NCBI GenBank assembly: GCA_019058365.1
Contig: JAHPZE010000019.1
Coordinates: forward strand, 14,744 to 78,743
Origin: Promethearchaeota archaeon
GTDB taxonomy: Archaea; Asgardarchaeota; Lokiarchaeia; Sigyniarchaeales; SOKP01
Reading direction: 5' to 3'
Length of the DNA stretch: 64,000 bases
In this document: piece by piece, positions 1 through 64,000 of the stretch
How positions within the stretch are numbered: position 1 is the stretch's first letter
Layout: each line of letters starts with the position of its first letter
Position numbers and translations under genes: made by a program
The notes under the pieces: generated by a model
The model's input: only the letters and a program-made list of their open reading frames with translations
Databases searched by the model: none
What the model was told of the DNA's origin: nothing

Positions 1-1203
1 CTCCTAAATGGTATTCCAACATCTATAAAAGATTTGGTGCCGCTTAAAGGAGTAAGAACCACATATGGTTCAAAAATTTATGAAAATCACATTCCTAAAG
101 AAGATGGGATTGTTGTATCTCGTTTAAAAGATGCTGGTTGTGTAATTTTAGGGAAAACCAATACACCGGAATTTGGTTTTAAAGGAGTTACTGATAATCT
201 TATTTTTGGAATGACACGAAATCCATGGGATCTTGAGAAGACGTCTGGAGGATCTAGCGGAGGTGCCGCAGCTTCAGTTGTTTGTGGATTGAGCCCGTTA
301 GCTCAAGGTTCAGATGGAGGAGGTTCTATTCGGCATCCTGCTTGCTTCTGTGGAGCTTATGGTCTTAAACCGAGCTTTGGGAGGGTTCCAATTTATCCAA
401 GAACCTTCCATAGCGGTCAAACATTATCTGTCATTGGTCCTATTGTTAGATATGTATCTGATGCAGCATTAATGTTAGATGCTATGAAAGGACCATTTGA
501 GGGAGATAGACATTCATTACCAGAAGAAAATGTAAATTATTTTAACCATATAAATGAGAAACCAGATAAAATTAAGATTGGTTATAGTTTAGATTTAGGT
601 TTTGCAAAGGTTGTTGATAATGATGTAGAAAAAACAGTAGTTAATGCAGTTCACAAGTTTGAATCATTTGGGTGGGAAGTAGAAGAAGCAAAATTTAAGG
701 TTTTAGATCCTTCAATGGCTTTCAGTACAATGTGGTTAATAACATTTGGATATGAATTAAAACCTTATTTGGAAAAATGGAAAGATAAGTTAGATCCAAG
801 CTTAGTAACATGGGTTGAGGCAGGATTACACTTTCCTGCTTCAAGTTTACCAGAAGCTATGAGAACTCGTAGTCTGTTTTATCAGGTGATATTTGAAACT
901 TTAAAAAAGTATGATATAATTCTTACACCTTCAACAGCAGTTCCAGCTTTTGAATTAGGAGTTCCTTATCCCTCACAAATAAATGGGATTGATGTATCGC
1001 CCACTTCGTGGCAAGCATTTACATTTCCCTTTAACTTTACAGGGCATCCTGCTGCTACTATTCCCTGTGGGTGGACAGATGATAACCTACCGGTGGGGTT
1101 ACAGATCGTTGGTAAAAGATTCCAAGAACTGCTAATTTTACAAGTTTCAAAAGCTTTTGAAGAAATAGCCCCATGGCAAGATAAAAAACCTAAATTAACT
1201 TAA
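1..1203 (+). CDS. Amidase signature family protein (5'-truncated by window edge)
   Basis: Frame is open from base 1 (LLNGIPTSIKDLVP). Motifs GKTNTPEF, SGGSSGG and GSDGGGSIR form the amidase signature. Confidence 0.93.
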   Translation, partial: LLNGIPTSIKDLVPLKGVRTTYGSKIYENHIPKEDGIVVSRLKDAGCVILGKTNTPEFGFKGVTDNLIFGMTRNPWDLEKTSGGSSGGAAASVVCGLSPLAQGSDGGGSIRHPACFCGAYGLKPSFGRVPIYPRTFHSGQTLSVIGPIVRYVSDAALMLDAMKGPFEGDRHSLPEENVNYFNHINEKPDKIKIGYSLDLGFAKVVDNDVEKTVVNAVHKFESFGWEVEEAKFKVLDPSMAFSTMWLITFGYELKPYLEKWKDKLDPSLVTWVEAGLHFPASSLPEAMRTRSLFYQVIFETLKKYDIILTPSTAVPAFELGVPYPSQINGIDVSPTSWQAFTFPFNFTGHPAATIPCGWTDDNLPVGLQIVGKRFQELLILQVSKAFEEIAPWQDKKPKLT

Positions 1204-1402
1204 TTTTTTAGTATTTTTTTTGACAAATTAGTATAGTATACTTTTTTAATTAACCTATATTTAATTTTACACGTCTATTTTAAGATTCTGCCCATCTATT
1301 TTTAGTTAAACTTCATAAAAACAATTTTTTTAAATTGTCTTTAATAATTCTAAGTATAACAATTATTTTAAAAGTTACAGCTAAAAATAAAAACAGAGGA
1401 AA

Positions 1403-1942
1403 TTGAGTGAAATGGCACGTCCATATCAAAAAGCTAACATTCCTGGCCCTGAGATGGGTACTTCTGTCTCAGATCCAACAGTAATGGCGAATCTACTAAA
1501 GTCCCCTAAGAAGAAGGTAATTATTATTGGCGCTGAATCTTTAAATTGGGAACTTGATAAGAAAAAGGTTGCAGACTACTTAATAAATATCGCAAACAAA
1601 ATCGATTGTCATGTAGTTAGCACTGGTCATACATATAGTTACTTAAAGGATAAAATCAGTAAAGGGAAACTATATGATATGTCATTGATTAATATTACAA
1701 ACAGATTATGTGATAAAAACTGGACTGGTTTTGATGGCGAAGGACAATATTCCATGGCAATTTTCGGTGGACACTTAGTATTTTATGTCTCCCAAGCACT
1801 ATCTAGAATCAAAAACTTTACAAACTGGGTAAAAACAATTGAATTGGATAAATATTCTCATCCAAATGCCAGATTTAGTTTACCAAATCTAAGCGATACT
1901 GAATGGAAATTATTTTTAGAAAGCTTGATTGAAAAATTATAA
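1403..1942 (+). CDS. cdhB: CO dehydrogenase/acetyl-CoA synthase (ACDS) epsilon subunit
   Basis: PYQKANIPGPE N-terminus, W.GFDGEGQY, and HPNARFSLPNL C-terminus; lies directly upstream of cdhC. TTG start follows GAGGA (ATG 1412 is an alternative). Confidence 0.88.
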   Translation: MSEMARPYQKANIPGPEMGTSVSDPTVMANLLKSPKKKVIIIGAESLNWELDKKKVADYLINIANKIDCHVVSTGHTYSYLKDKISKGKLYDMSLINITNRLCDKNWTGFDGEGQYSMAIFGGHLVFYVSQALSRIKNFTNWVKTIELDKYSHPNARFSLPNLSDTEWKLFLESLIEKL

Positions 1943-1979
1943 AAAAATATAAGTATAAAAATAAGAGGAGATTAATAAT

Positions 1980-3416
1980 ATGAGTTTTGCAGATATACCA
2001 GTAGATGTTGGTCCTGTTTACGAAGGAGAACGTATTAGAGGAAATCAAATGTATGTCGAGCTTGGTGGGCCAAAAATAGAGAGACACTTTGAGTTGGTAA
2101 GAGTTAAAAAAGATAAAGAAATTGAAGACGGAAAGGTAACTCTCATCGGTCCCGATATAAAAGACATGGAAGTAGGATCAAGACATCCTATAGGAATTTT
2201 AGTAGAAGTCTCTGGGCCTGAGCTGGAAGAAGATTTAGAAGCTGTTTTTGAAAGAAGAGTTCATGAGTTCTGCAATTTTGTAAATGGAATAATGCATTTA
2301 AACCAAAGATATACTAATTGGATGCGAATTTCTAAATCTGCTGTAGAAAAAGGATTTGATAACTTTAAAATGCTTGGAACTGTTTTAATTAGACTGTATA
2401 AAGCTGAACTTCCAATTATTAAAAAAGCTCAAGTTACATTCTATACAGATCCAGACAAAATCAAAGAACCGTATGATTTTGCTTTAGAGATTTATAATAA
2501 AAGAGATGAAAGAGCCCGTAGTATTAATGATGAAGATGTAGATATGTTTTATGGCTGTGTTCTTTGCCAATCATTCGCACCAACTCATGCATGCTGTATA
2601 ACACCAAATCGAATGAGTTTATGCGGTTCTATCTCTTGGTTTGATGCAAGAGCAGCAGCTAGAGTTGATCCAAAAGGTCCTCTCTTCGAAATTCCCCCGG
2701 GTGAATGCTATAACGAATTAGCAGGTGAATTTGAAGGCGTAAACGCAATGATAAAAAAACGTTCGCTTGGAGAAATCGATAGAATTTACTTATATAGTGG
2801 AATGGAATTCCCACATACTTCATGTGGTTGTTTTGAAGCAATAGATTTTTTTATTCCCGAAACAGGAGCGGGTCACGGTATTATCGATAGAAGTCATGAT
2901 GGTGTAGCAATAAATGGATTACCCTTCTCAGCTATGGCGAACCAGACAGGTGGGGGAAAGCAAATGCCCGGTTTTAACGGAATAAGCATACAATATATTA
3001 TATCGCCCAAATATCAAAAATATGATGGAATTAAAGCAGGTTTGGAGGGAGGAATTTACACTATCGTATGGATGGGTAAAAATGTCAAAGATCGAGTTTA
3101 TGAATTCCTTCCAGAAGATTTAAGGGATAAAATTGCCACTGAAGAAGAGGTTGATGAGTTAAGTAAGCTACCAGCATGGTTGGAAAAAGTAGGGCATCCA
3201 ATTATAAATACTGAAGACTATAAAGCGGTTATGGGTGGTGTAGAAGAGGAAGAAGAATGGGAAGAAGAAGGTGCGATGGTTCCAATGGGCACAATTGGAA
3301 TGACTATCCCTGGTGTTGGTGGCAGTGGTGGATTTAAAGTTATATTAAAGAACTGTAAAATTCACGCAGAATCGATTATCATTAAAAGGATTGAGTCTAA
3401 ACATAAAAAGAAATAA
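1980..3416 (+). CDS. cdhC: ACDS beta subunit (acetyl-CoA synthase)
   Basis: PVDVGPVYEGERIR start, A-cluster ligands GCVLCQSFAPTH and HTSCGCFE, acidic linker and C-terminal tail; AGGAG RBS. Confidence 0.97.
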   Translation: MSFADIPVDVGPVYEGERIRGNQMYVELGGPKIERHFELVRVKKDKEIEDGKVTLIGPDIKDMEVGSRHPIGILVEVSGPELEEDLEAVFERRVHEFCNFVNGIMHLNQRYTNWMRISKSAVEKGFDNFKMLGTVLIRLYKAELPIIKKAQVTFYTDPDKIKEPYDFALEIYNKRDERARSINDEDVDMFYGCVLCQSFAPTHACCITPNRMSLCGSISWFDARAAARVDPKGPLFEIPPGECYNELAGEFEGVNAMIKKRSLGEIDRIYLYSGMEFPHTSCGCFEAIDFFIPETGAGHGIIDRSHDGVAINGLPFSAMANQTGGGKQMPGFNGISIQYIISPKYQKYDGIKAGLEGGIYTIVWMGKNVKDRVYEFLPEDLRDKIATEEEVDELSKLPAWLEKVGHPIINTEDYKAVMGGVEEEEEWEEEGAMVPMGTIGMTIPGVGGSGGFKVILKNCKIHAESIIIKRIESKHKKK

Positions 3417-3611
3417 AATTTTTTATAAAATTTTTTTTATTTGATTTTTTTTTTGTAGTTTTTTTATAATTAGTATTTTTGGATACAATTATTTGAATAC
3501 TCTAGTTTCTTCGACATAATTATTTTTTCATATTAAAATTGTACTATCGCGACGGAATATCTTCATAAATGAGCATATTTAAATAGGAAAATTACGTCGT
3601 ATATTAATGGT

Positions 3612-3625
3612 ATTCTTATAAGAAT
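3612..3625. promoter_or_regulatory. Perfect 14-bp palindrome ATTCTTATAAGAAT overlapping a TATA-like element
   Basis: Seen directly, 44 bp upstream of ATG 3669; function inferred only. Confidence 0.3.
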
Positions 3626-3668
3626 TTATTGTATTAGCGATTTGGTTTAGTTTCCATCATAATTCATT

Positions 3669-4124
3669 ATGTTGATTCGAGAAGCTGGTATACTCTTCAA
3701 TGGAATTCCCATTATATTCACTAGCTATCATAGAGCTAGTAAGGAAAGAACAAATCTAGTATGTTCAAGTGGATTAATGAGCGGGCTATTAAGTTTTGCT
3801 GAATGCTTGATGGAGCCAGTAGAATATTTTGAAAGTGATAAATATTCAATAGTTTTTAAAAAGGGAACAATAAATGACTTGTTTCGCGATATTCAAGAAA
3901 TTGTTGCCTTCATGGTTATAGACAAGGATCCAAGACTTGAAAAATATTTAAAGAAAACCATTCAACCTTTATTAAATAAATTATTAAAAAGTTTTGTTTC
4001 TCAATTTAACGGCTGTAATCTTACAAAAGTTGGACAATTTGAGCGTTTTAAAGAAACCCTTAATAAAATCTTTGGAACGGGCACCCAAACTTTAGAAGAA
4101 AGAGTAGTCTCTTTACTTGCTTAA
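3669..4124 (+). CDS. Small longin/profilin-fold-like protein (Asgard-type)
   Basis: Pattern of beta-beta(NGIPI), helix (SGLMSGLLSFAE), three beta strands and a helix (LLNKLLKSFVSQF) resembles longin domains. Confidence 0.55.
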   Translation: MLIREAGILFNGIPIIFTSYHRASKERTNLVCSSGLMSGLLSFAECLMEPVEYFESDKYSIVFKKGTINDLFRDIQEIVAFMVIDKDPRLEKYLKKTIQPLLNKLLKSFVSQFNGCNLTKVGQFERFKETLNKIFGTGTQTLEERVVSLLA

Positions 4125-4158
4125 TTAAATTATGTAAAAATTTTCAGATTAAACATTT

Positions 4159-5253
4159 TCAAACGTTGAATAATTTATTAACTTCCTTAAGTAGAGGTTT
4201 ATTTAATTCAAGACAATCTAGTTTTAGTGGTTTTCGATGATTGTTTGGATAATAAGCTAGAATAATTGAATCATATAATGTCCAATTTATGTTATTGAAC
4301 CCAATATCATAACCTACTATTTTAAATCCTTTTTCTAAGGCAAGATACATTGAAGAAATTCCATTTTGGGTAGTTGGAATTCTCCATAGAATTATTCTCC
4401 ATTCTTGATAGGTTTTAAGTAAACTTCTTAACGCTTTTTGTTTAATATATCCATATAATTTCACAATTCCCATATAATGATCTTTGGAAACACCGTAAAG
4501 CTCATAATTCTTAGCTTTCTTACCATCTTCCAAAATTAAGATATCCTCTTGCATTTTCTTATAGATTTTTTTAATATACTCATAGAAAAAAATGATATCT
4601 TCATTATTTATCAAAAAGACTTTTTTATCTCTATTACGCCATAAATTTTTACACAAAATAGAATAAAGAAAAACAGATTCTTCTCTTTGTGGAGGAAATG
4701 GTTTGTTATTTTCAATACTAAAGTTCCTTCTGTCTCCAAAATTGGCATAAGCGGGGATTAAACTATAAGGGAGAGCTCCTGCTAATTGAGCAAGTTTTTG
4801 AGCTCCGATTTCCTGAGCTCTTATTTCAAAATCAAGTCTTAAAATATTTTTAAATTGAGGCATTTTTGTTACTGTTATGATACCTGCCGCTCCTATTTTA
4901 GATGTAATTCCTTGACCTTGATACTTTTTTTTTGTAACAGCTTTACTAGCTTGAGCAATATATCTTTCAACTTCTAATAATCCAGCGCCAGCAATTTCAT
5001 TGGTTTTTAACGATTCCCCTACAAACCAAAAATTATTTTCTTTTTTCAATTCTTTTTTTAAAAGTTCAATATCATAAACTAAAGGATTTACATACTCATA
5101 ACCATAAATTTCTTTAAATATGGAAGAAATGGCTTCAGCATCATTAACATTTCCAAATCTTAGTCCATATTCACTTCCATCTTTAGCAAGAAATTTCTGA
5201 AAATAAATATCCTCATCGTTGTCGATCTGATGTTTTTTTATAATAGTTTGCAT
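4159..5253 (-). CDS. GNAT-family acetyltransferase-like protein
   Basis: N-terminal LRFGNVNDAEAIS and acetyl-CoA-binding motif VTKKKYQGQGI. Confidence 0.7.
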   Translation of the reverse strand: MQTIIKKHQIDNDEDIYFQKFLAKDGSEYGLRFGNVNDAEAISSIFKEIYGYEYVNPLVYDIELLKKELKKENNFWFVGESLKTNEIAGAGLLEVERYIAQASKAVTKKKYQGQGITSKIGAAGIITVTKMPQFKNILRLDFEIRAQEIGAQKLAQLAGALPYSLIPAYANFGDRRNFSIENNKPFPPQREESVFLYSILCKNLWRNRDKKVFLINNEDIIFFYEYIKKIYKKMQEDILILEDGKKAKNYELYGVSKDHYMGIVKLYGYIKQKALRSLLKTYQEWRIILWRIPTTQNGISSMYLALEKGFKIVGYDIGFNNINWTLYDSIILAYYPNNHRKPLKLDCLELNKPLLKEVNKLFNV

Positions 5254-5433
5254 GAAATTCTTCAGCTTTAGGAATTGTTAATTATTACTTATTAAAAGGA
5301 CTTATAAGCTTTTCTATTTTTTCATATGAAAAAAATGAAATTACAATAATAAGCAAGTATAAAAGAAAAAAGGATTATGAAAAGATATAACCATGTTTAT
5401 TATTTCATTAAGAATATCCATTGGTTAACTTGG

Positions 5434-6141
5434 TTATGGTTTTAATTTGAAACCAATTCCATAATACATTAAATAACCCCAAATAATTATAGAAATACCA
5501 TAAATACTTAGAATTAATCTAAAAGTAGGATTATTTAATAAATTATTAATGAAGGCCATATATCCAATACTAATAGCTCCTAAAGACCCTAAAAAGTAGT
5601 AAGACCATTTTTTTTTTAAAGTTTTAGTTTCAAAACTGAAATAGATTTTTAATGCAGTATAAAAAAAAGGCAATACTGCAAAACTTGTTGAGATAATAAC
5701 TACATACCAGAAAAAGATTGGTTTCCATGCTGGATATCCCCTATCAAAGTTTACACCGTCAAAAAATACGAAAATTATCAGCATCCCAATGAAAGCTATA
5801 ATTCCATAGATTAAGATAAACCTATTTTGTCTTTTTACAGAAAATATTAGAGTTGATTCTAATATTATCATATTTACCATAAAAATAAAGACTGGTCCAA
5901 AACATAATAAAAAATTAGTTAAAAAGTTTAAAATTAAAACTGTTGTTTTTTCAGATATAATAGCGTAAATCATATTCAAAATATTTGCAATACTAATGCT
6001 TATAAAAAATGCACTGAGAACAATATTTAACCGTTGTCGCTTTCTTCTTAATATCTGAAATGCTATCAATGAAAAATAAATAACAAAAATTCCTTCCATT
6101 ACATAAACTAATATAATTCTTTGTAAATCAATCTGAAGCAA
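5434..6141 (-). CDS. Polytopic (~7 TM) membrane protein of unknown function
   Basis: About seven hydrophobic segments and no soluble domain; TTG start behind GGTGG. Confidence 0.75.
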   Translation of the reverse strand: MLQIDLQRIILVYVMEGIFVIYFSLIAFQILRRKRQRLNIVLSAFFISISIANILNMIYAIISEKTTVLILNFLTNFLLCFGPVFIFMVNMIILESTLIFSVKRQNRFILIYGIIAFIGMLIIFVFFDGVNFDRGYPAWKPIFFWYVVIISTSFAVLPFFYTALKIYFSFETKTLKKKWSYYFLGSLGAISIGYMAFINNLLNNPTFRLILSIYGISIIIWGYLMYYGIGFKLKP

Positions 6142-6275
6142 TGTGATTTTTTTCCACCAAAAAAAAGAATTAATTAATTTTTTATTGGTATAAATAGTAT
6201 TAATAATTATTGCTAGAATTGATAATATAGTCTAAATTAAATATAAAAAACATAATATTAATTTTAGAAAGATGG

Positions 6276-6845
6276 TTAACTTAATTCTTTAAGGCGGTTT
6301 ATTATATTCCATTCTTTTATGAGTTTTCTCACACTCTTAGGTACGAACTGTTCCCATTGTAAATCGTTAATCATGGCTTCACGAATATCGCTTGAGCTAA
6401 GCCCTTTATTCTCAAGCGAGACCTCCCATAAAACATGGATTTTTAATTTTAAAGATTCAAGAAACTTCTTTTTTTGTTTACCCCAATCATCGTATATTGT
6501 TAGAAAGAAAACGGCATCGATTGGGACATAATATTTGATTAATTCAGGAATATTAATAGGAAAGGGAACAATAGAAAACTCTGAATATATTAAACCTTGT
6601 TCTAATAATGCAACGCGTAACATTACATAGCGCTCATAGTAAGTTAAGGGATTTGCAAGGGATGTACTTCTATGAGGATTTGCTTCTGAATCTCTTGTCA
6701 GAAAAGGATCTGGATTTGTAATACCTACGATAAGATGATTACATAGCTGTTTACCCGCTAAGAGATACTTTATATGATCATTATGTAGAACTTGGAATCT
6801 ACCATGAATCACACCTACATCATAATTTGGTTTTAATCTATTCAT
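6276..6845 (-). CDS. Nicotinamide/nicotinate-nucleotide adenylyltransferase-like (HxGH nucleotidyltransferase)
   Basis: GVIHGRFQVLHNDH (variant HxGH), NPLTYYER, LSSSDIR and W..FVPKSV. Confidence 0.85.
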   Translation of the reverse strand: MNRLKPNYDVGVIHGRFQVLHNDHIKYLLAGKQLCNHLIVGITNPDPFLTRDSEANPHRSTSLANPLTYYERYVMLRVALLEQGLIYSEFSIVPFPINIPELIKYYVPIDAVFFLTIYDDWGKQKKKFLESLKLKIHVLWEVSLENKGLSSSDIREAMINDLQWEQFVPKSVRKLIKEWNIINRLKELS

Positions 6846-6985
6846 TTTTGCTTAAAGTTATTTATGCTTTAAAGTAAGTCGAATAATTCAAAAAAGATTA
6901 ATAATTTTATTTTATAACCAACTTTTTTCTACAGATATGCAATTTAAAGAAGATAACGAATGGAACGGTTTAATATTTACCTTCA

Positions 6986-8428
6986 TTAATTTTCTTTCTT
7001 TTGTGTCAAAAAAGGTGGGATAAACCCTTCTGGAAATGGTGAGATATAAGGATTATCTTTAGTTTTTTCTTCAAATTCGCGTTTTGCCTTAATAATTATT
7101 TCAGGATTGTTCATAAGTTCTATAGCAGATAACGCTAATATTTTTGCTGCCATTAGCATTCCTTTATGACCTATACTCATACCAGACGTGCATACATTTT
7201 GCCAAGAATGTCCTGGAGACCCCATAATTTGACAAGTTGTAGCAATTTCACCTAAAGGTGTAACTCTTGAGACATCAGAGACATCTGAAGAACCTGGCAC
7301 AATTTTTCCTTTTCCAATTCCGGGAAGTATCATCCGATTTAATGGTTGTTCAAGAATTTGCTTAGCCATATCACGTAAATTAGGAGGAATAAAGCGAGAA
7401 AAGGCTTCCATTGAACCGGGTGGCAAAGTTTTTTTGAGTTTTTCTGCAAATTCCCGATCTTCTTTATTAAACCTAGGGGCCCCCACCAATCTCATTTTAG
7501 AAAGAAGAACATTCCCAATTACATCATTATGTAAAGGATTATACATTCCCCCTAAAAAATTTATTACCATTTTAGTTTCTGTCATCAATGCTGCCCCTTC
7601 AGCTATTTTAATAACACGTTTATAAAGTTCCTCCACTGAAGAACGCTCAGGAGCTCTAATAAAGTAATATACTTCAGCTTTATCTGGAACAACATTAGGT
7701 GCCTCTCCACCATTTGTAATTACATAATGGATCCTAGCATCAGGAATAATGTGTTCTCTCAAATAATTCACTCCTACATTCATTAATTCTACAGCATCTA
7801 ATGCACTTCGTCCATTCTGTGGATCAAAAGCAGCATGAGCAGTACGACCAAGAAATCTGAATTTTACAGAATTAATCGCTAATAATGAAACATCATTTAT
7901 TGCATTCATAAAAGCAGGATGCCATGATAAAGTAATATCGACATCTTTAAATGCCCCTGCATTAATCATATAGCCCTTACTATTGAATTTTTCCTCAGCA
8001 GGGCAACCGTAATATCTTATTGTACCATTAGCATCTCCTGAAAGAATAGCTTCTTTGACCGCAAGAACAGCTCCTAGTGCCCCTGTACCTAATAAATTGT
8101 GTCCACAGCCATGACCTGATGCTCCTTCTTTTAGAGGTCTTTTTATTGGTTCACTAATTTGACTTAAACCGGGTAATGCGTCATATTCACCTAATATAGC
8201 AATTACAGGTTTATTATTACCATAACTAGCATAAAATGCTGTTGGTATGCCTGCAACATTTTTTTCAACGAAAAATTCAGCCTTCTCTAATGTTTCTGCT
8301 AATAGAGTTGATGATTTATACTCTTCAAAGCCAACTTCTGCAAATTCCCATATTTTATCACTGATTTCAATTAATTCTTGTTGATTTTCGTCAATCCAAT
8401 TCGCATATTTTTTAGACATAATAACCAA
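6986..8428 (-). CDS. M20 family amidohydrolase (AbgB-like)
   Basis: LGEYDALPG, GHGCGHNLLG, GCPAEE, GRSALDA, GSSDVSDVS and PGHSWQ motifs. Confidence 0.92.
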   Translation of the reverse strand: MVIMSKKYANWIDENQQELIEISDKIWEFAEVGFEEYKSSTLLAETLEKAEFFVEKNVAGIPTAFYASYGNNKPVIAILGEYDALPGLSQISEPIKRPLKEGASGHGCGHNLLGTGALGAVLAVKEAILSGDANGTIRYYGCPAEEKFNSKGYMINAGAFKDVDITLSWHPAFMNAINDVSLLAINSVKFRFLGRTAHAAFDPQNGRSALDAVELMNVGVNYLREHIIPDARIHYVITNGGEAPNVVPDKAEVYYFIRAPERSSVEELYKRVIKIAEGAALMTETKMVINFLGGMYNPLHNDVIGNVLLSKMRLVGAPRFNKEDREFAEKLKKTLPPGSMEAFSRFIPPNLRDMAKQILEQPLNRMILPGIGKGKIVPGSSDVSDVSRVTPLGEIATTCQIMGSPGHSWQNVCTSGMSIGHKGMLMAAKILALSAIELMNNPEIIIKAKREFEEKTKDNPYISPFPEGFIPPFLTQKKEN

Positions 8429-8653
8429 TTTTTATATCATCTAACAATTTTTAAAAGTTAAATTAACTATAGATTAGTTCTATTTATTTATTTTCCAGTT
8501 GATTCAAGTACTAATAAATTTAAAAAAACTTACATAGTGAGACTAATGGTGTCTTAAAGGGGATTCTATATCTTGCTTTTAGGTTTTTTAAATAAATGAT
8601 TTTCTTTTATATTAATTTAATGTTTATTAGTAAGTTTATTAAAAATAGTAATC

Positions 8654-10288
8654 ATGAAGATTCGATCTTTAATAAAAAAAAATAAATTTTTCACGATTTT
8701 TTCTGTTGTTTTCCTGATATGGATCATTTTCCTTGTTATATTATCTATTATTGGACGAAGAACTGTAATATTCTTTGATGCTCTTGGACAAGTAAATGTT
8801 TCATCTGAGTTTACAAGCAAACTTCCGCTACAAAGATATTTTGTGGAGCCTTTTATGGTTATAGGTAATATTTTAGAGTATGAGTTTACATGGATGTTTC
8901 TCTTTTTAATATTTTATCCTATTTTAAGAGGAGTTTATTTATATTTAAAGAAAAAAGGGATGTTTAGCTCAAATAAATATAGATACATCTCTTACCCTAT
9001 AGTTGATGTTATTTACTTTTGTTTTAAAGTTTTAACCTTAACTATTTTGATAGTTGCAATTTATATTCTTATAGGGTATTTAATCCAAGGTTATTTCTTT
9101 GTAAGCAGATATTTTATGATTCCAATCCAATTAGCTGTTCACGTAAGTATGATTCTTATTTTCTTAAAAATTAGTTTTGTAATACTCAGATTGTTTCATC
9201 CGAAACTAAAACTTAACTTATCTAAGAAATTTTTAGAAAAAAGAACTCAAAGGAAGGCAAAAATTCAGGTTATAAAACAAGAAGCTGTTTTTTACATTGG
9301 AATAGGTGTGCTATTACTCGGTGCTAATATTGTGTTAATTTCTACCCCCTTTACACCTCAAGAAATAGTCCCTACAGTACCACTCGAGGAGGATGAATTT
9401 TTATTTGATTTTCATGTTCATACCATCTTTAGTGATGGCTGGTTTTCTGTCGAAGAAAGGATTAACTGGTATATACAACAAGGTATATCGGGAGCAGCTT
9501 TTTCTGACCATGACAATATAAGAGGGGCTACAATGGCTCAAAAATATGTTAAGGAACACAATCTGGATTTTATTGTGTTCATGGCAGAAGAATGGACACA
9601 AAATGCCGAAAATCCAGGAGAAATCCATATGAATTATTTTGGATTAGCAGAAGAAATTGTACCATTAGAATCTTATTCTCCCTGTGGTCCATTGGCGATG
9701 AACGCTTCTGATACAATAAGTTATGTGAAAGCGAACGGGGGGTATATTACAGTCAACCATTATAATTATGATCCAAATCCAAATGGTGGTTTTGGTGTTC
9801 CTTATAGTTTGGATCAATTAAGGGATTGGGGCGTAGATGGTTTTGAAATTGTTAATAGTGGTAATTATGGGAAATATCAACAAATAAGGAATTATTCAAT
9901 AACTAATAACTTAACATGCATAGGAGGTTCGGATATTCATACAAATGAAGATTTAAATACTTTTATAAAATTGAAACTAGACGACCCTACAAATCTCACT
10001 ATTGCAAACATCTTTGAAACTTTAAGAGATAATACACATGAAGTAGTTGCGATTAGGTTTTATCCAAAAGTAGTAGATTTTCCCAGTGATTTGAATGATT
10101 TTGGATTTTATGTTTTAGAAGATTTTATAAATTATATCTTAAATATGGATATTGGTCAGACTTTATCTTGGATAATCTGGTCAGGTTTAATATATGCATT
10201 ATTCTTTCTGGTATACCGAAAAATAAAACATACTAATTTGAGGTTTTTAAAAGATAAAATCTATAAAAAGTGCAATAACTCAAATTAA
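8654..10288 (+). CDS. Membrane-anchored PHP-family phosphoesterase
   Basis: About 5 N-terminal TMs, PHP motifs DFHVHTIFSDG, SDHDN, EE, NH and GGSDIH, and a C-terminal TM. Confidence 0.85.
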   Translation: MKIRSLIKKNKFFTIFSVVFLIWIIFLVILSIIGRRTVIFFDALGQVNVSSEFTSKLPLQRYFVEPFMVIGNILEYEFTWMFLFLIFYPILRGVYLYLKKKGMFSSNKYRYISYPIVDVIYFCFKVLTLTILIVAIYILIGYLIQGYFFVSRYFMIPIQLAVHVSMILIFLKISFVILRLFHPKLKLNLSKKFLEKRTQRKAKIQVIKQEAVFYIGIGVLLLGANIVLISTPFTPQEIVPTVPLEEDEFLFDFHVHTIFSDGWFSVEERINWYIQQGISGAAFSDHDNIRGATMAQKYVKEHNLDFIVFMAEEWTQNAENPGEIHMNYFGLAEEIVPLESYSPCGPLAMNASDTISYVKANGGYITVNHYNYDPNPNGGFGVPYSLDQLRDWGVDGFEIVNSGNYGKYQQIRNYSITNNLTCIGGSDIHTNEDLNTFIKLKLDDPTNLTIANIFETLRDNTHEVVAIRFYPKVVDFPSDLNDFGFYVLEDFINYILNMDIGQTLSWIIWSGLIYALFFLVYRKIKHTNLRFLKDKIYKKCNNSN

Positions 10289-10292
10289 GAAT

Positions 10293-10751
10293 TCAAATAT
10301 AATAACCCGTATTATCTTCCTTGTAGTTATCTTTGTCATCATCATTGTCATCATCATCTTCTCCAAGGAGTTTTTTATAGAAGTATTTCAGCATATCTTC
10401 GGGATCTCCTTTAAAATCTTTAAGATCTCGAGGATCAATTCTTATAATACCACCTCTTTTAAATGGCATTACTTTATCACGAAGGTCTTTTTCAATTTTT
10501 TCTTGTCTTCTTGCATTTAGAAGTAATTCCTTCTTCATCAGTTCTTTTAATTCATTTACCACAAGATTATCTAAATAGCTTGGTTCAAAGTCCATAAGTG
10601 CTCCTGGGCTATAAAATTTTGTAATCCTTTTAATTGCCTTATCCCTTTTGTATTCTGGAATCTGGCTAATACTATCAAGGTTTAGTAATGATAAAATGTT
10701 TAACCAATCGAGTTTTATTGTCCAGCCGTATTCTTTATTGTCTTCTTCCAT
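10293..10751 (-). CDS. Hypothetical protein with acidic C-terminus
   Basis: 152-aa ATG ORF filling the intergenic space, protein-like composition. Confidence 0.75.
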   Translation of the reverse strand: MEEDNKEYGWTIKLDWLNILSLLNLDSISQIPEYKRDKAIKRITKFYSPGALMDFEPSYLDNLVVNELKELMKKELLLNARRQEKIEKDLRDKVMPFKRGGIIRIDPRDLKDFKGDPEDMLKYFYKKLLGEDDDDNDDDKDNYKEDNTGYYI

Positions 10752-10970
10752 TTTTTTTAATTTTTTTTATCTAATTCATAAAATCTAAGAAATGAAATAA
10801 AGTTTTTCACACATTTTTATATTGTAACCAATAAATGAACCTTATAAATTTATTTATTTTATTCTATAATATTCAGAATAATGTAATAATCTTAAATTTT
10901 TTGCCAACTTAAAAAACTTTTGCATTAAAATTAGTTTACAATAAGATATAAAGGAATTACTTTGAAGGAA

Positions 10971-11807
10971 CTAACTTTGAAGGAATTCTCGAATTTTAGA
11001 TGAGACAAATTCGGGGGCATCATGGGTTATCCAATGGGAAGATTTTTCATGTCTTATTATTCGTAAATCCTTAACATAATTGGATAATCCTTCTAGTAAT
11101 TGAGGTTTCAAAGCAAGATCTTTCATTCCCCAAAGTACTAGAGTAGGAACATTTATAATTCCTTTCCATTCTTTGAAATTAATATTTGCTCTGTAATAAT
11201 TCACTCCTCCCAGTATTGCCCCAGGTTGAGACCATGCCTTAATGTATTTTTCTTTATCAGTCTCACTAAAATCTTTTGTAAAAACAGTTTTTTTAAGCCA
11301 ATTATAATCATCTTCAATTATAAACTTCTCTCCATTCGGTTTTAAAAACTCAAAAATATAGAAGCTGGCTTTTTGCTGCTCTTTGTCTGTTCTTAATTTT
11401 TGTTGAAAAATTATATGATGAGGGGCATTTAAAATTATTAATTTCTTTAAAAGCTCAGGATATTTCTCAGCAAAGATCCAAGCTACGACCCCACCCCAAT
11501 CATGTCCAGCAAGATTGAATTTACCTAATTTTAATTTTTCACTCAAACCTTTAATATCTTCTATTAAAATTTCTACTTTATAGCTTTCTACCTCTTTCGG
11601 TTTATCAGATAAATTATATCCCCTCATGTCCGGTGTTATTAATTTAAAATCATTCTTAAGTAGGGGAATTACTTTTGACCAACAATACCAAAACTCTGGA
11701 AAGCCATGAAGTAAAATTAAGGGTTCTCCAGATCCTATTATGATAGTATGAAGCTTTATTCCATTGGTTTCAATAAATACCTCTTCAAGTTCATTCAATA
11801 ATCCCAT
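10971..11807 (-). CDS. Alpha/beta hydrolase (epoxide hydrolase-like)
   Basis: LLHGFPEFW, PDMRGYN, GHDWGG nucleophile elbow, NYYRA and SHW. Confidence 0.93.
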   Translation of the reverse strand: MGLLNELEEVFIETNGIKLHTIIIGSGEPLILLHGFPEFWYCWSKVIPLLKNDFKLITPDMRGYNLSDKPKEVESYKVEILIEDIKGLSEKLKLGKFNLAGHDWGGVVAWIFAEKYPELLKKLIILNAPHHIIFQQKLRTDKEQQKASFYIFEFLKPNGEKFIIEDDYNWLKKTVFTKDFSETDKEKYIKAWSQPGAILGGVNYYRANINFKEWKGIINVPTLVLWGMKDLALKPQLLEGLSNYVKDLRIIRHEKSSHWITHDAPEFVSSKIREFLQS

Positions 11808-11970
11808 AATTATACACCAACTATTGTAATTTTGAGAAAAATGATTATATTATAAATTTAAGGAATTTAAAAAATAATAAAAATCTAAAAAAGTAGAGTT
11901 TATCGTTAGAAATTAAGAGAATAAAAACAAGAAATATGTTTTAATCCATTAAAAATTTATATTTAAAATT

Positions 11971-12183
11971 TTATTCAAAATAACTCAAAAAAGAACGAGT
12001 AAAATCCTTTACTAAAGAATTATCAATTTCACCGAACTTATACCTTCCACGTGGCATCTTCTTTTCCCGAATTGAAAAGTAACGTTTTAAAGCAAGTTCA
12101 AAATCATTGATAGCCATACTATTTTCTTCTGCGAATTTTATCTCACCAAATTTTAAGAGAAAATCCGGATTCATAATACTCAA
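11971..12183 (-). CDS. Small hypothetical protein
   Basis: 70-aa ORF preceded by GAGGTGA RBS and a BRE/TATA-like AAAAGATTTATA at about 12270-12280. Confidence 0.65.
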   Translation of the reverse strand: MSIMNPDFLLKFGEIKFAEENSMAINDFELALKRYFSIREKKMPRGRYKFGEIDNSLVKDFTRSFLSYFE

Positions 12184-12317
12184 CTATTTTTTCACCTCAA
12201 TCAATTGTGTTTTATTCAAATGTTTTTTTAATTAAATAATTATTTTTATTAATAAAGATAGGTAAGTATATAAATCTTTTCCTACACTTGCGAGGGTTAA
12301 TTTTTCTTACTTTTAAC

Positions 12318-12346
12318 CGAATCCTCATTCACTGAATGATCATTCA
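12318..12346. promoter_or_regulatory. Tandem palindromic operator, candidate TetR site
   Basis: Perfect palindrome TGAATGATCATTCA (12333-12346) plus an adjacent 11/14 copy CGAATCCTCATTCA (12318-12331), in the divergent region upstream of tetR. Confidence 0.55.
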
Positions 12347-12623
12347 TTCATTAATTTCTTACCTTTATTTTACGAAGAAATGTTATAGAAAAGATATTAG
12401 AATAACCTATTTATATAATTCTTATCATTTTCCTATTTAATATTAATATTTAGAAATATATTTTTAAAGGTTAGGGAATTCCAGATTTCTAAGAAACTTT
12501 AAAATACACTTGAAATTAGAATTTTAAAAGTTAATAAATTTTAATATAATTTCTTATGTAATAATAATTTTAATGAATTTTACTTAGATATAAAATGTCC
12601 ATTATTTTTTGAGTTGAGTTTAA

Positions 12624-13238
12624 GTGTCTTTAAGGGTAAAAAAATCTGAGATAATTAAGAAGGAAAAGAGAAATCTATTTATAATATCGTCTCTATCTGT
12701 TTTTGAAGAAAAAGGATTTAACAACACTCGTATAAAAGATATTACAAAAAAAGCAGGAACATCTGTGGGAAATTTTTATAATTATTTTAAAAGTAAAGAG
12801 GAAGTAATCGAAGTATTAATTAGTGGATTAGCTGAACTTATGATCAGTAAATTTAGAGAATTATTCGTTTATTTCAAAGAAAATAGAATTCCCCCAATCT
12901 CTGCGGTTAAGTATCTTTTTCGAGGATATGCTAAAATGTTTAAGGCAAAAAGTGAAACTTTTTTAATTTTCTTTGAGCAAATGGGAGGGATGGATAAAAA
13001 ATATCGAATCAAGAGAAATGAGATTCTTGACAAATTTACATATGAAGTAGAAAAAATCATCGTAAAACTAATAGAATTCGGAGCTCGTGATCAAAACCCT
13101 AAGATAACAGCTAGAATTTGGACATCTACGGTACTTGGAGTCTTTATTTGGTGGATTCGGAGTGATTTTGAGCTTGAAGAGGAAGAACTTATTGAAAATT
13201 TAACAGATGTTCTTGTTAAAGGCACAATGTCAAAGTAA
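12624..13238 (+). CDS. TetR/AcrR family transcriptional regulator
   Basis: HTH FEEKGFNNTRIKDITKKAGTSVGNFYNYFKSKEE. Confidence 0.95.
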   Translation: MSLRVKKSEIIKKEKRNLFIISSLSVFEEKGFNNTRIKDITKKAGTSVGNFYNYFKSKEEVIEVLISGLAELMISKFRELFVYFKENRIPPISAVKYLFRGYAKMFKAKSETFLIFFEQMGGMDKKYRIKRNEILDKFTYEVEKIIVKLIEFGARDQNPKITARIWTSTVLGVFIWWIRSDFELEEEELIENLTDVLVKGTMSK

Positions 13239-13335
13239 GATAATGAACAATTTATTACAATAGTTATAATTATAAGTAAATGATCTAAATTATACTTGGA
13301 GAATTCATATATAAAATTATTGGGCTTGATTTAAA

Positions 13336-14283
13336 ATGAATAAGGAAATAGATGAAAGAACTTACTTGAATTTTCTTTTACAATCCTTAAATGTTGATGA
13401 TTTGAAACAAATTTGTCGAGATTTTGAAATAAAAGGATTTTCAAAAATGAAGAAATCTGATATTATTGATTTTATTCTTGATTCATTGTCAGAAGAAGAA
13501 TTCAAGGAACTCTTACAGCAAAAAGAAATTGAAATAATATCTGCTGGAATTGATTTAGCAATTAAAAAAATTAATGGTGAAGATAGAGAGAGCATTGCTG
13601 AAATTAAGATTGTAAATCCAAATAAACATGAAATTGAATTAAAATTTAAAGGATGGAATTGGGAAACACAATCTTATTTATCAATTAATTCAAAAAATAT
13701 AATAAATCCTGAACGTGATTGCGATTGTAAAATAGGAGCCAATATGGGTTTTTGCAGTCATTTTTGGATTGGATTCATCTATTCTTTAAAACAAAATTGG
13801 TTTAAGCTTAAAGATTGGACTTTGACTGCTCTACCTGATGATTTTGAAAAAAAAATTAAGACTATAAAACTTGCTGAAACTCAAGTGGGGAAAAATAGTA
13901 ATGAAAAGCAAGAAAAAGCAGTGTTGATTGATGAATCATCTTCAAGTGCGAAATTAATGAAATATCTTGATTCATCGATAACTGTTTATGAGGCAAATAT
14001 TACTGACATTGTTAAAAAGGAATCTGAATTTCAAGGAAATATAACAATTTTTTTTATGGTTTCACTTGGAAATCTCAAATTAGGTCCTAAATTAAAAAAA
14101 GTAAGCGATTACAAAGAAGAAGATACTGATACCGCTGAAAAATTAAAAGTACGGATTAGTGAAAAATTGCAAAATGAGAACAGTTTTATAAAAGGAGATA
14201 AGATCAACTTTAGCGGAAAACTTGTAAGAGACAATTTTTGGGGATACATAGTTAAAAATGTAAGGAAGATTACTAAGAAATAA
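13336..14283 (+). CDS. HeH/Rho-N-like + SWIM zinc finger + putative OB-fold protein
   Basis: N-terminal LNVDDLKQICRDFEIKGFSKMKKSDIIDFI, SWIM motif CDC-x8-CSH, and a beta-rich C-terminus (KGDKINFSGKL). Confidence 0.7.
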   Translation: MNKEIDERTYLNFLLQSLNVDDLKQICRDFEIKGFSKMKKSDIIDFILDSLSEEEFKELLQQKEIEIISAGIDLAIKKINGEDRESIAEIKIVNPNKHEIELKFKGWNWETQSYLSINSKNIINPERDCDCKIGANMGFCSHFWIGFIYSLKQNWFKLKDWTLTALPDDFEKKIKTIKLAETQVGKNSNEKQEKAVLIDESSSSAKLMKYLDSSITVYEANITDIVKKESEFQGNITIFFMVSLGNLKLGPKLKKVSDYKEEDTDTAEKLKVRISEKLQNENSFIKGDKINFSGKLVRDNFWGYIVKNVRKITKK

Positions 14284-14424
14284 AAAATCAAATTACACAC
14301 CTATGTAAACTTTTCTTATAATTAATTCCTTTATTTTTAAGTCAGTAAAGTTTTATTAGTATTACTTTATTCTCCTATATATCCTCTTTTAATTAGGAAT
14401 TTTAATATTTACTTTGGGATATTT

Positions 14425-15336
14425 ATGATGACTAAAACTGAGAATAATAAATCTAATATTATGAAAGGAAAAATCTGTATGATTACAGGTGCTAATTCTG
14501 GAATTGGTAAAGCGACTGCGATAGGTTTAGCGAAATTAGGGGCGACCTTGGTATTAGTTTGTCGGGATCAAGCTCGGGCGGAAAAAGCAATAGTAGAGAT
14601 TAAAAAAAAAACTAGTAATGATTCAATCGATATAATAATTGCCGACTTGTCTTCTCAAAAAGACATCCATAATTTAGTATCGGAGTTCAAAAAAAAGTAT
14701 GGTCAATTACACGTCCTAATTAATAATGCTGGAGTAAATTTAAATAAACATACATTAACCGAAGATGGAATTGAAACAACATTTGCAGTAAATTATTTGG
14801 CTCAATTTATGTTAAGTATTTTATTTTTTGATATCTTAAAAAAAAGTGCTCCTGCCCGCATTGTAAATGTGGCATCAAGTGTCCAAGCAAAAGTTATTGA
14901 TTTTGATGATCTAAATGGTGAAAAGCATTATAGTCAATTAAAAGCATATGCTCAATCAAAACTGGCTGTTATTGTCTTTACTTACGAATTTGCCCAAAAA
15001 ATCTGTGGAACAGGGGTTTCAATAAATTGTCTTCACCCGGGATATGTAAAAACGAATATGATACGTAATTTTCGACCCTTTGTCAAATATTTTTACCATT
15101 TGGTGGGCTTATTTATGAAAAGCCCGAAGCGTGGGGCTAAAAGTTCAATATATTTAGCATCAAATATAGATATTGATGGTGTCAGTGGAAAATATTTCAA
15201 AAAGAGAAAAGAAGCGAAGTCTGTCAAAGTATCTTATGATGCTACTGTATCTAAACAATTGTGGGATGTAAGTGTTAAACTAACAAAGGTTGATTTTAAA
15301 AGTAACTTATCCCAACTAATTGAAAATAAGACTTAA
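14425..15336 (+). CDS. Short-chain dehydrogenase/reductase (retinol dehydrogenase-like)
   Basis: TGANSGIG, NNAG, YAQSK and LHPGYVKT. Confidence 0.95.
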   Translation: MMTKTENNKSNIMKGKICMITGANSGIGKATAIGLAKLGATLVLVCRDQARAEKAIVEIKKKTSNDSIDIIIADLSSQKDIHNLVSEFKKKYGQLHVLINNAGVNLNKHTLTEDGIETTFAVNYLAQFMLSILFFDILKKSAPARIVNVASSVQAKVIDFDDLNGEKHYSQLKAYAQSKLAVIVFTYEFAQKICGTGVSINCLHPGYVKTNMIRNFRPFVKYFYHLVGLFMKSPKRGAKSSIYLASNIDIDGVSGKYFKKRKEAKSVKVSYDATVSKQLWDVSVKLTKVDFKSNLSQLIENKT

Positions 15337-16712
15337 GGGTATTTGCTTTTCAAAGAATTTGTAAGATGGTCTAATTTTTCTGTTATTTTAAGTTTGAATA
15401 AATGAGCTTCCTCTAATTTCATATAGGAATCGGGTATCTTCTTAATATTGTCTAAATAAAATTTCTGAATATCATCCAATTTCGGTAATTTCGTGATTAA
15501 TTTCCCCTTCTTCATAATTGGTAATAATAATGGTTCAGAATTAGGAGGAATAGGCTCATCGTCAAGAGCTAATATATCTTCTTTAAATTTATTATGTTTA
15601 TCGTAAATCCTATATACTTGTTTTTTCCCTGGATATGTTAATTTCTCTTCACTAATTTTAATTTTCGGTAATTTATTATATTCAATTAATTTATATACAC
15701 CTGCGATTGTTGGATCATCCCGTGAGGTTGCTAGTTCTGTTCCAACACCAAAAGCATCAATTGGAGCATTTTCATCAATAATTTCTTTTATTTTGTACTC
15801 ATTTAAATCTGAACTAGCGACAATTAATACTTTTTCACATCCATTGGCATCCAAAATTTTTCGTACTTTTTTCGCATGGTCAATTAGATCCCCAGAATCT
15901 ATTCTTACTCCTCTTATTTTATTCCCAAATATACTAGATAATTCAGCTCCTTTTTCTGTATCATATGTATCTATTAAGAGGATAGAGTCTTCGTTATAAA
16001 TCTTATAATATGACTTAAAACTATCTACCTCATTTTCGAATTTCTGAACAAAACTGTGAGCCATAGTACCGGTAGAATTAATCCCTAATTCAAGATCTGC
16101 TATAACATTACTAGTGCCATTGAATCCCGCAATGTAACTTGCTCTAGCAGCATATACACCGGCGAGGGGACTATGTGATCTTCTTGTACCAAATTCAAGA
16201 AATACTTTATCTGGAGCTACATTTTTAATTCGAGATGCTTTTGACGCAATCAGAGTTTGAAAATTAATTACATTAAGTAAATAAGTCTCTGCAATTTGAG
16301 TATGAAATATTGGTCCTTGGACTCTCATTATTGGTTCATTGGGAAAGAAAAAATTTCCTTCTCTCATTGCCCATATATCAATATTAAATTTAAAATTCGG
16401 TAAGTAGTCATCAAAAAACCGTGTATCAATACTTTTAAAAACTGTCTTATTTCTTAAAAATTCAATTGATCGTTTTGTAAATCTAGCATTAAGTAAATAT
16501 TGAATTGCTTGTTCCAAACCTGCAAAAATTAAATAATTACGATTTCTGGGCAATTTTCTAATGAATAACTCAAACGTCGCGATATCATCTTCTTCTTTAA
16601 TTTTGTTTTCAAGGTTATACTGATAATAAGCAGCACCCATAGTCAATTGATAAAAATCAGTAGCTAGAATCATATTTTGATCGTTTACAAAACCAGAGTT
16701 CACATTACTCAT
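15333..16712 (-). CDS. pncB: Nicotinate phosphoribosyltransferase
   Basis: TDFYQLTM, EFGTRR, GTMAHS, LLIDTYD, GVRIDSGD and FGVGT. Confidence 0.96.
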   Translation of the reverse strand: MSNVNSGFVNDQNMILATDFYQLTMGAAYYQYNLENKIKEEDDIATFELFIRKLPRNRNYLIFAGLEQAIQYLLNARFTKRSIEFLRNKTVFKSIDTRFFDDYLPNFKFNIDIWAMREGNFFFPNEPIMRVQGPIFHTQIAETYLLNVINFQTLIASKASRIKNVAPDKVFLEFGTRRSHSPLAGVYAARASYIAGFNGTSNVIADLELGINSTGTMAHSFVQKFENEVDSFKSYYKIYNEDSILLIDTYDTEKGAELSSIFGNKIRGVRIDSGDLIDHAKKVRKILDANGCEKVLIVASSDLNEYKIKEIIDENAPIDAFGVGTELATSRDDPTIAGVYKLIEYNKLPKIKISEEKLTYPGKKQVYRIYDKHNKFKEDILALDDEPIPPNSEPLLLPIMKKGKLITKLPKLDDIQKFYLDNIKKIPDSYMKLEEAHLFKLKITEKLDHLTNSLKSKYP

Positions 16713-16982
16713 TTTTTTTTCATCGAATTTACTTATATTTTCTTAAGTATTTACTTTACTTTTTATTATTATAAACATTTACAAATTAGTTACATTAAAA
16801 ATAACAACCTCCAAAAAATGCTAATAGAACCTGATAAAGCCTAATTTTAAAGTTTATTTACAAATAATATTCTCAAAAGTAGGAAAGATAAGATTAACTT
16901 TAAAAGTAAAAAAAATTGATCTTTGTATAAATACTTATTTTAACAAAATTGGTCTAGTTATTTTAAAAGAAAAAGTGATTAT

Positions 16983-18719
16983 ATGTACCATTTAGACGAT
17001 GATGAATATTTAAATGTACCTTATTATCGCAAAACGCGTAGCGTTTGTCCAGAATGTTTAGAACCAATTGGTGCCGAAGTTTATGAAGAAAATGATGAAA
17101 TTTGGATGAGAAAAACTTGTGAAGAACATGGTAAATTCAAGGATAAGATAAGCAGTTCTGCTAAATATTATAAATGGACACATTGGGCCATAAGAGATAA
17201 AGATGGAAAGGTTATTTGGAAATTTGATAAGGATGGAGAAGCAAATCCTCCTGATTGTGGTGTCGAAGATCCAAGAGGTTGTCCTTACAATTGTGGTCTA
17301 TGCCCAGAGCATCTATCAACTTGCTCCTTAGCATTAATTGACTTGACTAATCGCTGTAATTTTAATTGTAATTTCTGCTATGCAAACGTACAAAAATCTG
17401 GTTATTTAATTCAACCGTCTTTAGAAGAAATTGATAGAATTATGAAGCATTTCAGAAGTAAACCTATTCCCGCAATTGCAATAATGTTTACCGGTGGAGA
17501 ACCAACAGTTAGAAAAGATTTTCCTGAAATTTGTAAAATGGCAAAAGATAATGGATTCAAAGAGGTTATCGTGGCTACGAATGGTTATGGTTTTCAAAAG
17601 AAAAATGGTGGTCTTGAGTGGACTAAAAAAGTAAAAGCGGCAGGCTTAGATACACTTTACTTCCAATTTGATGGAATCAACAATATTACATATGAAAAAA
17701 CGAGAGGTATTAAGAATCTCATGGCATACAAACAAAGAGTTATCGATAATTGCCGTAAGGCTAAACTTGATTCTATTGTATTAGTTGCTACAATTGCTAA
17801 GGGAATTACTGATATTGAGGTTGGAAATATCATTCAATATGCTATTGATAATGTAGATGTTGTACGAGGTATTACCTTTCAACCTGTATCTCTATGCGGG
17901 CGTATTGCATTTGAAGAAAGACAGGATTTGAGAATCACCAATGCAGATGTGCTAAAGGTTATAGAGGAACAAACTGCTGGAAAAATAGCGATGGAAAATT
18001 CGTGGTACCCTCTAAGTACTATTGTGGAATTTGGCAGAGTCATAGCTTATTTAGCGGATGTTGAACCGATAGAATTCACATGTCATCCTGACTGTGGTTT
18101 TGCGAGCTATATGGTAGTAGATCCAGATTCGGGCGAAATGATGCCGATAATGGAATATTTCGATCCTTTAAAAGTCATTGATTTTGCTAACCGTTTTTGG
18201 GAGAAAATTAAACATAAAGAAAAGAACCAACTCAGAGTTTTTGAAGATTTATTAGGTGATTTTGGTAAAACTTTAGATAAGGGTTTAAATTTTCTTGATA
18301 AGACTCAATTAAGAGCAAGATTTTTATTAGGAGTACTACAATATATGAAAAAACCGGGAAAACTCATGGAAATGTTTTCAAGACTTTTAATGCGTGGAGA
18401 TTGGGAAAGTGTAAGCTCTTTTAGTTATGGTGCGTTGTTACTTTCCAGTATGCATTTTCAAGATGCTTATAACATGGATATTGAAAGAACAAAAAGATGC
18501 ATCGTACATTTTGGAGTTGCAATGCCAGATAAAAGCGTGAAGGAAATAAGCTTTTGTACCATGAATACACTTCATAGACCTATAATTGAGAAACAAATAG
18601 CAAAAAAAATAACTGCAAAAATTAAAAATGAGTTTGACACCACCACAGGTCAATCTGTAGAGGAAATTGAACAAGAAGTAGCCCGTAATGGTGGAATTAA
18701 CAAGAAGGAGGATGCTTAG
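16983..18719 (+). CDS. tes: Tetraether lipid synthase (radical SAM, Tes/MJ0619 family)
   Basis: N-terminal SVCPEC...KTCEEHG, GCPYNCGLCPEH, radical SAM CNFNCNFC, FTCHPDCG, MHFQDAYN, RCIVH and SFC. Confidence 0.9.
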   Translation: MYHLDDDEYLNVPYYRKTRSVCPECLEPIGAEVYEENDEIWMRKTCEEHGKFKDKISSSAKYYKWTHWAIRDKDGKVIWKFDKDGEANPPDCGVEDPRGCPYNCGLCPEHLSTCSLALIDLTNRCNFNCNFCYANVQKSGYLIQPSLEEIDRIMKHFRSKPIPAIAIMFTGGEPTVRKDFPEICKMAKDNGFKEVIVATNGYGFQKKNGGLEWTKKVKAAGLDTLYFQFDGINNITYEKTRGIKNLMAYKQRVIDNCRKAKLDSIVLVATIAKGITDIEVGNIIQYAIDNVDVVRGITFQPVSLCGRIAFEERQDLRITNADVLKVIEEQTAGKIAMENSWYPLSTIVEFGRVIAYLADVEPIEFTCHPDCGFASYMVVDPDSGEMMPIMEYFDPLKVIDFANRFWEKIKHKEKNQLRVFEDLLGDFGKTLDKGLNFLDKTQLRARFLLGVLQYMKKPGKLMEMFSRLLMRGDWESVSSFSYGALLLSSMHFQDAYNMDIERTKRCIVHFGVAMPDKSVKEISFCTMNTLHRPIIEKQIAKKITAKIKNEFDTTTGQSVEEIEQEVARNGGINKKEDA

Positions 18720-19007
18720 ATGCCTGAAGAATTCGTTGAAGATAAAGATGGGATGAAAATTCGTAAACTAGCAGAGCTAAAAACCGTTACGAATAAAGAT
18801 TATGAAGAAGCTATGCTTAAGCGAGTAGATGAATTTAAGGAACAAAAGAAAGAAAAGTCTCAGTTCAACGATGTCTTTCAAAACACGTTCTTTAAAGCTT
18901 TAAATACTGCTTTTGATTTAAAAGTCCAAGTTGATAAAGCTATTGGAGAAGATAATTTAAAAAAGCTTCATAAGGCAATTGATGATATTCTATTATTAGG
19001 GCTCTAA
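18720..19007 (+). CDS. Small helical hypothetical protein translationally adjacent to tes
   Basis: ATG directly follows the tes stop (TAGATG), with GGAGG RBS upstream. Confidence 0.8.
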   Translation: MPEEFVEDKDGMKIRKLAELKTVTNKDYEEAMLKRVDEFKEQKKEKSQFNDVFQNTFFKALNTAFDLKVQVDKAIGEDNLKKLHKAIDDILLLGL

Positions 19008-19072
19008 TTTCATCTTTTTAATTAATTTTATATTTTTAATTTATTTCTTTTTTAACACTTTTTTTAGCACGG

Positions 19073-19422
19073 ATATCAGTAATAATATGGGTATTTGGGA
19101 TACAAAATACTGAAAATGCTTATGGTATCGTCATGTATGGATATGCAATGAGTCATATCGCTTACTGGGGTTCTATTGGGATTATTAGACTTATTACAAT
19201 AGAAACACTTCCTACTGATTGAAGAGGTACTGGTGTAGATTTAGGAGTTTAATAGGAGCAGAGAGAGGCATAATAGGATTATGATCTGGTAATGTTGTTA
19301 TTTTATCATTGGGATTAGGTCCTACGTTCATCATATTTGTGATGGGCAATTTAGTGGTTATATCCTTAGCTGTTTTACTCCTTAAAGAGACAAAGGGCAT
19401 TGAACTCTCTGAAATTAAATAG
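19073..19422 (+). pseudogene. Degraded 3' fragment of an MFS (sugar-porter-like) transporter
   Basis: Reads ...IRLITIETLPTD*RGTGV, then a frameshift, then FRSLIGA...GL*SG...LLLKETKGIELSEIK*. ExxPTxxRGTG and ETKG motifs are present, with in-frame TGA at 19220 and 19282 and no 5' part. Confidence 0.8.
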
Positions 19423-19491
19423 GAAATAAATTTTATAGGAAATAACTCATACTTTTTTTTATAATTTTTTACTCGAAACTCTTCTTCTTGT

Positions 19492-20622
19492 TTGCTTTTT
19501 TTTCATAACTTATTTTTAAAATCACAGTTTAGTTATACTATGGTTTATAACTCTCTTACCTTACCAGTTACAATTTTTTATATATTTAATGGGTTTATTC
19601 ACCTTTATTATGCTCTTAAGTTGAAAAAGAAGTATCCAGAACATAATTTTACAAATTCATTTTTAATATTTTTATTATGGATTGTAGCTGGTGTTGCTTT
19701 TCCTTTCTTTTTTATAAGAGATACGAGTCAAGTAAGATGGTTTGAAGGTTTAACTCTTCAAATTATATGTATATATGCACCCTTGTTAGTTTTTTTCATT
19801 TTATATTACCAATATCAATTTGTATTAAAGAAAAAACCAACTCTAAGAGATGACAGAACCATAGAAAACTTTGTAGATCATTTTACTTTAATGGATATAA
19901 AGAATCTCAATAATAGAAAGATTGCTTTAAGAACTGATTTTCATAGAAAAGCATTCCATCTATTACCTGCAGTGATTATTATTTTTTTATGGCTTTTTGC
20001 AATCTATATTTGGGATGATATATGGCATGCTGATCAATTCTGGGGAATCTCAGGAACAGAATATGGAATATTTCTAATATTGACGGTTGGCTATACAGGA
20101 GTTATCATATTTGCTGCTCTAGATTACATTCGTTTATCCCATATTTTTAATAAAAGTAATATTTATCATTTACTTCCTCATTGTATTTCTAATACATTAG
20201 GTAAAACTTTAAAGAAAAATGAGATCTATGAGTTTACTAGACCAGTTGCCTTAGTTTTATCACTTGTGCCTACCTTGTTCTTTCCTTTTGGAATATTTAC
20301 TGCTACAGCACTAATAGCCACTTTAGGTGATGGTGCAGCATCTATATTTGGACTCAGATTTGGGAGAATTCACATACCAAAATCTTCAAATAAAACTTTA
20401 ATTGGCTATATTTCTGGATTTTTAGCATCCTTCGGAATCAGCATTCTTGTTTTATGGATTTTTGAACAGCAATCCTTAGCTATTTTTAAAGTTGTTGTTA
20501 TTGGATTTGGGGGTGCAATGACATTTCTAATTATTGATATCTTAAATCTTAAAGTAGACGATAATATTTTGAATCCCATATTCTGTTCATTAGTAATGGG
20601 CTTATTATATTATTTTTTATGA
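19492..20622 (+). CDS. CTP-dependent polyprenol/diacylglycerol kinase family (dolichol/phytol kinase-like) membrane protein
   Basis: RKAFHL, GDGAASIFGLRFG, KTLIG and DDNI motifs; ATG 19540 is the probable start. Confidence 0.85.
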   Translation: MLFFHNLFLKSQFSYTMVYNSLTLPVTIFYIFNGFIHLYYALKLKKKYPEHNFTNSFLIFLLWIVAGVAFPFFFIRDTSQVRWFEGLTLQIICIYAPLLVFFILYYQYQFVLKKKPTLRDDRTIENFVDHFTLMDIKNLNNRKIALRTDFHRKAFHLLPAVIIIFLWLFAIYIWDDIWHADQFWGISGTEYGIFLILTVGYTGVIIFAALDYIRLSHIFNKSNIYHLLPHCISNTLGKTLKKNEIYEFTRPVALVLSLVPTLFFPFGIFTATALIATLGDGAASIFGLRFGRIHIPKSSNKTLIGYISGFLASFGISILVLWIFEQQSLAIFKVVVIGFGGAMTFLIIDILNLKVDDNILNPIFCSLVMGLLYYFL

Positions 20623-20635
20623 GATACATTAAAAA

Positions 20636-23557
20636 TTAAAAGAAAGCATCCATCTTTTTAATACCCTTAATTTCATCATATGTAATGCCAAGTGCATCTA
20701 AAACTTGTTCTAAAGCAGAAATAAGAAGCTCCTTATACTTTTTCGTGTCAACATCCTGGAGTTTTGCAAGTTCAATTGCCTTTGCTCCGGTCGTCCCCTT
20801 ACTTTTGATAAATCGTATTGTTTCACCTTTTTGAAATTCCTTACCCGTAACATCCCTTAATTCTTTCGCTGCTCGAACATGTTGGGGAACAACTTTTGTA
20901 TAACTCTTCAGATCCTTCTGTAAACCAATATTTATCGCGTAATCTTCTAAGGTGAAGGTATTTGGTTTTCCTATTTTCTTGAGATTATCTCTTACTATTT
21001 CGATAATTTGATCTTTAGCTTTTAAAAATTCATCGCTATTTGTGATATTTTTCAAGATTTCAATCATTTCACTAAAAACCTTTTTGATAAAATCTGGAGT
21101 GTTTCTCTTTTTAGCTACTAAACCTTTTATATCTACAAATTTAGTATCCTTATAAATACCGACATAATTCTTTTTTCTATCAGAGAGTGCTAAGAATTGA
21201 TAAGTTTTTTCCTCCTCCAAATCAAGATCAAGTTCTTTTTTACTCCATTCTGATATTTGTTTCATTTGGTCCTTTAAAGGATTTAAAAGAAAAACAGAGT
21301 CTGTGTCTCCATACAAAACTTTTACACCTATATCTTCAGCTTTTTTAATCGTTTGTTTAATAGAGTATTGCCCTATTCCCGTAATACTTTCTGCTACAGG
21401 TAAACAAAACAAAGGGAAATTCTGGGATCCAAAAACACCATAGGAGGCGTTTAAAAACACTTTTAGTGCTTGCTGAATTGTTTGATAATAGCTTCGCTGT
21501 TTTTCTGTTAGATTGATATCACCGGATTTAGGTTTAAAATATTTTACTCTTATATCTCGGAAAAACCCGACAACATACGCAAAGATTCCCATTTTTTGAG
21601 TACATATATGATAAGGCGTTCCCTTTATAAGATTGTCTTCATCATCTTTGTGCGGACATAAGACAGTTTCATATGAAAGATTATATTCTTTGATTATTGA
21701 TGGATATAGGCTTGAAAAATCCATAACTACGACATCGAAATGAATACCAGGAACAGGTGGAACGACATATGCGCCAGCAAAGGTTTTTCCTTCTATAACC
21801 GCTTTAGAATATCCTCCTGCTTTTAATTCAGCTATTTCAGAACGACGAGGAATAAGATACTCATTTCTTCTATGTTCAAAATAAAAGATATTCTGTATCC
21901 AGGTTGAAATCTGACGCCTGACAGTTTCATGGATAGGCATCTTAGTTATTCGACATAATAGTAGAATTAAATTCCATACTAAGGAGTTATTAAATTTTGT
22001 TAACTCCAATGTAAGTATTGAATCTTTTAAATTATACCATGTAAGGATATCATATTCCATTTCATGTATTTCTTCTTCATGCTCATATTTCTTCTTTCCA
22101 AGTAATGCATCACTAATCGCGTTTAATGAACTGCTTTCATATGCTCCTCCAAATGCGTATCCTGAAATACTTCTATTAAAAAAGAAATTAAATAGATCAA
22201 TATGAATCCCTTTTCTTAGGTCGCAATCTGATGATGATAAGAACCCAAAACCTCTTTTAATATGGATAGGATTTAAATCTTTATCTATTTTTAAAATATT
22301 TGCTCTATGGAACATATAATTTAAATCAAAATTATCACCATTGAACGTAATAATGACTGGATATTCCCATAAAAGATGAAAGGTTTCTATTAATAATTCT
22401 TTTTCACTTTTAAAGAAAAATATTTTAGCATCTGATGGAAATTTTTTATGGAGCCCACGATAAATAAATCCTTCTCTTTCTAATACATATACTAATTTTA
22501 ATCCATCTGAAGCTACAAAAGATATACTAATAATTGCTTGTTTTGCTTGACGAGGATCTGGAATAACAAAATCTTCTGATCCTAAACTTACTTCAATATC
22601 CATAGCTAACCGTTTCACATCTGGAATTGGAGTTAGAAATATATCCAAAAACTTTTCTGAAAATTCTTGAATTTCTTTAGATTCATCTTTAAATAGATTC
22701 CGTAATTCCTTTGCCAGGATTTTTGATTCTTCTGAATCCTCTTCAAAACTTAATTTTTTAATTTGTCCACCTTGAATACTATAAATTAAACCAGGAATAA
22801 GTTGCCTATCGAAAATATAGTTTAAATGGTATCTAATATCTGCCTCCCACGCTTTTTTATTATTTTTACTCAAAATATTTCTGATATTAGTCCCAGATCC
22901 TCCAATATCTGAGGGCGTTTTACCATAAATTTTTGTCATTAATATTTTTTTATCCTTTAACAAATCTACTTTCTCTACTTCTTCAAATCTAGTGAAACCT
23001 TCATAATCTTTCAATTCAATAATGTTTTCCAATTCTGAAATAGGTTCTTTACTTAAACAATAAGGTTCATGATCGGTGGTATCAATCCAAATCTTTATAT
23101 CATCAGATTCTAAATCATAGAATTTACAATATGCTTTGTTTTGTCCACCGTCATAATCAACATCAAGCAATAACCCTCGTTCCATATCTTCCACTATTTC
23201 TCCCCTTTCAATCAAATATCGAAGGTATGTTGAAGACACACTTTCATGTAAAACCTTGGATAATTTGATATTTCCCTCTTTTAAGCCAAATGGTTTTCCA
23301 TCTCCTTTAAAAAATAAATTTGAAGGTATTTCTTTTGAAACCTTCTGTACTTGAGGAGTTGGTTCTTTGATCTTTTCTTCTTTTACAATTTTAGGTTTAG
23401 TTTTTGGTTTTTCTTTTTTAGGTTTTTCTACTTTTATTTGTTTAGGTTTTTCTGGTGGTTTTTCTTTTTTCTGCTCTTTTTTTTCAACAAACGTGAAAAG
23501 TGAAGTTTGAGACTTATCATCTGGTTTTTTCTTTTTCGAAGGTGGCATATTTACCAA
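20636..23557 (-). CDS. polB: Family B DNA polymerase (PolB1-like)
   Basis: ExoI MDIE, ExoII FNGDNFD, ExoIII YNLKD; polymerase motifs DFSSLYPSII, KVFLNASYG and YGDTDS; YETVLCPH segment typical of B1. Confidence 0.96.
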   Translation of the reverse strand: MVNMPPSKKKKPDDKSQTSLFTFVEKKEQKKEKPPEKPKQIKVEKPKKEKPKTKPKIVKEEKIKEPTPQVQKVSKEIPSNLFFKGDGKPFGLKEGNIKLSKVLHESVSSTYLRYLIERGEIVEDMERGLLLDVDYDGGQNKAYCKFYDLESDDIKIWIDTTDHEPYCLSKEPISELENIIELKDYEGFTRFEEVEKVDLLKDKKILMTKIYGKTPSDIGGSGTNIRNILSKNNKKAWEADIRYHLNYIFDRQLIPGLIYSIQGGQIKKLSFEEDSEESKILAKELRNLFKDESKEIQEFSEKFLDIFLTPIPDVKRLAMDIEVSLGSEDFVIPDPRQAKQAIISISFVASDGLKLVYVLEREGFIYRGLHKKFPSDAKIFFFKSEKELLIETFHLLWEYPVIITFNGDNFDLNYMFHRANILKIDKDLNPIHIKRGFGFLSSSDCDLRKGIHIDLFNFFFNRSISGYAFGGAYESSSLNAISDALLGKKKYEHEEEIHEMEYDILTWYNLKDSILTLELTKFNNSLVWNLILLLCRITKMPIHETVRRQISTWIQNIFYFEHRRNEYLIPRRSEIAELKAGGYSKAVIEGKTFAGAYVVPPVPGIHFDVVVMDFSSLYPSIIKEYNLSYETVLCPHKDDEDNLIKGTPYHICTQKMGIFAYVVGFFRDIRVKYFKPKSGDINLTEKQRSYYQTIQQALKVFLNASYGVFGSQNFPLFCLPVAESITGIGQYSIKQTIKKAEDIGVKVLYGDTDSVFLLNPLKDQMKQISEWSKKELDLDLEEEKTYQFLALSDRKKNYVGIYKDTKFVDIKGLVAKKRNTPDFIKKVFSEMIEILKNITNSDEFLKAKDQIIEIVRDNLKKIGKPNTFTLEDYAINIGLQKDLKSYTKVVPQHVRAAKELRDVTGKEFQKGETIRFIKSKGTTGAKAIELAKLQDVDTKKYKELLISALEQVLDALGITYDEIKGIKKMDAFF

Positions 23558-23714
23558 TTAAACTAATATTTTACTGACTAATATAAATAATTATTATTAT
23601 AATATTTATTATAAAACCCTCTATTCCTTCTTTAATATTTTATCTATGACTCTAAAGTCAAGCAATATTATAGAAAGAAAATTTAACCTAATTCCTATCT
23701 ACAAAAATTTTGTA

Positions 23715-24053
23715 TTATCTGTTATTTTCAACTATTTTTTTTATTTCTTCCAAGAGGAGTTGCTTCTCCGCTATATACCAGTCCAATTGGCTTTTTGAGG
23801 GGCTCTCATTCGAAATCGTGAAAGCTACCTCTTTTATTTCCTTTTCAGAAGGAATTATCAGTTGACCATTTACATTTTCCCTTATGAGCAGTACTAAGTT
23901 ATCGGTCTCTAATGGTTTGATATCATACCCATTTTTTATATTTTGGTTAATTGTTACACATAAGGTTGCTAGATGCTGAATAGAATCCTTTAAACTCCGA
24001 TTTTCCTTGTAAATTTTAAATGCCAGAGAGGTTACATCTTCCTTTGAAAACAT
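23715..24053 (-). CDS. Hypothetical protein with two short internal helical repeats (DUF2934-like)
   Basis: SKEDVTSLAFKIY versus SEKEIKEVAFTIS...LDWYIAEKQL. Confidence 0.7.
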   Translation of the reverse strand: MFSKEDVTSLAFKIYKENRSLKDSIQHLATLCVTINQNIKNGYDIKPLETDNLVLLIRENVNGQLIIPSEKEIKEVAFTISNESPSKSQLDWYIAEKQLLLEEIKKIVENNR

Positions 24054-24226
24054 TTCACAAACAGAAGTCTAATTTATTATATTATTGATAATTAGGTAAC
24101 TGATTAACAAAAAGATATATACACTTTTAATTATTTGTGTTGATTTTTTAACGCGTTTAAAACCACAAAATTAAAAATTTATAATATTTTCTTATAAGTA
24201 TAGGAAAATTTTAAAAGCCCTCAAGC

Positions 24227-24328
24227 GCCTCCGTGGCTTAAAAATAATGACAAGCGCTTTATTTGGCAAAGCGGTATAGCATCCGACTTGTAATCGGAAG
24301 GTCGGGGGTTCAAATCCCCCCGGAGGCT
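24227..24328 (+). tRNA. tRNA-Thr(UGU) with a ~28-30 nt non-canonical intron in the D-arm
   Basis: Acceptor GCCTCCG/CGGAGGC, anticodon arm TCCGA-CTTGTAA-TCGGA, T-arm GGGGG-TTCAAAT-CCCCC, discriminator T, no encoded CCA. Extra sequence about 24241-24270 splits GCTTA|GCGGTATAGC. Confidence 0.92.
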
Positions 24329-24344
24329 ATTTAAATTTGCTTTT

Positions 24345-25448
24345 TTAATTTTGGCTTTTCAAATATTGATAAATCAATTCAGCTGCTTGTTCTATACCAT
24401 CTAAAGTGCTTATTTCAGGAACATTATGAGCAAACATAGTGGGGATTCCGACTAAAGATGATGGAATACCTAGCCATTTTTGAACTTTACCAGCATCAGA
24501 ACCATAGAATTCTAAAACACCATCTTGGCATTTTATATTATTTTGAACAGCGACCTCAACTAAGGTTTTACATAATTGATAATCGAAAACACCAGTACCA
24601 CTTGCTTCTTGCCACACAATTACCGGTCCATCATGTAATTTAATATCAGAACTTACGGTTCCCGGAAAATTTTCAACCAATCCAATATCTAATGCTATAA
24701 TTTCATCAATAGAATTATTTTTTGCGAAAAATAAGGAGCCCTCGGTTCCAATTTCTTCACGGGTAGTTGCAACGATATACAAATCAAATGGTTTTGTTAA
24801 ATTTCCTAACTCATCTAGTAGATTATTCACAATTTTATTTGTTAATAAGATTAATCCTGTCAATGCAACTAAGTTATCCATTGAATATCCTGCAATAATG
24901 TTATCATTAAATTTCTCATTTAATAATTCAAATTCTCCAGAAAATACAAATGGAGCTCCAATATGGATCTTATATTTGTTAATTACTTCTTCTTTATCTT
25001 TAGCTCCGACAAATATCTCCATCTCATATGGTTCAAATTTTTCTTCCCCTCTTAATTTTTGAGGGGTCGCGTGAGGAGATCTACCTCCAATAACACCATT
25101 TATCCATTTTCCTTCTTTATTTAATATAGATATTTTTCGTGAGACTAACCATCTACCCTCATATCCACCTCTTCTAGAAAACTCTAAACTTCCACTTTTT
25201 TTAATTTTTCTAATGGTTCCGCCAATTTCATCCATATGAGCTAATATAGCAATAGTTTTTTTGCTAGATTTTCCATTGAATTTAACAAAATAATTACTAA
25301 GTGAATCAGTGTTAACTTCAATACCTTTATCAGCAAGAATTATCTCTAATTCTGTTTTAAAGAGTTCACCACGAGCTTTCTCTAACCCACTAGGTGCTCT
25401 TGCCGATGAAAACTTTTTAATTATTCTAAAAATCTCATTTTTATCCAA
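24345..25448 (-). CDS. M42 family metallo-aminopeptidase (TET-like)
   Basis: APSGLE, AHMDE, SMDN, REEIG, LDIG, GSDAG and AH metal ligands. Confidence 0.88.
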   Translation of the reverse strand: MDKNEIFRIIKKFSSARAPSGLEKARGELFKTELEIILADKGIEVNTDSLSNYFVKFNGKSSKKTIAILAHMDEIGGTIRKIKKSGSLEFSRRGGYEGRWLVSRKISILNKEGKWINGVIGGRSPHATPQKLRGEEKFEPYEMEIFVGAKDKEEVINKYKIHIGAPFVFSGEFELLNEKFNDNIIAGYSMDNLVALTGLILLTNKIVNNLLDELGNLTKPFDLYIVATTREEIGTEGSLFFAKNNSIDEIIALDIGLVENFPGTVSSDIKLHDGPVIVWQEASGTGVFDYQLCKTLVEVAVQNNIKCQDGVLEFYGSDAGKVQKWLGIPSSLVGIPTMFAHNVPEISTLDGIEQAAELIYQYLKSQN

Positions 25449-25497
25449 GATTTTTCACTTTATTTCCTTCTTTATTTTTGTTTTAATCCTAAATAGT

Positions 25498-25575
25498 ATT
25501 AAGATTTATAATTCAATAAAATTGGTATTTTATAATATCATTTATTAATTTCGAAGATTATGCAGATATTAATAG
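25498..25575 (+). repeat. Direct repeat copy 1 (78 bp) flanking the LRR gene
   Basis: 72/78 identical to 26958-27035 by manual alignment. Confidence 0.9.
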
Positions 25576-25649
25576 AAACTATAGCTAAGCTTTCGAATTT
25601 TTTGAAAGTGTTGAAATTCTTTACTATAGAGATTTTTAGAAAAAAATAT

Positions 25650-26897
25650 CTATTGTTTCAGCTTTACCTGCTTAACTTGAGTTGCTTTTTCGGGAGAAAC
25701 ATCGTGAAAAACACCTTCTGCCATAAATATTGTGACGGTACCATCTGCTTGTAATTCCGAAACCCAGCTTCCCTTGTGCCGTCCCCAGTTTCCCGTGTCT
25801 GTATATTCACGTAGATAAGTCGTTGCGAGGAGCGCCCACTCATCAAGTTCTTCTGGTTGTGACACTTTAATGGGTGCTGAATCTGCCAATCCAATCCAAT
25901 CCCTCCAATCATGAGCTTCATATCGGTCTCCCCTTACACGATCGGTTGAGGGATTCCACCTCCCACCTCTATAATTTACACGAGACTTTACCCAAAGCCA
26001 TGAATTTATATTCACTATAGAAATATAGCCAATAGGTGGAGACTCAGCTTCGAATGCTTCATAAGATTCCTTAGCGAAATCATCATTCACTTTTGACTCG
26101 AGATAATTAAGTAAAAACTTAATAAGAGCACTTGTGTCAATCATTGAGGATTTAGAATTTTTATCTAATTTTTCTTCAATTTCTCTACAATAAGCTATAA
26201 TATATGGAATTTGATGCTCTTCGAATGCATGGAAATCGGAGTCGCCAAATTTCTTCATTCCCCATTTATATACTGGATTCTTGTAAAGATCCAACCATAT
26301 TAATTTATCTAAATTACCTAACCCTTTAACTTCTGTAATCTTATTATTTTTAAGATATAAAGTTTTTAAATTTTTTAGATTTTCAAGTCCTTTAAGCTCA
26401 GTTACTTGATTATTTTCAAACCATAACTCACGTAAATTAATAAGGTTCTCAAAACCTTTAATCTCAGTAATTTTATTATCACATAACCATAATGAACGCA
26501 AATTAGTAAGATTTTCTAAACCTTTGATCTCGCTAATTTGATTTTCATGAATTAATAATGTTTTTAAATTCACCAACTTCTCTAGTCCTTTTATCTCGGT
26601 AATTTGATTAGAAGAGAGAGAAAGCACTTCCAAATTAGTAAGATTCTCTAACCCTTTTATCTCTGAAATTTGATTCTTATTAAGAGTTAAATTTTGTAAA
26701 TTAATCATATTTTTTAATCCTTTTATCTCGGTAATTTGATTGGAAGAGAGAGAAAGCCCTTCTAAATTAGTAAGATTTTCTAAGCCTTTAATCTCCGAAA
26801 TATCCGAAATGTCTTTCATATTTATAGAAAGCCACAAAAGTCCAGAAATTTCATCTTTTTTAGTATAAAATTTTTCACACTTAAATTCAACAGACAT
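25650..26897 (-). CDS. Leucine-rich repeat protein (SDS22/internalin-type) with an unknown Trp-rich C-terminal domain
   Basis: Eight 22-aa repeats of the form (I)xEIKGLENLxNLxxLxLxxNQ, then an unrelated C-terminal domain. Confidence 0.92.
   Translation of the reverse strand: MSVEFKCEKFYTKKDEISGLLWLSINMKDISDISEIKGLENLTNLEGLSLSSNQITEIKGLKNMINLQNLTLNKNQISEIKGLENLTNLEVLSLSSNQITEIKGLEKLVNLKTLLIHENQISEIKGLENLTNLRSLWLCDNKITEIKGFENLINLRELWFENNQVTELKGLENLKNLKTLYLKNNKITEVKGLGNLDKLIWLDLYKNPVYKWGMKKFGDSDFHAFEEHQIPYIIAYCREIEEKLDKNSKSSMIDTSALIKFLLNYLESKVNDDFAKESYEAFEAESPPIGYISIVNINSWLWVKSRVNYRGGRWNPSTDRVRGDRYEAHDWRDWIGLADSAPIKVSQPEELDEWALLATTYLREYTDTGNWGRHKGSWVSELQADGTVTIFMAEGVFHDVSPEKATQVKQVKLKQ
26275..26810 (-). 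repeat. 66-bp-period coding tandem repeats (LRR units)
   Basis: Recurrent cctttxatctc and aaattagtaagatt segments at 66/132-bp spacing, all in frame. Confidence 0.85.
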
Positions 26898-26957
26898 TAT
26901 ATTATTAGAAGCTTATGTTATAATTAAAATTATAATAATTATTCATGGAAGTAGAAA

Positions 26958-27035
26958 ATTAAGATTTATATTTCAATAAAATTGCCATTTTATAATATCA
27001 TTTATTAATTTCGAAGAATATGTAGATATAAATAG
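26958..27035 (+). repeat. Direct repeat copy 2 (78 bp), probably carrying the promoter of the downstream phosphodiesterase gene
   Basis: 72/78 identical to 25498-25575; contains AAGATTTATA and TTTTATAAT TATA-like boxes. Confidence 0.9.
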
Positions 27036-27056
27036 TATCATGATTGGTGAAGTTTA

Positions 27057-28631
27057 ATAAATAAAATCAACAGAGCTATTCTCTGTATAATAGACAATCT
27101 AAGATCAGACCATTTATTTGATTTTATAGGTAAAGGTTTACTCCCTAATATTGAAAAATTAATGAATAATGGTATTTTTTCCAAAAATTGTATTACAGAT
27201 TTTCCAGCAGTGACTTATCCAACTCAAGCATCGATGATTACTGGAACATATACGGGTGATTATAAAAAAGAATTTTGTCATGGGGTTCCTTTGATGGATT
27301 GGTTGGATCGTGATAAAATACCTCCAAGTCTAAGGAGTTATGCTGCCAAAGATATGCAAATTTATAAGATAAATGAAGATCTAGGAAATAATTGCAGAAC
27401 TATCCTCGAGATGGTAGGAGAAGGAAACACTACGAGTATTACCCAGTTTATTAACAGAGGTACTAAATATTTCTACCCTGAAAGAAGAACTAAACTTGCT
27501 TTATTTTATCTTCTTTTATATTATTCCCAAAATACAAAAAAGACAATGGTCAGAGTAAATTCATTAGTAGTTCAAAAATTACTAGAGACTTTTAAGAATC
27601 CAAAGAAATTTTTTAATAATAAAGAACCACCAATAGCATCTTTACTCTGGTTTGTGTCTTCTGACATATTGTTACATTTATTTGGATCTGATTCCTGGAT
27701 TTATAAATTAAATTTATTACATATAGATAAAGTAATAGGATTGTTAATTAACGAATTAGATAAATTGGGTTATTTAAGCGATACTGTAATTGCAATTACT
27801 TCAGATCATGGAAATTATAAAGCAGATAGGTTAGGAAATTTGCAGTCATTTCTTAATCGAAATAAATTGATACAATACCATCCTCGGAAAAAAAAAAGGG
27901 GGAATTTTGATCTAGCTAAGTATGACGGTGTAGGGTTCTTTTATTTTAAAGGAACAAATAATTCAGATAAGAAATATCAATGGTCGCCCCCCACTCTGAT
28001 GGATCTTGAATCATATGGTCCAAATAAAATAAATTTATTAAACCAATTATTCAAGATTGACGCTAGTCAATTGATGTTTTATCGAGGTGATAATAATACC
28101 TCTAAAGAAGGAATTATTTATCTAAAGAAAAGATGTAAAGAGAATAATCAAATATTAACATCTATCATTGAATATCAAGGAACTGGCTTTGATTATAAAA
28201 CAAGATATATACCAAATGATGAAGAAAATGATATGTTTAATTACTTTAATGATACAACAGCCTGTCAACTCTTAGATAATAAATTCCATACAACTCAAGA
28301 ATGGTTAATGGCAACTTATCATCTTGATTATCCTATGCTACCAGACTTAATACCACGCCATTTTAAAAATCCCCGAAGTGCAGATATCATTCTTAGCAAT
28401 GATGGGAGTATAGTGTATAACATACATCATGGAAAACAGACAGGAAAGAATATTTCTAATCATGATTTAGGCTTAAAAAGATGTATGAATGTTCCTTTAA
28501 TAATAGGAGGATCCTTAGAAATTCCAAGTAAAGAATTAACTTATTGTAAAATAACTGATATTGTTCCAACATTATTGAAGTTATTAGGAAAAAATCCACA
28601 TAAGAGTGTGGTAGGATCTAGTCTTGTATAA
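27057..28631 (+). CDS. Alkaline phosphatase superfamily (type I phosphodiesterase/nucleotide pyrophosphatase-like)
   Basis: FPAVTYP nucleophile, D.LLH, ITSDHG, SNH and TDIVPT. The conserved first strand AILCIIDNLRSDHL lies upstream of ATG 27162, so the start is extended to ATA 27057 behind GGTGA. Confidence 0.85.
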   Translation: MNKINRAILCIIDNLRSDHLFDFIGKGLLPNIEKLMNNGIFSKNCITDFPAVTYPTQASMITGTYTGDYKKEFCHGVPLMDWLDRDKIPPSLRSYAAKDMQIYKINEDLGNNCRTILEMVGEGNTTSITQFINRGTKYFYPERRTKLALFYLLLYYSQNTKKTMVRVNSLVVQKLLETFKNPKKFFNNKEPPIASLLWFVSSDILLHLFGSDSWIYKLNLLHIDKVIGLLINELDKLGYLSDTVIAITSDHGNYKADRLGNLQSFLNRNKLIQYHPRKKKRGNFDLAKYDGVGFFYFKGTNNSDKKYQWSPPTLMDLESYGPNKINLLNQLFKIDASQLMFYRGDNNTSKEGIIYLKKRCKENNQILTSIIEYQGTGFDYKTRYIPNDEENDMFNYFNDTTACQLLDNKFHTTQEWLMATYHLDYPMLPDLIPRHFKNPRSADIILSNDGSIVYNIHHGKQTGKNISNHDLGLKRCMNVPLIIGGSLEIPSKELTYCKITDIVPTLLKLLGKNPHKSVVGSSLV

Positions 28632-28665
28632 AATCTATTTCTTGGTATTTTGCTTAAAAATAGAG

Positions 28666-28693
28666 TCTATATATAATATATATGATATATAGA
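28666..28693. promoter_or_regulatory. Near-perfect 28-bp palindrome TCTATATAT-N10-ATATATAGA (candidate phosphate-regulon operator)
   Basis: Same CTATATA core as the motifs around pstCA, pstS and the PhoU regulator; lies upstream of the ABC operon. Confidence 0.5.
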
Positions 28694-28799
28694 GGTTTTA
28701 TTTATGATTTGTTAAATAAATAAAATAAATAGAACACTATATAATATCATTATATTAGAATTTATATTTGAAAAGTAGACAACTGTGTAATCTTGGCTT

Positions 28800-28898
28800 A
28801 TGAAAAGGCAAATTTGGATATTTATCGCATTAATAATTGGGATTTCATGTGGTATAATTTTTGCTATAATAGATAATTTTATACGATCATTCATTTAA
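28800..28898 (+). CDS. 32-aa single-TM microprotein heading the ABC operon
   Basis: MKRQIWIFIALIIGISCGIIFAIIDNFIRSFI*; ends 12 bp before the SBP ATG on the same strand. Confidence 0.55.
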   Translation: MKRQIWIFIALIIGISCGIIFAIIDNFIRSFI

Positions 28899-28910
28899 GG
28901 CTAAAAAAAT

Positions 28911-30035
28911 ATGAGCCGACAACGTAAAGCAAGAAAGCGAAGTAAAACAATTTTCGTGTTTATTTTTATTTGTGGATTTCTTTTAGGTTTTTCTACAACG
29001 AATTTTGTAATTACAAGTAGGGAGCAAAAAACACATATTACGATTATTTATAGTTCTGAAAAGGCAAGTTGGATGACAGTTGCTTATTCAGATTTTATGG
29101 ATGAGTGGCAAATTTCCCATCCGGATGACCCAATAACGATTGACATGCAACCCTATGGCTCTTCAAACTCAATAATTAGTATTCTCAATGGTGAGATTTA
29201 TCCTACTATCTGGAGTCCTGCAAGCTCAATTTGGATGCCATTATTAAACTCTAAATGGGCAGATCTGTCTCATAGTTCCATTCCTATAGTAAATATTAGC
29301 GCTGCAGTTAAAATTATATATTCACCGATAGTAATTGCTACGTGGGAATCTTTTAATCAAACTCACAATATAAAGGGATTCAAAGATGTGCATAATCTGA
29401 CTTTAGATCCAACTGTAAACATTAGAATGGCTCATACTGATCCCCGTTTATCAAATTCAGGTTTTATGACTGTGATAATGGCATTATCTGCTGCTTCTGG
29501 TACTTCTTCAGAGAATTTAACAATGTCTGATCTTACAAATCCCAACAATCAACAATGGTTAAGAGAATTTGAGTCTAGTGCTGTAGTGTATGGAACATCT
29601 ACAGGTTTCTTAGCACGTTATATGAAAGATCAGGGCCCTACTGCTTTGAATATAGCTTTCTTATATGAAAATTTAATAAGAGATATTTCAAGCACAGCTA
29701 CAGGAGGAAAAATCATTGCTATTTATCCAGAGGAAGGTACCTTATATAGTGACCATCCATTTTGTATATTAAATGCTGATTGGATTAGTCCTCAGCAAAG
29801 AATAGTAGCTGAAGCATTCCTTAATTTTCTAAATGAAAATCGAACCGTTATTTCTGCCTTGGAGTATGGATTTAGACCCATTGATCCTTCAATTCCATTA
29901 GATCCTGAAGTATTTAACTATGAGACTAATGGAATTGCCTATGAGCTTAATGTTCCTGAAATGAATACACCATTAGATGGAGATGTATTATTAAAAATCC
30001 CCGATTTATGGTTATTGTGTAAAGCAACAGCATAA
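28911..30035 (+). CDS. ABC transporter substrate-binding protein (type II PBP, family often fused to vWA domains)
   Basis: Basic N-terminus plus TM anchor; IYSSEK..WM, WSPASSIW, HTDP..SNSG, YEN, YPEEGT..SDHPF and GFRP motifs. Confidence 0.85.
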   Translation: MSRQRKARKRSKTIFVFIFICGFLLGFSTTNFVITSREQKTHITIIYSSEKASWMTVAYSDFMDEWQISHPDDPITIDMQPYGSSNSIISILNGEIYPTIWSPASSIWMPLLNSKWADLSHSSIPIVNISAAVKIIYSPIVIATWESFNQTHNIKGFKDVHNLTLDPTVNIRMAHTDPRLSNSGFMTVIMALSAASGTSSENLTMSDLTNPNNQQWLREFESSAVVYGTSTGFLARYMKDQGPTALNIAFLYENLIRDISSTATGGKIIAIYPEEGTLYSDHPFCILNADWISPQQRIVAEAFLNFLNENRTVISALEYGFRPIDPSIPLDPEVFNYETNGIAYELNVPEMNTPLDGDVLLKIPDLWLLCKATA

Positions 30036-30053
30036 GAGAAAATAATAATTAAA

Positions 30054-31730
30054 ATGTTAAAAAAAAATAATAAAGAAAATCAAAGTTTTAAAGAAGAGTA
30101 TCTGGAAGAGGAATTGAAATTACCTCTTAGTCTAAAAATAGACAGATTCTTTTCTAAATCAATATATAGAAAAAGCTTAGATACTATTGTAATTATATTC
30201 TTTATTTTGGTTATTATAGGTCCAATAATTAACATCTTTGCTACAATTCTTTTAAATATTCCTGCAATAAATAAAGATGTTTTTAATGATGAATTATTAG
30301 GTAATTTACAGTGGCTTAACATACTGAGAGCTTTGGGATATTCCTTCTCAATTGCATCTATAGCTGTTGGGTTTGATATTATTATTGCCTTCCCTATTTC
30401 CATAATTTTAACTCGTTATAATTTTAGAGGGAAAAAAATTCTTGATGCTATGGTAGATTTGCCAATGGCAGTTCCTACAAGTGCATTAGGGTTTTCCATA
30501 ATGTTGTTTTGGGGAATATTTGGAATCGAACCTGGATTTACACTGATTTTACTTGGACATATTGTCTTTACCTTTCCATATATTGTACGGAACATGAAGA
30601 TAGTATTAGAAAAAACTGCTACACTTTATGAAGATGCAGCCCGAACCCTTGGTGCTCCAGGGATTACAGTATTTCGAACTATCACAGTTCCGTTGATGAA
30701 GGAAGGATTAATAGCCGGTGCTGTTCTTGCATTTACAAGAAGTTTAGGTGAAACTGGTGCTACAATTATTCTTTCAGGTTTAGTAGAAACTGCGCCAATT
30801 CTTATTGTTGGTTTTAGAAGGCAATTAGAGCTACCATCTGCTTCATTATTAGCAGGAATATTAATAACTGTATCTATTTTGCTATTATTTTCAATAAAAT
30901 TCTTAACGCGTAAAGTAGGAATCCCTGTTAAATCTGTATGGCCAAAAATTGAAAGATTTTTAAGTAAAAAGAATTTAAGATATTTAAGGGATGTTTTAAC
31001 TTTAACAATTCTTTTCGTTGTGATTCTTATCCCTGCTTTTTATATTTTGGTAGAAATTGTTGGAGAGAATATCATAGGGGAAGTATTTTTAGGCCAAGAC
31101 TATAAATGGGTATTTATATATACAAGTTTTATTTATTCAATAGAAATTGGAGCTTTAGCTGTATTTATAAATCTCATTTTTGGAATACCTTTTGCCTTTA
31201 TAATTACAAACCGAAATTGGGGGAAGTTTATTACATTTTTAGATACTATTTTAGACATCCCCATTGCAATTCCTTCAGCAGCTTTAGGATTTGCAACATT
31301 CATGTTTTGGGGGCCAGTTGGTTTAGGATTATTTCAATCTGGGTTTTTTATGATCCTGTTTGTACATGTTGCTTTTACATTTCCATATATGGTTCGACCT
31401 ATTATCGGAGTTTTGGAATCTTCAAATAAAGGTGTCGAGGAAGCTGCTCGTACTTTAGGTGCTTCAAATATGACTGTATTTAGAAAAATTACTCTTCCTA
31501 ATATAAAACAAGGAATGATTGCGGGAGGTATCATGACATTCACACGTTCACTTGGAGAAACAGGTGCAACTATTGTTGTAATGGGAGGTATACGGACTGT
31601 TCCAGTACTAATTGTGGATTTCGTTGAGGCAAATGCTTATGCATCAGGAATCTTTGCTAGTGTTATTGTTATAATTTTTAGTACATTCCTAATTTTTGCT
31701 TTAAGAGCGGTAAGCAAAAAGGGAGGATAA
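30054..31730 (+). CDS. ABC importer permease, two fused CysT/ModB/FbpB-like domains
   Basis: Duplicated DLPMAVPTSALG/DIPIAIPSAALG, two EAA motifs (EDAARTLGA, EEAARTLGA) and two FTRSLGETGAT. Confidence 0.93.
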   Translation: MLKKNNKENQSFKEEYLEEELKLPLSLKIDRFFSKSIYRKSLDTIVIIFFILVIIGPIINIFATILLNIPAINKDVFNDELLGNLQWLNILRALGYSFSIASIAVGFDIIIAFPISIILTRYNFRGKKILDAMVDLPMAVPTSALGFSIMLFWGIFGIEPGFTLILLGHIVFTFPYIVRNMKIVLEKTATLYEDAARTLGAPGITVFRTITVPLMKEGLIAGAVLAFTRSLGETGATIILSGLVETAPILIVGFRRQLELPSASLLAGILITVSILLLFSIKFLTRKVGIPVKSVWPKIERFLSKKNLRYLRDVLTLTILFVVILIPAFYILVEIVGENIIGEVFLGQDYKWVFIYTSFIYSIEIGALAVFINLIFGIPFAFIITNRNWGKFITFLDTILDIPIAIPSAALGFATFMFWGPVGLGLFQSGFFMILFVHVAFTFPYMVRPIIGVLESSNKGVEEAARTLGASNMTVFRKITLPNIKQGMIAGGIMTFTRSLGETGATIVVMGGIRTVPVLIVDFVEANAYASGIFASVIVIIFSTFLIFALRAVSKKGG

Positions 31731-31734
31731 TCTC

Positions 31735-32880
31735 GTGCCCACTATAGAATTAGTGAAAGTTACAAAAACATTTAATGAAGGAAAAGTTCTTGCTGTGGAT
31801 AATATTTCTGTAAGAATTGAGCACGGGGAATATGTTTTTTTAATAGGGCCTACTGGTTGTGGAAAAACTACAACACTTAGAATGATTGCGGGACTTGAAG
31901 AACCAACTAAAGGAAAAGTTTTAATAGATGAAAAAGACGTTAAAGGCATCCCTCCTGAAGATAGAGATATGGGTTTTATTTTTCAGCATTTCGAAATTTT
32001 TGATCATTTAACAATATGGGAAAATGTAACTTTCGGTTTAGAAATGCGAGGCTATGATGATGATTATATCATTAAAGAAGCTGAGAAAGCTCTCAAGACT
32101 GTTGATTTATTACAGTATGCTGATGAGTATCCATCAATTTTTGGAAATCCCGGGCTGCAAAAATTAGGTATAGCTAGAGCTATTGCAACTGGAGCTAAAA
32201 TTTTAATTATGGATGAGCCATTAGGATCTCTAGATCCTAAAGTATCTAAAGTTTTCCGTCATGAATTGAGAAATTTAGTAAAAGATTTGGGTCTTACCGC
32301 TATACATGTCACTCACAATCAAGAAGAATCAATGGCTATAGCCGATAAAATAATTATTATGAGAGGAGGAAAACTTCTTCAAATGGGATCTCCTTATGAA
32401 TTATATGAAAATCCTGATAGTATTTTTGTTGCAAATTTTTTAGGAGAAACAAATTTTCTTCAAGGTTTTGTACTAAAGTTGCTTGAAGATAAAGAAATGG
32501 AAATACGTATTCGTTTAGGTGGTCCTAAATTAAATACTAATAATTTTAATAATAAATTTAATTTAGATGATAATGTAGTAATCGCTTTTCGCTTCGAAAA
32601 TGTATATTTATTTCCAGAAGGTTATGATTTTAAAACTAGTCAATATGATTGGTCAAATATGCAATTCTTTAAAGCAATTTTAGAAAATTCAAGATTTATT
32701 GGAGCAACAAAAAGATTTTACTTATATTTAGATAATGGTGATAAATTTATATCAGTAAAGCCAGGTAATTTTGAGGAAAGCTTTATACCCGGACAAAGAT
32801 TAATAATTGGAATTCACAAAGATGATATCCATGTATTTAAAGCCCCAGAAAACATTCTATATGAACTCTCTTTATCATAG
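31735..32880 (+). CDS. ABC ATPase 1 (degenerate signature motif)
   Basis: Walker A GPTGCGKT, Q-loop Q, Walker B ILIMDE and H-loop VTH intact; LSGGQ replaced by FGNPG; C-terminal TOBE-like region. Confidence 0.93.
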   Translation: MPTIELVKVTKTFNEGKVLAVDNISVRIEHGEYVFLIGPTGCGKTTTLRMIAGLEEPTKGKVLIDEKDVKGIPPEDRDMGFIFQHFEIFDHLTIWENVTFGLEMRGYDDDYIIKEAEKALKTVDLLQYADEYPSIFGNPGLQKLGIARAIATGAKILIMDEPLGSLDPKVSKVFRHELRNLVKDLGLTAIHVTHNQEESMAIADKIIIMRGGKLLQMGSPYELYENPDSIFVANFLGETNFLQGFVLKLLEDKEMEIRIRLGGPKLNTNNFNNKFNLDDNVVIAFRFENVYLFPEGYDFKTSQYDWSNMQFFKAILENSRFIGATKRFYLYLDNGDKFISVKPGNFEESFIPGQRLIIGIHKDDIHVFKAPENILYELSLS

Positions 32881-32891
32881 GTGAAAAACTA

Positions 32892-34115
32892 GTGGTACAT
32901 ATTGAATTGAAAAATGTCTCAAAAAAATTTAGAAATTTCACAGCATTAGATAATATTTCAGTAGAGATTAAAGATAGGGAATACTTTATTATTTTAGGTC
33001 CTACTGGAGCCGGTAAAACTACTTTCCTTAAACTTATCGCGGGACTTCTTAAACCTGATTCTGGAATGATATTTTTTGATGGTAAGGACGTAACCAAAAA
33101 ATCTGCTGGTGAAAGAAACATTGGTTTTATGTTTGAAAACTATGCTTTATTTCCTCATATGAATATTGTCGAAAATATTTCTTACAGTGGTCGGGTTCAT
33201 GCAAGAGATCCTCAAGCCACTCAAACTCTAGTTGATCAAGTCTTAATGATGACTCTATTAACAGGGAGAAATGATGCATATCCAAATGAGTTAAGTGGTG
33301 GAATGAGACAAAGAGTTGCCTTATGTCGATCCTTGCTAAATCTAGAGCAGACAAAATTATTGATTTTAGATGAACCTTTAAAAGCGCTTGATGCTGGACT
33401 TAGAATGAGTTTAAGTAGAGAATTACTCCTAATGGCAAAATCTAAAGAATTAGGCTTGACAGTTGTTCATGTTACCAATGATGAAGAAGAAGCAATGATG
33501 GCTGCTGATAGAATAGCAGTAATTAATCAAGGTAAACTTGTTCAGATTGGGACACCCCATGAAATTTATTATCAACCTAAAGATCTTTTTGTTGCAAACT
33601 TTTTAAGCGAAATCAACTATTTTGAAGGAATTTGTACTAAAAAAGAAATACCAGCATGGGATATTTACAGTAAATCAAAACAAGGAGATAAATTCTTCAA
33701 GAAGATTCAAGAAGATTCGGTTCCAATGCCAATAAATATTGGCTTTAAAAATGTTTTTGCTGGTTATTTAAATGAATCACAATATAATGAAATTCAGCAT
33801 GGAGATAAAGTATTATTAATTGTTCGAGCCAACCACATGAAAATTCGGCTTGGTAATCGTGTTAATGAAAAGAAAAATGCAATCTTAGGAATTATACTCC
33901 GTCGTAAATTTATGGGAGTATTCTACCGATTCGAAATCCTTGTAAAAATAAACCATAAAGATAAAGTTATTGTCGTCACCAGATCAGCCACTTATGAAAT
34001 TCATAAATCATTTTTAGAGAATTCTGAAGTAACATTATATTTTCCAAAAGAGTTAGGGATAATAATCAAGCATCCTGGTGATAATGTAATAAAAGAAGTA
34101 TTAAAATTAGAATAA
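32892..34115 (+). CDS. ABC ATPase 2 (degenerate Q- and H-loops)
   Basis: Walker A GPTGAGKT, signature LSGGM and Walker B LILDE intact; Q-loop FMFE and H-loop VTN altered. Confidence 0.93.
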   Translation: MVHIELKNVSKKFRNFTALDNISVEIKDREYFIILGPTGAGKTTFLKLIAGLLKPDSGMIFFDGKDVTKKSAGERNIGFMFENYALFPHMNIVENISYSGRVHARDPQATQTLVDQVLMMTLLTGRNDAYPNELSGGMRQRVALCRSLLNLEQTKLLILDEPLKALDAGLRMSLSRELLLMAKSKELGLTVVHVTNDEEEAMMAADRIAVINQGKLVQIGTPHEIYYQPKDLFVANFLSEINYFEGICTKKEIPAWDIYSKSKQGDKFFKKIQEDSVPMPINIGFKNVFAGYLNESQYNEIQHGDKVLLIVRANHMKIRLGNRVNEKKNAILGIILRRKFMGVFYRFEILVKINHKDKVIVVTRSATYEIHKSFLENSEVTLYFPKELGIIIKHPGDNVIKEVLKLE

Positions 34116-34169
34116 AAATAATAAATAATATTGAAATAAAGAAGAATATAAAAATAAAAGGGATATTTT

Positions 34170-34856
34170 ATGAGTTCTTTAATGGAATGGTTTAAATCTC
34201 GGAATGAAGAAAATGCAATGAATTTAGCTTTAGTTCATACTCAGAAAGTTCTTGAATGTATTGTTGAATTTGATAAAGGTCTATCTTTTCTTCTTGAGGA
34301 AAAAAATATTGATCTTGCGTTAAAAGTTTTTTTCCGAGTTGATGAATTAGAACACCAAGCTGATGGAATCCGCAGAAATATTTTAAATATGATATCTCAA
34401 GCTGAACTTCCATCTAAAATCCGTGAGAATTTAATGCATCTTGTTAAAAGAATTGATGACATTGCGAATGCAGCCAATGCGAGTGCTAGGATTCTCATCT
34501 CCATGAATCATATGGATTTTATGAGCTTGGGGGATGATGTTCATAAAAATATCTTGGAGATTTCAAGAATTTCAGTAGAAGCTGTTAAAAAAGTAAATAA
34601 AATGGTAGACCTATTATTAAAAGCAGAGGAAGTAAATATCCAGAGGTTAGGAGAAGAAGTGAATAAGTTAGAACATCAATGTGATGAAAAGCATTACGCA
34701 ATAAGTAGAAGTTTAGTATCAAGCAATCTACAAATTAATCCATTTAGCGCAATTGTAATTTACAATTGTATCTCTGCCATGGAAGCAATTAGTGATAATG
34801 CAGAGGATGTAGCTGATTATATAATAATGCTTACATTAGCAAAAAGACTAAAATAA
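34170..34856 (+). CDS. DUF47/PhoU-like phosphate transport regulator
   Basis: LEHQADGIRR, IDDIAN, LEHQCDE and EAISDNAEDVAD duplicated ExxxD motifs. Confidence 0.9.
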   Translation: MSSLMEWFKSRNEENAMNLALVHTQKVLECIVEFDKGLSFLLEEKNIDLALKVFFRVDELEHQADGIRRNILNMISQAELPSKIRENLMHLVKRIDDIANAANASARILISMNHMDFMSLGDDVHKNILEISRISVEAVKKVNKMVDLLLKAEEVNIQRLGEEVNKLEHQCDEKHYAISRSLVSSNLQINPFSAIVIYNCISAMEAISDNAEDVADYIIMLTLAKRLK

Positions 34857-34901
34857 ACATTTTATTTCTAGAAATATCCTTTTAAGGCGTATATCAACCT
34901 T

Positions 34902-35519
34902 TTAAAGATTTAGTACTTTTTTTTGCTTTTCAGTATTTTGTTTTAAAAGAATTATTGATTTTTCTCTCGCTTTTAACATTGATCTTTCCTTAACTCCTTT
35001 CATTTCATTAGAGGGTAGAATTTCTTCCTTTAACACTCTTTTAAAAAGTAAATATTCATCTTTTCTAGAGATAAATGGATCAACCCTCTCATCATGAATA
35101 AATTCCTCAATTGAAGTATTTTTTCCATTACAATTCCCTTCAGTAAGATCGAAACGATAATCTTTATACACTAAAAAACAATGTGCCATTGGTACATAGG
35201 GAAGTTTATACTTATTTAATATTTCATTTGTGCCTGTTGAGATTACCTCAGTGAGTTTATAAACACCGACATGCTTAAAAAGAGGTATTTCTAATTCTTC
35301 AGCAAGACCTGCTATAACTGCATGTTTAGATGTGCAAGTGCCTTTTTTTTCTTTAAAAAAAATTAATTTGTCATCATAATTTGTATTGTATCCATATTCA
35401 ATACCATGCACGTAATTACAAGCATCCTTGAAATTTTTAATTCTAAGTTCCAAGAATTTTTTTGATATTTCTCCTACAGGTTTAATTTCAGCATCCGGCA
35501 AGTTGTTATATGAATCCAT
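34902..35519 (-). CDS. Hypothetical protein, transglutaminase-like Cys-His-Asp fold
   Basis: GTCTSKH...AHCFL...FDLT putative triad. Confidence 0.65.
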   Translation of the reverse strand: MDSYNNLPDAEIKPVGEISKKFLELRIKNFKDACNYVHGIEYGYNTNYDDKLIFFKEKKGTCTSKHAVIAGLAEELEIPLFKHVGVYKLTEVISTGTNEILNKYKLPYVPMAHCFLVYKDYRFDLTEGNCNGKNTSIEEFIHDERVDPFISRKDEYLLFKRVLKEEILPSNEMKGVKERSMLKAREKSIILLKQNTEKQKKVLNL

Positions 35520-35668
35520 AAAAATCTTCTTAGATTATTTAAATAGGTTTTAATTCTGTCACTTAATTATTGTTTATAAAATTATTTTCTAATAATTATA
35601 AGAAAAATTTTGTCATTTTTTCAATTCTCAGGAATAAAGATTTATTTTAATAACTAAGAAATCTCGGC

Positions 35669-36322
35669 TTAGGTAATCTCTTTATGCTCACCGGTTACCA
35701 TATAATGAACTTTCTCAGCGATTTTACATGCATTATCCCCACATCTTTCCAAATATCTTGAAATCATAATGAAGAAAGCACATGGTGTAATTGTTTTAGC
35801 ATCCTCCATCATATAAGTTATACATTCTCTAAATATCGACCATCTCATTTCATCAATCTCATCGTCTCTTTGTTCAAAATTTGCATAATATTTACTATCC
35901 GATTCTTCAAAAGCTTTCAAAGCATCGACAATCATAGATTTTGTATGTTCCCACATATGCTGTATATTAACAAATGGTGCAGGATAAGGTTTCTTTCTTG
36001 ATAACTCTTCTACCACTGAAGCAATATCTTTTCCATATCTCCCTATTCTAGCAAGATAAGTAATCATTTTTAAAATTGTAGCTAATCTTCTTAGATCTAT
36101 TGCCATTGGTTGGTATAATGCAATTAATCTCAAAGCTTTTGCTTCTATATCTGCATCCAATTCTCTTATCTTATGTTTCTTGTTCACTGTAACTTTAGCT
36201 AATTCGATATCCTGAGTTGCTAAAGCTTTCATTGCATCGTCTAACATTCCTAAGACTAAATTACCCATATCGCCAATTTCTTTCTTTAATGCAAAAATTT
36301 CTTTACGCATTTCTTTTGCCAT
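35669..36322 (-). CDS. phoU: Phosphate signalling protein PhoU
   Basis: QPMAIDLR, L.RIG, DDEID and YLERCGD; directly downstream of pstB. Confidence 0.95.
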   Translation of the reverse strand: MAKEMRKEIFALKKEIGDMGNLVLGMLDDAMKALATQDIELAKVTVNKKHKIRELDADIEAKALRLIALYQPMAIDLRRLATILKMITYLARIGRYGKDIASVVEELSRKKPYPAPFVNIQHMWEHTKSMIVDALKAFEESDSKYYANFEQRDDEIDEMRWSIFRECITYMMEDAKTITPCAFFIMISRYLERCGDNACKIAEKVHYMVTGEHKEIT

Positions 36323-36333
36323 TAAAAATCCAC

Positions 36334-37167
36334 CTAACCAAATCTTCCTGTTATATAATTTTCTGTTAATTCTTGCTTAGGATTTTCAAAAATTTGGGTA
36401 GTTTCACCAAATTCGATCATTTTTCCTAAATACATAAGACCCGTATAATCACTTATTCTTGCTGCTTGTTGCATATTATGGGTAACAATTATCACTGTCC
36501 ATTCTCTCTTCAATTCAAGTATTAATTCTTCAATTTTTTGTGTTGCTATTGGATCAAGAGACGCTGTTGGTTCATCCATTAAAAGTATTTCAGGTTTAAC
36601 TGCTAAAGCTCTCGCTATACATAGTCTTTGTTGTTGCCCTCCGGATAATCCCAACGCAGATTCATCTAGTCTCTCATAGACCTCATCCCATAATACTGCT
36701 CTCTTAAGACATCTCTCTGTAATTTCATCTAAGATTTTATCTCCAATAATTTTATGAATTTTTGGACCATATGTAATATTGTCATATATAGTCATCGGAA
36801 AAGGATTAGGTTTCTGAAAGATCATTCCAATCTTTTTTCTATTCAATCTTACATCAGCACCTTTAGCATAGAGGTTCTTGCCTTGAAATAGAACTTCACC
36901 TTCAATTCTACATCCATCTATTACATCATTCATTCGATTTAAACATCGTAATAATGTACTTTTACCACATCCAGATGGTCCAATAATAGCAGTTACTTCG
37001 TTTTTTTTAAATTTCATATTGATATCTATCAATGCCTGTGTCTCATCATACCAAAGATTCAAATTTTTACATTCAATTATTATTTCATTTTGATTTTTAC
37101 TTACATCATTCATGCTATTCTCTTTTTCGATTTTTGTTTTATTTCTATTATTAATTTTTAAAACCAA
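36334..37167 (-). CDS. pstB: Phosphate ABC transporter ATPase
   Basis: [51 protein letters not shown] and YITGRFG. Confidence 0.98.
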
Positions 37168-37173
37168 GGTATA

Positions 37174-39282
37174 TCACCATTGTTTTCTTTTTTCATATTT
37201 TGTTCTTACAATAAATGCTATGCCATAAAATATTAATACCAACAATAGTAAGGTTAGAGCTGTCCCAGCAGCTTCTTCTACTGAGAATAATGCTTCAGTT
37301 AATAATCTATAAAGATGATATGTAAGAGCCATTACAGGCTCAAAAACTGATAAAACAAGCCAGAACCTAGAAGAAGTTCTGACAGCAGTAAACATGATAG
37401 GAGCTGTTTCTCCTGCGCTTCGTCCCATTCCTAAAACTGCCCCCGTAACAATTCCAGGTAATGCTGCAGGGATTACAATTTTACTGATTCCTTGCCATTT
37501 ACTTGAACCTAAAGCCAGGCTACCTTCTCTAAACGCCTGAGGAATTGCTTTTACTGCTTCTTCAGTAGTTCTTATTATTGTAGGAAGTATCATTAAACCT
37601 AAAGTTAACATTCCAGCTAATAATGATTTCATAAGTCCAAATAGCACCAGAAAGAGCACAACTCCAAATAGGGCAAATACAATTGATGGTGTACCATTTA
37701 AATTATCAATTCCAGAACGTATAATTTTAGTGATTTTATTGTCTTTAGCATATTCAGAAAGATAAATCCCTGCACACATACCAAGAGGCAGGGCAAAGGC
37801 AATAGAGCCTAATGTGAGTTGAATAGTTCCAGTAATTGCAGGAAGTATTCCTCCTTCCATTGAAGTACCTGTAAGAAAATTGGGTCTAAATATGACAGGA
37901 AGTCCTTTTGATATAATATAATATAGTAATATTCCCACAGTAATCACTGCAACTGAAGAACATAGATAAATAATTATAAACCAAAATTTTTCTTGACCTA
38001 CAGAAGAAATTTTTCTGAAAGTGAGCATAACTACTATAATTGACGCACATACTAAGATAGCTAAGGATATTCCAATCCAAGTACTAAGCACCCATCCCAC
38101 AAACAACAAAATAACGCCATATACTATCCATTTTTTATATTTTTGAGGAACTTTTTTATGAAAATAAATAGCTAAGCTTAATCCTAAACAGATTATTACT
38201 CCAATCACTTTAGAAGCTAAATCAGGTAATATGAAAGCAATTAGTCCAGAAATAAGTATAGGTAATATTAAATTTTTATATTTTTTAATAAAGTTGAATA
38301 ATTTGGATTCTCTAAGTTTTGAGTGTTTTTCTTTTTGTTTTTCTCCTGTAAATCTTCTTCGAATTCGAGATAATATGACATTTGCGCCTGTATTAACAAC
38401 CAGAGTCATTATAAATAGCGTTATTCCTAAAGCAAAATAACTCCTCCATTCTATACTATTTGTTTCAGTTGGTCCCAATCCTAATCCTATCGTTGAAGTT
38501 ATTACTGCTACACAAGAGAACATATTTGTTATTGGTTCGGGAAGAATTTTACAATTTCCAATAACTAACATCATCGCCATAGTTTCACCTAATGCTCGAC
38601 CAATACCTAAAATCATAGCAGCAGTAATGCCAGACATGCCTGCGGGAATCACTACCTTACGTATAGTTTGCCATTTTGTTGCTCCCATAGCATAAGATGC
38701 ATCTCTATAGTAATCTGGAACAGCTCTAATTGAATCTTCACATACTGATACAATTGTAGGTAAAGCCATTATTGCTAAAATTAAAGAGCCCGATAACCAT
38801 GTGTTTCCATGATGTAAACCGAAAATATCTCTTATCCATATATTTAATACAACAAGTCCAAAGAAGCCATACACAATAGAGGGAATACCTGCAAGTATTT
38901 CTATACTAAATTTGAGAATCTTCCTAAGTTTTGATGGTGCAAGTTCAGCTATAAAAATAGCAGTCATTAATCCTAATGGTAGTGCAATGATTATTGCTCC
39001 GAATGTAACTAAAAGTGTATCAACAATAATTGGTAAAGCCCCGAAATCTCCATTTGTAGGCAACCAGTTTGTACCAAAAAGAAATTCAGTAAGAGTGACT
39101 TTAGCAAAGAAAGGAGCTCCAGTTATAAATAGAAATATTATTATTAAAAATACAAAAATAGTAGCAATAGAAGCAATGAAAAACAGAATCCATTTAATAA
39201 TAGGATCTCTATTTTTTTTTAAATAAGAGTAATCTTCATTATAGATATACAGCTTATTTTCAAAATCAATTTCTGTCGACAT
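37174..39282 (-). CDS. pstCA: Fused phosphate ABC permease PstC-PstA
   Basis: N-half LAGIPSIVYGFFG...GRALGETMA (PstC); C-half LNGTPSIVFALFG...GRSAGETAP (PstA); single uninterrupted ORF. Confidence 0.93.
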   Translation of the reverse strand: MSTEIDFENKLYIYNEDYSYLKKNRDPIIKWILFFIASIATIFVFLIIIFLFITGAPFFAKVTLTEFLFGTNWLPTNGDFGALPIIVDTLLVTFGAIIIALPLGLMTAIFIAELAPSKLRKILKFSIEILAGIPSIVYGFFGLVVLNIWIRDIFGLHHGNTWLSGSLILAIMALPTIVSVCEDSIRAVPDYYRDASYAMGATKWQTIRKVVIPAGMSGITAAMILGIGRALGETMAMMLVIGNCKILPEPITNMFSCVAVITSTIGLGLGPTETNSIEWRSYFALGITLFIMTLVVNTGANVILSRIRRRFTGEKQKEKHSKLRESKLFNFIKKYKNLILPILISGLIAFILPDLASKVIGVIICLGLSLAIYFHKKVPQKYKKWIVYGVILLFVGWVLSTWIGISLAILVCASIIVVMLTFRKISSVGQEKFWFIIIYLCSSVAVITVGILLYYIISKGLPVIFRPNFLTGTSMEGGILPAITGTIQLTLGSIAFALPLGMCAGIYLSEYAKDNKITKIIRSGIDNLNGTPSIVFALFGVVLFLVLFGLMKSLLAGMLTLGLMILPTIIRTTEEAVKAIPQAFREGSLALGSSKWQGISKIVIPAALPGIVTGAVLGMGRSAGETAPIMFTAVRTSSRFWLVLSVFEPVMALTYHLYRLLTEALFSVEEAAGTALTLLLLVLIFYGIAFIVRTKYEKRKQW

Positions 39283-39378
39283 AGATCTATGAAGGAATCA
39301 CATGTAAAACCCTATTTTTATACAAGAGAAAATTGGATTTTATATATTTATAACCATCATAGAATATATTCGAATATT

Positions 39379-39399
39379 TATTCTATATAAAATATATAG
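39379..39399. promoter_or_regulatory. Candidate phosphate-regulon operator upstream of pstCA
   Basis: TATTCTATATA 11-mer within the inverted repeat CTATATA-AAA-TATATAG. Confidence 0.5.
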
Positions 39400-39538
39400 C
39401 ATTTTGAGTGTTCTAAAAATAATTTTTAGATGTGTGTATTCCTAAAATCAATTAGAGTATTATTTAAAATTAAGAAATATTTCAAAAAAAATAGTAAAAA
39501 AAAGAAATAATTAAGAATTTTTTGTTTAAATTAAAATT

Positions 39539-40438
39539 TTAAAACCAAAGTCTGATAAAACCTTCTGCTGCCACGGTATTTTGTCCTTCTGTACCATAAA
39601 TAAAGTCAATGAAAGCTCTAACCCATCCAGTCGGTTCACCGTTTGTTGTAAGATGTAAAGATCTTGAAATTGGATAAGAGTCATCTAACACAGTAGATAC
39701 TGAAGGTGTTACCCCGTTTATAGGAACTGCAATTACAGTAGTATCAACATAACCTAATCCACAGTATCCTAAACCATATTGATTTGCACTCACAGTAGTT
39801 ACCATGACTGTATTAGAGGCAACTTCTATATATCCTGTTACTGAACTAGTATACCCAGAATTTTCACCAAGCTTTTCAGAACCCTCATATAAAACTAATT
39901 CTTCAAATGTGGCTCTTGTACCTGACCCATCAGGTCTTGTATGAACATCAATAGATTGAGATGATAAAGTATTATTAATATCATCCCAAGTATCATAAGT
40001 ACCATTGTAAATTAAGAATACTTGATCCATTGTCAGTCCATTTGATTGTAACCATACTGCATCAGGATTATCAGCGTCAATAATCACTGATATTCCATCT
40101 TTCGCAAACTTAAAATCGGTTAAATTATTTCCCGTTGTAAGGTTTTCAGATGCTTTAATATTACGTGATGACATACCAATATCATTTTGTCCGTCAATTG
40201 TATCAGAAATTCCATCTCCAGATCCCGTACCTGAAACAGAAATGTCAACATTAGGATTTATTAACATGAATTGATTAGCAGCTTCAGTAATTATAGGCTC
40301 ACAAGTAGTAGATCCCGTAATAATGATACTTGTTGTTCCAGCACCACCTGGAGCTATTATAGAGGTAGTTCCCCAGCCGACGAAAAACATGGCGATCATA
40401 CCAACAACAGCAATTAACCACATACCTTTTTTTTCCAT
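39539..40438 (-). CDS. pstS: Phosphate ABC transporter substrate-binding protein
   Basis: GSTT, GTGSGDG, IGMSSR, RPDGSGTRATF and YPISR; N-terminal TM anchor. Confidence 0.96.
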   Translation of the reverse strand: MEKKGMWLIAVVGMIAMFFVGWGTTSIIAPGGAGTTSIIITGSTTCEPIITEAANQFMLINPNVDISVSGTGSGDGISDTIDGQNDIGMSSRNIKASENLTTGNNLTDFKFAKDGISVIIDADNPDAVWLQSNGLTMDQVFLIYNGTYDTWDDINNTLSSQSIDVHTRPDGSGTRATFEELVLYEGSEKLGENSGYTSSVTGYIEVASNTVMVTTVSANQYGLGYCGLGYVDTTVIAVPINGVTPSVSTVLDDSYPISRSLHLTTNGEPTGWVRAFIDFIYGTEGQNTVAAEGFIRLWF

Positions 40439-40552
40439 TATTTTTTCACAAATTTGTTTTTTAGTAAATTAATTGTTTTAAATTTGGTTAATTAGTGATA
40501 TCACTGAGAAAATATAAGAGATCACGACATAGTTTATGTTGGTTTATTTACA

Positions 40553-40835
40553 CTATATATTCTATAGAGATAGACTTTATTTATCATCAAAATCTCGACA
40601 TAAAGATTTATTATAAAGCTAATAATCTCAACAATGTCGAATAATAATATCAAGCTATATAGACGATATTGATACTACTTTACTTTTTTGTAAATACTTA
40701 TAAGTAACTATTGTTAAACATATATATAGAATATAGAAAGTATATATAGTATATAGACTAAGTATAAAATCATTCTATTATTTATTCTATATAATTAAAT
40801 GTGTTATTAATGATACTTTTTATTCTATATATAGA
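40553..40835. promoter_or_regulatory. Cluster of CTATATA-core sites in the divergent pstS / PhoU-regulator promoter
   Basis: TATTCTATATA at 40783 and 40821, reverse copy at 40723; 17-bp direct repeat 40721/40741 (16/17); palindrome TCTATATATAGA at 40824-40835. Confidence 0.55.
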
Positions 40836-40875
40836 TAAAATAATCTGAAATAAAAAAAAGACAAAAGGGATTTTA

Positions 40876-41880
40876 ATGGGATTTAATATAGAAACAAGAA
40901 AGGTTCAGAAGACAGGGGGCAGTTCTTATATTGTATCTTTACCAAAAGTTTGGATAGATAAACACGGCGTTAAAAAAAATGATACTTTAGGTATACTTTC
41001 CCAACCAGATGGTAATTTACTCATAACTCCTAAAATTGATAATGAAATAACTATTAAAACGAAAGAGATAATGGTCGATGACTATAAGGATGAAAATTTT
41101 CTGTTTAGAGTTTTAATTGGAGCATATATAATGGGATTTTCAAAAATAATCATAAAATCTGGCAGGAAATTTGATCCTTTAATAAGAGATACCATTACAG
41201 ATTTTACACAAATTGCAATTGGTCCTGAAATTGTAGAAGAATCTAATAATGTTATAGTGATAAAAGATCTGCTTAATCCTAAAGAAATGCCTTTTGAAAA
41301 AACAATAAAAAGAATGTATATTTTAGTTCAAGGTATGCATGAAGATTCCATAAATGCTTTTGAAACAAGAGATGAGGAATTAGCTGAAGAAGTCATTAAA
41401 AGAGATAATGATGTTGACAGATTGCACTGGCTAATTGGTCGTCAATCTCATATTGTATTGAGGGATATTATTCTTTGTCAGAAAATGGGGATAACGTTAG
41501 AACAAGCAAGTCATTACCAGCAAATGAGTCGCTTTTTAGAACGTATAGGAGACCATGCCAGTAAAATTGCTAGAAATGTTTTAATTCTTATACAAAAAGA
41601 ATTAGATAAAAATCTAAAGGAAGAGATTAAAACAGTAAGTAAATTATCACTGGATTTATTGAATAAAAGTCTTGATGCATGGCTTCAAAAAAGCTTAGTT
41701 CTTGCGAATGAAAACATTGAAGATATTAAAGAATTGATAGCGGCTACAGAAAAAATAAGCCTTAATACCATTAGCAGTGCTGAAGTTTCAATAGCAATAG
41801 GATATATAATTGAGAGTATTAGACGTACGGCTGAGTATAGCGGGGATATTTCTGAAATTATAATAAATAATTTAGTCTAA
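40876..41880 (+). CDS. Archaeal phosphate uptake regulator (AbrB-like DNA-binding domain + PhoU domains)
   Basis: ETRKVQKTGGSSYIVSLPKVW AbrB motif; RDNDVDRL, LERIGDHA and ESIRRTAEYS. Confidence 0.94.
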   Translation: MGFNIETRKVQKTGGSSYIVSLPKVWIDKHGVKKNDTLGILSQPDGNLLITPKIDNEITIKTKEIMVDDYKDENFLFRVLIGAYIMGFSKIIIKSGRKFDPLIRDTITDFTQIAIGPEIVEESNNVIVIKDLLNPKEMPFEKTIKRMYILVQGMHEDSINAFETRDEELAEEVIKRDNDVDRLHWLIGRQSHIVLRDIILCQKMGITLEQASHYQQMSRFLERIGDHASKIARNVLILIQKELDKNLKEEIKTVSKLSLDLLNKSLDAWLQKSLVLANENIEDIKELIAATEKISLNTISSAEVSIAIGYIIESIRRTAEYSGDISEIIINNLV

Positions 41881-42005
41881 ATTTCAGAATTCATTGATTT
41901 TTTTAATTTAAATTATGATACTGTAGAATCACCCCGTTAAAATTAAAAAAATCGGTCAATAATTAAACTTCTTAAACTCTAACCGATTTAAATTATTATT
42001 AATTA

Positions 42006-43586
42006 ATGCAATATATATTATTTAAATTGGTTTTAAAAATGAAAATGCTAGAAAGTGAAGATTATAAAGTAGTAATCATAGGTGCAGGAAATGGTGGACT
42101 CGTTGCAGCCGCAAGATTGGCATTAGCAGGGATAAAAGTATTATTGATCGAACAGCATAACTCACCTGGTGGTTTTGCTTCAAGTTTTGTAAGAGGTAGG
42201 TTTGAATTTGAAACTTCTCTACATGAACTCGCGGATTATGGTTCAGTTACTAATCCAGGAGGCATTAGAGTCTTATTCGAAAAGCTTGGAGTTGATGCGG
42301 AATTTTTGGAGATTCCCGAAGCATATAGAATAATTACAAAAGATCTAGACGTAATAATGCCATTTGGAATAGAAAATTTTCTAAATGAAATTGAAAAACA
42401 AGTTCCAGGATGTAGAGAATCTGTAGAAAATTTTTTTAAGATAGCTGAAGACATTTCAAATGCTTTTACATACATTGGGAATTCTAGAGGAAATCCAGAT
42501 GAAAAAGTCTTAATAAATGAACATTCTAATTTCCTTAAAACTGCCTCCTATTCTGCACTAGAAGTTGAGGAAGCATTAAGCATTCCTAAAAAAGCACGAG
42601 ATATTTTAAATGCATATTGGGCTTATTTAGGACTTCCCATGAGTAGAATTAATTTTACACTCTTTGCTGCTATGGTTAACACTTATATTAAAAGGGGAGC
42701 TTATATCCCTAAATACCGCTCAACTGAATTTACATTAGCCCTTGATAAAAGAATTAGAGAATTGGGGGGCGATATCATGTATAATACTCGTGTTGAGAAA
42801 ATTTTGGTAGAAAATGGTAAAGTTGTTGGTTTAGAAACCTCAAATGGAGATAAAATTAATACAAATTATGTAATTTCTAATGCCTCGCAGACGTTAGTAT
42901 ATAATAAATTAATCCATCCAAAATCTGAAGTTCCTGAAATTGCATACAAAGAAGTAAATTCTAGAATTCATGGACTCTCCGCTTTTGTTGTCTATTTAGG
43001 GCTTGACGCATCTGCTGAAGAATTAGGAATAACTGAGTATAGTTATTTCATTATGGATGATATGGATACTGAAAATCTTTATGACCAATGGAATGAACTC
43101 AGGGTACCAAAAGGTCAAGCTACCGTTTGTTTAAATGCTGCAATACCAGATTGTTCTCCCTCTGGAACTTCAATCATATATATTACGACTCTTTTTAAAC
43201 CAGAGGTATGGAAGGCTGTGAAACCTGAAGATTACGTAAATGTTAAGAACAGAATTGCTGATGGGCTTATAACTGATTTTGAAAATGCGTTAGGGATCTC
43301 TATAAGAGATCATATTGAAGAAATTGAAATAGCGACTCCTGAAACATTCGCAAGGTATACCCGAACTTATAATGGGGTGATTTATGGTTATGAGCCAGAG
43401 TCTTGGGATTCTCTAGTTCCTCGTTTAATGATGATGGGAGACCATAATTATATTAAAGGTTTGGAATTCGCAGGGGGCTTCGGAAGACGATGTCATGGAT
43501 ATAGTAGTGCATTAAAAGACGGTGAAATTGCTGCATTATTAGTTTTAAATGAAATAACTGTAAAGGTGAAGGTTCAAAATGACTGA
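42006..43586 (+). CDS. Phytoene desaturase/retinol saturase family FAD oxidoreductase
   Basis: IIGAGNGGL..A, EQHNSPGGFASSF.RG.FEFE and ATPETF.RYT...G.IYG; true start probably ATG 42039 or 42045. Confidence 0.9.
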   Translation: MQYILFKLVLKMKMLESEDYKVVIIGAGNGGLVAAARLALAGIKVLLIEQHNSPGGFASSFVRGRFEFETSLHELADYGSVTNPGGIRVLFEKLGVDAEFLEIPEAYRIITKDLDVIMPFGIENFLNEIEKQVPGCRESVENFFKIAEDISNAFTYIGNSRGNPDEKVLINEHSNFLKTASYSALEVEEALSIPKKARDILNAYWAYLGLPMSRINFTLFAAMVNTYIKRGAYIPKYRSTEFTLALDKRIRELGGDIMYNTRVEKILVENGKVVGLETSNGDKINTNYVISNASQTLVYNKLIHPKSEVPEIAYKEVNSRIHGLSAFVVYLGLDASAEELGITEYSYFIMDDMDTENLYDQWNELRVPKGQATVCLNAAIPDCSPSGTSIIYITTLFKPEVWKAVKPEDYVNVKNRIADGLITDFENALGISIRDHIEEIEIATPETFARYTRTYNGVIYGYEPESWDSLVPRLMMMGDHNYIKGLEFAGGFGRRCHGYSSALKDGEIAALLVLNEITVKVKVQND

Positions 43587-44808
43587 AGATAAAAAAAAGT
43601 TTAATATTACTGTAAAAAGTAATACAAAAGATTTATACGGCTTTATGAAACTTGTACCTAATAGAAAGAAAAGAATAGAACAATCTTCTAACGAACCAAT
43701 CATATCTGATCCCATAAATAGTCTTGCAAGAAAATTACATCCTGAAAGACAATATCTTACTATAAGTGAAATCACAGATCAAACAAAATCAGCAAAAGTT
43801 TTTAAATTAAAACCTGATCCGGAGTTAGGAACTAAAGAATTAGCGTATTTTAGAGCTGGACAATATTTAAGTTTAAAAGTTAAAGTGAATGGAGTAGAAA
43901 TCACAAGACCATATTCTATATCCTCCTCACCTTTGGATGCTTTGGAAGGATTTTACGAAATAACAATCCGAAAAGAAGAACATGGGTTTTTAACAAATCA
44001 TATATGGCATAATTGGAAGGTTGGCACGAAAGTGGTAAGTTCTGGTCCTGAAGGATTCTTTTATTTTGAACCTCTACGAGATTTAAAGAATATAGTAGGT
44101 ATTGCAGGGGGTTCTGGAATAACACCTTTTCGTTCAATAGTTAAAGCAATTATAGAAAGAAAGATAGATGCTAAGCTAACAGTATTGTATGGAAGTAGTG
44201 AGGAAGATGATATTATCTTTTATAAGGAATTTAAAAACCTTGAGAAAGAACATCCCGATAAATTAAAAGTTATCCACATATTAAGTTGTGAAGAAGTTTC
44301 TTTAGAGGGGTGTGAGACGGGTTTTATCACTGCTCATATTATTGAAAAATACTGTGATGTAAAAAATAGTACATTTTTTATCTGTGGTCCTCAAATTATG
44401 TATGAGTTTGTGGCTAATGAATTGAAAAAATTTAAATTACCTCAAAAAAGAATTCGAAGGGAGGCATTTGGAGAAATCAAGGATGTTGTAAATTATCCAG
44501 GATTTCCAAAAAAAGTTACTGAAAAAACTTTTAGAGTTAAAGCACATATCGGATCTATCATAAAAGAAATCCCTGCAATAGCTACTGAATCTGTTCTTGT
44601 TGCCCTAGAAAGAGCAAATTTAACACCTCCATCAAAATGCCGATCAGGAGAATGTGGATTTTGTCGTTCGCTTCTCATCTCAGGAGAAATATATACAAGT
44701 CCCATAGATGACTGGAGAAGAGCAGCGGATAAAAAATTTAATTACTTTCACCCTTGTTACTCTTATCCAATATCCGATCTTGAGATAAAAGTCCCTAGGC
44801 ATTTGTGA
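43579..44808 (+). CDS. FNR-type flavin reductase with C-terminal [2Fe-2S] domain (PaaE/Hcr-like)
   Basis: RPYSISS, AGGSGITP, ICGP and CRSGECGFC...C; overlaps the upstream gene by 8 nt. Confidence 0.92.
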   Translation: MTEDKKKFNITVKSNTKDLYGFMKLVPNRKKRIEQSSNEPIISDPINSLARKLHPERQYLTISEITDQTKSAKVFKLKPDPELGTKELAYFRAGQYLSLKVKVNGVEITRPYSISSSPLDALEGFYEITIRKEEHGFLTNHIWHNWKVGTKVVSSGPEGFFYFEPLRDLKNIVGIAGGSGITPFRSIVKAIIERKIDAKLTVLYGSSEEDDIIFYKEFKNLEKEHPDKLKVIHILSCEEVSLEGCETGFITAHIIEKYCDVKNSTFFICGPQIMYEFVANELKKFKLPQKRIRREAFGEIKDVVNYPGFPKKVTEKTFRVKAHIGSIIKEIPAIATESVLVALERANLTPPSKCRSGECGFCRSLLISGEIYTSPIDDWRRAADKKFNYFHPCYSYPISDLEIKVPRHL

Positions 44809-44815
44809 TTACAAA

Positions 44816-45730
44816 TTAACTACCTTTTTTTTCCCATTTAAGCAAGGAAAGAATAAGATTTTCTCGTGAAAGGTCACCGTGAGTGAATTGGCTTATGATA
44901 CTTTCTCTTCCAAGAAGCATTTTTATTATTTTTCTTATTAATTTTTTTCCAGAATATCCCTCTTTTTGAAGCAGGCTATGATATTCGTGAGCCTTTTTAT
45001 GTAAATCTTCAATTTCTTCCATTTTTTTTATTATGATTTCTCTCCCCTGCAATACTCCATTCCCAGCAGAGAAGATTAATAACTGATCCATACTCTCTGT
45101 AAAATCATATAGTTTAGAAAGAGCTTGGTATATTAATGATATATCCTCTTGGATATCACTATTCTTTCCAAAGATCATTTTGTACTTTGGCTGTACAGCA
45201 TCAGCTACAAAAGCCCATTGTTGGTTTTTTTCAATTAATGCTACTAATTCTGGAGCATGTCCACTCATTGGAAATAATTCAAATTTATACCTTTTTGATT
45301 TTGTTATTATTGGTTCATCAATAATCTCTGCATTAACAGGTAATAATTCTGGTCCCCATGCCGCTTGCCGATACTCAGGATATAGATTACCTTTTCTTAA
45401 AAAATTTATAGCTTTTTCACTTGTAAATATTGGAATTGCAAATTCAGTGTTTAACATATGAGCTCCCCCTGCGTGATCTTCATGAGTATGTGTAATGAAG
45501 CATTTCTCAATCATTTGGTCACAATTGAGTGATTTTACAAATTCTCTAAGATCATTTTCCCCACCGGGTGCTCCAGAATCAATGAGAAATCCATCTATTA
45601 AATAACAAGATGTAAAATAAGGATAAGGCATTAACTTGATATCTGATGCCCATTGCCATTCTAAAATTTCATTATTACAATGATAAATTATACGAACAAC
45701 CAATAAAAAAACTCCTGATAATAAAATCAA
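44816..45730 (-). CDS. Metallo-beta-lactamase fold hydrolase
   Basis: LIDSG, THTHEDHAGG, GH and D motifs; start uncertain. Confidence 0.88.
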   Translation of the reverse strand: MILLSGVFLLVVRIIYHCNNEILEWQWASDIKLMPYPYFTSCYLIDGFLIDSGAPGGENDLREFVKSLNCDQMIEKCFITHTHEDHAGGAHMLNTEFAIPIFTSEKAINFLRKGNLYPEYRQAAWGPELLPVNAEIIDEPIITKSKRYKFELFPMSGHAPELVALIEKNQQWAFVADAVQPKYKMIFGKNSDIQEDISLIYQALSKLYDFTESMDQLLIFSAGNGVLQGREIIIKKMEEIEDLHKKAHEYHSLLQKEGYSGKKLIRKIIKMLLGRESIISQFTHGDLSRENLILSLLKWEKKGS

Positions 45731-45747
45731 ATTCTAAAAAATAGTTG

Positions 45748-46848
45748 TTATTTTTCTATTTTAATTCTTTTAGGGGGAATAAAAACATGTCTAGGGCCAA
45801 TCCTTTCAAGATGAATAGCTTCTTCAGGACAATGATGAGCACATACTCCACATCCAATACACTTATCTTCATTAATAAAGGCAATAGTATCATTCAATTC
45901 AATTGTTTCCATAGGACATTTTTCTACACAAGTTCCACAACCTACGCAGGAATCCTCATCTACACGTGCTAAATAAGATGACATGGTGTGTATTGGTGCA
46001 GCACCACGATAGTACATGTTGATCATCCCACAGCAACATTTGCAACAATTACAAATAGCTTCAATCCCTCTATTTGTATCTGAATGAACATGAAATACTT
46101 TATGGACTAATCCTTGATTTTCAGATTCTCTTAATATTTTAATAGTTTCTTCCTTTGAAACAGGTCTACCAAAACCTTGTTCAATACCAAATCTAGCAGT
46201 TTTATCAAAAAGGAAACAATTGTCTTTTGATGCTCCCAATCTGCATGGATCATTAATAAGATCTTTTGCATGCCGACAATAACAATGAACTAAGGCGATA
46301 TCATCATATTCTTCAACATATTTTTTTATTTCCTCAAATGGCATCACAGTTTCAGTTCCGACTTCTACTTCTTTTTCAACTGGAAGAGTTCTGTCAGTTG
46401 GTGGCAAATCTTTAAACACATTTATTATACTATCATAATTCTTTTGAGTTCCTTTAGTTATTTCCCCTAAAAGTTTTTCGAATAATACTGCTAACTTTTT
46501 ATCTCTTTCTGAACTCTCCCCTCGTAAGAATGTATATTCAAAAATGCCTGGATATAAACCCATTAAGCGATAAACCATAACACCTGCATTCCTACTTCTC
46601 GTACCCACAATTATACCATTATGCATTAAGATTTCAAGCATTCCAATTATCTTTTGTTCTTCCATATCGATTTTTTGTTTAATTTCCTCAAGAGTCATTG
46701 AAGGTTTTTTATATATTAAAATAAATTTTGCTTGTTCTTCAGTTATTAGAGTTTGTAATAATTCTATCAGTGTATCACTAATAGGTACGGGAAATACTCC
46801 TGCTTTTATAAAAGTCCTTGCTACATTAAACCAGAACTTATCTGTCAT
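45748..46848 (-). CDS. 4Fe-4S dicluster protein with N-terminal wHTH-like and Cys-rich central domains
   Basis: CYCR, ICNCCKCCCG and two CxxCxxCxxxCP motifs. Confidence 0.9.
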   Translation of the reverse strand: MTDKFWFNVARTFIKAGVFPVPISDTLIELLQTLITEEQAKFILIYKKPSMTLEEIKQKIDMEEQKIIGMLEILMHNGIIVGTRSRNAGVMVYRLMGLYPGIFEYTFLRGESSERDKKLAVLFEKLLGEITKGTQKNYDSIINVFKDLPPTDRTLPVEKEVEVGTETVMPFEEIKKYVEEYDDIALVHCYCRHAKDLINDPCRLGASKDNCFLFDKTARFGIEQGFGRPVSKEETIKILRESENQGLVHKVFHVHSDTNRGIEAICNCCKCCCGMINMYYRGAAPIHTMSSYLARVDEDSCVGCGTCVEKCPMETIELNDTIAFINEDKCIGCGVCAHHCPEEAIHLERIGPRHVFIPPKRIKIEK

Positions 46849-47053
46849 TTTAGTTAAAACCTAATTAATAAAATTCGTCAAAAATTTTCTAATTGATAAA
46901 AAAATTCATGATTTAATTATATTATGAGTATATTTAACTAAGAAATTGTAGTCGAATAAATAACTATTAATAGTAAAAATCCATAAAATTTTAGGACTCT
47001 CATAATTTTTTAATTAGGAGTTCTTAAATCGATATTAACACTTAATATAGGGT

Positions 47054-47242
47054 TTGAGTGAAAATTTTATCATGAGTGATATCCAAAAAAGAATAAATAG
47101 ATTAGAGCTCTCGATTAATCTTTTGGAAGATCATTTATATAAATACGGTCATCTCATACAACCAAGACCACTTAGGTTTATAAGAAACCAAATAAACCAT
47201 TATAAACGGGAACTCCAGATAAGGAAAGACTATCCTTCTTAA
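47054..47242 (+). CDS. Small coiled-coil hypothetical protein
   Basis: 62-aa ORF (ATG 47072 is an alternative start) with a heptad pattern, in an otherwise empty gap. Confidence 0.55.
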   Translation: MSENFIMSDIQKRINRLELSINLLEDHLYKYGHLIQPRPLRFIRNQINHYKRELQIRKDYPS

Positions 47243-47428
47243 TAACAAAATAAAATCTTATTTTTTATGTAATAGAAAAATTCTAATGATAAAGTTAGGA
47301 TAAATCTATAATTTTACTATTCTATTTTCTTTATTTATTACTTTTTATTAAACCTTAAAAATATTAAATACGAATAATAATAATACCTTTTAAAAAATAT
47401 TAAAATAAAACCAAATTGGCAAATAATT

Positions 47429-48742
47429 ATGGAAATTCGCGATGTAGAATTAAAAAGATCATATATAGGCATTTTTTCGCTTAATTACTTTGTACAAGGC
47501 ATTAACCAATCGATGTTTACAACAATAATTCCTATATTCCTGTTTTTTTTATTGTCGCCGGCACCCGTAGATGCGGGACAAATCGCTTCAATGATGTCAA
47601 TCATCCTTCTTCCATTTGGGGTAAAATTTATTTATGGAATCTTATCAGATAAAATAGGATTCAAAAATTTGGGTAGGAGAAAACCATGGATAATTGGGGC
47701 ATCTTTTTTGTCAGGTTTAATTTGGATAATATTTCCATTTATTTTGGCACCTAACAATGCTATGAGTTTAGTAACGATTTTAGGGATTTTAATTGTAATT
47801 GGTGTTGCGATGGCAGATACTGCCATTGATGGATTAATTTTAGATTTATATCCTAAAGAAAAACTCGGACGAGTACAGGGTATTTGTTGGGGATTTAGAT
47901 CTGTAGGTATAATCGCCGGTGGACCATTATTAATAATTTTAATTTTATTTACAGGAGGAACCGCAGAAATGATCTTCATAGGATTAGGGATCGCAATGAT
48001 GGTTTTTTCATTTACAACATTGATTGTTAAAGAAAGAGTAAAGACTATCGAAGTAAATGCCATAGAGAATCTTAAGATAATTTTTGGCAAAAGAAAAAAT
48101 TGGAAAGTTTATGCCTTCTCTTTATTTAATGCGTTCTGTGATGGAGTAGTGTTTGTACTTATCCCTCTTTTCATACTTATTCAATGGGGATTAGTTAGTG
48201 CTGCTGGTGCTTCAATGGATCTTATTGGTGATCCTACTCAACAAGAGCTATATGCTCCACAAGCTTTTATTGCGTTCATCATTGGTTTAGGAGTCATTGC
48301 AGGAGCTATTATTGGAGGAAGAATGGCAGATTTACAATCCAGAAAACGAAGTGTTTACATCTCATTGATTTTATCCTCAATTTCTTTCTTACTATTTATG
48401 ATCCCCCTTGTTTGGCCAGTATTAATAATATTTGCATTTCTTCTGGGAACTTCTGCTGGTTGGAGAAATTCTGCTTTTTCTGCTGTCATAGGTCAAGAAT
48501 CACAGCTATATCCTGAAATGGACAGTACATATTACGCAACATGTAATTCATTCGTCAACATAGGAACAACAATAGGGTTGGAACTAACGAGTATATTAAT
48601 TGGAGTATTAGCAGGGTTACAAGCATTTTGGATTTATGCATTTGTTTTCTTGTTTATGGCTATTGTTATAAACATAGATTTAATTCCTTTCAAAACATTG
48701 GATCCTAATGAATATGAGGTAAATACTGAAAGAAGTAAATAA
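47429..48742 (+). CDS. MFS transporter (AmpG/BT1-like)
   Basis: YFVQG, KFIYGILSD...GRRKPW, DTAIDG and GGRMAD; 12 TMs. Confidence 0.92.
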   Translation: MEIRDVELKRSYIGIFSLNYFVQGINQSMFTTIIPIFLFFLLSPAPVDAGQIASMMSIILLPFGVKFIYGILSDKIGFKNLGRRKPWIIGASFLSGLIWIIFPFILAPNNAMSLVTILGILIVIGVAMADTAIDGLILDLYPKEKLGRVQGICWGFRSVGIIAGGPLLIILILFTGGTAEMIFIGLGIAMMVFSFTTLIVKERVKTIEVNAIENLKIIFGKRKNWKVYAFSLFNAFCDGVVFVLIPLFILIQWGLVSAAGASMDLIGDPTQQELYAPQAFIAFIIGLGVIAGAIIGGRMADLQSRKRSVYISLILSSISFLLFMIPLVWPVLIIFAFLLGTSAGWRNSAFSAVIGQESQLYPEMDSTYYATCNSFVNIGTTIGLELTSILIGVLAGLQAFWIYAFVFLFMAIVINIDLIPFKTLDPNEYEVNTERSK

Positions 48743-48881
48743 TAGACTCTTAATTTTTTCTTTTTTTTATTCCTTTTACTTATTGAATTGTTTTAAACAG
48801 TTTTTTCGAAAAATTTTTAACATTTTATAATGATTTATTTCACATATTCTAAATCTATTTTTTAGAAGTAGGGTGTTTTAA

Positions 48882-50060
48882 ATTAAATTAGAATTTTCTG
48901 AGAGAGTAAAAAGACTCCCAAAATATATTTTTGTAGAAATTGAACAATTATTATCAGAAAAAAGAAAGGAAGGCATTGATTTAATTCCTCTTGGTATTGG
49001 AGATCCTGATTTATCTACTCCTGAATTAATCATTAATGAATTAATAAGACAGGTGAAAATCCCTAAGAATCATAATTATCCCGCGAGTATGGGCGAAGAA
49101 GATTTTAGAGAAGCAGTAGCAAGATGGTATAAGGTTAGATTTAATGTGGATTTGGATCCAAAGGACGAAATTTCAAATGTGATTGGAGGGAAAGAAGGTG
49201 TTGCAAACATTGCAAGAGCATTTATTAATCCCGGAGATATTGTTCTTTGTCCAAATCCAGGATATCCAGTTTATGAAAATGGCGCAACAAAATTGTGTGA
49301 TGCAGAACCATTTTCAATGCCTCTGTTAAGAGAGAATCAGTTCTTGCCTGAATTAGATACAATTGATAAAAAAGTTCTTAAAAAAGCTAAATTAATGTAT
49401 TTAAATTACCCGAATAACCCTACTGGTGCAATTGCTTCGAAGGAATTCTTAAAAAAAGCAGTAGATTACGCTGAAGATTATAATTTTTTTATTGTTCATG
49501 ATAATCCTTATTCAGAGTTTACTTTTGGGGATTATATTGCTCCATCGATATTACAAATAGATCAAAACCATGTTGAGATTAATAGTGCATCTAAAATGTT
49601 TAATATGACAGGATTTAGATGTGGTTGGGTTGCTGGTAATAGAGATCTTATTAAAGGATTAAGAAATATTAAATCGCAAATTGATTCTGGCTGCCCAAAG
49701 TTTATACAGAGAGCGGTAAGTAAAGGATTAGATGAATATCTTTCAAATAAAAAACCAGATATTGTACAAAAAACAGTTGATATATATGAAAAACGCAGAG
49801 ATATCCTTATTAAGGGTCTGAATGATATTGGCTGGAAAACAGACAAACCCAAGGCAACATTTTATGTCTGGACTCAAATTCCTGAAAAGTATAGAGATTT
49901 CGGATGTATGGAATTTGTAAAAAAATTAATTAATAATGGAGTAGTAATTACTCCAGGAATAGGTTTTGGTCAATATGGAGAAGGATTTGTTAGATTTGCT
50001 TTAACCCAACCAGAAGACCGAATATATGAAGCAATAGAAAGAATTAATCTAATAATCTAG
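48882..50060 (+). CDS. dapL: LL-diaminopimelate aminotransferase-like PLP class I/II aminotransferase
   Basis: Upstream extension FSERVKRLPKYIF...LGIGDPD is in frame; GGKEG, LNYPNNPTG, DNPYSE, SASKMFNMTGFRCG and PGIGFG..GEGFVR. Start placed at ATT 48882, since there is an in-frame TAA at 48879. Confidence 0.82.
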   Translation: MKLEFSERVKRLPKYIFVEIEQLLSEKRKEGIDLIPLGIGDPDLSTPELIINELIRQVKIPKNHNYPASMGEEDFREAVARWYKVRFNVDLDPKDEISNVIGGKEGVANIARAFINPGDIVLCPNPGYPVYENGATKLCDAEPFSMPLLRENQFLPELDTIDKKVLKKAKLMYLNYPNNPTGAIASKEFLKKAVDYAEDYNFFIVHDNPYSEFTFGDYIAPSILQIDQNHVEINSASKMFNMTGFRCGWVAGNRDLIKGLRNIKSQIDSGCPKFIQRAVSKGLDEYLSNKKPDIVQKTVDIYEKRRDILIKGLNDIGWKTDKPKATFYVWTQIPEKYRDFGCMEFVKKLINNGVVITPGIGFGQYGEGFVRFALTQPEDRIYEAIERINLII

Positions 50061-50111
50061 TAATAATTTAAAAAAAAAGAGTTATAAATATAGAGAAGAT
50101 TGTTGTTAATT

Positions 50112-50291
50112 CTACCCCAGTTTTTTACTCATCTTTATCCTCAATGCTTTCAATCTTTTCTCATCTTCAGCCTCAAGGCTTTCTGAAAATTCATTTGGGA
50201 CTTTTAATGAAATCATAACTGGAGCGGTATAAGAATCCCAATCTTTATAATAATCTAATATCAGATCCATTTTATCTGATTCTTTTTCCAG
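50112..50291 (-). CDS. 59-aa small protein (CTG start; ATG 50270 gives 52 aa), missed by the ORF track
   Basis: GGAGGTGA RBS (50298-50305) lies 6 nt before CTG; (M)EKESDKMDLILDYYKDWDSYTAPVMISLKVPNEFSESLEAEDEKRLKALRIKMSKKLG*. Confidence 0.7.
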   Translation of the reverse strand: MEKESDKMDLILDYYKDWDSYTAPVMISLKVPNEFSESLEAEDEKRLKALRIKMSKKLG

Positions 50292-50313
50292 CTTTTTTCA
50301 CCTCCTATTTTAT

Positions 50314-50504
50314 TTGAATCCTTCACTGGGAGACTTAAATCTGATATTGACCTATTTCAAATAAGATTCAATGAGATGTAATGTTAAAAGAGAACAAATC
50401 AAAAAAAATTATTAGAAAAAGGTCAAGAATTTTGATTTATTCTCTCTTAATACCATGGATTAAAGGGAATACTGTAGTATGTATCCTATACCAATCCATA
50501 GTAT
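50314..50504 (-). ncRNA. Putative structured leader/ncRNA (three stems plus kissing loop)
   Basis: Stems 50504-50493/50461-50450, 50450-50430/50404-50384 and 50371-50363/50322-50314. Plus-strand A-C mismatches become G-U pairs on the minus strand. Loops carry the complementary 7-mers UUGACCU and AGGUCAA. Confidence 0.6.
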
Positions 50505-50544
50505 ATTGTGAAAAACTCATTATTTAAATTAAGTTAGAATCACC

Positions 50545-50560
50545 TTATAAATCTTCCCAT
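50545..50560 (-). promoter_or_regulatory. BRE/TATA-like promoter for the structured leader
   Basis: Minus strand reads GGGAAGATTTATAA, matching the AAGATTTATA pattern at other intergenic sites; predicts a TSS near 50520. Confidence 0.45.
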
Positions 50561-50696
50561 TCTATTCCCATTTGTTAGGATTATTAAGTCGCTTTAATTG
50601 ACAAGTAAGTATAATCTTGAAGGAACCCCATAATAACTTATTAAATCAATAATACGTTTATTAAAGATAATAAATCATCTATTAACAACGTGGATT

Positions 50697-52028
50697 TTGA
50701 GAAAGATGAATAAAAAGATTGTTTTAATTGGAGCAGGCTCAACATCATTTGGGCCTCCAATGTTTAATGACATCTATTTAAGTGATGTTTTAGAAGGTTC
50801 AACAATTGTTCTTAATGATATTAATAAAGAAAAGTTAGAAATGATTTATGACCTTTTACTAGCTGAAAATGAAAAACATAATAATAAATTCAGTATTGAA
50901 CGGACAACTGATCGATCTAAAGCTTTAAAGGGTGCTGATTTTATAATTAATTCAATAGAAGTTGGAGATCGAATGAAATTATGGCGCCAAGATTATGAGA
51001 TACCAAAAAAACACGGTTCAACACAGATTTTAGGGGAGTGTGGAGGACCAGGTGGTACTTTTCATGCATGGAGAATAATTCCTCCCATTGTTGAGATCGT
51101 CAAAGATGCTGAAAATATATGCCCTAATGCATTTTTCATTAATTTTTCAAATCCAATGTCTCGTGTTTGCTTGGCAATTAAAAGAAGTGTAAAAAATCTA
51201 AAATTCATTGGATTATGTCATCAAATTGATTTTTTGGTAAAGCATTTACCTATATTATTCAACAAACCCATTACTGACTTAAAAATGAAAGTTGCCGGGC
51301 TTAATCATTTTGCTTTTCTCCTAGAACTAGAGGAATTATCTACGGGAAAGAATTTGATGCCTTTTTTCAATACTAACGCTTTTAATTATTTTAAAAATAA
51401 GGAAGATAGATTCGAGTTTTCAACTCTCACTTTTGAAGTTTTTAAGAAATTTAGACATTTTTCATATGCGGGGGATAATCACTTAGGAGAATATCTCCAA
51501 TTTGGTGAAGAATTCACTGAAACTCGGGATATGATAGATTGGATAAATTTTATAGATAAAGAAGGTGAACTTCGTTTTAAGAGGTATTTACGTTATCATC
51601 GGAGACTTAAGAAAGGTACATATCCAAAAAAAGGAATGTTATCTACAGCACTCTCAGGAGAAAGAGCCATTCCAATAATTGAAGCAATAATTAATAATAT
51701 GAATTCATATGAAACTGCTGTAAATATTCCTAATAATAATATTGTTGATAATTTACCGCAAGACTTAATTTTAGAATGCTCAATAACAGTTGATAAAGAT
51801 GGTGTTCATGGGGTAAAAATAGGATCTTTGCCAAAGAATATCGCTGCATTACTTCGTATAGAAGCCACAATCCAAGACTTATGTGTTGAAGCAGTCCTTA
51901 GAAAATCTAAGGATATTGCGATCGCATGTTTAGCTATCGATCCGAATGTTGGAAATTTTGAAATGGCAGAAAACATCTTTAATGAGATGATTGAATTACA
52001 GAAAGGCCTTTTACCGAACTTCAAATAA
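50697..52028 (+). CDS. Family 4 glycoside hydrolase (alpha-galactosidase/glucosidase, NAD-dependent)
   Basis: KIVLIGAGSTSF, GECGGPGG, INFSNPM, GLCH, AGLNH and HLGEY. Confidence 0.93.
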   Translation: MRKMNKKIVLIGAGSTSFGPPMFNDIYLSDVLEGSTIVLNDINKEKLEMIYDLLLAENEKHNNKFSIERTTDRSKALKGADFIINSIEVGDRMKLWRQDYEIPKKHGSTQILGECGGPGGTFHAWRIIPPIVEIVKDAENICPNAFFINFSNPMSRVCLAIKRSVKNLKFIGLCHQIDFLVKHLPILFNKPITDLKMKVAGLNHFAFLLELEELSTGKNLMPFFNTNAFNYFKNKEDRFEFSTLTFEVFKKFRHFSYAGDNHLGEYLQFGEEFTETRDMIDWINFIDKEGELRFKRYLRYHRRLKKGTYPKKGMLSTALSGERAIPIIEAIINNMNSYETAVNIPNNNIVDNLPQDLILECSITVDKDGVHGVKIGSLPKNIAALLRIEATIQDLCVEAVLRKSKDIAIACLAIDPNVGNFEMAENIFNEMIELQKGLLPNFK

Positions 52029-52308
52029 TCAATGAATTTTTCCCTATTAAACCAAATTGAAAGTTATAATTGAATTTTCTAAATCAACAGAAAACTTTTC
52101 GTTTTTCTTTTTTCCAATTATTTTTAAAACAAAAGATTCATAAATATAATTTATAAATTCTTACCACTAAAATATTAATTCTACCTCTATTTTTTAAGAT
52201 TTACCAATGTGAATAATAAAACCTTTTAAATGAGCTTAACACCTTAGTAAATATATCCTATTATATTTATAAATTAATATTTTTATTATTCTCACGATCC
52301 AATAATAA

Positions 52309-55300
52309 TTGTGTTGGGCGATGATATCAGAAAATAGCAACAATTCACAAGAACGGATAAGGAAGGCCACAGAAGTTCTCCAGAAATTCTGGTGGTTCTC
52401 GTTTTTTTTAATCATTGCTCCCTTAATTGTAGGAATTGTATTTTTTTCAATTTTGAATTTCGCGGGAGTAGGTTTATTTATTGCTTTATCTCTATCAGTA
52501 GTAAGTTTTATGTTCGCTTTGCTTTTTTTCTATAAAGCCTTTGATAAATATAGAGATAATCCATTTTTTCTAAATAAAAAGAATAATCTCATTGCACGAA
52601 TTCATATCCTTTTTCTGATTTCTATATTATCATTTATTTCAACTCCTATTTTTATACTTATTTCCCCATTTGACTCATTTTATCATCTTCCAGTTATAAG
52701 TTATGCAATCCTTTACAATATTGTCTATTATTATTATTACTTCCAACCAATAGACTTTTTTGACTTGTCTGAAGAGGAATTCAAACATGCAGGTAGTTTT
52801 GAGTTAATTGCTAAGCAACCTTACAACTTTTTTGTTGTTATTAATCACATCGTTCAAATTATTTTTTTAATTTTTACTGCTTATACTAACTTTTCTTGGC
52901 TTTTTGCTCTTATAACAAACTTAGTCTTTTATTTCATCACATTAACAAGAACTAAAAACCAAATTAAAGTAATCAATGAATCAATAGTTAAAAAAAGCCC
53001 AATTTTGAAAGAATTAACGTCTTTTAAACGACGTTTTGTAGTTTCTATAATTAGTCTAATTTTTGTTTTATTAATTCAAATGCCCTTTGTTATTATTATC
53101 ATATTCAGTCTATCAGGAATTCAGTATTCGAGCTTAGATCTGATAAACAATTCCTTTTTAACAATAATATTCATCTTGTTCTATTTTAAATCTAAGTTTT
53201 ATGTAGATTACTACTATGGTTCAAAACTCGATCTTTATGATAAGCCTAGCAAAATTGAAAAATCAGAGGAAACTTACTCATTGTTAAGTACTAAATATCA
53301 AAAGTACAATTCTTATATATCTATATTTTTAATTCTCTTAATTACATCATTCTCTTTTTTGATTCAAATACCCTTATTAATCTTAATTATTCTTCCATTC
53401 ATTTATATACTTCTTCATTATGAGCAGAAGTATGACCTCTGTTCAAAAAAATATAATAAAATCGTAATTTTATTAAATTCTATTGCTCTTTTAACATACA
53501 TCTCTTTTGGGATAATCCCACCTATAATAGAGACCGTATTATTAAATTTTATGGTGTTTTGTATTTTTTTATATGCTGTTTTGCAGGTATTTGTTAAATT
53601 GGAATATTATACTAAAGAAAATGTTATTATAATTCAAAATTTACTTGCTGTTGCTAGTTTTACTTTATTAGTATATACATTCTTTCCGATTATTATTGTT
53701 GAATATACCGCTTATACAACAGACCCTTTTTTAATTCTCATTTCAAATATTCTCTTGCATTCATTAATTATTTCGGTGATCCTTTTAATCTCTCAATATG
53801 TTTTAGGGGTAAGATACTTTTACAGTAAATCCCCGAAGCTATTCAGAATCGTTGTTTTAATAAATAGTTTTTTAATCGAATTATTTATTTTTACTTTTAT
53901 ATTATTCAGTAACTATTTTTTAATCGATTTAATTCCTTTTCTACAAGGAATAATAATAACATTTGTACTATTTCCCATTTTTTTCATTTTTTTTCTTTAC
54001 ATAAATTATGGCTTACATCTGTTTCCCTTAGAATACTTCTTGAAATTATGCTATTTCACGCTCTGGATAGTTTTAATTGATTTTTTTATATCCATATTCA
54101 TAATATCTCTATTTACTACCTACTATATTATAATACCAATCGATTGCATTATTACTTCTATTTTTTATTACTTTTTATCAAAGTTCGGGTTAACATTGGA
54201 AAGAGTAGATGAACTCAAATTTAAAAAACACGTTAAAATCAATTCTTATTTAATAACAGTTGAACTATTTTCTCTATTTAATTTAATGTTTTTTGGCGCT
54301 TTTCAAGCGCTATCGTTATTTGAGAATATAATGTATTCAACATATTTATCATTAGCTTTAGTCTGTATAATAATTAATCTATTTTCGAAAAAAGAGATTT
54401 TTTCTGAAGATCTTTATATAAAATTAAACACGTTTATTCTGCTATATACTTCAGTAATAGCGTTTTACTATTTTTTGTTGCTAACACTTGATAATTTTTA
54501 TGTTTTTATAATTCCTCTCATGGTTTTTAACATAATCATTTTCATACCAATTTTATATTTAAGAAAGAAAAAACTATACCCTCAACTTATCTCTAAATCT
54601 ATAAGAATAAATAGTATTTTATTAGCAATTACAATATCTTTAATTCCAACAATCACAAGTTTAGAATTATACTTTTTAGGTTTATATTTTGATTTAATAT
54701 TCTTATTAATGACAACAATTAATTTTACTTTGTATATTTTATTACTAATTTTTGCAATCAGCTACCAGATATTAAAAAAAATCAATAGTGATGGAAACCA
54801 AACAAATTATTCTCTGAAATTACAGGTACTCATAACAGTTTGTATTAGCTTTACAACAATATTTTATTATTCATTTTTCTTACTAATCGGCACCTTATAT
54901 TATTATATTATCTTACCTCCAATTTTTACTTCTTGCTTCCTATACATCCCTCTCTTTTTGTCTTATAAGAGATCGATTTTCAATATTGAACATATAAAAA
55001 GAGCAATCATTTTAAATACAATAATTCTAGCAGGGTTATTCACTTCAATTCCAGTAGTAATTGGTCTGAATTTATTCTGGTTAGGTTTTATTTTTGATTT
55101 CAATATTTTTGTATTTAATATTTTCAATTCTTCCACATATATTTTCTATGCTTTTTTATTGATTCTTATAAATTTATCAAGAACGCTTAAGATCAAGGAA
55201 AAATATATTTCAAATTTAAATCAACTTAAAATTGTTGTCTTATTTAGTGTTTCTATTACAACTATCTTCTTTTATCCCTTCTTCTTATTAATCAATACTT

Positions 55301-58300
55301 TATATTATATTGTCATACCTTCAATTCTTACTTCCTGCTTCCTTTATATCCTTTTATATTATTCATATAAAACTGCAATTTTCAAAATTGAACATATAAA
55401 AAGAGTAATCATTATAAATACGATAATTCTTACAGGATTATTTACTTCGATTCCAGTACTAATTGGTTTAAATTTATTTTTATTAGGTATGGTTTTTAAT
55501 TTCAATATTTTTGTATTAAATATTTTAAATTCTTCTATATATATCTTCTATGCTTTTTTATTGATTCTAATTAATTTATCAAAAAAGCTTAAGATCAAGG
55601 ATAAATTCATTTCAAGTTTAAATCAACTTAAAATTATTATTTTATTTACTATTTCTATTACAACCATCTTCTGTTATCCATTTTTCCTATTAATCAATAC
55701 TCTTTATGGAATATTCCTACCAATAATTGCATTACTTTTTTCTTGGTTCTTCCTTTTTTATTATTCCTACAAGCAAGAATATTTCAATTTAGAATTTGTT
55801 AAAAAATTAACAATATATAATTTTATTATCTTCTCCTGTTTGATTATTTCTTTACCAACGATTATAGGGTTAGAATTAACGAGAATTGGATTAACAGCAA
55901 ACATAAAATTAATAATTACTGTAACCTTATTCCTATTTTTTAGTTTTCTAAAGATTTCCGAAGGCATAAGTGTTAAAATTATATTGAAAGAGAAATACAT
56001 TAAACAATTCAAATTGTCAGAGTTAATTTCATGGTTTTTATTTACACTGTTTATCTCTTATTATATAGCATCGACTTTTATTGTAGAATTAGTTTTTACC
56101 CCAATAACATCTCTTATTTTAGCTTGTAGTTTCTTAACTTTCTTTATTTTGAATATATATACAGTAGAATTGATGTCTAATTATCTCCCCGATTATCCAA
56201 ATATTAAATATTTTAAAGATCTAGGACTCTATGGGATAATAATATCAATCTCATTCGTTTTTACATTTTTAGGACTTACAACAGGGCTTTTTTCTTTTCT
56301 TATCTGGTGGCCCACAATATTAGGCATTTCATTCTTAATTGGCTTCTTTCTTGTGATTTTTATTATATTCCTAAACGTATGTGATAAACAATTTCAACTG
56401 TCACAAACAAAAATTGTTTCCAAGTTATTATCATGGTTAACTGTAAAGATAATCATTAGTCTTTCGATCATATCACTTATTGAATTTTTCGGATTTCTCT
56501 TATCTATTATTAATAAAGTCTTTTTGTTTTCCTTAACGTTCACGTTTTTAACACCTATAAGCCTTTATATATTGGAGAATTTGAGGTTTATTTCATCTAA
56601 AAAGCAAATGCTATTGAAAAAAATCACTTTAACAATATTTATTGTATCGATATTGATTTTATACATAGAATTTCTTTATTCATTAATATCTGTAATTCCT
56701 ATCTTTTATTTTATTCCTTTTATTCAAATAAGTGCTATCATTGCCAATTTAATCTTGTTTTTATATTATTATAGTATAAGATTTAACAAAATAATAGAAA
56801 TAAAATCTGTTTTTGAATTTTATAAAATTTATTTCCTATCCTTTTTATTATTTTTAAGTTTACTTTATTTTAACTCAGAGTCTTCAATTTTCCTTATATT
56901 AATATCCTATTTGCTCATCCTTTCTAAGAGGAGTACCATCCCCTTTTTTCGGTTTCTTTCATACTTTTTACTGAGTTATTTTACCTTCCTCGAAATTATT
57001 GTTATTCTCAGTTTTTATAACGTTATAATAGGCTTTGATATAGCATTAACAGGTATTTTCATTATTATTTATCTCTTATCTTTATGTGGGGTATTAGTAT
57101 TCACCATTTTGCTAAATATAAAGAAAAATAATACTTTAGAAAAATTTTATCTATATTCTGTCATTTCTCTTCTATCTTTTGTTACATTGATGATATTTAC
57201 TAATATATTGCTTCTTTATAACCTAACAATATCACTTTTCCTAGAATTGCTATTTTTAGGAATTTTCTTCTATCACCAGAAAGATGAGCGATATAAATGG
57301 TTTATCAAACCATGTGTAATTTTGTTCATATTTGATATTATTAGCTTTCTATCATACTCCTGGCTTTTTAATAACCAAGTCTTTGCAGATTACAATTCGA
57401 TTCTAACTTTTACTATTACAATGACTGTCACTGGATTTGGGTTTATCCTATTGTATAATAGTTCACCAGCAAGATTCAGAAAAAGATCTTTTTATATTGT
57501 ATTGATTTCAATTATAATCTCATTTCCTACTTTCTTATATTTTATTATTATTGCTTCTTTAATGATGCCTCTATTTTCCTTAGTCCCATTAATATTTGCG
57601 ATTGATATTGGCGTTCTTATATTTTATTTATCTATTGGGATTTATCAATGGAAGATATCCATGGCAATTTGGAAATCTGGATGGTATGCTTGGAATCTAT
57701 TACCTTTTGTTAACTTTATTATCATTTATCAAAGTCTCACCGGAATAGATATTTTTACAAACTCATTGAGATTTGGAGCATTTGATGCTAGTGGGTCATT
57801 TATTTTATCTATAATAATCTGCTCGTTATTTTTCTTTCCTGTTGTGTATACCAAAATCAAGAAGAATTTCTCTACAATAGTTTTTATTGTTTGGGGTGAG
57901 AGTTTATTCTTACTTTATTGGGTTAGCCTAAATTTATTTGTATCGGATATTTTGTTAAGAAATTTTTCTTTTATTTTGTTTTCAGTCGTTTTATTGATGC
58001 CATTATTAGCGATATTTAAATACTGGAAAATTATTTCAATTCTTTGGGTATTCCCTCTAACGATTATTAACGTTACATTTCTATTTTTCTATTTGTTATC
58101 AATTGGGGTCTCATTAGAGATGACTGTTTCACTTGATATTTTAGTGATAGGGTTATTTCTAATAGTTTACTCGTTTTTTCCAAATATTAGATCAATTGGG
58201 GTTGTTTTAATAAGTGGATATGTCGTTACTTTATTAGGTATTTTCTTGACAATCTATTTCATTCTTTACTTAATTATTTTGAATCCAATTTTTTCACTAA

Positions 58301-61300
58301 ATATTAGTTTTCTCGTAATTGGTTTCAGTCTTTTTTCCTCTAAATATGTTGAAGTTCCAAAAAGACTTATCGATTTGTGTCTTTCATGGATTCTAATTCT
58401 CAACCTTTCATGGTTTACCTTTAATACGTTCAATCTATTTCCGGGGCTACTGATATCTGGTTTATCATTAGCATTAACCGTATTTGGATGTTCTTTATTT
58501 ATATTTAATCGCTATAAAATGAAAATGCGTATTAATAAGATAATTCCCTTTTTAATAGTGGCATTTGGAACATCTTCCTCAATTACATCCTTAAGTTATA
58601 TTATATTTAATGCAACACCGGGTATTTTAATTTCTATGTTTTCTTCTGTGTTTATTATATTCCTTTACTTCATTTTTGTTGAATATCGTTATATTCTCTG
58701 GTTTATTATTCCAATTCCTATCACAACACCTATATTAGAAGTTCTACTGAGATTTGAAGTAATAAAACCTTTCTGGCTTTTAACTTGGGCCATGATTTAC
58801 CTTTTTACTTTTCAAATTTTAATTAACTTATTTAAAAATACAGTAAAGGAAGAACCACCAGAAATAAAAAATAGTATATTAAAGTTTTATAAAGATAAAG
58901 ATCAATTAAGATGGCTTAATCTTACATGCTTCATTCTTAATTCAATGTTTTCTTCCATTTTCTTCGCAATTATTATTCCATATTTAATGCCATATTTGGT
59001 ATTTTCTCAAATTTTATTTGTTTACCAAATCTCTGATTTTCTAATATTATGGCCAATTTTATTTTTGCTTTGTATGAAATATATAGAAAAATCGGAGATA
59101 GATATAAAGATAAAAGATATCTTACGTTATTTTAGCAAAATTAGTGCTATTTTCTATCTTTTAATTCCAATAGCGCTAGGCATCAATATTTTTCTTTATA
59201 TGATTTTAATTAATTCGAACCTTGTAATTACTATTTATATTGTATTGCTAGTGATAAGTGGATTAGTATTTATTGAAGTATCTTTCATAGACCGGAATCT
59301 CTTATATTTATTATTTAATTCATCCCGGAATAAACTAACTTTATGGTCTTGGGTTATTTTTAGTAATATTTTGTCTCTATTCCTCTTTTTATTTCATTTA
59401 AACTTTTTCCTGTTAGTTTTAACAATCTCACTTTTAGGACTTATTTCTCTTTATTTCTTATCTTACTTAGATATTTCTAAACAAATAATTACCAAAGGTC
59501 GTTTAATACTCATTTATAATTCATTTATTTGGAGTTCTTTTTATCTAGCATCCTTAATCTCTGATGGATTGATACTAATCTTCGAAGAGTTAATAGGATT
59601 TGCCTACTATTCGTTGTTATTCCAAAATTCATCATTTATATTATATATTTTAAGCGTTTCCTTCGTTAGAATTGAAAAAGATATAAAAAATAAAATCGAA
59701 TTTTCTCTTTTCATTATATTCCAGGGATTGTTAGCAATTAATTTAATATACATCTTCATATTAAATGGTATTTTAAACTTTTTCTCAGTTAATTTAGTCA
59801 TTTTTATAGAGGTATGTCTTTCATTCATATCTGTTTACTATTTCAATTTTATATTAGCTGAGAAGAAATATCCAAATTTTCTGCTAAAAATGCATTCAAT
59901 TTTGTTTTTGATATTGTATTGTGAAATAAGCATTATAATTTATGGTTTATTAAGCGGAGTAATAGGAATTTATGAAAGTATTATAGTATCTCTTTCTGTA
60001 TTATTGATTTTCACATCACTAGATATTTATTCAATTAAAAAGATAAAGGAGGGCTATGCACGTTTAATTCATACTATTAGCTTTTTAACAATTTCAGTGT
60101 TAACGTTTCTAATCTTATATGATTATATCTCTCAATATCCATTCTTTCTTGGTTTAGGAATTTTTATTTTTATGATAATGCAATTTTATACTAATTATTC
60201 TCTCTTTAAGGCATTAGAGGATTTGTACCCAAAAGGTCAAGTTTCTCTTAAAAAAGACCAAAAAGTTATTCAAAAATTAATCGGAACAGTTTTTTATGCT
60301 ACAATATGCATATTCTTAAGTCAAATTTTAACTTTGTATGGAGTCGAATTACAATTGATCCTTTTAATTTTAAGTCTCGTAATCCATGGATTAATGATAA
60401 TAGACAAATTTTTACTGAAATTTTTAGGAAAAATCACTAATTATATTCAAGTAATCTCTTGGATCTCTATTATGATATTTACATCTACCTATTTAATATG
60501 GGTGTATAGCACCTATTTTGCCGCTTTCTTTTATACAGTTATTCCCATCATCGTTATTATCCTACTACTTGAGTTTGCTTACCTTATGAATTTGTTAGCT
60601 TTTTGGAGTTTTGTTGCCTTCAATAAAGAGAAGATAAGGTTTTTACTGATATTAATATCATATCTCAATTTTATAACTTGGCCTTTATATTTTGCTTCTT
60701 TGAATCTATTACACACCCTTAATTTAACACTCGCGTCTTTTTTCATCATGTTTTTGATAACCTTAATTGATAATATTTTAAGGCAAGATTTCCGAAAATC
60801 GTTAAGATCGTTCTCGATTCTAATAATTGGAGGATTATTGTCCATTGATTCTTTCTTATTGCTGAATTCTCTTCCGAATTTCAATATTTTTTTGAATTTA
60901 AGTATTTCTTCCTTAGTTATACATGTATTAATGTTAATAGATAGCTATTTGTTGAAATTTATCGGGAAATTTACTAACTCCATTAAGGTGTTTTCATACA
61001 TCTTAATTATGATTTTTACATCAGTATATTTAACGTGGCTTTATAGTACCTTTTATTTAACTTTCTCTCCTACTGTGATTCCATTCATTATTATTATCCT
61101 TATCCTTGAATTTGCCTATCTTTTCAAAGTATCGGCATCTTGGAAATTAGTTGCGTCCAATAAAGAAAGAATTAAATTTTATTTGATTATATCAACATAT
61201 CTTAATTTTATAACTTGGCCTTTATATTTTGCTTCTTTAAATCCATTTTACGTTCTTAATTTAGTGTTAGCTTCTTTTTTCATTATGTTTTTCTTATCTT

Positions 61301-62190
61301 TAATTGATACAGTTTTAAAGGTAGATTTCCGAAAATCCTTGAGATCTTACTCATTTCTCATAATTGGAGGTTTAATATCAATTGATCTCTTTTTTATGTT
61401 CCAATTTATATTGGTACTTGATATTTTCCTAAATTTAAGTGTCTCTTCTTTAGTTTTTGTAATTTTCTTAGGGATAAAAATAAAACCATTCAAGGGACAC
61501 TCAGCTGGAGCTTTTATATTTTGGATTGTTATTTTTCTACTCTTAAGTTCAATTATATACCATATATCATTATCTTTTATTATTACAGGAATATTTTTTG
61601 CCTTTACTGTTTTAATTTATCCCTTTGTTTTCCTTTTAGAAGAACTAAGAGAACTTATTAATAAAATTACTGAATTATTAACAAGGATCTTTACACATCT
61701 CAGAATTTTAATTAAGAATATGTTTATTAGAATTTTCATTTTATGTAAGAGGTATTTTAAATTCCTTTGGATTCTTATTAGTGCGGGTATAGCAACATTC
61801 ATAGGAATCCTATTTTCTGACATTATTTTTGGTTTATTAAATCCATACCATTCCATTATTCTAATATTTCCTATTTTTGGGATAATTTATTCTCTTAAAC
61901 CTTCTGAAAAAACTGAAGACGTTGATATCATGTTTAGACGTAGAATGTTTCGTTTAATTATTAGCTGGAGTAGTATTATCATAATTTTATTTTCTTTTCT
62001 CGACCCCGTTTACTATGTTTTCACTACCTGGATATCAATTTGGATTTTGGGAGCAATTTTATTGCCTTATATCATTTTCAAGGAGAAAAATGAAAATATT
62101 TCAATTAAGTGGAGGTTTTATACATTAATAGTATTGATATCAATGCTAGTTTTATTTGGAATTATTGTTGCTGTCCAATTCTATCTATAG
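52309..62190 (+). CDS. Giant (3293-aa) polytopic membrane protein of unknown function
   Basis: 9.9-kb uninterrupted ORF in very AT-rich DNA; continuous hydrophobic helices with short Lys-rich loops; ATG 52321 is the likely start. Confidence 0.9.
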   Translation: MCWAMISENSNNSQERIRKATEVLQKFWWFSFFLIIAPLIVGIVFFSILNFAGVGLFIALSLSVVSFMFALLFFYKAFDKYRDNPFFLNKKNNLIARIHILFLISILSFISTPIFILISPFDSFYHLPVISYAILYNIVYYYYYFQPIDFFDLSEEEFKHAGSFELIAKQPYNFFVVINHIVQIIFLIFTAYTNFSWLFALITNLVFYFITLTRTKNQIKVINESIVKKSPILKELTSFKRRFVVSIISLIFVLLIQMPFVIIIIFSLSGIQYSSLDLINNSFLTIIFILFYFKSKFYVDYYYGSKLDLYDKPSKIEKSEETYSLLSTKYQKYNSYISIFLILLITSFSFLIQIPLLILIILPFIYILLHYEQKYDLCSKKYNKIVILLNSIALLTYISFGIIPPIIETVLLNFMVFCIFLYAVLQVFVKLEYYTKENVIIIQNLLAVASFTLLVYTFFPIIIVEYTAYTTDPFLILISNILLHSLIISVILLISQYVLGVRYFYSKSPKLFRIVVLINSFLIELFIFTFILFSNYFLIDLIPFLQGIIITFVLFPIFFIFFLYINYGLHLFPLEYFLKLCYFTLWIVLIDFFISIFIISLFTTYYIIIPIDCIITSIFYYFLSKFGLTLERVDELKFKKHVKINSYLITVELFSLFNLMFFGAFQALSLFENIMYSTYLSLALVCIIINLFSKKEIFSEDLYIKLNTFILLYTSVIAFYYFLLLTLDNFYVFIIPLMVFNIIIFIPILYLRKKKLYPQLISKSIRINSILLAITISLIPTITSLELYFLGLYFDLIFLLMTTINFTLYILLLIFAISYQILKKINSDGNQTNYSLKLQVLITVCISFTTIFYYSFFLLIGTLYYYIILPPIFTSCFLYIPLFLSYKRSIFNIEHIKRAIILNTIILAGLFTSIPVVIGLNLFWLGFIFDFNIFVFNIFNSSTYIFYAFLLILINLSRTLKIKEKYISNLNQLKIVVLFSVSITTIFFYPFFLLINTLYYIVIPSILTSCFLYILLYYSYKTAIFKIEHIKRVIIINTIILTGLFTSIPVLIGLNLFLLGMVFNFNIFVLNILNSSIYIFYAFLLILINLSKKLKIKDKFISSLNQLKIIILFTISITTIFCYPFFLLINTLYGIFLPIIALLFSWFFLFYYSYKQEYFNLEFVKKLTIYNFIIFSCLIISLPTIIGLELTRIGLTANIKLIITVTLFLFFSFLKISEGISVKIILKEKYIKQFKLSELISWFLFTLFISYYIASTFIVELVFTPITSLILACSFLTFFILNIYTVELMSNYLPDYPNIKYFKDLGLYGIIISISFVFTFLGLTTGLFSFLIWWPTILGISFLIGFFLVIFIIFLNVCDKQFQLSQTKIVSKLLSWLTVKIIISLSIISLIEFFGFLLSIINKVFLFSLTFTFLTPISLYILENLRFISSKKQMLLKKITLTIFIVSILILYIEFLYSLISVIPIFYFIPFIQISAIIANLILFLYYYSIRFNKIIEIKSVFEFYKIYFLSFLLFLSLLYFNSESSIFLILISYLLILSKRSTIPFFRFLSYFLLSYFTFLEIIVILSFYNVIIGFDIALTGIFIIIYLLSLCGVLVFTILLNIKKNNTLEKFYLYSVISLLSFVTLMIFTNILLLYNLTISLFLELLFLGIFFYHQKDERYKWFIKPCVILFIFDIISFLSYSWLFNNQVFADYNSILTFTITMTVTGFGFILLYNSSPARFRKRSFYIVLISIIISFPTFLYFIIIASLMMPLFSLVPLIFAIDIGVLIFYLSIGIYQWKISMAIWKSGWYAWNLLPFVNFIIIYQSLTGIDIFTNSLRFGAFDASGSFILSIIICSLFFFPVVYTKIKKNFSTIVFIVWGESLFLLYWVSLNLFVSDILLRNFSFILFSVVLLMPLLAIFKYWKIISILWVFPLTIINVTFLFFYLLSIGVSLEMTVSLDILVIGLFLIVYSFFPNIRSIGVVLISGYVVTLLGIFLTIYFILYLIILNPIFSLNISFLVIGFSLFSSKYVEVPKRLIDLCLSWILILNLSWFTFNTFNLFPGLLISGLSLALTVFGCSLFIFNRYKMKMRINKIIPFLIVAFGTSSSITSLSYIIFNATPGILISMFSSVFIIFLYFIFVEYRYILWFIIPIPITTPILEVLLRFEVIKPFWLLTWAMIYLFTFQILINLFKNTVKEEPPEIKNSILKFYKDKDQLRWLNLTCFILNSMFSSIFFAIIIPYLMPYLVFSQILFVYQISDFLILWPILFLLCMKYIEKSEIDIKIKDILRYFSKISAIFYLLIPIALGINIFLYMILINSNLVITIYIVLLVISGLVFIEVSFIDRNLLYLLFNSSRNKLTLWSWVIFSNILSLFLFLFHLNFFLLVLTISLLGLISLYFLSYLDISKQIITKGRLILIYNSFIWSSFYLASLISDGLILIFEELIGFAYYSLLFQNSSFILYILSVSFVRIEKDIKNKIEFSLFIIFQGLLAINLIYIFILNGILNFFSVNLVIFIEVCLSFISVYYFNFILAEKKYPNFLLKMHSILFLILYCEISIIIYGLLSGVIGIYESIIVSLSVLLIFTSLDIYSIKKIKEGYARLIHTISFLTISVLTFLILYDYISQYPFFLGLGIFIFMIMQFYTNYSLFKALEDLYPKGQVSLKKDQKVIQKLIGTVFYATICIFLSQILTLYGVELQLILLILSLVIHGLMIIDKFLLKFLGKITNYIQVISWISIMIFTSTYLIWVYSTYFAAFFYTVIPIIVIILLLEFAYLMNLLAFWSFVAFNKEKIRFLLILISYLNFITWPLYFASLNLLHTLNLTLASFFIMFLITLIDNILRQDFRKSLRSFSILIIGGLLSIDSFLLLNSLPNFNIFLNLSISSLVIHVLMLIDSYLLKFIGKFTNSIKVFSYILIMIFTSVYLTWLYSTFYLTFSPTVIPFIIIILILEFAYLFKVSASWKLVASNKERIKFYLIISTYLNFITWPLYFASLNPFYVLNLVLASFFIMFFLSLIDTVLKVDFRKSLRSYSFLIIGGLISIDLFFMFQFILVLDIFLNLSVSSLVFVIFLGIKIKPFKGHSAGAFIFWIVIFLLLSSIIYHISLSFIITGIFFAFTVLIYPFVFLLEELRELINKITELLTRIFTHLRILIKNMFIRIFILCKRYFKFLWILISAGIATFIGILFSDIIFGLLNPYHSIILIFPIFGIIYSLKPSEKTEDVDIMFRRRMFRLIISWSSIIIILFSFLDPVYYVFTTWISIWILGAILLPYIIFKEKNENISIKWRFYTLIVLISMLVLFGIIVAVQFYL
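54900..55703 (+). repeat. Intragenic tandem duplication, 402-bp (134-aa) unit
   Basis: attgaacatataaaaagag at 54985 and 55387; IEHIKRAIILNTIILAGLFTSIP versus IEHIKRVIIINTIILTGLFTSIP. Edges approximate. Confidence 0.9.
60370..61443 (+). repeat. Intragenic tandem duplication, 537-bp (179-aa) unit
   Basis: ttataacttggcctttatattttgcttctt at 60671 and 61208; YLNFITWPLYFASLN and DFRKSLRS each occur twice. Edges approximate. Confidence 0.9.
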
Positions 62191-62378
62191 ATTTAATAGA
62201 TTAATGAGTATATACCTATCTAGATCGTTTTTTCAGATAGTTCTTAGTAATTTTGACATATTTATGCGATCATTTTGTATAAAAAGTTGAAAACTTTAAA
62301 TACATGTTAAAATGAACTATTATTTGTAAATCTAAAAATAAACATACATAATAAATTTAAAAAAAAATTAAAATAGAA

Positions 62379-63899
62379 GTGATCTATTATATGGAAACTT
62401 TAACAAAAAGAATATTAGCTATTGTTCTTATAGCAGTCATTGGAACAGGTATTGGAGTTGGAGCGTGGTTTTTTCTAGGTCAAGAGAAGAGTATTCCTTG
62501 GCAAACCCCTGGAGTAACTGGTATACCATCGAATAGGTTAATAAAAGTTGGTGTGTTAAATGATATCGGTGAGATTCAAGGAGATCATGCATGGCAGGGA
62601 GCATGGTTAGCTGCGTATAACATAAATACAGCTGGCGGAATTGATGTTAATGGAACAAAATATTATATTGCAGTTATAGCAGAAGATACTGATGAATCTG
62701 CCGCTCAACTCGATGTAACCAAAGGAGTTGCTGCAGCTCAAAAAATTATATCTATAGATGGAGCTCAATATCTTATGGGTGGGTTCAGAACTGAAGCTTT
62801 AAAAGCATATATTGAAGTTGTTATGGATAGTAAAACAATCTTTTTTGGTACTGGAGCTGCTACTGACTCTTTCTGTGAAAATGTAGTAGACAGTTATTCT
62901 AGATATAAATACTTCTTTAGAACTAACCCACATAACTCAAGTGCTATGGGAAAGCAAATAATTTATTTCTTGATCTATGCAGCATTCTTTGGAATACCAC
63001 TGCAAGCGTATGTGCAAGGTGCTGCTGCTGCTCCCACCGATCCATACTATGGGACCGGGATACCAGGTCAAAAAAATTCCTTAAATGTGACTAAAATTGC
63101 CATTCTTAGAGAAGATTTGGACTGGACAATTCCATTTGCCGCAGCTATCAAAACATATATACCATATCCTCTAGTCAAAGAGATCGCATATCCGATTACT
63201 GCATCCTCAGAAGATTTTACGACCTACATTAACCAAATTCAAGCTGCTGGAGCTCAAGTTTGTATCCCGATAATTTCTGGTCAGGGGGGAATAAAGATGA
63301 CGACAGCATATGCAGATATACAACCAAATTTCCTTCTATGTGGCGTAGATGTTCAAGCGCAAACTTCAGAATATTGGAGTGATACTTTAGGAGGTTGTGC
63401 TTATGAGATATATTCGCATTCATTCGCAGGTTTGAATAACACTAATGCAACTCCGTTGTCACAACCTTATTATGATCAATATGAGGCTAAATGGGGTCAT
63501 GCTCCTCTTTACACAGGTTCAGGATGTTACGATTCTATGTATTTACTAGCGGATGCAATCGACCAAACCAATTCTTTCAATGAGCCTGCTTTAATTAATT
63601 TCCTTGAAAGTATTACCAGAACTAGTCCACGGGTAAATCTGTCTGTTACTGTTGAAAAATTTGCTTTTACACAGGTATCAGAGGGCTTTGCTGGAGCTCA
63701 TGATGTAGTAGCGGATTATCCATTTGCCACTATAGCTTATGGTCAATGGCAACCAAAGGGATTGACAGATGGGGCGCAAATCTGTATACCAACAGGTGCG
63801 AGTACTCCCTTATCCATCTACTCTATATATCCAGATAGGCTTGCGACAGGAAGCATGCTCTTACCACCGTGGGGTATTAACGGCTTAGTTAATCTCTAA
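62379..63899 (+). CDS. ABC branched-chain amino acid-type substrate-binding protein (type I PBP)
   Basis: N-terminal TM anchor, IKVGVL, IN.AGGI.V.G, GGFRTE, YKYFFR and YD..Y.LADAI; ATG 62391 is the likely start. Confidence 0.9.
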   Translation: MIYYMETLTKRILAIVLIAVIGTGIGVGAWFFLGQEKSIPWQTPGVTGIPSNRLIKVGVLNDIGEIQGDHAWQGAWLAAYNINTAGGIDVNGTKYYIAVIAEDTDESAAQLDVTKGVAAAQKIISIDGAQYLMGGFRTEALKAYIEVVMDSKTIFFGTGAATDSFCENVVDSYSRYKYFFRTNPHNSSAMGKQIIYFLIYAAFFGIPLQAYVQGAAAAPTDPYYGTGIPGQKNSLNVTKIAILREDLDWTIPFAAAIKTYIPYPLVKEIAYPITASSEDFTTYINQIQAAGAQVCIPIISGQGGIKMTTAYADIQPNFLLCGVDVQAQTSEYWSDTLGGCAYEIYSHSFAGLNNTNATPLSQPYYDQYEAKWGHAPLYTGSGCYDSMYLLADAIDQTNSFNEPALINFLESITRTSPRVNLSVTVEKFAFTQVSEGFAGAHDVVADYPFATIAYGQWQPKGLTDGAQICIPTGASTPLSIYSIYPDRLATGSMLLPPWGINGLVNL

Positions 63900-64000
63900 A
63901 TAAGAACATAAATTATTCAAAAATTAAATTTTTTTTTTATTTTTCTATTCAGTATCTAATGAAGTATTTATTTATCTTTAATTTTTTATTTTTTTTATTC

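What the first reader, a model, noticed from the sequence alone, without database searches (positions are those of the whole stretch)
27057..34856. Candidate uncharacterised phosphorus-scavenging system: phosphodiesterase + microprotein + atypical SBP + fused permease + 2 ATPases + DUF47
Seen: seven co-oriented genes converge on the pst cluster. The SBP resembles the family usually found fused to vWA domains rather than ModA/Sbp/FbpA, yet the permease is CysT/ModB-like. The run ends in DUF47, which normally accompanies PiT phosphate transporters, and no PiT gene is present in the window. An operator-like CTATATA palindrome precedes the ABC genes. Inference: a second uptake route for phosphate or organophosphate (phosphodiester products, pyrophosphate, phosphite), likely to be mis-annotated as sulfate, iron or molybdate transport.
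Basis: partly seen in the sequence, partly recalled or inferred. Interest (0 to 1): 0.7.

Follow-up and report, generated by a model that had tools for sequence, protein, structure and literature searches.

The report
Second phosphate-regulon ABC importer in Asgard
Beside its ordinary phosphate pump, this Asgard archaeon carries a conserved, undescribed ABC importer built from sulfate/molybdate-type parts, and its PhoU-like partner, its neighbours and its promoter boxes all tie it to phosphate starvation; the substrate is still unproven.

Summary
Seven co-oriented genes (27057-34856) converge on phoU-pstB-pstCA-pstS: an NPP-type phosphodiesterase, a 32-aa membrane peptide, an SBP, a fused permease, two ATPases and DUF47.

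The core (SBP, permease, ATPases, DUF47) recurs in 36 of 151 Asgard genomes sampled. DUF47 is adjacent in 31 of 38 loci I could evaluate.

- **Phosphate link.** Neighbours recur: PiT-DUF47, AbrB-PhoU regulators (in two separate families) and pst. (C)TATATAG boxes mark the operon's promoter. Genome-wide, the only three intergenic clusters of this box lie at pstS/AbrB-PhoU, at this operon and at a phosphoesterase-NUDIX pair.
- **Ancestry.** The parts are not Pst-like. The SBP is closest to sulfate-binding protein, and the permease is CysT/ModB-like.
- **Rivals.** Tungstate/molybdate and sulfate are disfavoured by which genomes carry the system. AOR-rich relatives lack it, nine genomes also hold a canonical ModA-type SBP, and 13 of 36 lack ATP sulfurylase.
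- **Gap filling.** In family f8 (5 of 5 genomes) and f26 (its one genome) it is the only recognisable phosphate route.
- **Extra features.** One ATP site is degenerate in every two-ATPase locus examined, and the membrane peptide is conserved in 16 loci.

Best reading: a Pho-regulon importer of phosphate or a related phosphorus anion. No ligand has been shown. The scan found the same module earlier in other genomes, with a follow-up (e1-2309578) reaching a like conclusion.

The parts
27057..28631 (+). NPP/alkaline-phosphatase-superfamily phosphodiesterase with no signal peptide. It probably starts at a non-AUG codon (ATA 27057); the first ATG is at 27162.
   Evidence: PF01663, 65 bits. The catalytic strand ILCIIDNLRSD lies upstream of the ATG. 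A stop codon followed by I/L..NKI.R is conserved in L026 and L003, whereas L035 has an ATG at the equivalent place. The gene is linked to the operon only in family f1.
28667..28743 (.). Promoter region with three (C)TATATA(G) boxes, including the palindrome CTATATA-N12-TATATAG; a candidate Pho-type operator.
   Evidence: Arrays with a 10-bp period stand at the same place in L026, L027, L028, L030 and L033. This is one of only three intergenic box clusters in the 4.74-Mb genome.
28800..28898 (+). 32-aa single-TM microprotein (MKRQIWIFIALIIGISCGIIFAIIDNFIRSFI); a likely small subunit of the transporter.
   Evidence: A homologous peptide ending in ..ID(N/Y)(F/Y)IRSFI lies 4-50 nt upstream of the SBP in 16 loci, including relatives whose SBP is only 43-49% identical. 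Gene callers also placed a small ORF there.
28911..30035 (+). Membrane-anchored substrate-binding protein, a cluster-D SBP fold of the Sbp-like, vWA-associated family.
   Evidence: PF13531, 51 bits. AF2 model pLDDT 92. Sbp structures rank first: Z 28.2, rmsd 3.5 A over 300 residues; profile E 2e-5 to 1sbp. Invariant motifs are SSEK, GS, SPAS, HTDPxxSNSG, STG, YEN, DHP and GFRP.
30054..31730 (+). Fused two-domain type-I ABC permease, CysT/CysW/ModB-like.
   Evidence: Two BPD_transp_1 domains. TIGR00969 232 bits, TIGR02141 204, CysT 191, WtpB 186; PstC only 65 and PstA 57.
31735..32880 (+). NBD1: catalytic motifs intact, signature motif degenerate (FGNPGLQ); C-terminal TOBE-like domain.
32892..34115 (+). 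NBD2: canonical LSGGM signature, but Q-loop Q->E and H-loop H->N. With NBD1's signature this forms one degenerate ATP site.
   Evidence: The same pattern holds in all two-ATPase loci examined.
34170..34856 (+). DUF47 (PhoU_div), a PhoU-fold protein that keeps three ExxxD motifs; a putative regulator or partner of the NBDs.
   Evidence: PF01865 86 bits, PF01895 30 bits. Invariant E61/D65, E168/D172 and E205/D209. Adjacent to the operon in 31 of 38 evaluable loci. Predicted complex with NBD1+NBD2: weak support, 0.51 against a best control of 0.01.
34902..35519 (-). Conserved 205-aa neighbour of unknown function.
   Evidence: No Pfam or NCBIfam hit. Orthologues lie near the module in L003, L026 and L035.
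35669..40438 (-). Canonical phoU-pstB-pstCA(fused)-pstS operon, with box sites at 39383-39399.
   Evidence: TIGR02135, TIGR00972, TIGR02138 and TIGR00974 all score above their cut-offs. PstS: PF12849, 123 bits. Boxes.
40553..40834 (.). Nine (C)TATATA(G) sites in the divergent pstS / AbrB-PhoU intergenic region.
   Evidence: This is the largest box cluster in the genome.
40876..41880 (+). AbrB(MazE)-PhoU fusion protein, a putative phosphate regulator.
   Evidence: PF04014 and PF01895. Orthologues lie next to the module in L003, L026 and L035 (family f1) and in L054 and L056 (family f15).

Best explanation
This is a phosphate-starvation (Pho-type) regulon ABC importer. It evolved from the sulfate/molybdate (SulT/MolT) branch of type-I importers, not from Pst.

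Proposed mechanism:
1. A membrane-anchored, Sbp-like binding protein captures a tetrahedral phosphorus oxyanion. Orthophosphate is the most likely ligand; phosphite, pyrophosphate or a small organophosphate are not excluded.
2. A fused two-domain permease, probably joined by a 32-aa TM peptide, translocates it.
3. A heterodimeric ATPase powers transport. One of its ATP sites is catalytic and the other is degenerate.
4. The PhoU-fold DUF47 protein plays the part that PhoU plays for PstB: it binds the ATPase pair and throttles or reports transport.
5. Transcription is controlled through (C)TATATAG box arrays shared with pst, most likely by the AbrB-PhoU regulator.

Shown here: gene content, conservation, linkage, motif asymmetry and box sharing. 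Inferred: the substrate, the role of DUF47 and the regulator-box pairing.
For: **1. Conserved module.** SBP, fused permease, ATPase(s) and DUF47 recur in 36 of 151 sampled Asgard genomes across 11 families, and on metagenome contigs with 37-49% identical SBPs in different flanks. DUF47 is adjacent in 31 of 38 evaluable loci.

**2. Phosphate neighbours.**
- PiT-DUF47: L003, L026, L028, L030, L032.
- AbrB-PhoU regulator: L003, L026, L035 (family f1) and, independently, L054, L056 (family f15).
- pst: this window.
- No AOR gene was adjacent in any locus.

**3. Shared cis-element.**
- 14 of the 15 intergenic CTATATA sites in the window fall in three promoters: this operon, pstCA and pstS/AbrB-PhoU. 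Together these cover 972 of about 9,000 intergenic nt.
- Arrays with a 10-bp period are conserved upstream of the operon in five relatives, and stand at PiT-DUF47 and AbrB-PhoU in L026.
- The 4.74-Mb genome has five clusters of three or more sites. The three intergenic ones lie at pstS/AbrB-PhoU, at this operon, and about 620 nt upstream of a Metallophos phosphoesterase followed by a NUDIX hydrolase.

**4. Phyletic pattern.**
- Of 16 genomes with neither PstC nor PiT, 8 carry this system: all 5 of family f8, the one f26 genome, and two others from f16 and f5 at 69% and 89% completeness.
- The four of these tested also lack Na/Pi cotransporters.
- The weak PstS-like hit in G006 is a LysR regulator.
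- Families with near-universal Pst and no PiT found (f3, f17, f19, f20, f21) lack the system.

**5. Anion-type binding site.** The invariant SBP residues sit at strand ends and helix N-termini. The closest solved relative is the sulfate-binding protein.

**6. DUF47.** It keeps the ExxxD motifs of the PhoU fold. Predicted complex with both ATPases: weak support, score 0.51 against a best control of 0.01. Partner pLDDT was at least 79 and run-to-run contact agreement at least 0%. The mark was reached by 58 of 80 solved complexes and 2 of 110 mismatches, but a pass at or below 0.60 came from only 7 of those 80 and from both mismatches.
Against:
- Every transporter part scores far better against sulfate, molybdate and tungstate families than against Pst.
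- The genome already has both Pst and PiT, so a third orthophosphate route looks redundant.
- Eight sampled genomes have none of Pst, PiT or this system, among them the closed genome G023. Other phosphorus routes must therefore exist, and the gap-filling argument is only suggestive.
- The genome's own PiT-DUF47 locus on C7 carries no boxes.
- Related genomes are not independent, so the Fisher tests overstate the case.
- The box array on C34 lies about 620 nt from the phosphoesterase start.
- The complex prediction is only weak support.
Confidence: 0.55

Rival explanations
1. It is a tungstate, molybdate or vanadate importer (a divergent Wtp/Mod/Vup-type system) that supplies the many tungstopterin enzymes of this archaeon.
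For: - The genome has 16 AOR genes.
- Its only PF13531 hits are this SBP and a weak match to PstS, and its only real PBP_like_2 hit is PstS. So no ModA, WtpA or TupA was found.
- The permease scores well on ModB (204 bits) and WtpB (186 bits).
- A published survey reads Asgard SulT homologues as tungstate/vanadate uptake (PMC7997004).
- One bacterial relative lies near an AOR gene (L061).
Against: - Five close relatives, 94-100% complete and with 8-15 AOR genes each, have no homologue of the SBP even in a profile search, and no ModA-type SBP either. Tungsten supply in this family therefore does not depend on this system.
- Nine Asgard genomes carry it together with a canonical, high-scoring PF13531 SBP.
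- No AOR gene is adjacent in 41 loci; Moco genes were not among the queries.
- A PhoU-fold partner, the Pho-type neighbours and the boxes shared with pst have no explanation under this reading.
- WtpB, WtpC and ModC all score far below their cut-offs, and ModA/WtpA structures were not among the top 50 fold matches.
Confidence: 0.13
2. It is a sulfate or thiosulfate importer, a divergent CysPTWA system.
For: - Sbp is the closest solved relative by sequence profile (1sbp, E 2e-5) and by fold (Z 28.2 and 27.4).
- The permease scores 232 bits on the sulfate permease subfamily, whose cut-off is 240.
- The genome has an ATP sulfurylase and no other Sbp-like SBP.
- Carriers have Sat somewhat more often: 23 of 36 against 51 of 115.
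Against: - 13 of 36 carriers have no ATP sulfurylase, among them G083 (100% complete) and G006 (8 contigs, 95% complete).
- 51 Sat-positive genomes lack the system.
- Sat is never adjacent.
- The family has invariant carboxylates and histidines near the anion motifs (E50, H175, E253; D177, D281 and H282 are near-invariant). From my memory of the Sbp structure, its site has no hydrogen-bond acceptors, which is what lets it reject protonated anions. That point was not tested here.
- The phosphate-type context goes unexplained.
Confidence: 0.1
3. It imports an organophosphate, such as a sugar phosphate, glycerophosphodiester or nucleotide, which cytoplasmic phosphoesterases then cleave. This would parallel AfuABC or UgpBAEC-UgpQ.
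For: - The sugar-phosphate binders AfuA and VcA0625 are among the top fold matches (Z 24.6-25.1).
- AfuABC-type systems also use a fused permease (from memory).
- A signal-less NPP-type phosphodiesterase is adjacent in four f1 loci, and a GDPD gene lies nearby in L005.
- The SBP has more invariant polar residues than a bare tetrahedral anion needs.
- The same box precedes a Metallophos-NUDIX pair.
Against: - The permease is much closer to CysT/ModB than to the PhnU2 or ThiP type of fused permease.
- The phosphodiesterase link is confined to one family and sits in a separate transcription unit.
- Fold matches at Z 24-25 are shared with polyamine and iron binders, so they do not discriminate.
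Confidence: 0.15
4. It imports a metal or a metal-anion complex, such as Fe(III) with a synergistic anion or a metal chelate, like FbpABC or MctA.
For: - The architecture of SBP, fused permease and TOBE-type ATPase matches FbpABC.
- FbpA, FutA and MctA appear among the fold matches at Z 22.6-23.6.
- The SBP has invariant His, Glu and Tyr residues and a near-invariant Asp.
- Bacterial relatives are fused to metal-binding vWA domains.
Against: - The permease and ATPases score best on oxyanion families. The ferric ATPase model scores 230-232 bits against a cut-off of 496.
- No iron-regulation context was seen.
- The phosphate-type context goes unexplained.
Confidence: 0.05

Closest known systems
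PstSCAB-PhoU phosphate uptake system (PhoT family, TC 3.A.1.7)
   Same: - It is an SBP-dependent type-I ABC importer whose last gene encodes a PhoU-fold protein.
- It lies among pst, pit and phoU-type genes.
- Its promoter shares boxes with pst.
- It is the only recognisable phosphate route in some genomes.
   Different: - No component is orthologous to Pst. The SBP has no PBP_like_2 match. PstC and PstA models score 65 and 57 bits against cut-offs of 196 and 193. PstB scores 124 against 343.
- The partner is DUF47, not PhoU proper.
- The permease is a single fused protein of CysTW/ModB type.
- The ATPases form a heterodimer with one degenerate site.
- There is an extra 32-aa TM peptide.
Sulfate/thiosulfate CysPTWA and tungstate WtpABC systems (SulT family, TC 3.A.1.6) and ModABC
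   Same: These are the closest relatives of the SBP (Sbp: profile E 2e-5, Z 28) and of the permease and ATPases by sequence. The C-terminal ATPase domain is TOBE-like.
   Different: - Scores fall below the curated cut-offs, except the two-domain summed ModB score.
- The SBP family is otherwise known only as vWA-linked bacterial proteins.
- There is no phyletic tie to sulfate assimilation or to tungsten enzymes.
- Those systems have neither a DUF47 partner nor a Pho context.
PiT phosphate permease with its DUF47 'Pit accessory protein'
   Same: The same PhoU_div family protein stands next to a phosphate-related transporter. In five relatives a PiT-DUF47 pair lies directly beside this operon.
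   Different: Here DUF47 is coupled to an ABC importer rather than to a secondary carrier. I found no paper describing that pairing.
Bacterial SBP + SBP-vWA cassettes ('substrate-binding and VWA domain-containing protein')
   Same: They share the SBP family and the invariant pocket motifs, so probably the same kind of ligand.
   Different: The bacterial genes sit in cassettes with no cognate permease or ATPase (L062, L063). The Asgard clade has lost or never had the vWA domain and is wired to a full transporter.

Membership tests
PstSCAB-PhoU (PhoT) | PstS-type binding protein (PF12849 / PBP_like_2) | tested here: not met
   The SBP matches only PF13531 (51 bits) and has no PBP_like_2 hit. The true PstS in the window scores 123 bits.
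PstSCAB-PhoU (PhoT) | PstC/PstA permeases and PstB ATPase above the NCBIfam cut-offs | tested here: not met
   PstC 64.6 bits (cut-off 196.45), PstA 56.9 (193.45), PstB 124 (343.2).
PstSCAB-PhoU (PhoT) | PhoU-fold protein encoded with the transporter | tested here: met
   DUF47 scores 86 bits on PF01865 and 30 bits on PF01895, and is adjacent in 31 of 38 loci. It is PhoU_div, not PhoU proper (no TIGR02135 hit).
PstSCAB-PhoU (PhoT) | Transports orthophosphate and is induced by phosphate limitation | not testable with these tools
   Only indirect evidence: boxes shared with pst promoters and the phyletic gap-filling pattern.
SulT (CysPTWA / WtpABC) | Permease and ATPase above the family cut-offs | tested here: not met
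   TIGR00969 232.2 bits (cut-off 240, summed over two halves); CysT 190.9 (246.1); WtpB 185.6 (340); sulfate ATPase 234-238 (342.75); WtpC 210-240 (440).
SulT (CysPTWA / WtpABC) | Sbp/CysP- or WtpA-type binding protein | tested here: inconclusive
   Sbp is the nearest solved relative (E 2e-5; Z 28.2, rmsd 3.5 A, 300 residues aligned), but identity is only 13-14%. The SBP has no NCBIfam hit.
SulT (CysPTWA / WtpABC) | Co-occurrence with sulfate assimilation or with tungsten/molybdenum enzymes | tested here: not met
   13 of 36 carriers lack ATP sulfurylase. Five AOR-rich relatives lack the system. Nine carriers also have a canonical PF13531 SBP.
ModABC | ModB permease equivalog and ModA binding protein | tested here: inconclusive
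   TIGR02141 scores 204.2 bits, above its 182.6 cut-off, but only as the sum of two permease domains. No ModA model matches the SBP, and ModC scores 129 against 285.
FbpABC / AfuABC (fused-permease importers) | FbpA/AfuA-type SBP, fused permease, FbpC ATPase | tested here: inconclusive
   The fused permease is present. FbpA and AfuA folds match at Z 22.6-25.1, no better than polyamine binders. The ferric ATPase model scores 230-232 bits against 496.
DUF47 / PhoU_div (PF01865) | Match above the Pfam gathering score, with the ExxxD motifs of the PhoU fold | tested here: met
   86.4 bits against a cut-off of 24.4. Invariant E61/D65, E168/D172 and E205/D209. TIGR00153 scores 69.6, below its cut-off of 104.3.

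The most novel reading that the evidence does not exclude
Asgard archaea evolved a second phosphate ABC importer independently of Pst, from sulfate/molybdate-type parts. It has a permanently asymmetric ATPase pair, a 32-aa membrane subunit and a DUF47 gatekeeper that docks on the degenerate ATPase. In some lineages (f8, f26) it has replaced both Pst and PiT as the only phosphate entry route. The bacterial vWA-fused relatives of its binding protein would then be extracellular phosphate-binding proteins.
Probability: 0.3. Interest if true: 0.7.

Novelty: new variant of a known kind. Interest (0 to 1): 0.6.

Why it matters
- **Annotation.** Homology pipelines will label this operon as sulfate, molybdate, tungstate or iron transport. 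That would distort phosphorus, sulfur and trace-metal budgets inferred for Asgard archaea in sediments.
- **Convergent evolution.** If the substrate is a phosphorus anion, this would be non-orthologous replacement of Pst, with a PhoU-fold partner recruited a second time.
- **DUF47.** The family would gain a testable role beyond 'Pit accessory protein'.
- **A handle on the vWA-linked SBPs.** That large bacterial family has no known ligand.
- **Transporter mechanics.** The conserved degenerate ATP site is a natural case of asymmetry in a type-I importer.
- **Regulation.** The TATATAG arrays give a concrete candidate Pho box for Asgard archaea.

Tried and rejected
- **Tungstate as the 'missing transporter'.** This looked attractive at first: 16 AOR genes and no ModA, WtpA or TupA. 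It was set aside because five near-complete relatives with 8-15 AORs lack the system altogether.
- **Sulfate.** Considered because the genome has ATP sulfurylase. Weakened by the cross-tabulation.
- **PDB sequence search with the single SBP.** Nothing found. Only the profile reached Sbp.
- **Residue-level binding-site comparison.** Not possible. Model coordinates are not exposed, and the motif correspondence with Sbp that I describe rests partly on memory.
- **PF13531 over 151 genomes.** This search missed several weak (about 50-bit) matches that the protein search had found, the query genome's own among them. I used it only for strong ModA-type hits.
- **Box clusters on C23 and C47.** Both lie inside ORFs, are loosely spaced and look like chance.
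- **Literature.** Searches for DUF47 with ABC transporters, Asgard phosphate transport, vWA-linked SBPs and Asgard tungstate uptake found no description of this module.
- **Third 'PstS-like' hits.** Those in G000 and G006 are LysR regulators.

Full report
**What is in the window.**

Seven co-oriented genes occupy 27057-34856 on the + strand:
- An alkaline-phosphatase-superfamily phosphodiesterase (PF01663, 65 bits).
- A 32-aa single-TM ORF (28800-28898).
- A substrate-binding protein (28911-30035; PF13531, 51 bits; no NCBIfam hit).
- A fused two-domain permease (30054-31730).
- Two ABC ATPases (31735-32880 and 32892-34115).
- A DUF47/PhoU_div protein (34170-34856; PF01865, 86 bits).

On the - strand they face a 205-aa gene of unknown function and then a canonical phoU-pstB-pstCA-pstS operon. 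All four Pst components and PhoU score above their NCBIfam cut-offs. A divergent AbrB(MazE)-PhoU regulator follows at 40876-41880.

The permease's best models are sulfate permease (232 bits), ModB (204), CysT (191) and WtpB (186), while PstC and PstA score only 65 and 57. The genome's single PiT sits on another contig with its own DUF47.

**The binding protein.**

The SBP has an N-terminal membrane anchor. Its model is confident (pLDDT 92).

About 935 close homologues exist. Most of those that carry a name are from Promethearchaeota and other Asgard MAGs, and many are 66-87% identical.

In the 50%-identity representative library, the next relatives are stand-alone Asgard proteins at 36-49% identity. 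Beyond them lies a large set of 550-870-aa proteins at 30-35% identity that fuse this domain to a vWA domain.

Even so, the nearest solved relative is the sulfate-binding protein, both by profile (1sbp, E 2e-5; 5um2; SubI) and by fold. Sbp of X. citri gives Z 28.2 (rmsd 3.5 A, 300 residues) and 1sbp gives Z 27.4. The thiamin binder TbpA gives 27.5, and most polyamine, sugar-phosphate and iron binders give 22.6-25.7.

The invariant residues form the motifs SSEK, GS, SPAS, HTDPxxSNSG, STG, YEN, DHP and GFRP. In the model they fall at strand ends and helix N-termini, which is the usual architecture of an oxyanion site.

**Conservation of the module.**

- A protein search of 151 Asgard genomes found the SBP in 36, spread over 11 of 27 families. 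The distribution is patchy: 10 of 25 in the window's own family and 1 of 4 other genomes in its genus.
- I fetched 35 of these loci and six further loci on other contigs (MAG assemblies and metagenomes), then mapped the window's proteins onto them.
- The order SBP, fused permease, ATPase, ATPase recurs throughout. DUF47 is adjacent in 31 of 38 evaluable loci. It usually follows as the last gene, and in family f16 it sits on the opposite strand.
- More distant versions (L007, L009) have one ATPase plus DUF47.
- Family f8 has split permeases and no DUF47. Family f15 has an AbrB-PhoU regulator in place of DUF47.
- The 32-aa peptide is real. A homologue ending in ..ID(N/Y)(F/Y)IRSFI lies 4-50 nt upstream of the SBP in 16 loci, down to 43% SBP identity.

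**Asymmetric ATPases.**

NBD1 keeps its Walker A, Q-loop, Walker B and H-loop, but its signature motif is FGNPGLQ. NBD2 has a canonical LSGGM signature, but its Q-loop has Q->E and its H-loop has H->N.

The pattern holds in all two-ATPase loci. NBD1's signature reads FGNPGLQ, LSAPELQ, LNTPELQ or LSAPDWQ. NBD2 has Q->E/A together with either H->N or a Walker-B E->D. All the degenerate motifs map to one composite ATP site. The single-ATPase versions are canonical.

**Evidence for a phosphate connection.**

*Neighbours.*
- PiT-DUF47 stands next to the module in L003, L026, L028, L030 and L032.
- AbrB-PhoU stands next to it in L003, L026 and L035, and independently in family f15 (L054, L056).
- The phosphodiesterase is adjacent in the window, L003, L026 and L035.
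- pst is adjacent in the window only.
- No AOR gene was adjacent anywhere.

*Cis-element.*
- The palindrome CTATATA-N12-TATATAG at 28667-28692 gave 1 match against 0.02 expected.
- Within about 9 kb of intergenic DNA in the window, 14 of 15 CTATATA sites lie in three regions: upstream of this operon, upstream of pstCA, and between pstS and AbrB-PhoU.
- In relatives, arrays such as CTATATAttaCTATATAGgaTATATAGagTATATAG, with a 10-bp period, lie upstream of the peptide gene. In L026 they also lie at PiT-DUF47 and AbrB-PhoU.
- The 4.74-Mb genome has only five clusters of three or more sites. Two are intragenic. The other three lie at pstS/AbrB-PhoU, at this operon, and upstream of a calcineurin-like phosphoesterase followed by a NUDIX hydrolase.
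- The operon therefore appears to share an operator with unambiguous phosphate genes.

*Phyletic pattern.*
- I cross-tabulated the module against PstC and PiT. Sixteen genomes have neither Pst nor PiT, and eight of those carry the module.
- These eight include all five genomes of family f8 and the one f26 genome.
- Four of them also lack Na/Pi cotransporters. The weak PstS-like hit in G006 is a LysR regulator.
- Families with near-universal Pst and no PiT found (f3, f17, f19, f20, f21) lack the module.

This third line is only suggestive. Related genomes are not independent, and eight genomes have none of the three systems, one of them closed.

**Rivals.**

*Tungstate or molybdate* looked strong at first, because the genome has 16 AOR genes and no ModA, WtpA or TupA. 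Three results count against it:
- Five relatives that are 94-100% complete, with 8-15 AORs each, lack the SBP even in a profile search, and lack ModA-type SBPs too.
- Nine other genomes carry the module together with a canonical, high-scoring PF13531 SBP.
- Its presence therefore does not follow tungsten demand.

*Sulfate* is supported by homology and by an ATP sulfurylase in the genome. However, 13 of 36 carriers lack that enzyme and 51 Sat-positive genomes lack the module.

*Organophosphate* remains open. Sugar-phosphate binders are among the fold matches, and a signal-less phosphodiesterase is a neighbour within family f1. That link is family-specific, though, and the permease is of the oxyanion type.

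*Metal uptake* is the least supported reading.

**DUF47.**

DUF47 keeps three ExxxD motifs. These motifs are typical of the PhoU fold; that point is from established knowledge of the family and was not tested here.

A predicted complex of NBD1, NBD2 and DUF47 gave weak support:
- The score was 0.51 against a best control of 0.01. Replacing NBD2 with an unrelated protein gave that 0.01.
- Partner pLDDT was at least 79, and run-to-run contact agreement was at least 0%.
- The mark was reached by 58 of 80 solved complexes and 2 of 110 mismatches. Passes at or below 0.60 came from only 7 of those 80 and from both mismatches.

I treat this result as a hint only.

**Comparison with what is known.**

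Functionally the module looks most like Pst-PhoU, but it fails every Pst membership test except having a PhoU-fold partner. By descent it belongs near SulT/MolT, yet it falls below those families' cut-offs and does not share their biology.

I found no paper describing an ABC importer coupled to DUF47 or this SBP family's ligand. One Asgard transporter survey reads SulT homologues as tungstate/vanadate uptake (PMC7997004).

The scan has met this module before in other genomes. One earlier follow-up (e1-2309578) reached a similar reading.
- the genome-wide box analysis;
- the three-way phyletic table;
- the tests against tungstate and sulfate;
- conservation of the peptide and of the ATPase asymmetry.

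**Verdict.**

The finding is a real, conserved and apparently undescribed variant of an ABC importer. I put membership of the phosphate regulon at about 0.8, a phosphorus-containing substrate at about 0.6-0.65, and orthophosphate specifically at about 0.4. The substrate needs a binding assay.

Noticed in passing
window 27040-27164; L026 about 14840-14900 (- strand); L003 about 4170-4200: In three genomes the phosphodiesterase has no ATG, GTG or TTG upstream of its conserved catalytic first strand. A TGA stop inside 'W*' is followed at once by I/L-x-I-N-K-I-x-R. The orthologue in L035 starts with ATG at the equivalent place. This suggests a conserved non-AUG (ATA/ATT-type) start rather than a frameshift.
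   Followed up: partly
whole genome G000 and relatives G008, G049, G150, G147, G071: These Lokiarchaeia-type genomes carry 8-16 aldehyde:ferredoxin oxidoreductase genes but no recognisable ModA, WtpA or TupA binding protein. How this family takes up tungstate is unexplained.
   Followed up: partly
G000 C34:146927-146947 (L066 about 128-148), upstream of L066:771-1592 and 1622-2050: A tight array, CTATATAGaCTATATAGactCTATATA, lies just downstream of an AOR gene and about 620 nt upstream of a calcineurin-like phosphoesterase followed by a NUDIX hydrolase. These may be further members of the same regulon.
   Followed up: partly
window 34902-35519 (-): A 205-aa protein with no family match is a conserved neighbour of the module (L003, L026, L035). 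It lies between DUF47 and phoU.
   Followed up: no
L062 2278-9140; L063 2065-5811: Bacterial relatives of the SBP occur as cassettes made of a stand-alone SBP, an SBP-vWA fusion and an unknown 249-272-aa protein. No permease or ATPase is nearby, so this is an uncharacterised extracellular system.
   Followed up: no
G132 (L026 5154-6191) against G000 C7:143758-144606: Most genomes of the family have two PiT genes. The copy beside the module carries the TATATAG boxes. In this genome the pst operon occupies that position, and the remaining PiT-DUF47 locus on C7 has no boxes.
   Followed up: partly
G023, G002, G029, G039, G090, G118, G119, G142: Eight sampled Asgard genomes, one of them closed and 97% complete, show no PstC, no PiT and no copy of this module. 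G023 also lacks a Na/Pi cotransporter. Another phosphorus uptake route must exist in the phylum.
   Followed up: no

Follow-up and report, generated by a model that had tools for sequence, protein, structure and literature searches.

In the genome of a Promethearchaeota archaeon (GCA_019058365.1), an Asgard archaeon of the Loki type, we investigated a window of 64,000 nucleotides (contig JAHPZE010000019.1, positions 14,744 to 78,743; all coordinates below are those of the window), in which five genes on the forward strand are arranged as an operon. The first encodes a membrane-anchored substrate-binding protein of 374 aa (28911..30035; Pfam SBP_bac_11, E 1.9e-13). It is followed by a fused two-half permease of 558 aa, similar to CysT/W and ModB (30054..31730), by two ATPases with GTG starts, ATPase 1 of 381 aa (31735..32880) and ATPase 2 of 407 aa (32892..34115), and, as the last gene, by a DUF47/PhoU_div protein of 228 aa (34170..34856; PF01865, E 2.2e-24; PhoU domain, E 9.7e-7). 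The intergenic gaps measure 18, 4, 11 and 54 nt along the operon, with 4 nt between the permease stop and the ATPase 1 start and 11 nt separating the ATPase genes, whose products are 38% identical. In the existing gene annotation both ATPases are merely called ABC transporter ATP-binding protein, and one source gives the binding protein a wrong label, Ca-activated chloride channel family protein.

The traits of a type I ABC importer are all found here. A binding protein is encoded with the transporter (SBP_bac_11, with a class II binding-protein fold in the model), and two BPD_transp_1 domains with EAA coupling loops are both contained in the single permease, the N-terminal loop at residues 193-214 (EDAARTLGAPG..., 30630..30695) and the C-terminal one at residues 462-483 (EEAARTLGAS..., 31437..31502). 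The ATPases are of the MalK/PotA/CysA kind, with ABC_tran in both (E 1.1e-27 and 4.6e-30 for ATPases 1 and 2) and a C-terminal regulatory-type domain, which is TOBE_2 in ATPase 1 (E 1.3e-4) and a beta-rich domain in ATPase 2.

The AlphaFold2 model of the binding protein (pLDDT 91) starts with a helix at residues 12-35. In fold it comes closest to the sulfate-binding proteins 5um2, 1sbp and 6ddn, followed by AfuA, PotD/F and FbpA, at 12-15% identity, and a thiamine binder is also among the matches; the PDB sequence search and NCBIfam returned no match for this protein. Together with invariant Ser/Thr/Gly clusters near helix starts, the modeled fold suggests an oxyanion or a phosphorylated compound as a plausible cargo. 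NCBIfam models of sulfate, molybdate and tungstate permeases match each permease half, but only modB (TIGR02141) is above its cut-off (204.2 bits, cut-off 182.6), through two stretches of the fused protein, and no ModA- or ModC-type partner for it was found. The scores of TIGR00969 (232, cut-off 240), WtpB (186, cut-off 340) and the longer NF006939 (182.9, cut-off 262) fall short, as do those of the ATPases against WtpC (210-240, cut-off 440), PotA (268 and 262, cut-off 482) and PhnT2 (271 and 276, cut-off 458); for ATPase 1, the CysA model also matches below its cut-off. By the equivalog cut-offs the operon is not assigned to CysPTWA, ModABC or WtpABC, nor, by that of the ATPases, to PotABCD or PhnSTUV. 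An ESM Atlas look-up gave generic PotA, WtpC and CysA clusters only. The cargo of known systems is not transferable to this one, since the binding protein and both ATPases stay below every NCBIfam cut-off and the fold match of the binding protein is at the family level only.

The nearest solved relatives of both ATPases are MalK-like, PotA, ModC, CysA and FbpC proteins, and the register of the motifs was taken from HMMER alignments to solved importer ATPases (1v43 and 2it1). ATPase 1 has Walker A GPTGCGKTT (31846-31872), the Q-loop glutamine Q84 (31984-31986), Walker B ILIMDEP (32200-32220) and the H-loop histidine H194 (32314-32316), while FGNPG (32140..32154) lies under the LSGGQ signature of 1v43. 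Conversely, ATPase 2 has an intact signature, LSGGM (33291..33305), along with Walker A GPTGAGKTT (32997-33023) and Walker B LLILDEP (33357-33377), but a Glu (E82, codon GAA, 33135..33137) lies under the Q-loop Gln of 2it1 and an Asn (N196, codon AAT, 33477..33479) under its H-loop His. All motifs that the initial annotation had reported for the two proteins are thus confirmed to the base, at the coordinates given there. In the AlphaFold2 model of ATPase 2, confidence is high for the ATPase domain (about residues 1-250) and for the beta-rich one (300-395), which are separated by an insert with pLDDT below 50 (residues 251-298, 33642..33785) for which no Pfam match was found.

A composite ABC site is built from Walker A, Walker B, Q-loop and H-loop of one nucleotide-binding domain and the signature of the other. 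In a mixed pair, site 1 would be formed by the Walker motifs, Q84 and H194 of ATPase 1 with LSGGM of ATPase 2, a full consensus, and site 2 by the Walker motifs, E82 and N196 of ATPase 2 with FGNPG of ATPase 1, being predicted as hydrolysis-deficient. Site 2 is without the H-loop His, the Q-loop Gln, and the signature Ser and both Gly, but the Walker A lysine, the Asp and Glu of Walker B and the A-loop Phe are still present in this genome. That all three defects gather in one composite site had been proposed from this sequence before, and both the HMMER register and the orthologous pairs described below agree with it.

In 12 Asgard families we compared 62 orthologous pairs of ATPase 1 and ATPase 2. 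The two genes adjoin each other in all 62 loci, and in every pair all deviations lie in one composite site, the other being fully consensus: the 8 key residues of site 1 show no change in the whole set, and site 2 has at least 3 substitutions in each pair. The ATPase 1 signature never reads xSGGx (0/62), being replaced in the orthologues by LSAPE, LNTPE, LTAPQ, WGNGD or VAAAD, and the S-G-G of the ATPase 2 signature is invariant (62/62). In ATPase 2, the Q-loop position is occupied by Glu (60 pairs) or Ala (2 pairs) and by Gln in none, and the H-loop position by Asn (45), His (16) or Gln (1). The Walker B Glu is changed to Asp in 8 pairs and to Gln in 7, and the Walker A Lys to Pro in 6, all from family f18. 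Among 14 diverse orthologues, K44, Q84, D160, E161 and H194 of ATPase 1 are invariant, as are S135, G136 and G137 of ATPase 2, with E82 nearly so; the Walker A Lys and the H-loop of ATPase 2 are variable. The aromatic residue of the A-loop is absent from several Asgard lineages, and the damage of site 2 is heavier in some lineages than in others. The complementary degeneracy of the initial annotation thus holds across the Asgard pairs, with no true orthologues showing canonical motifs. Judged by the motifs, this pattern exceeds chance.

It could be argued that both composite sites hydrolyse, the substitutions being tolerated lineage variants and two ATP being spent per cycle like in MalFGK2. 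The Walker A lysine and Walker B Asp-Glu retained by ATPase 2 in this genome would fit such a pump, and Glu is chemically near Gln; the conservation of E82 itself indicates selection for something. We consider this explanation unlikely, since the ATPase 1 signature has here neither the Ser nor either of the two Gly and in none of the 62 orthologues reads xSGGx, and sister lineages add the Walker B changes and even the loss of the Walker A lysine, while the matching residues of site 1 never change. Such added losses are, as far as sequences can tell, the trajectory of a site released from catalysis.

Another possibility is that one gene is decaying after duplication and that the motif changes are neutral erosion. 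The variation of the ATPase 1 signature among families (FGNPG, WGNGD, LSAPE, VAAAD) is indeed what a relaxed segment would present. However, no complete pair has a broken reading frame in either ATPase, the sole internal stop being one TAA in a contig-end fragment (L020), and the median dN/dS of 0.08 (ATPase 1) and 0.10 (ATPase 2) indicates that both genes evolve under purifying selection. The pair was retained over divergence at the level of phyla without a change in any site 1 residue, and the erosion is restricted to one site, not to one gene. Pseudogene decay, contradicted by these ratios of about 0.1 and by the 62 pairs, is hardly credible, and the earlier view that the complementary pattern reflects selection gains from both the 62 pairs and the dN/dS values.

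A third alternative is that the ATPases do not pair, each forming homodimers for different conditions, or ATPase 2 being a regulatory ATP-binding subunit outside the motor. Homodimers are usual among PotA, CysA and ModC relatives, the Thermoproteota version of the operon (Bathyarchaeia-type) has a single ATPase, and the C-terminal part of ATPase 2 is unusual in its 48-residue low-confidence insert. But according to the motif mapping a homodimer of either subunit has two defective sites, without signature in the case of ATPase 1 and without the Q-loop Gln and H-loop His in that of ATPase 2, and only the mixed pair yields an intact one. In addition, the genes remain together in every locus and the fused permease presents two different EAA loops. 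The whole alternative is quite improbable; alternative homodimers we reject on the strictly complementary defects of the 62 pairs.

Our preferred reading, to which we assign a probability of roughly 0.8, is that the products of the five genes make up a single type I importer, dependent on its binding protein, whose motor is an obligate heterodimer, with site 1 hydrolysing ATP and site 2 deficient in hydrolysis. We infer the heterodimer from the complementary defects and the gene linkage, and the loss of hydrolysis at site 2, its retained nucleotide binding and the energetic benefit are likewise deductions. EAA loops are the docking sites of ABC ATPases, and each ATPase would dock on one loop of the fused permease. 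Site 1 would then carry out the ATP hydrolysis that resets the pump, at the expense of one ATP per cycle, and site 2 in this genome probably still binds Mg-ATP as a stable latch joining the subunits, in view of the residues that it retains (Walker A lysine, Walker B Asp-Glu and A-loop Phe). The uptake pump most likely works with a single functional ATP pocket. ABC ATPases lose hydrolysis when the H-loop His or the Ser/Gly of the signature is mutated, and exporters with such degenerate sites operate with one catalytic site (PMC3971661, PMC7756269). Mg2+ might still be coordinated by the Q-loop Glu, and the Asn may stand in for the His to some degree, which may leave some residual turnover at site 2 in this genome. 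Binding of ATP at site 2 does not seem to be general to the system, given the loss of the Walker A lysine in family f18 and the missing A-loop aromatic residue in several lineages. This change of Lys to Pro also argues against nucleotide sensing, a role previously suggested for the dead site, as the general function of site 2.

In the phylogenetic trees, ATPase 1 forms one clade (SH-aLRT 98) and so does ATPase 2 (SH-aLRT 84 and 94 in two trees), from which follows that the ATPase pair arose once. ATPase 2 clusters with the first ATPase, of GPTGAGKTT class, of a two-ATPase version of the operon (SH-aLRT 95), and the trees place the ATPase 1 clade only poorly with respect to its canonical relatives. 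At least 80 non-Asgard relatives from genome contigs, used as a control for motifs and not as a test of distribution, all have canonical motifs. In 301 Thermoproteota and 301 Thermoplasmatota genomes, the best matches are single or paired ATPases with canonical key catalytic residues, except for three Thermoproteota loci with one substitution each. The same operon family occurs with one canonical ATPase in Thermoproteota, including Bathyarchaeia, and with two in Thermoplasmatota, Thermoproteota and the Asgard families f17, f19, f26 and f32; among all these sequences the degenerate pair was encountered in Asgard only. In the canonical versions, too, the ATPase genes come after a fused permease, and DUF47 is a neighbour in most loci. 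Unlike the degenerate pair, the canonical two-ATPase version has a reversed gene order, the ATPase 2-like gene being first, and its catalytic residues are consensus save for single substitutions in a few lineages. Versions of this operon with two canonical ATPases are common in archaea.

Since such operons have both sites canonical, the heterodimer should be older than the degeneracy. The few single substitutions of otherwise canonical pairs hit the same site, suggesting that asymmetry is older as well. A tentative scenario, which we hold as possible rather than probable, is an evolutionary series from one canonical ATPase to two canonical ones and then to a pair in which one site is taken apart step by step, down to the loss of the Walker A lysine, with functional asymmetry predating degeneracy and site 2 or the C-terminal part of ATPase 2 perhaps serving as a docking surface for DUF47. 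If the series is true, a single catalytic ATP site is sufficient for binding-protein-dependent import.

A DUF47 gene lies next to the ATPases in about 16 of 40 Asgard loci, in 11 of 30 from Thermoproteota and in 19 of 20 from Thermoplasmatota, and this adjacency spans all three operon types. Many of the loci counted break off no more than a few kb from the ATPases. By analogy with PstSCAB-PhoU, also an ABC importer operon closing with a PhoU-fold protein, a regulatory contact between DUF47 and the ATPase pair may be supposed. A complete pst-phoU set adjoins the operon on the other strand (35669-39282). Its PstB (36334-37167) is a single canonical ATPase with LSGGQ, unlike the pair studied here, and DUF47 belongs to the divergent PhoU_div family.

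Whether an importer spends two ATP per cycle received opposite answers from mutant studies of the histidine and maltose systems (PMC3971661). In this operon, nature would have provided a type I importer that combines a consensus site with a degenerate one, and canonical one- and two-ATPase relatives are available for comparison. It would be suited to measuring how many ATP an importer spends and what a non-catalytic site does in it. A halved ATP cost of uptake would be a plausible benefit in energy-limited archaea. Literature searches on split-subunit type I importers with a degenerate site, on degeneracy in Asgard ABC systems and on DUF47 with ABC transporters retrieved only work on exporters and a remark on RbsA and NupO; in a paper on DppABCDF, degenerate sites appear solely as an alignment reference.

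Among known importers, FbpABC, AfuABC, ThiBPQ and the PhnSTUV-like systems combine a cluster-D binding protein and a fused permease with a homodimeric ATPase from one gene. The Asgard operon resembles them in the fold of the binding protein (Sbp, AfuA, FbpA, thiamine binder) and in the two-half permease on a single polypeptide. ThiP and PhnU2 models match this permease weakly, and those of PotA, FbpC and PhnT2 match the ATPases below cut-offs. It differs from them in having two ATPase genes with complementary defects, plus DUF47. An importer with one predicted non-competent ATP site is also known from Bacillus subtilis, where RbsA and NupO are fused double ATPases in which one site was predicted from sequence as non-competent (PMC11466899). 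These belong to another importer class and family, with both ATPase domains on one polypeptide and the second Walker A lysine missing, whereas here two separate genes of PotA/CysA/WtpC kind are involved and the Walker A lysine is kept in this genome.

The initial annotation had considered the one-active, one-degenerate arrangement as known from exporters, and this likeness stands, although the arrangement is not exclusive to them, as RbsA and NupO indicate (PMC11466899). The heterodimeric exporters TM287/288, TmrAB, BmrCD, TAP1/2 and CFTR/ABCC likewise have two different ATPase domains with one consensus and one degenerate site. In them, the Walker B, H-loop and Q-loop of one subunit and the signature of the other deviate, all in one site (PMC3971661, PMC7756269), and some ATPase 2 proteins of Asgard archaea have the change of Walker B Glu to Asp that is described for TM287/288 (PMC3971661). 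However, those exporters have transmembrane and ATPase domains fused in a type IV fold, while the Asgard system, as predicted, is a type I importer in which PotA/CysA-like ATPases with beta domains at their C-terminus are separate from a fused BPD_transp_1 permease, and DUF47 is an additional partner. By its motifs, the one-dead-site design familiar from ABC exporters is most likely present here in a type I importer with split ATPases, and is kept across Asgard archaea.

The operon consists of five closely spaced genes on the forward strand (28911-34856), with intergenic gaps of 18, 4, 11 and 54 nt. They encode a membrane-anchored binding protein (SBP_bac_11, 28911-30035), a 558-aa permease with two BPD_transp_1 halves and one EAA loop in each half, ATPase 1 (381 aa, 31735-32880), ATPase 2 (407 aa, 32892-34115) and, as the last gene, a DUF47/PhoU_div protein. 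The motif positions claimed in the initial annotation all match on re-reading of the sequence. ATPase 1 has intact GPTGCGKTT, Q84, ILIMDEP and H194, with FGNPG instead of LSGGQ at 32140-32154, while ATPase 2 preserves GPTGAGKTT, LSGGM and LLILDEP and has E82 in the Q-loop (GAA, 33135-33137) and N196 in the H-loop (AAT, 33477-33479). HMMER alignments with solved importer ATPases confirm the motif register, since FGNPG aligns with LSGGQ of 1v43, and the Q-loop Gln and H-loop His of 2it1 align with E82 and N196. The two proteins share 38% identity across the ATPase domain. Between this domain and the beta-rich C-terminal domain of ATPase 2 lies a 48-residue segment of very low model confidence (residues 251-298; 33642-33785), and 14 orthologues align with many gaps in this C-terminal part, the 407 aa of ATPase 2 being spread over 478 columns in total.

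Each ABC site draws its Walker A/B, Q-loop and H-loop from one subunit and its signature from the other. All defects were therefore assigned at first to one composite site, that of ATPase 2 with the ATPase 1 signature (site 2), leaving site 1 consensus. The same adjacent pair was found widely in 41 related genomes and then in 301 genomes of the phylum, and in all 62 Asgard pairs read, from 12 families, this complementary degeneracy is kept, with site 1 consensus and site 2 altered. The eight residues of site 1 (Walker A Lys, Q-loop Gln, Walker B Asp-Glu and H-loop His of ATPase 1; signature Ser-Gly-Gly of ATPase 2) show no substitution, and when 14 diverse orthologues are aligned, the columns that never vary are precisely those of site 1, with E82 almost invariant. 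In site 2, the ATPase 1 signature is never xSGGx (0/62); most families have LSAPE-like variants, others LNTPE, LTAPQ, WGNGD or VAAAD, and FGNPG is found in the window's family. The ATPase 2 Q-loop residue is Glu in 60 pairs and Ala in 2, and the H-loop His is replaced by Asn in 45 and by Gln in one. Some lineages also have the Walker B Glu changed to Asp (8) or Gln (7), and the A-loop aromatic residue is missing in several of the more degenerate ones. The most extreme version of the dead site is found in family f18, where ATPase 2 in six pairs (L064, L066, L067, L068, L069 and L070) has Pro at the Walker A Lys (e.g. GPTGAGPSE), reads DQP in Walker B and lacks the A-loop aromatic residue; ATPase 1 of these pairs is fully consensus except for the signature.

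The view that selection and not decay explains this pattern is borne out. For 14 close orthologues, median pairwise dN/dS is 0.08 in ATPase 1 and 0.10 in ATPase 2. All complete pairs read have intact reading frames, and the erosion stays within one site instead of affecting one gene. This is the mark of an asymmetric machine that is being maintained.

Maximum-likelihood trees built on the ATPase domains group the degenerate ATPase 1 proteins in a single clade (SH-aLRT 98) and the ATPase 2 proteins in another (SH-aLRT 84 in the 87-row tree and 94 in the 130-row tree), so the degenerate pair arose once. ATPase 2 clusters (SH-aLRT 95) with the first ATPase of a canonical two-ATPase operon, in which both sites are consensus, the permease is fused as in the window, DUF47 usually adjoins and the ATPase 2-like gene precedes the ATPase 1-like one. 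This canonical form is found in Asgard families f17, f19, f26 and f32, in one Thermoplasmata MAG, in the best 20 loci of 301 Thermoplasmatota genomes and in several Thermoproteota. One canonical ATPase with the permease is found in 19 of the 30 best Thermoproteota loci (DUF47 adjoins in 7 of these 19); such an operon was first seen in a Bathyarchaeia MAG. The operon family thus occurs in three states: with a single ATPase, with a canonical pair, and with a pair that has one degenerate site. Because the trees place the ATPase 1 clade only poorly relative to its canonical relatives, either canonical state may have been the ancestor.

Among the samples searched, the degenerate state was seen only in Asgard genomes; the best matches from 301 Thermoproteota and 301 Thermoplasmatota genomes did not include it. 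An exhaustive HMMER search of 1.84 billion representatives returned about ten 50%-identity clusters with the degenerate signature, all matching Asgard loci best (43-100% identity). The named clusters are Asgard; two others, P0130 and P0140, share just 43-45% identity with a fetched locus and are putative Asgard members. A degenerate pair 77% identical to the window's (L039, G267:C73:2471-3613) occurs in a genome of the distant Asgard family f26, where the operon is otherwise of the canonical two-ATPase kind, and is the result of either bin contamination or recent transfer. A few single substitutions occur in otherwise canonical two-ATPase operons (L189 and L191 of Thermoproteota, L195, L050/L051 of f19 and L077 of f32), either H-loop His to Asn in the ATPase 2-like subunit or LSEG, LSRG or LSSG in the ATPase 1-like signature. 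All of them fall in the counterpart of site 2 and none in the other site, which suggests that the site asymmetry is older than the degeneracy.

ABC ATPases stop hydrolysing ATP when the H-loop His, or the signature Ser or Gly, is lost. By the composite-site rule, both sites would be crippled in a homodimer of either ATPase, and an intact site arises only when ATPase 1 pairs with ATPase 2; we infer that the motor is obligately heterodimeric, with a single catalytic site. The two ATPases would dock on different EAA loops of the fused permease, one on each, making the whole transporter asymmetric. As the window ATPase 2 retains the lysine of Walker A, the two acids of Walker B and the A-loop Phe, site 2 probably still binds Mg-ATP without turnover, by comparison with TM287/288 and TmrAB (PMC3971661, PMC7756565), in which case one ATP would be spent per pump cycle. 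The lineages without the Walker A lysine suggest that nucleotide binding there is dispensable, which weakens a nucleotide sensor, as initially proposed, as a general role.

No PDB entry matches the binding protein by sequence. Its confident model (pLDDT 91) is closest in fold to sulfate-binding proteins, then to AfuA (a sugar-phosphate binder), PotD/F and FbpA. Invariant S102-P-A-S105 lies just ahead of a predicted helix at 108, and invariant S181-N-S-G184 and S230-T-G232 at predicted helices starting at 182 and 231, a modelled geometry that would be typical of oxyanion binders. Orthologues are labelled 'Ca-activated chloride channel family protein' in one public source, a label that looks wrong given the class II solute-binding protein fold. 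Among the transporter proteins, the ModB permease model TIGR02141 is the only NCBIfam model over its equivalog cut-off, none being reached by the binding protein or either ATPase.

A type I phosphodiesterase-like gene is upstream of the operon, and downstream, on the opposite strand, a full phoU-pstB-pstCA set (35669-39282) is convergent to it. The DUF47 partner and these pst genes point loosely to phosphorus. In the set, PhoU scores over its equivalog cut-off, PstB is single and canonical (ORF of 277 aa including an N-terminal extension) and the PstC-PstA permease is fused (702 aa); between the DUF47 gene and phoU, a 205-aa protein (34902-35519, reverse strand) has no Pfam or NCBIfam match. 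Judged by the source names of near-identical proteins, the genome belongs to the Loki-type Asgard archaea (Promethearchaeota). The operon is patchy (9/21 genus and 29/68 family genomes, by one query), and several same-genus or same-family genomes with a rated completeness of 99-100% lack it, which suggests an accessory system.

The motif observation is thus confirmed, and its interpretation as one active and one degenerate site is supported by the sequence comparisons. In exporters, this arrangement is a textbook principle (PMC3971661, PMC7756269). For importers, the literature searched mentions a degenerate site only in the fused ATPases RbsA and NupO (PMC11466899); we found in it no description of one in type I importers whose PotA/CysA-like subunits are separate, and nothing on ABC site degeneracy in Asgard. 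Unlike RbsA and NupO, the window importer has its two ATPases on separate chains. With the canonical relatives of the operon as built-in controls, it offers a natural way to test how an importer runs on a single ATP site.

Follow-up and report, generated by a model that had tools for sequence, protein, structure and literature searches.

The gene for a 59-aa protein on the minus strand of the 64,000-nt stretch analyzed here (the window) is preceded by a leader that we take, with somewhat better than even confidence, to be a ribosome-dependent leader-peptide attenuator controlling the small gene in one family of Lokiarchaeia. The firmest part of this reading, which we consider very likely, is that a translated upstream ORF (uORF) is coupled to an RNA with two alternative folds. 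That this copy senses branched-chain amino acids is slightly favored, and we lean to a similar degree toward an output by termination or cleavage, not initiation. An initial annotation had proposed a cis-regulator here. A selected minus-strand leader of about 230 nt is indeed present, but its description as a ligand-binding or noncoding RNA, with a kissing loop and a switch at the ribosome-binding site, was not supported by comparison with homologues.

The locus and its upstream ORF

The leader and the 59-aa gene stand alone as a unit, flanked by a divergent GH4 gene and by a dapL-like aminotransferase gene in convergent orientation, and BLAST finds the element once in the genome. By DNA search, about 31 of 36 genomes in the genus carry the element, and a protein profile recovered the small gene in 48/53 for genus g1, in 36/42 for g28, and in g20, with weak matches in five further genera of the family. 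The GH4/dapL synteny is mostly retained around homologous loci. For comparison, we extracted 83 leaders (80 distinct sequences) from one Lokiarchaeia family, chosen by their RNA core; the uORF was then found in every member, at the same distance from the promoter. These homologues are related, and counts over them are not independent events.

Several features of the neighborhood are recorded in passing. The dapL-like gene (window 48882-50060, plus strand) apparently starts at ATT, and near-cognate starts seem common in the lineage, as 59-aa homologues begin with CTG, TTG, or ACG behind perfect Shine-Dalgarno (SD) sequences. A terminator-like hairpin lies on the antisense strand within dapL (49937-49955, minus), and a 62-aa ORF without a Pfam match lies at 47054-47242 (plus). 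An ORF of 3293 aa (52309-62190, plus) encodes an extremely hydrophobic, multi-pass membrane protein with internal repeats, and it takes the place of GH4 as the divergent neighbor in some relatives.

All features of the leader lie on the minus strand. The TATA-like box of the initial annotation is present at 50551-50544. Its distance to the uORF ATG is 31 to 33 nt in all 27 genus copies examined, which would place the transcription start 2 to 4 nt 5' of that ATG and make the mRNA leaderless. Just 5' of the box is an ATGGG direct repeat (50571-50556), near-invariant in the genus alignment, that may be a BRE or a transcription factor site. The repeat is direct in g1 and has its second half inverted in many g28 copies, and it is a candidate regulator site between the divergent promoters.

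The initial annotation overlooked a conserved ORF of 27 codons plus TAA in its first 84 nt (50520-50437). This uORF, whose stop lies inside the 5' arm of the hairpin called stem B in the initial annotation, is intact in 83/83 loci at lengths of 23 to 32 aa. Among the 80 distinct sequences, none has an internal stop in the uORF frame, while the other two frames are interrupted in 72 and in all 80; the chance of a stop-free uORF frame is about 0.12 per shuffled sequence. Insertions and deletions come in multiples of three within the uORF and not outside it. These frame and indel statistics show that the uORF is under selection for its reading frame.

The peptide starts with a conserved M-x-F-S-x-x-N-T and is of two types: one ends in an invariant K-R-E, reached within the 5' arm of stem B, and the other in V-L just before that arm. 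In two lineages, the 3' arm of the preceding hairpin (P2) falls in different uORF frames, although in each the uORF stops at stem B (P3) and remains rich in Ile, Val, and Leu. These residues fill 54% of the last eight codons in the K-R-E type, mostly as Ile, and 65% in the V-L type, against 26% in the genome, 33% for shuffled bases, and 2 to 9% in the first twelve uORF codons. The enrichment at the uORF end is thus 2- to 2.5-fold at the GH4-dapL locus. Given the two reading frames and the codon bias, stop position and codon class are kept more than the peptide itself. In the source-genome copy, only four of the eight codons that precede K-R-E specify Ile, Val, or Leu, and there is no single-amino-acid run, the weakest codon signal compared with its paralogues. 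The codons also sit in the 3' arm of P2, where helix structure could conserve them too. If this copy senses an amino acid, Ile or Val is more likely than Leu.

Helices and the two-state fold

The helices of the minus-strand leader are conserved across the 83 loci. The source sequence folds more stably than its shuffled versions (-60.8 kcal/mol, z -5.06, equaled by 0/200 shuffles), and the plus strand gives z -3.13 in the same test. We scored covariation on a structure-blind alignment of 77 sequences, and all five measures exceed 500 shuffles and slid controls, a result inflated by relatedness. Duplex energies of cognate against noncognate arms support three helices, P1, P2, and the loop helix.

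P1 pairs 50519-50508, which spans the uORF start codon, with 50326-50315. Eight of its 11 pairs have changes on both sides, and its duplex energy is -9.6 kcal/mol for cognate strands, -7.8 for noncognate, and -4.0 for shuffled. This conserved outer helix stands in place of the stem C proposed in the initial annotation, which, with the small hairpin within it, is peculiar to the source genome (57.5% of alignment cells paired, no better than slid controls, and a duplex no more stable than shuffled ones). Nor is the switch proposed for stem C near the ribosome-binding site conserved. P2 (50504-50450), a hairpin within the uORF, corresponds to stem A as first drawn (50504-50493/50461-50450, one G-U pair), with energies of -11.4, -8.6, and -3.4 kcal/mol for cognate, noncognate, and shuffled arms; the cognate arm is the better partner in 79/83.

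Stem B, or P3, was also correctly identified, with 21 bp, two G-U pairs, and a 25-nt loop. Its conserved part pairs X (50448-50434) with Y1 (50400-50386), with 95.6% of cells paired over 15 pairs, and the two arms covary in paralogues. A ribosome that has reached the uORF end would cover X. The U-rich loop region (50429-50401) contains U4 tracts and the 5' strand (50426-50415) of a competing helix.

The initial annotation had this loop kiss a second hairpin loop through 7 nt, and the complementarity to 50353-50347 is present. The pairing does covary among homologues, but it is at least 12 bp long and runs into a duplex that excludes stem B. Its 12-bp core uses the downstream strand 50358-50347; 9 of 12 pairs have changes on both sides, 80.9% of cells are paired, and the energies are -11.6 (cognate), -9.0 (noncognate), and -4.4 (shuffled) kcal/mol. 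The hairpin that would present the second loop (P4) is weak as a conserved kissing partner, being paired in only 60% of cells. Farther downstream, Y2 (50341-50330), an imperfect second copy of Y1, carries the competing duplex on into X. The Y2-X helix is paired in 85% of cells with covariation not above shuffles, because X is nearly invariant. Through Y2, the duplex reaches 20 to 30 bp in many homologues (12 to 30 bp overall), and a full Y2 extension is seen in paralogue L106 at -32.6 kcal/mol.

The long duplex and P3 share X, which can pair with Y1 or Y2, and are mutually exclusive. The energy difference between the two states averages -1.6 ± 4.7 kcal/mol and falls within 5 kcal/mol in 57/83 leaders; the most extreme value is that of the source-genome copy, in which the P3 state is favored by 11 kcal/mol. 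We therefore prefer to see in the covarying "kiss" the core of an alternative fold, whose long duplex a short kiss may nucleate. We found no intrinsic terminator, a GC-rich hairpin followed by poly(U), in the leader.

Downstream of these helices are the SD sequence (50305-50298; six invariant columns among 77 sequences) and the 59-aa ORF (50291-50112), both present as first annotated. The CTG start of this ORF is not special, since homologues vary among CTG, TTG, ACG, and ATG.

The 59-aa protein and the paralogous modules

Third codon positions of the 59-aa ORF vary more than the others (0.24 versus 0.15 and 0.11), and this variation and its wide conservation make it a real gene. Its 196 homologues, none with a named function, are hypothetical proteins of Lokiarchaeota/Promethearchaeota; the family consists of small acidic/basic proteins found in Lokiarchaeia-type assemblies only, and 30 representatives span 33 to 114 aa. 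The protein has no Pfam match, and no function was recovered by homologue search, ESM Atlas, AlphaFold, or a search with the representatives; penicillin-amidase matches of low recognition in ESM Atlas were judged to be chance. AlphaFold models one C-terminal helix (pTM 0.34). Within the ORF, the DNA sequence of the D-Y-Y-K-D-W codons varies unusually little, and a short hairpin is possible in the first codons (50255-50285, minus). Past its 3' end, a U-tract (50080-50070), whose T run is conserved in the genus alignment, is likely the terminator on the side of the convergent dapL gene.

A D-x-S...P-[AG]-E-I-x-x-x-D motif is common to related small ORFs, which form tandem arrangements at the GH4-dapL locus. 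Arrays of two to four such ORFs (45 to 70 aa, with P-[AG]-E-I) are seen in L104, L076, L088, L098, L106, L107, L123, and L124; possible roles are regulators or precursor peptides.

The P3 pattern also matched in genus g18, not at the 59-aa gene but upstream of a bacterial-type leuS, after a Leu-rich ORF. A covariance model built from our locus (R1), used to search the source genome and its relatives, found a match directly 5' of the archaeal-type leuS of the source genome (G000:C17:22889-23122 minus, equivalent to L136:1501-1734; E value, 2.2e-5), where the leader peptide ends L-L-A-V-L-L-L-P at the same hairpin. R1 also finds the module at the GH4-dapL locus of g19, g24, g26, g27, and g29, where it precedes the first small ORF; GH4-dapL leaders in other genera are strongly Leu/Val-rich. 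Altogether, the module lies 5' of leuS in at least 17 genomes, of an FrhB-like gene in 6, and of related microproteins in 5, and nearly all of these copies follow a detected Leu/Val/Ile-rich ORF whose stop adjoins X. In all paralogues, the hairpin with its U-rich loop is retained, as is the downstream strand complementary to it, and the P3 arms change jointly.

Some copies deserve separate mention. The source genome has a second, bacterial-type LeuRS gene (G000:C35:276458-279295, plus strand), and no leader ORF or P3 module was seen 5' of it; G063, G086, and G091 carry the module 5' of their bacterial-type leuS. The FrhB-like gene encodes an FrhB/FdhB-domain 4Fe-4S protein (L143, L153, L156, L157, L158, and L140). 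Its leaders are Ile/Val/Leu-rich, apart from L140, which has no detected leader, and this suggests a role for the gene in branched-chain amino acid metabolism. In G067, the first P3-like hairpin is followed after about 1 kb by a second (C73:12367-12415), which precedes a 49-aa ORF of the small-ORF family.

In line with the initial annotation, which did not recognize a known family, this RNA matches no Rfam family: scans covering the locus and seven related loci gave nothing near the gathering score. Outside family f1, pattern matches in the 27 genomes searched lacked the hairpin and leader ORF. The module is a new RNA family, confined in the searches made to one Lokiarchaeia family.

Proposed control, alternatives, and significance

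In archaea, translation is coupled to transcription, and aCPSF1/FttA is the termination factor. In the attenuator that we propose, a ribosome would load onto the 5' end while the RNA is still being made. If charged Ile/Val/Leu tRNAs are ample, it would complete the uORF and depart, and P3 would fold; folded P3 would keep the U4 tracts single-stranded, so that aCPSF1/FttA could cleave the RNA and terminate transcription. When these tRNAs are short, the ribosome would pause on the last codons and cover X, the loop would pair with the emerging downstream strand, and the masked U tracts would permit read-through into the small gene. P1 would afterward close over the start codon of the leader, leaving the decision mainly to the first ribosome.

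The U4 tracts of the P3 loop are a candidate aCPSF1/FttA site. The loop region is 55 to 62% U, with a mean of 2.5 to 2.8 U4 tracts from X to the end of Y1 and at least two in 75/83 copies. The source genome encodes an aCPSF1-sized KH/beta-CASP protein by motif match (C40, 638 codons). aCPSF1 requires two U4 tracts, and its Lokiarchaeal orthologue reads such tracts and functions in Methanococcus (PMC8716108); FttA targets nascent RNA that is rich in U, close to the exit channel, and cleaves it (PMC11616081).

When the nascent transcript extends 45 nt beyond the start of Y1, the loop U tracts are predicted to be 83% unpaired with X free and 46% with X covered. Because covering X lowers U-tract exposure, the sign of control would match the expectation for leuS, namely, read-through on starvation. 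At equilibrium, the full-length leader is mostly in the long duplex either way (35% versus 29% unpaired), so the model depends on the kinetics assumed in it. On first emergence, the tracts are exposed in both states (89% versus 90%), and cleavage must therefore be slower than about 40 to 50 nt of further transcription. In one salt-marsh metatranscriptome, three short contigs map to the leader, one 98% alike over 50311-50498, which shows presence in an RNA library only. If colinear, a contig of this set extends some 40 nt beyond the start codon; the ORF and its neighbors are otherwise uncovered in this single run, to which we attach no weight.

The best-surviving alternative, which we consider unlikely, is that the g1/g28 leader is a retuned or decayed member of the family, whose ORF has ceased to count branched-chain codons and either reports general ribosome flux or undergoes peptide-mediated arrest on a small-molecule signal, as in TnaC or SpeFL. 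The peptide is unlike the Leu-rich ones of the paralogues, with its M-x-F-S-x-x-N-T start, a Trp in 70/83, and the K-R-E end in one type, and the leader has extra structure in P1 and an elaborate P2. Nevertheless, the C-terminal half is read in two frames and poorly conserved, Trp is absent in 13/83, and the Ile/Val/Leu enrichment persists.

A shade less probable still is that the same ribosome sensor acts on translation initiation, with the 5' end or Y2 occluding the SD sequence or its spacer. RNAalifold predicts pairing between the 5' end and the SD spacer (92% of cells paired), and Y2 has a UCUCC-like stretch complementary to the invariant SD (also 92% paired). However, neither pairing covaries, the Y2-SD duplex energy equals that of shuffled controls (-2.5 versus -2.4), and blocking the uORF does not shift SD access consistently (up in 13 to 22 and down in 27 to 28 of 83). 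In addition, the leuS and FrhB-like copies have no SD-like site near the switch, and with none in reach of the leuS copies, SD occlusion is unlikely to be the shared output.

We consider it improbable that the element is, along the lines of the initial annotation, a kissing-loop RNA binding a ligand or protein, or else an independent RNA, some 210 nt long with P1 as its closing helix, that acts in trans, the uORF having no role in either case. Such an RNA would fit the strong fold, the covarying loop pairing, the closure of the whole unit by P1, and the leader contigs in the metatranscriptome. An incidental ORF is nonetheless hard to sustain across 80 distinct AU-rich sequences at the per-sequence chance given above, and a duplex of 15 to 30 bp is too long for a simple kiss. 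Invariant columns are mostly in P2, P3, the start codon, and the SD; the conserved bases are paired or coding, not in unpaired pocket positions. The paralogues, moreover, trace Leu codons to leuS. Attenuation would itself be expected to release the leader RNA, which could conceivably have a second role.

Least probable, and by our estimate very much so, are two ordinary operon genes, the first encoding the 27-aa peptide as its product, split by a fixed, leaky internal terminator or stabilizing structure: U4 tracts do lie 3' of the uORF stop, and internal aCPSF1 terminators are described as common in archaeal operons (PMC10450193), but the peptide sequence is not conserved across the family, unlike the stop position, codon bias, and two-state fold, and the module transfers between unrelated downstream genes. 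Three further candidates were rejected. A fusion of the uORF to the 59-aa ORF by readthrough or frameshift conflicts with spacings that fall in all three frames. A type I toxin-antitoxin system, brought to mind by the helix that joins the 5' and 3' ends, conflicts with the module's presence before leuS and with a peptide that, in this copy, lacks any hydrophobic stretch of membrane length. IncI repY/repZ pseudoknot activation has similar parts in a different order, and there is no SD link here.

Returning to attenuation, leader-peptide control of this kind is textbook regulation in bacteria. By analogy, our leader would work like a factor-dependent leader-peptide attenuator, belonging neither to the classical class nor to any riboswitch class. 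It shares with classical attenuators a uORF intact throughout the set and predicted from frame statistics to be translated, exclusive helices of which one is overlapped by the ribosome, and, in the leuS paralogues, regulatory codons that match the downstream function. With no intrinsic terminator, it is not of the trpL/leuL/ilvL class. Archaea are not known to have Rho. Close parallels are the Rho-dependent uORF attenuators of enterobacteria, mgtL-mgtA and corL-corA of Salmonella, tnaC, and speFL (PMC12360218), where translation of a short ORF also picks between exclusive helices that leave a pyrimidine-rich factor-loading site open or hidden, with no intrinsic terminator; the access control proposed for our uORF parallels that of Rho by mgtL and corL. 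This leader differs in being archaeal and leaderless, in its candidate factor (the nuclease aCPSF1/FttA, not Rho), and in its candidate site, which lies in the U-rich loop of a hairpin and would be masked by pairing with a strand farther downstream; the sequences are unrelated.

Classical branched-chain attenuators (leuL, ilvL, and ivbL of E. coli, ilvB of Corynebacterium, and the predicted Streptomyces leuS attenuators [PMC1262725]) likewise have Leu/Ile/Val codons before the stop, competing hairpins, and, for the last, a leuS target, but our leader lacks their GC-rich hairpin and poly(U) and would control a microprotein. The LEU element of actinobacterial leuA (PMC1262725) shares a Leu-codon ORF, a pseudoknot or alternative hairpin, a base stem, and the absence of a terminator; its Leu codons pair with the SD, whereas here they lie within P2, the closing stem ends short of the SD, and there is no sequence likeness. 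Mycobacterial leaderless poly-Cys small ORFs (10.1101/834739) are also leaderless sensors at several loci, forming a ribosome-directed regulon, but their output is sequestration of the ribosome-binding site, for which our results were negative, and amino acids and domain of life differ. In the part of the literature covered, we found no tested case of archaeal leader-peptide attenuation. The leuA-Halobacteria RNA motif, reportedly an Rfam family from Weinberg et al. 2017, is said to be a predicted structured leader before a leucine gene in archaea. It has a different lineage and different targets, and our scans matched no Rfam family.

More tentatively, the modules together may form a branched-chain amino acid "ribulon" of Lokiarchaeia, in which a mobile module uses its leaderless leader peptide to gate access of the CPSF73-like nuclease aCPSF1/FttA to a U-rich loop, so that archaea would have ribosome-mediated transcription attenuation, with the microprotein under the same control; we hold this possible rather than probable. 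Eukaryotes have uORF-based amino acid control and CPSF-based premature termination. The present RNA is a new family, supported by covariation, from the prokaryotes most closely related to eukaryotes. The 59-aa microprotein family gains its first functional lead, in that its expression would be tied, with that of LeuRS, to the supply of Ile, Val, and Leu. If the ribulon is real, it would mark this microprotein family as a starvation effector.

Follow-up and report, generated by a model that had tools for sequence, protein, structure and literature searches.

The window analysed here, a 64,000-nucleotide stretch of DNA from a Promethearchaeota archaeon, encodes a protein of 3293 amino acids that consists of about 50 successive helical hairpins, lacks a soluble domain and represents a real, conserved and undescribed family with an extreme architecture. 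The protein is modular and not a uniform repeat, comprising an N-terminal 8-helix module, a Trp-rich core and a C-terminal module, with spacers between them. It may serve as an elongated scaffold within the membrane, acting on the bilayer and holding partner membrane proteins, a reading to which we assign a probability of roughly 45%.

An intact gene under purifying selection

The gene occupies a stop-free run of 3293 codons in the forward frame (52309..62190, + strand), opening with TTG and encoding about 103 predicted transmembrane helices in an N-in/C-out orientation. The probable true start is the ATG at 52321, four codons inside the ORF, as orthologues begin at the same Met. In the host genome (4.74 Mb, 29.5% GC) the gene is single-copy, without a paralogue, and its own GC content is 23-26%. 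The ratio dN/dS is 0.17-0.20 for the whole gene in four comparisons and 0.11-0.13 for the core, with no segment exceeding 0.28, near the 0.14-0.15 of two neighbouring enzymes. The gene is under purifying selection and its frame is intact.

An artefact, be it a frame open by chance in AT-rich DNA, a chimeric assembly or a gene in decay, would be in keeping with the low GC content and with the nearly equal number of hydrophobic segments obtained from shuffled sequences. Against it stand the enzyme-like dN/dS, an orthologue from an independent sample that is 86% identical over 100% of the length, and the presence of the gene in closed genomes. An artefact is thus extremely improbable, and the full-length colinear orthologues together with the low dN/dS specifically exclude an assembly chimera or a chance frame. 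An earlier note on this DNA had described a single 3293-residue protein made nearly entirely of transmembrane helices, a description that the intact ORF and the topology model bear out; it had also raised the question of a chimera, which is settled by colinear orthologues in closed genomes and independent samples.

Topology and composition

The composition is dominated by Ile (17%), Leu (17%), Phe (12%), Ser (9%) and Tyr (6%), with a GRAVY of 1.17, and a hydropathy scan detects 95 segments, compared with 19 in the runner-up ORF of the entire genome. Helices were counted with a purpose-written Viterbi topology model, and not with DeepTMHMM. This model gives 103 helices, N-in/C-out, arranged as about 50 hairpins, with inner loops of median length 15 aa carrying 208 Lys/Arg in total, and outer loops of median length 4 aa carrying 4 in total. 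The longest loop anywhere is 41 aa and the longest outer loop 24 aa, while the last outer loop and the C-terminal tail measure 2 and 4 aa. The 90-100 transmembrane helices previously estimated by eye were therefore slightly too few, although the accompanying view that almost no part of the protein is soluble was correct.

Because composition-matched shuffles yield 88-97 ‘helices’, the helix count by itself is mostly a product of composition and is weak evidence. The alternation of loop charge was therefore tested against shuffles with a side-blind topology model, giving a lag-1 autocorrelation of -0.68, compared with 0.0 in the shuffles (lowest shuffle -0.17). Strict alternation of basic and non-basic loops is absent from the shuffles, indicating that the hairpin topology is real. 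Gly and Ala together account for 5.2% of helix residues, compared with 13.0% in 42 other polytopic proteins of the same genome. Across the three conserved modules there is a single conserved charge at a mid-helix position, and conserved Asn or Gln are present in many helices.

Modular anatomy

The N-terminal module (helices 1-8, residues 5-315; 52321..53253, + strand) contains conserved basic and aromatic cytoplasmic motifs, and conserved Asn and Gln in helices 4-7. Near its beginning is an amphipathic helix leading into the start of helix 1 (52342..52422, +), a motif also shared by the Thorarchaeia proteins described below. Helices 8 and 9 are joined by a cytoplasmic loop of 41 residues (53188..53310, +), the site at which the gene is split in relatives. 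In many genomes the N-terminal module is a gene of its own, about 313 aa long, located directly upstream of the remainder and overlapping it; matches to the module comprise 134 proteins of 172-548 aa, mostly of about 313 aa. In the core tree, the split and fused states have changed at least three times at this one site. In three of the fused relatives, the loop joining helices 4 and 5 contains a zinc ribbon.

Repeats were sought by profile self-comparison (diagonal scan) with a reversed-sequence control, and were detected only at offsets of 134 and 179 residues, in helices 20-36 and 84-95 respectively, with none elsewhere clearly above the control. The first expandable spacer (helices 20-36; 54328..55950, +) consists of about four tandem 134-aa, 4-helix units, of which the youngest two are 84% identical in DNA at a spacing of 402 nt; one or two units are missing in relatives. 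The second (helices 84-95; 60349..61482, +) consists of two 179-aa, 6-helix copies with 71% DNA identity at a spacing of 537 nt, and is present as a single copy in most relatives. Large indels among close orthologues likewise occur as blocks of 134, 268/269, 179 and 120 residues. Family members range from 2,525 to 4,905 aa and from 79 to 138 helices, at about 32 aa per helix (r = 0.99), and the predicted helix count is odd in 71 of 72 proteins. The earlier note had proposed an intramembrane solenoid or scaffold. Growth by 134-aa, 4-helix and 179-aa, 6-helix units fits an elongated array, but the repeats are limited to the two spacers and the rest of the chain consists of unique modules, among them three conserved nodes that the note had not picked out, so that a uniform repeat solenoid is not upheld. 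The protein likewise lacks the whole-chain tandem repeats of alpha-solenoids of the TPR, HEAT or ARM type; the weak covariation described below would fit their elongated stack of hairpins with near-neighbour contacts.

Conservation peaks mid-chain and not at the C-terminus, in the Trp-rich core (residues 1600-2180, helices 49-68; 57106..58848, +). The core has invariant Trp, Pro, Asn, Gly and Phe residues, and carries the 24-residue outer loop, which is predicted to form a beta-hairpin. In the AlphaFold2 model of the core (pLDDT 85, pTM 0.56), this outer hairpin is the only non-helical element. Covariation was read in the core only, since the whole-length signal is confounded by shared gaps and was left out. 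It is enriched between helices i+1 (3.4x), i+2 (2.0x) and i+4 (1.7-2.0x), and depleted beyond i+7 (0.3-0.7x), a weak signal from about 63 effective sequences.

The C-terminal module contains a cytoplasmic amphipathic helix that continues helix 98 (61633..61761, +), with a best periodicity of 98.5 degrees, corresponding to an 11/3 helix. Its length is 41 residues in 73 of 84 aligned sequences and 52 residues (+11) in 8 of 84, and the 11-residue register is kept through the +11 insertions in lokiarchaeal and thorarchaeal proteins alike. Helix 98 and the amphipathic helix are modelled as one 59-residue helix, within a C-terminal model that is helical throughout. Synucleins, apolipoproteins and perilipins attach to membrane surfaces through helices of this 11/3 type; alternatively, an 11/3 helix can form a right-handed coiled coil. 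The module ends with a five-helix domain (61762..62187, +), in which the last helix is preceded by a conserved charged motif on the cytoplasmic side, with conserved E3259, K3267 and R3269. In a complex prediction, the C-terminal module scored 0.19 against the N-terminal module plus core, the mark being 0.32, a value counted neither for nor against contact between them.

Distribution in Lokiarchaeia

A protein search returned 83 homologues, of which the named ones are mostly proteins of Lokiarchaeia or of Promethearchaeota MAGs. A few are labelled Hodarchaeota or Thorarchaeota, at 45-76% identity, which probably reflects differences in naming. The core profile found 59 clusters among 1.84 billion proteins, and the clusters looked up belong to the same group. 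Closed genomes with the gene include those of Promethearchaeum syntrophicum (DSAG12_00898 = QEE15075.1, 3940 aa), Ca. Harpocratesius repetitus (MCF2139232.1, 4296 aa) and Lokiarchaeum ossiferum, which has two paralogues (NEF87_003094, 4905 aa, and NEF87_002906, 3146 aa) and reaches about 138 helices at most according to the topology model. The three modules are all present in the same order in the lokiarchaeal orthologues. The Helarchaeales members, with 2549-2723 aa (e.g. NVM52301.1, 2549 aa), match the core at E 1e-25 to 1e-31 and also contain the C-terminal motif. The length variation and distribution of homologues, a check proposed in advance, thus reveal proteins of 2,500-4,900 aa that are colinear across Lokiarchaeia.

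The N-terminal module profile matches 97 of 134 genomes of the host's family, and 11 of 14, 2 of 4 and 1 of 1 genomes in three other families of the order. The gene is missing from some well-assembled lokiarchaeal genera, and in one genus (g22) none of 10 genomes matches the N-terminal module profile. The genomes searched from other Asgard classes yielded no homologue beyond Lokiarchaeia and Thorarchaeia; given the fast divergence of these proteins, this means ‘not found’ and not ‘absent’. All orthologues are annotated as hypothetical, and a literature search with three locus tags or accessions from cultured strains found none of them named in the main texts searched.

A probable distant relative in Thorarchaeia

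The N-terminal module profile also gave a weak match in a Thorarchaeia genome, to an all-helix protein of 2033 aa (TFG09799.1) whose family is present in 25 of 87 thorarchaeal genomes. Profile alignment of the thorarchaeal and lokiarchaeal proteins with hhalign gave a probability of 48% (E 2e-4) for the first 50 residues and of 15% (E 0.002) for the amphipathic helix region, while comparison of the core profiles gave no significant alignment. The charged motif before the last helix is common to both groups and is bridged by the Helarchaeales sequences. Because these three weak matches sit at matching positions, the two groups of proteins are probably of common descent, as judged from sequence. 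The thorarchaeal proteins contain two amphipathic 11/3-type helices, each with +11 insertions, and appear by eye to have about 10 helices from the amphipathic helix to the end, compared with 5 in the lokiarchaeal proteins.

In Thorarchaeia, a divergently oriented gene for a zinc-ribbon/CFI-box-CTERM protein (NF041770) lies upstream, head-to-head, in all 15 genomes with loci examined. Among the 87 thorarchaeal genomes, 19 contain both genes, 6 the giant gene only, 4 the partner only and 58 neither; as adjacent genes are inherited together, their joint occurrence does not count as independent evidence. A search of five Lokiarchaeia genomes, that of the host among them, did not detect the CFI-box partner. 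The zinc ribbon inside three lokiarchaeal N-terminal modules is possibly an echo of this partner.

Genomic context and expression

The gene is preceded by a family-4 glycoside hydrolase gene (50697..52028, +), syntenic within a single family (f1) only, and followed by a gene for the solute-binding protein (Peripla_BP_6) of a Liv-type ABC transporter (62379..63899, +), syntenic within the genus only. Since the synteny is so confined, neither was counted as part of the system. The same limit, to genus or family, applies to the glycoside hydrolase, aminotransferase, MFS and Liv ABC neighbours as a whole, and neighbours are replaced completely from family to family. Gene neighbourhood was for this reason rejected as a functional clue for the lokiarchaeal gene. 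A flotillin gene precedes the giant gene in four genomes, all within the genus Promethearchaeum. A promoter scan remained at chance level. In RNA-seq of P. syntrophicum MK-D1, the orthologue reached 152 RPKM (PMC7015854). This value ranks near the bottom for the 116 genes of the neighbourhood, whose range of 109-375 is almost flat and does not discriminate.

Comparison with known families and folds

Pfam searches gave no match to the protein at E <= 0.1, and none at E <= 1 for two orthologues, and nothing usable came from NCBIfam or from PDB sequences, whether the query was the protein, an orthologue, a module or an alignment. The possibility, raised beforehand, that a characterised family matches most of the length was checked in this way and found no support. 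The sole PDB sequence row, a SemiSWEET/PQ-loop protein at E 0.005, was rejected as it places SemiSWEET helix 1 on a cytoplasmic loop. Foldseek searches with the core or C-terminal model gave no match at E <= 0.001, the weak rows (all E > 0.3) being mostly solenoids, and an Atlas fold search gave no row at TM 0.5 by query. The best rows of a VIA structural search were EccD (Z 9.6) and HRD1 (Z 9.2, rmsd 31.6), both within the range under about 13 in which structural Z values are common for helical bundles. No described family appears to account for the protein, which is set apart from Piezo and DUF2339 by sequence, the fold searches speaking neither for nor against either.

Piezo1/2 have 38 helices per subunit. 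The giant protein resembles them in having very many helices, 4-helix units, and a long intracellular helix near a C-terminal domain. By contrast, it has no Piezo Pfam match and nearly three times as many helices, lacks an extracellular cap (its outer loops do not exceed 24 aa) and a soluble C-terminal domain, contains 6-helix units besides 4-helix units, and is most conserved mid-chain. The 4-helix units, a trait of the Piezo blade, are proven in helices 20-36 only. Membership of the Piezo family thus fails on both sequence and topology, in line with the earlier note, which had claimed no homology to Piezo.

Arc3A of Pseudomonas aeruginosa has 35 predicted helices and no residues suggestive of catalysis, and its helix number varies across the family; it prevents lysophospholipid build-up by an unknown mechanism, has Arc3B as its partner, and its level is low unless induced (PMC8926400). 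Like Arc3A, the giant is massively polytopic, varies in helix number (79-138) and shows no evident catalytic residues, with almost no conserved mid-helix charge. However, Arc3A is bacterial and has only 35 helices, and PF10101 (DUF2339) matches neither the giant nor anything in its genome, in a search whose control was positive in 2 of 14 genomes, both bacterial. Atlas rows for DUF2339 had a TM score of 0.48 over 147 residues (0.21 by query) and a feature score of 0.82, below the threshold for a lead. Arc3A/DUF2339 would be the closest characterised functional analogue, and not a sequence relative.

EccD of mycobacterial type VII secretion (PDB 6sgx_C, 7b9f), a non-catalytic membrane scaffold of stacked helices, ranked first in the structural comparison, matching part of the core. 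The two rows (both Z 9.6, with rmsd 4.3 over 138 residues and 7.4 over 168 residues) lie in the common helical-bundle range and cover 138-168 of 596 residues at 7-10% identity, and the giant has no PF19053 match, no ubiquitin-like domain and no ESX or secretion genes nearby. The EccD rows may reflect only a common arrangement of helices. Giant proteins of Omnitrophota are mostly composed of extracellular catalytic and adhesion domains, along with SecA-like domains (bioRxiv 10.1101/2023.11.21.568195); these are likewise encoded by single very long ORFs and contain numerous transmembrane helices, whereas the giant described here lacks a soluble domain.

Proposed mechanism and alternatives

We infer an elongated shape, lipid binding and a scaffold role for the protein. 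The roughly 50 hairpins would pack mainly on near neighbours, forming a belt or arc in the cytoplasmic membrane that, at about 1 nm per helix row, could be some 25-50 nm long, and the basic inner loops would grip anionic lipid head groups. Specific work would be carried out by three conserved nodes, namely the separable N-terminal module, the Trp-rich core, and the C-terminal module with its 11/3 amphipathic helix on the inner leaflet. The spacers would only set the length, gaining or losing 4-6 helices. The task would be a mechanical one, in which the protein orders, stiffens or bends an area of the bilayer while holding partner membrane proteins, and would not involve solute transport or catalysis.

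This scaffold reading draws on several observations. The quantised block indels and wide length range point to a length-tolerant array, and not to a closed transporter fold. The near-neighbour covariation and the free gain and loss of hairpin blocks likewise suggest an elongated array, in which length matters little and the nodes matter much, and the combination of high local and modest global AlphaFold2 confidence is typical of elongated folds. The strict hairpins without a soluble domain, the scarcity of Gly and Ala in the helices, the lone conserved mid-helix charge, the 11-residue register retained by the amphipathic helix and the repeated splitting or fusing of the N-terminal module also speak for it. 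Other observations argue against a scaffold: the 11/3 helix could instead be a coiled coil, the invariant core Trp, Pro, Asn and Gly and the conserved Asn and Gln could line a ligand site, repeats are limited to two regions, the gene is missing from some well-assembled lokiarchaeal genera, and the low transcript level in P. syntrophicum would be odd for a bulk structural element.

That low resting transcription, together with the patchy distribution, would suit an inducible role in lipid handling or membrane defence. The dense helix array would then deal with damaged or foreign lipids such as lysolipids by sequestering, flipping or removing them, and would shield the membrane from attack. The precedent is Arc3A, which is non-catalytic, variable in helix number, low unless induced and active against lysophospholipid build-up, and the DUF2339 Atlas rows are weakly in favour. 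This role is nevertheless unlikely, though the likeliest of the rivals, considering that those rows are below the lead threshold, PF10101 gives no match and no lipase or lipid gene is found among conserved neighbours. Archaeal ether lipids, moreover, resist phospholipase A. A platform for biogenesis or secretion, either an EccD-like scaffold or an insertase or chaperone for very large membrane-anchored surface proteins, would give meaning to the EccD rows, to a 14,548-aa membrane-anchored protein encoded in the same genome, and to the head-to-head CFI-box gene and its co-occurrence with the thorarchaeal relative. It appears quite unlikely, however, as the rows have Z values common for helical bundles and cover less than a third of the core, the five Lokiarchaeia genomes searched yielded no such partner, and the conserved neighbours include neither an ATPase nor a secretion gene.

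A convergent Piezo-like mechanosensitive channel, with the 4-helix units as lever arm and the C-terminal helices, set apart by the long amphipathic helix, as oligomer pore, is suggested by the 4-helix duplications, the i+4 covariation and the conserved C-terminal domain closing a long surface helix. The absence of a Piezo Pfam match and of a cap, the mid-chain conservation peak, and the apparently different number of helices following the amphipathic helix in the lokiarchaeal and thorarchaeal proteins (by eye) render it rather improbable. Transporters and intramembrane enzymes usually need both small residues and mid-helix charges, and the scarcity of the former and the single conserved case of the latter argue against an ordinary transporter or intramembrane enzyme residing in the core or N-terminal module, with the remainder as accessory padding. 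The strong constraint on the core, the conserved Asn and Gln of an N-terminal module that can exist as a 313-aa gene alone, and the transporter genes flanking the locus in this genus would be compatible with such an activity. With no family match for the whole protein or its modules, a misaligned SemiSWEET row, and neighbours that change completely between families, it is very unlikely.

Returning to the scaffold, a bolder form of it, somewhat unlikely but conceivable, is a new single-chain intramembrane skeleton dating at least from the ancestor of Lokiarchaeia and Thorarchaeia: a length-adjustable belt of 60-140 helices, the conserved ends and 11/3 helix of which would close a ring or polymer that corrals or bends membrane.

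Significance

The earlier note, which had suggested membrane shaping, mechanosensing or a lipid conduit as candidate roles, had linked the protein to the membrane protrusions of cultured Lokiarchaeia. This link is weak, as the Hodarchaeales strain HC1 likewise shows dynamic protrusions (PMC13716822) and no Hodarchaeales homologue was found in the genomes searched, while the lokiarchaeal genus g22 had no match in any of its 10 genomes.

Asgard archaea are close relatives of eukaryotes, and the means by which they shape and stabilise their membranes, having no wall, bear on eukaryotic origins; this family provides a concrete candidate. Orthologues are present in both cultured Lokiarchaeia, and a proteome of L. 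ossiferum has been deposited (PXD074767). The proteins cross the membrane roughly three times as often as Piezo or Arc3A, with a predicted 103 helices in the host and about 138 in L. ossiferum, and lack a soluble domain. They bear on the insertion and folding of such chains at the Sec translocon and on whether alpha-solenoid-like arrays exist within membranes. Expression and structural work could follow the fold boundaries to which the natural split behind helix 8 and the indels, gained or lost in blocks, point. If the skeleton reading is true, the family would represent a way of shaping Asgard membranes from within the bilayer, without a described counterpart.

Neighbouring genes in relatives

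In 15 Thorarchaeia genomes, the gene for the probable distant relative of the giant membrane protein (the Thor giant) is accompanied by a gene for a 163-178 aa protein containing several zinc ribbons and a CFI-box-CTERM domain. This partner gene (L062:11159-11692, minus strand, and in 14 other Thorarchaeia genomes, L099-L113) and the Thor giant gene are arranged head-to-head in every case; no mention of the CFI-box was found in the literature searched. About half of the loci (L099, L101, L102, L105-L107 and L109) also contain an OB-fold (Ssb-like) gene in convergent orientation to the Thor giant gene.

In the genus Promethearchaeum, the giant gene is preceded on the same strand by a two-gene unit (L028:3227-5442, L029, L066 and L067), encoding an acidic protein with two helices, in an NfeD-like position, and a flotillin/SPFH protein. 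The source genome also contains such a pair, located away from the giant gene on contig C22.

Integrity, composition and expression of the giant gene

In two genomes the giant gene is interrupted by a single in-frame stop that leaves two ORFs, after residue 2065 in G038 (L032:6227-14836) and after residue 645 in G281 (L110). The positions differ, and the interruption is either natural or an error in sequencing. In G089, a short 92-aa ORF (L053:14176-14454) that repeats the beginning of the N-module (helices 1-8) sits directly upstream of an intact giant gene and is apparently a decayed duplication.

Across the giant gene (window 52001-62000), the GC content falls to 23-26% and the coding-strand GC skew is negative, opposite to most other plus-strand genes of the window, which we attribute to its Ile, Leu, Phe and Ser codons. 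For Promethearchaeum syntrophicum MK-D1, the expression table (PMC7015854, Supplementary Table 3) gives RPKM values of only 109-375 over 116 consecutive genes, including ribosomal protein L21e, and is thus poor at distinguishing expressed from background genes.

A probable giant surface protein in the same genome

Outside the window, the source genome contains a 14,548-aa ORF (contig C47:760-44406, plus strand) with six hydrophobic stretches close to the N-terminus, followed by a long body rich in Ser, Thr, Asp and Tyr. Its product is probably a giant surface protein anchored in the membrane.
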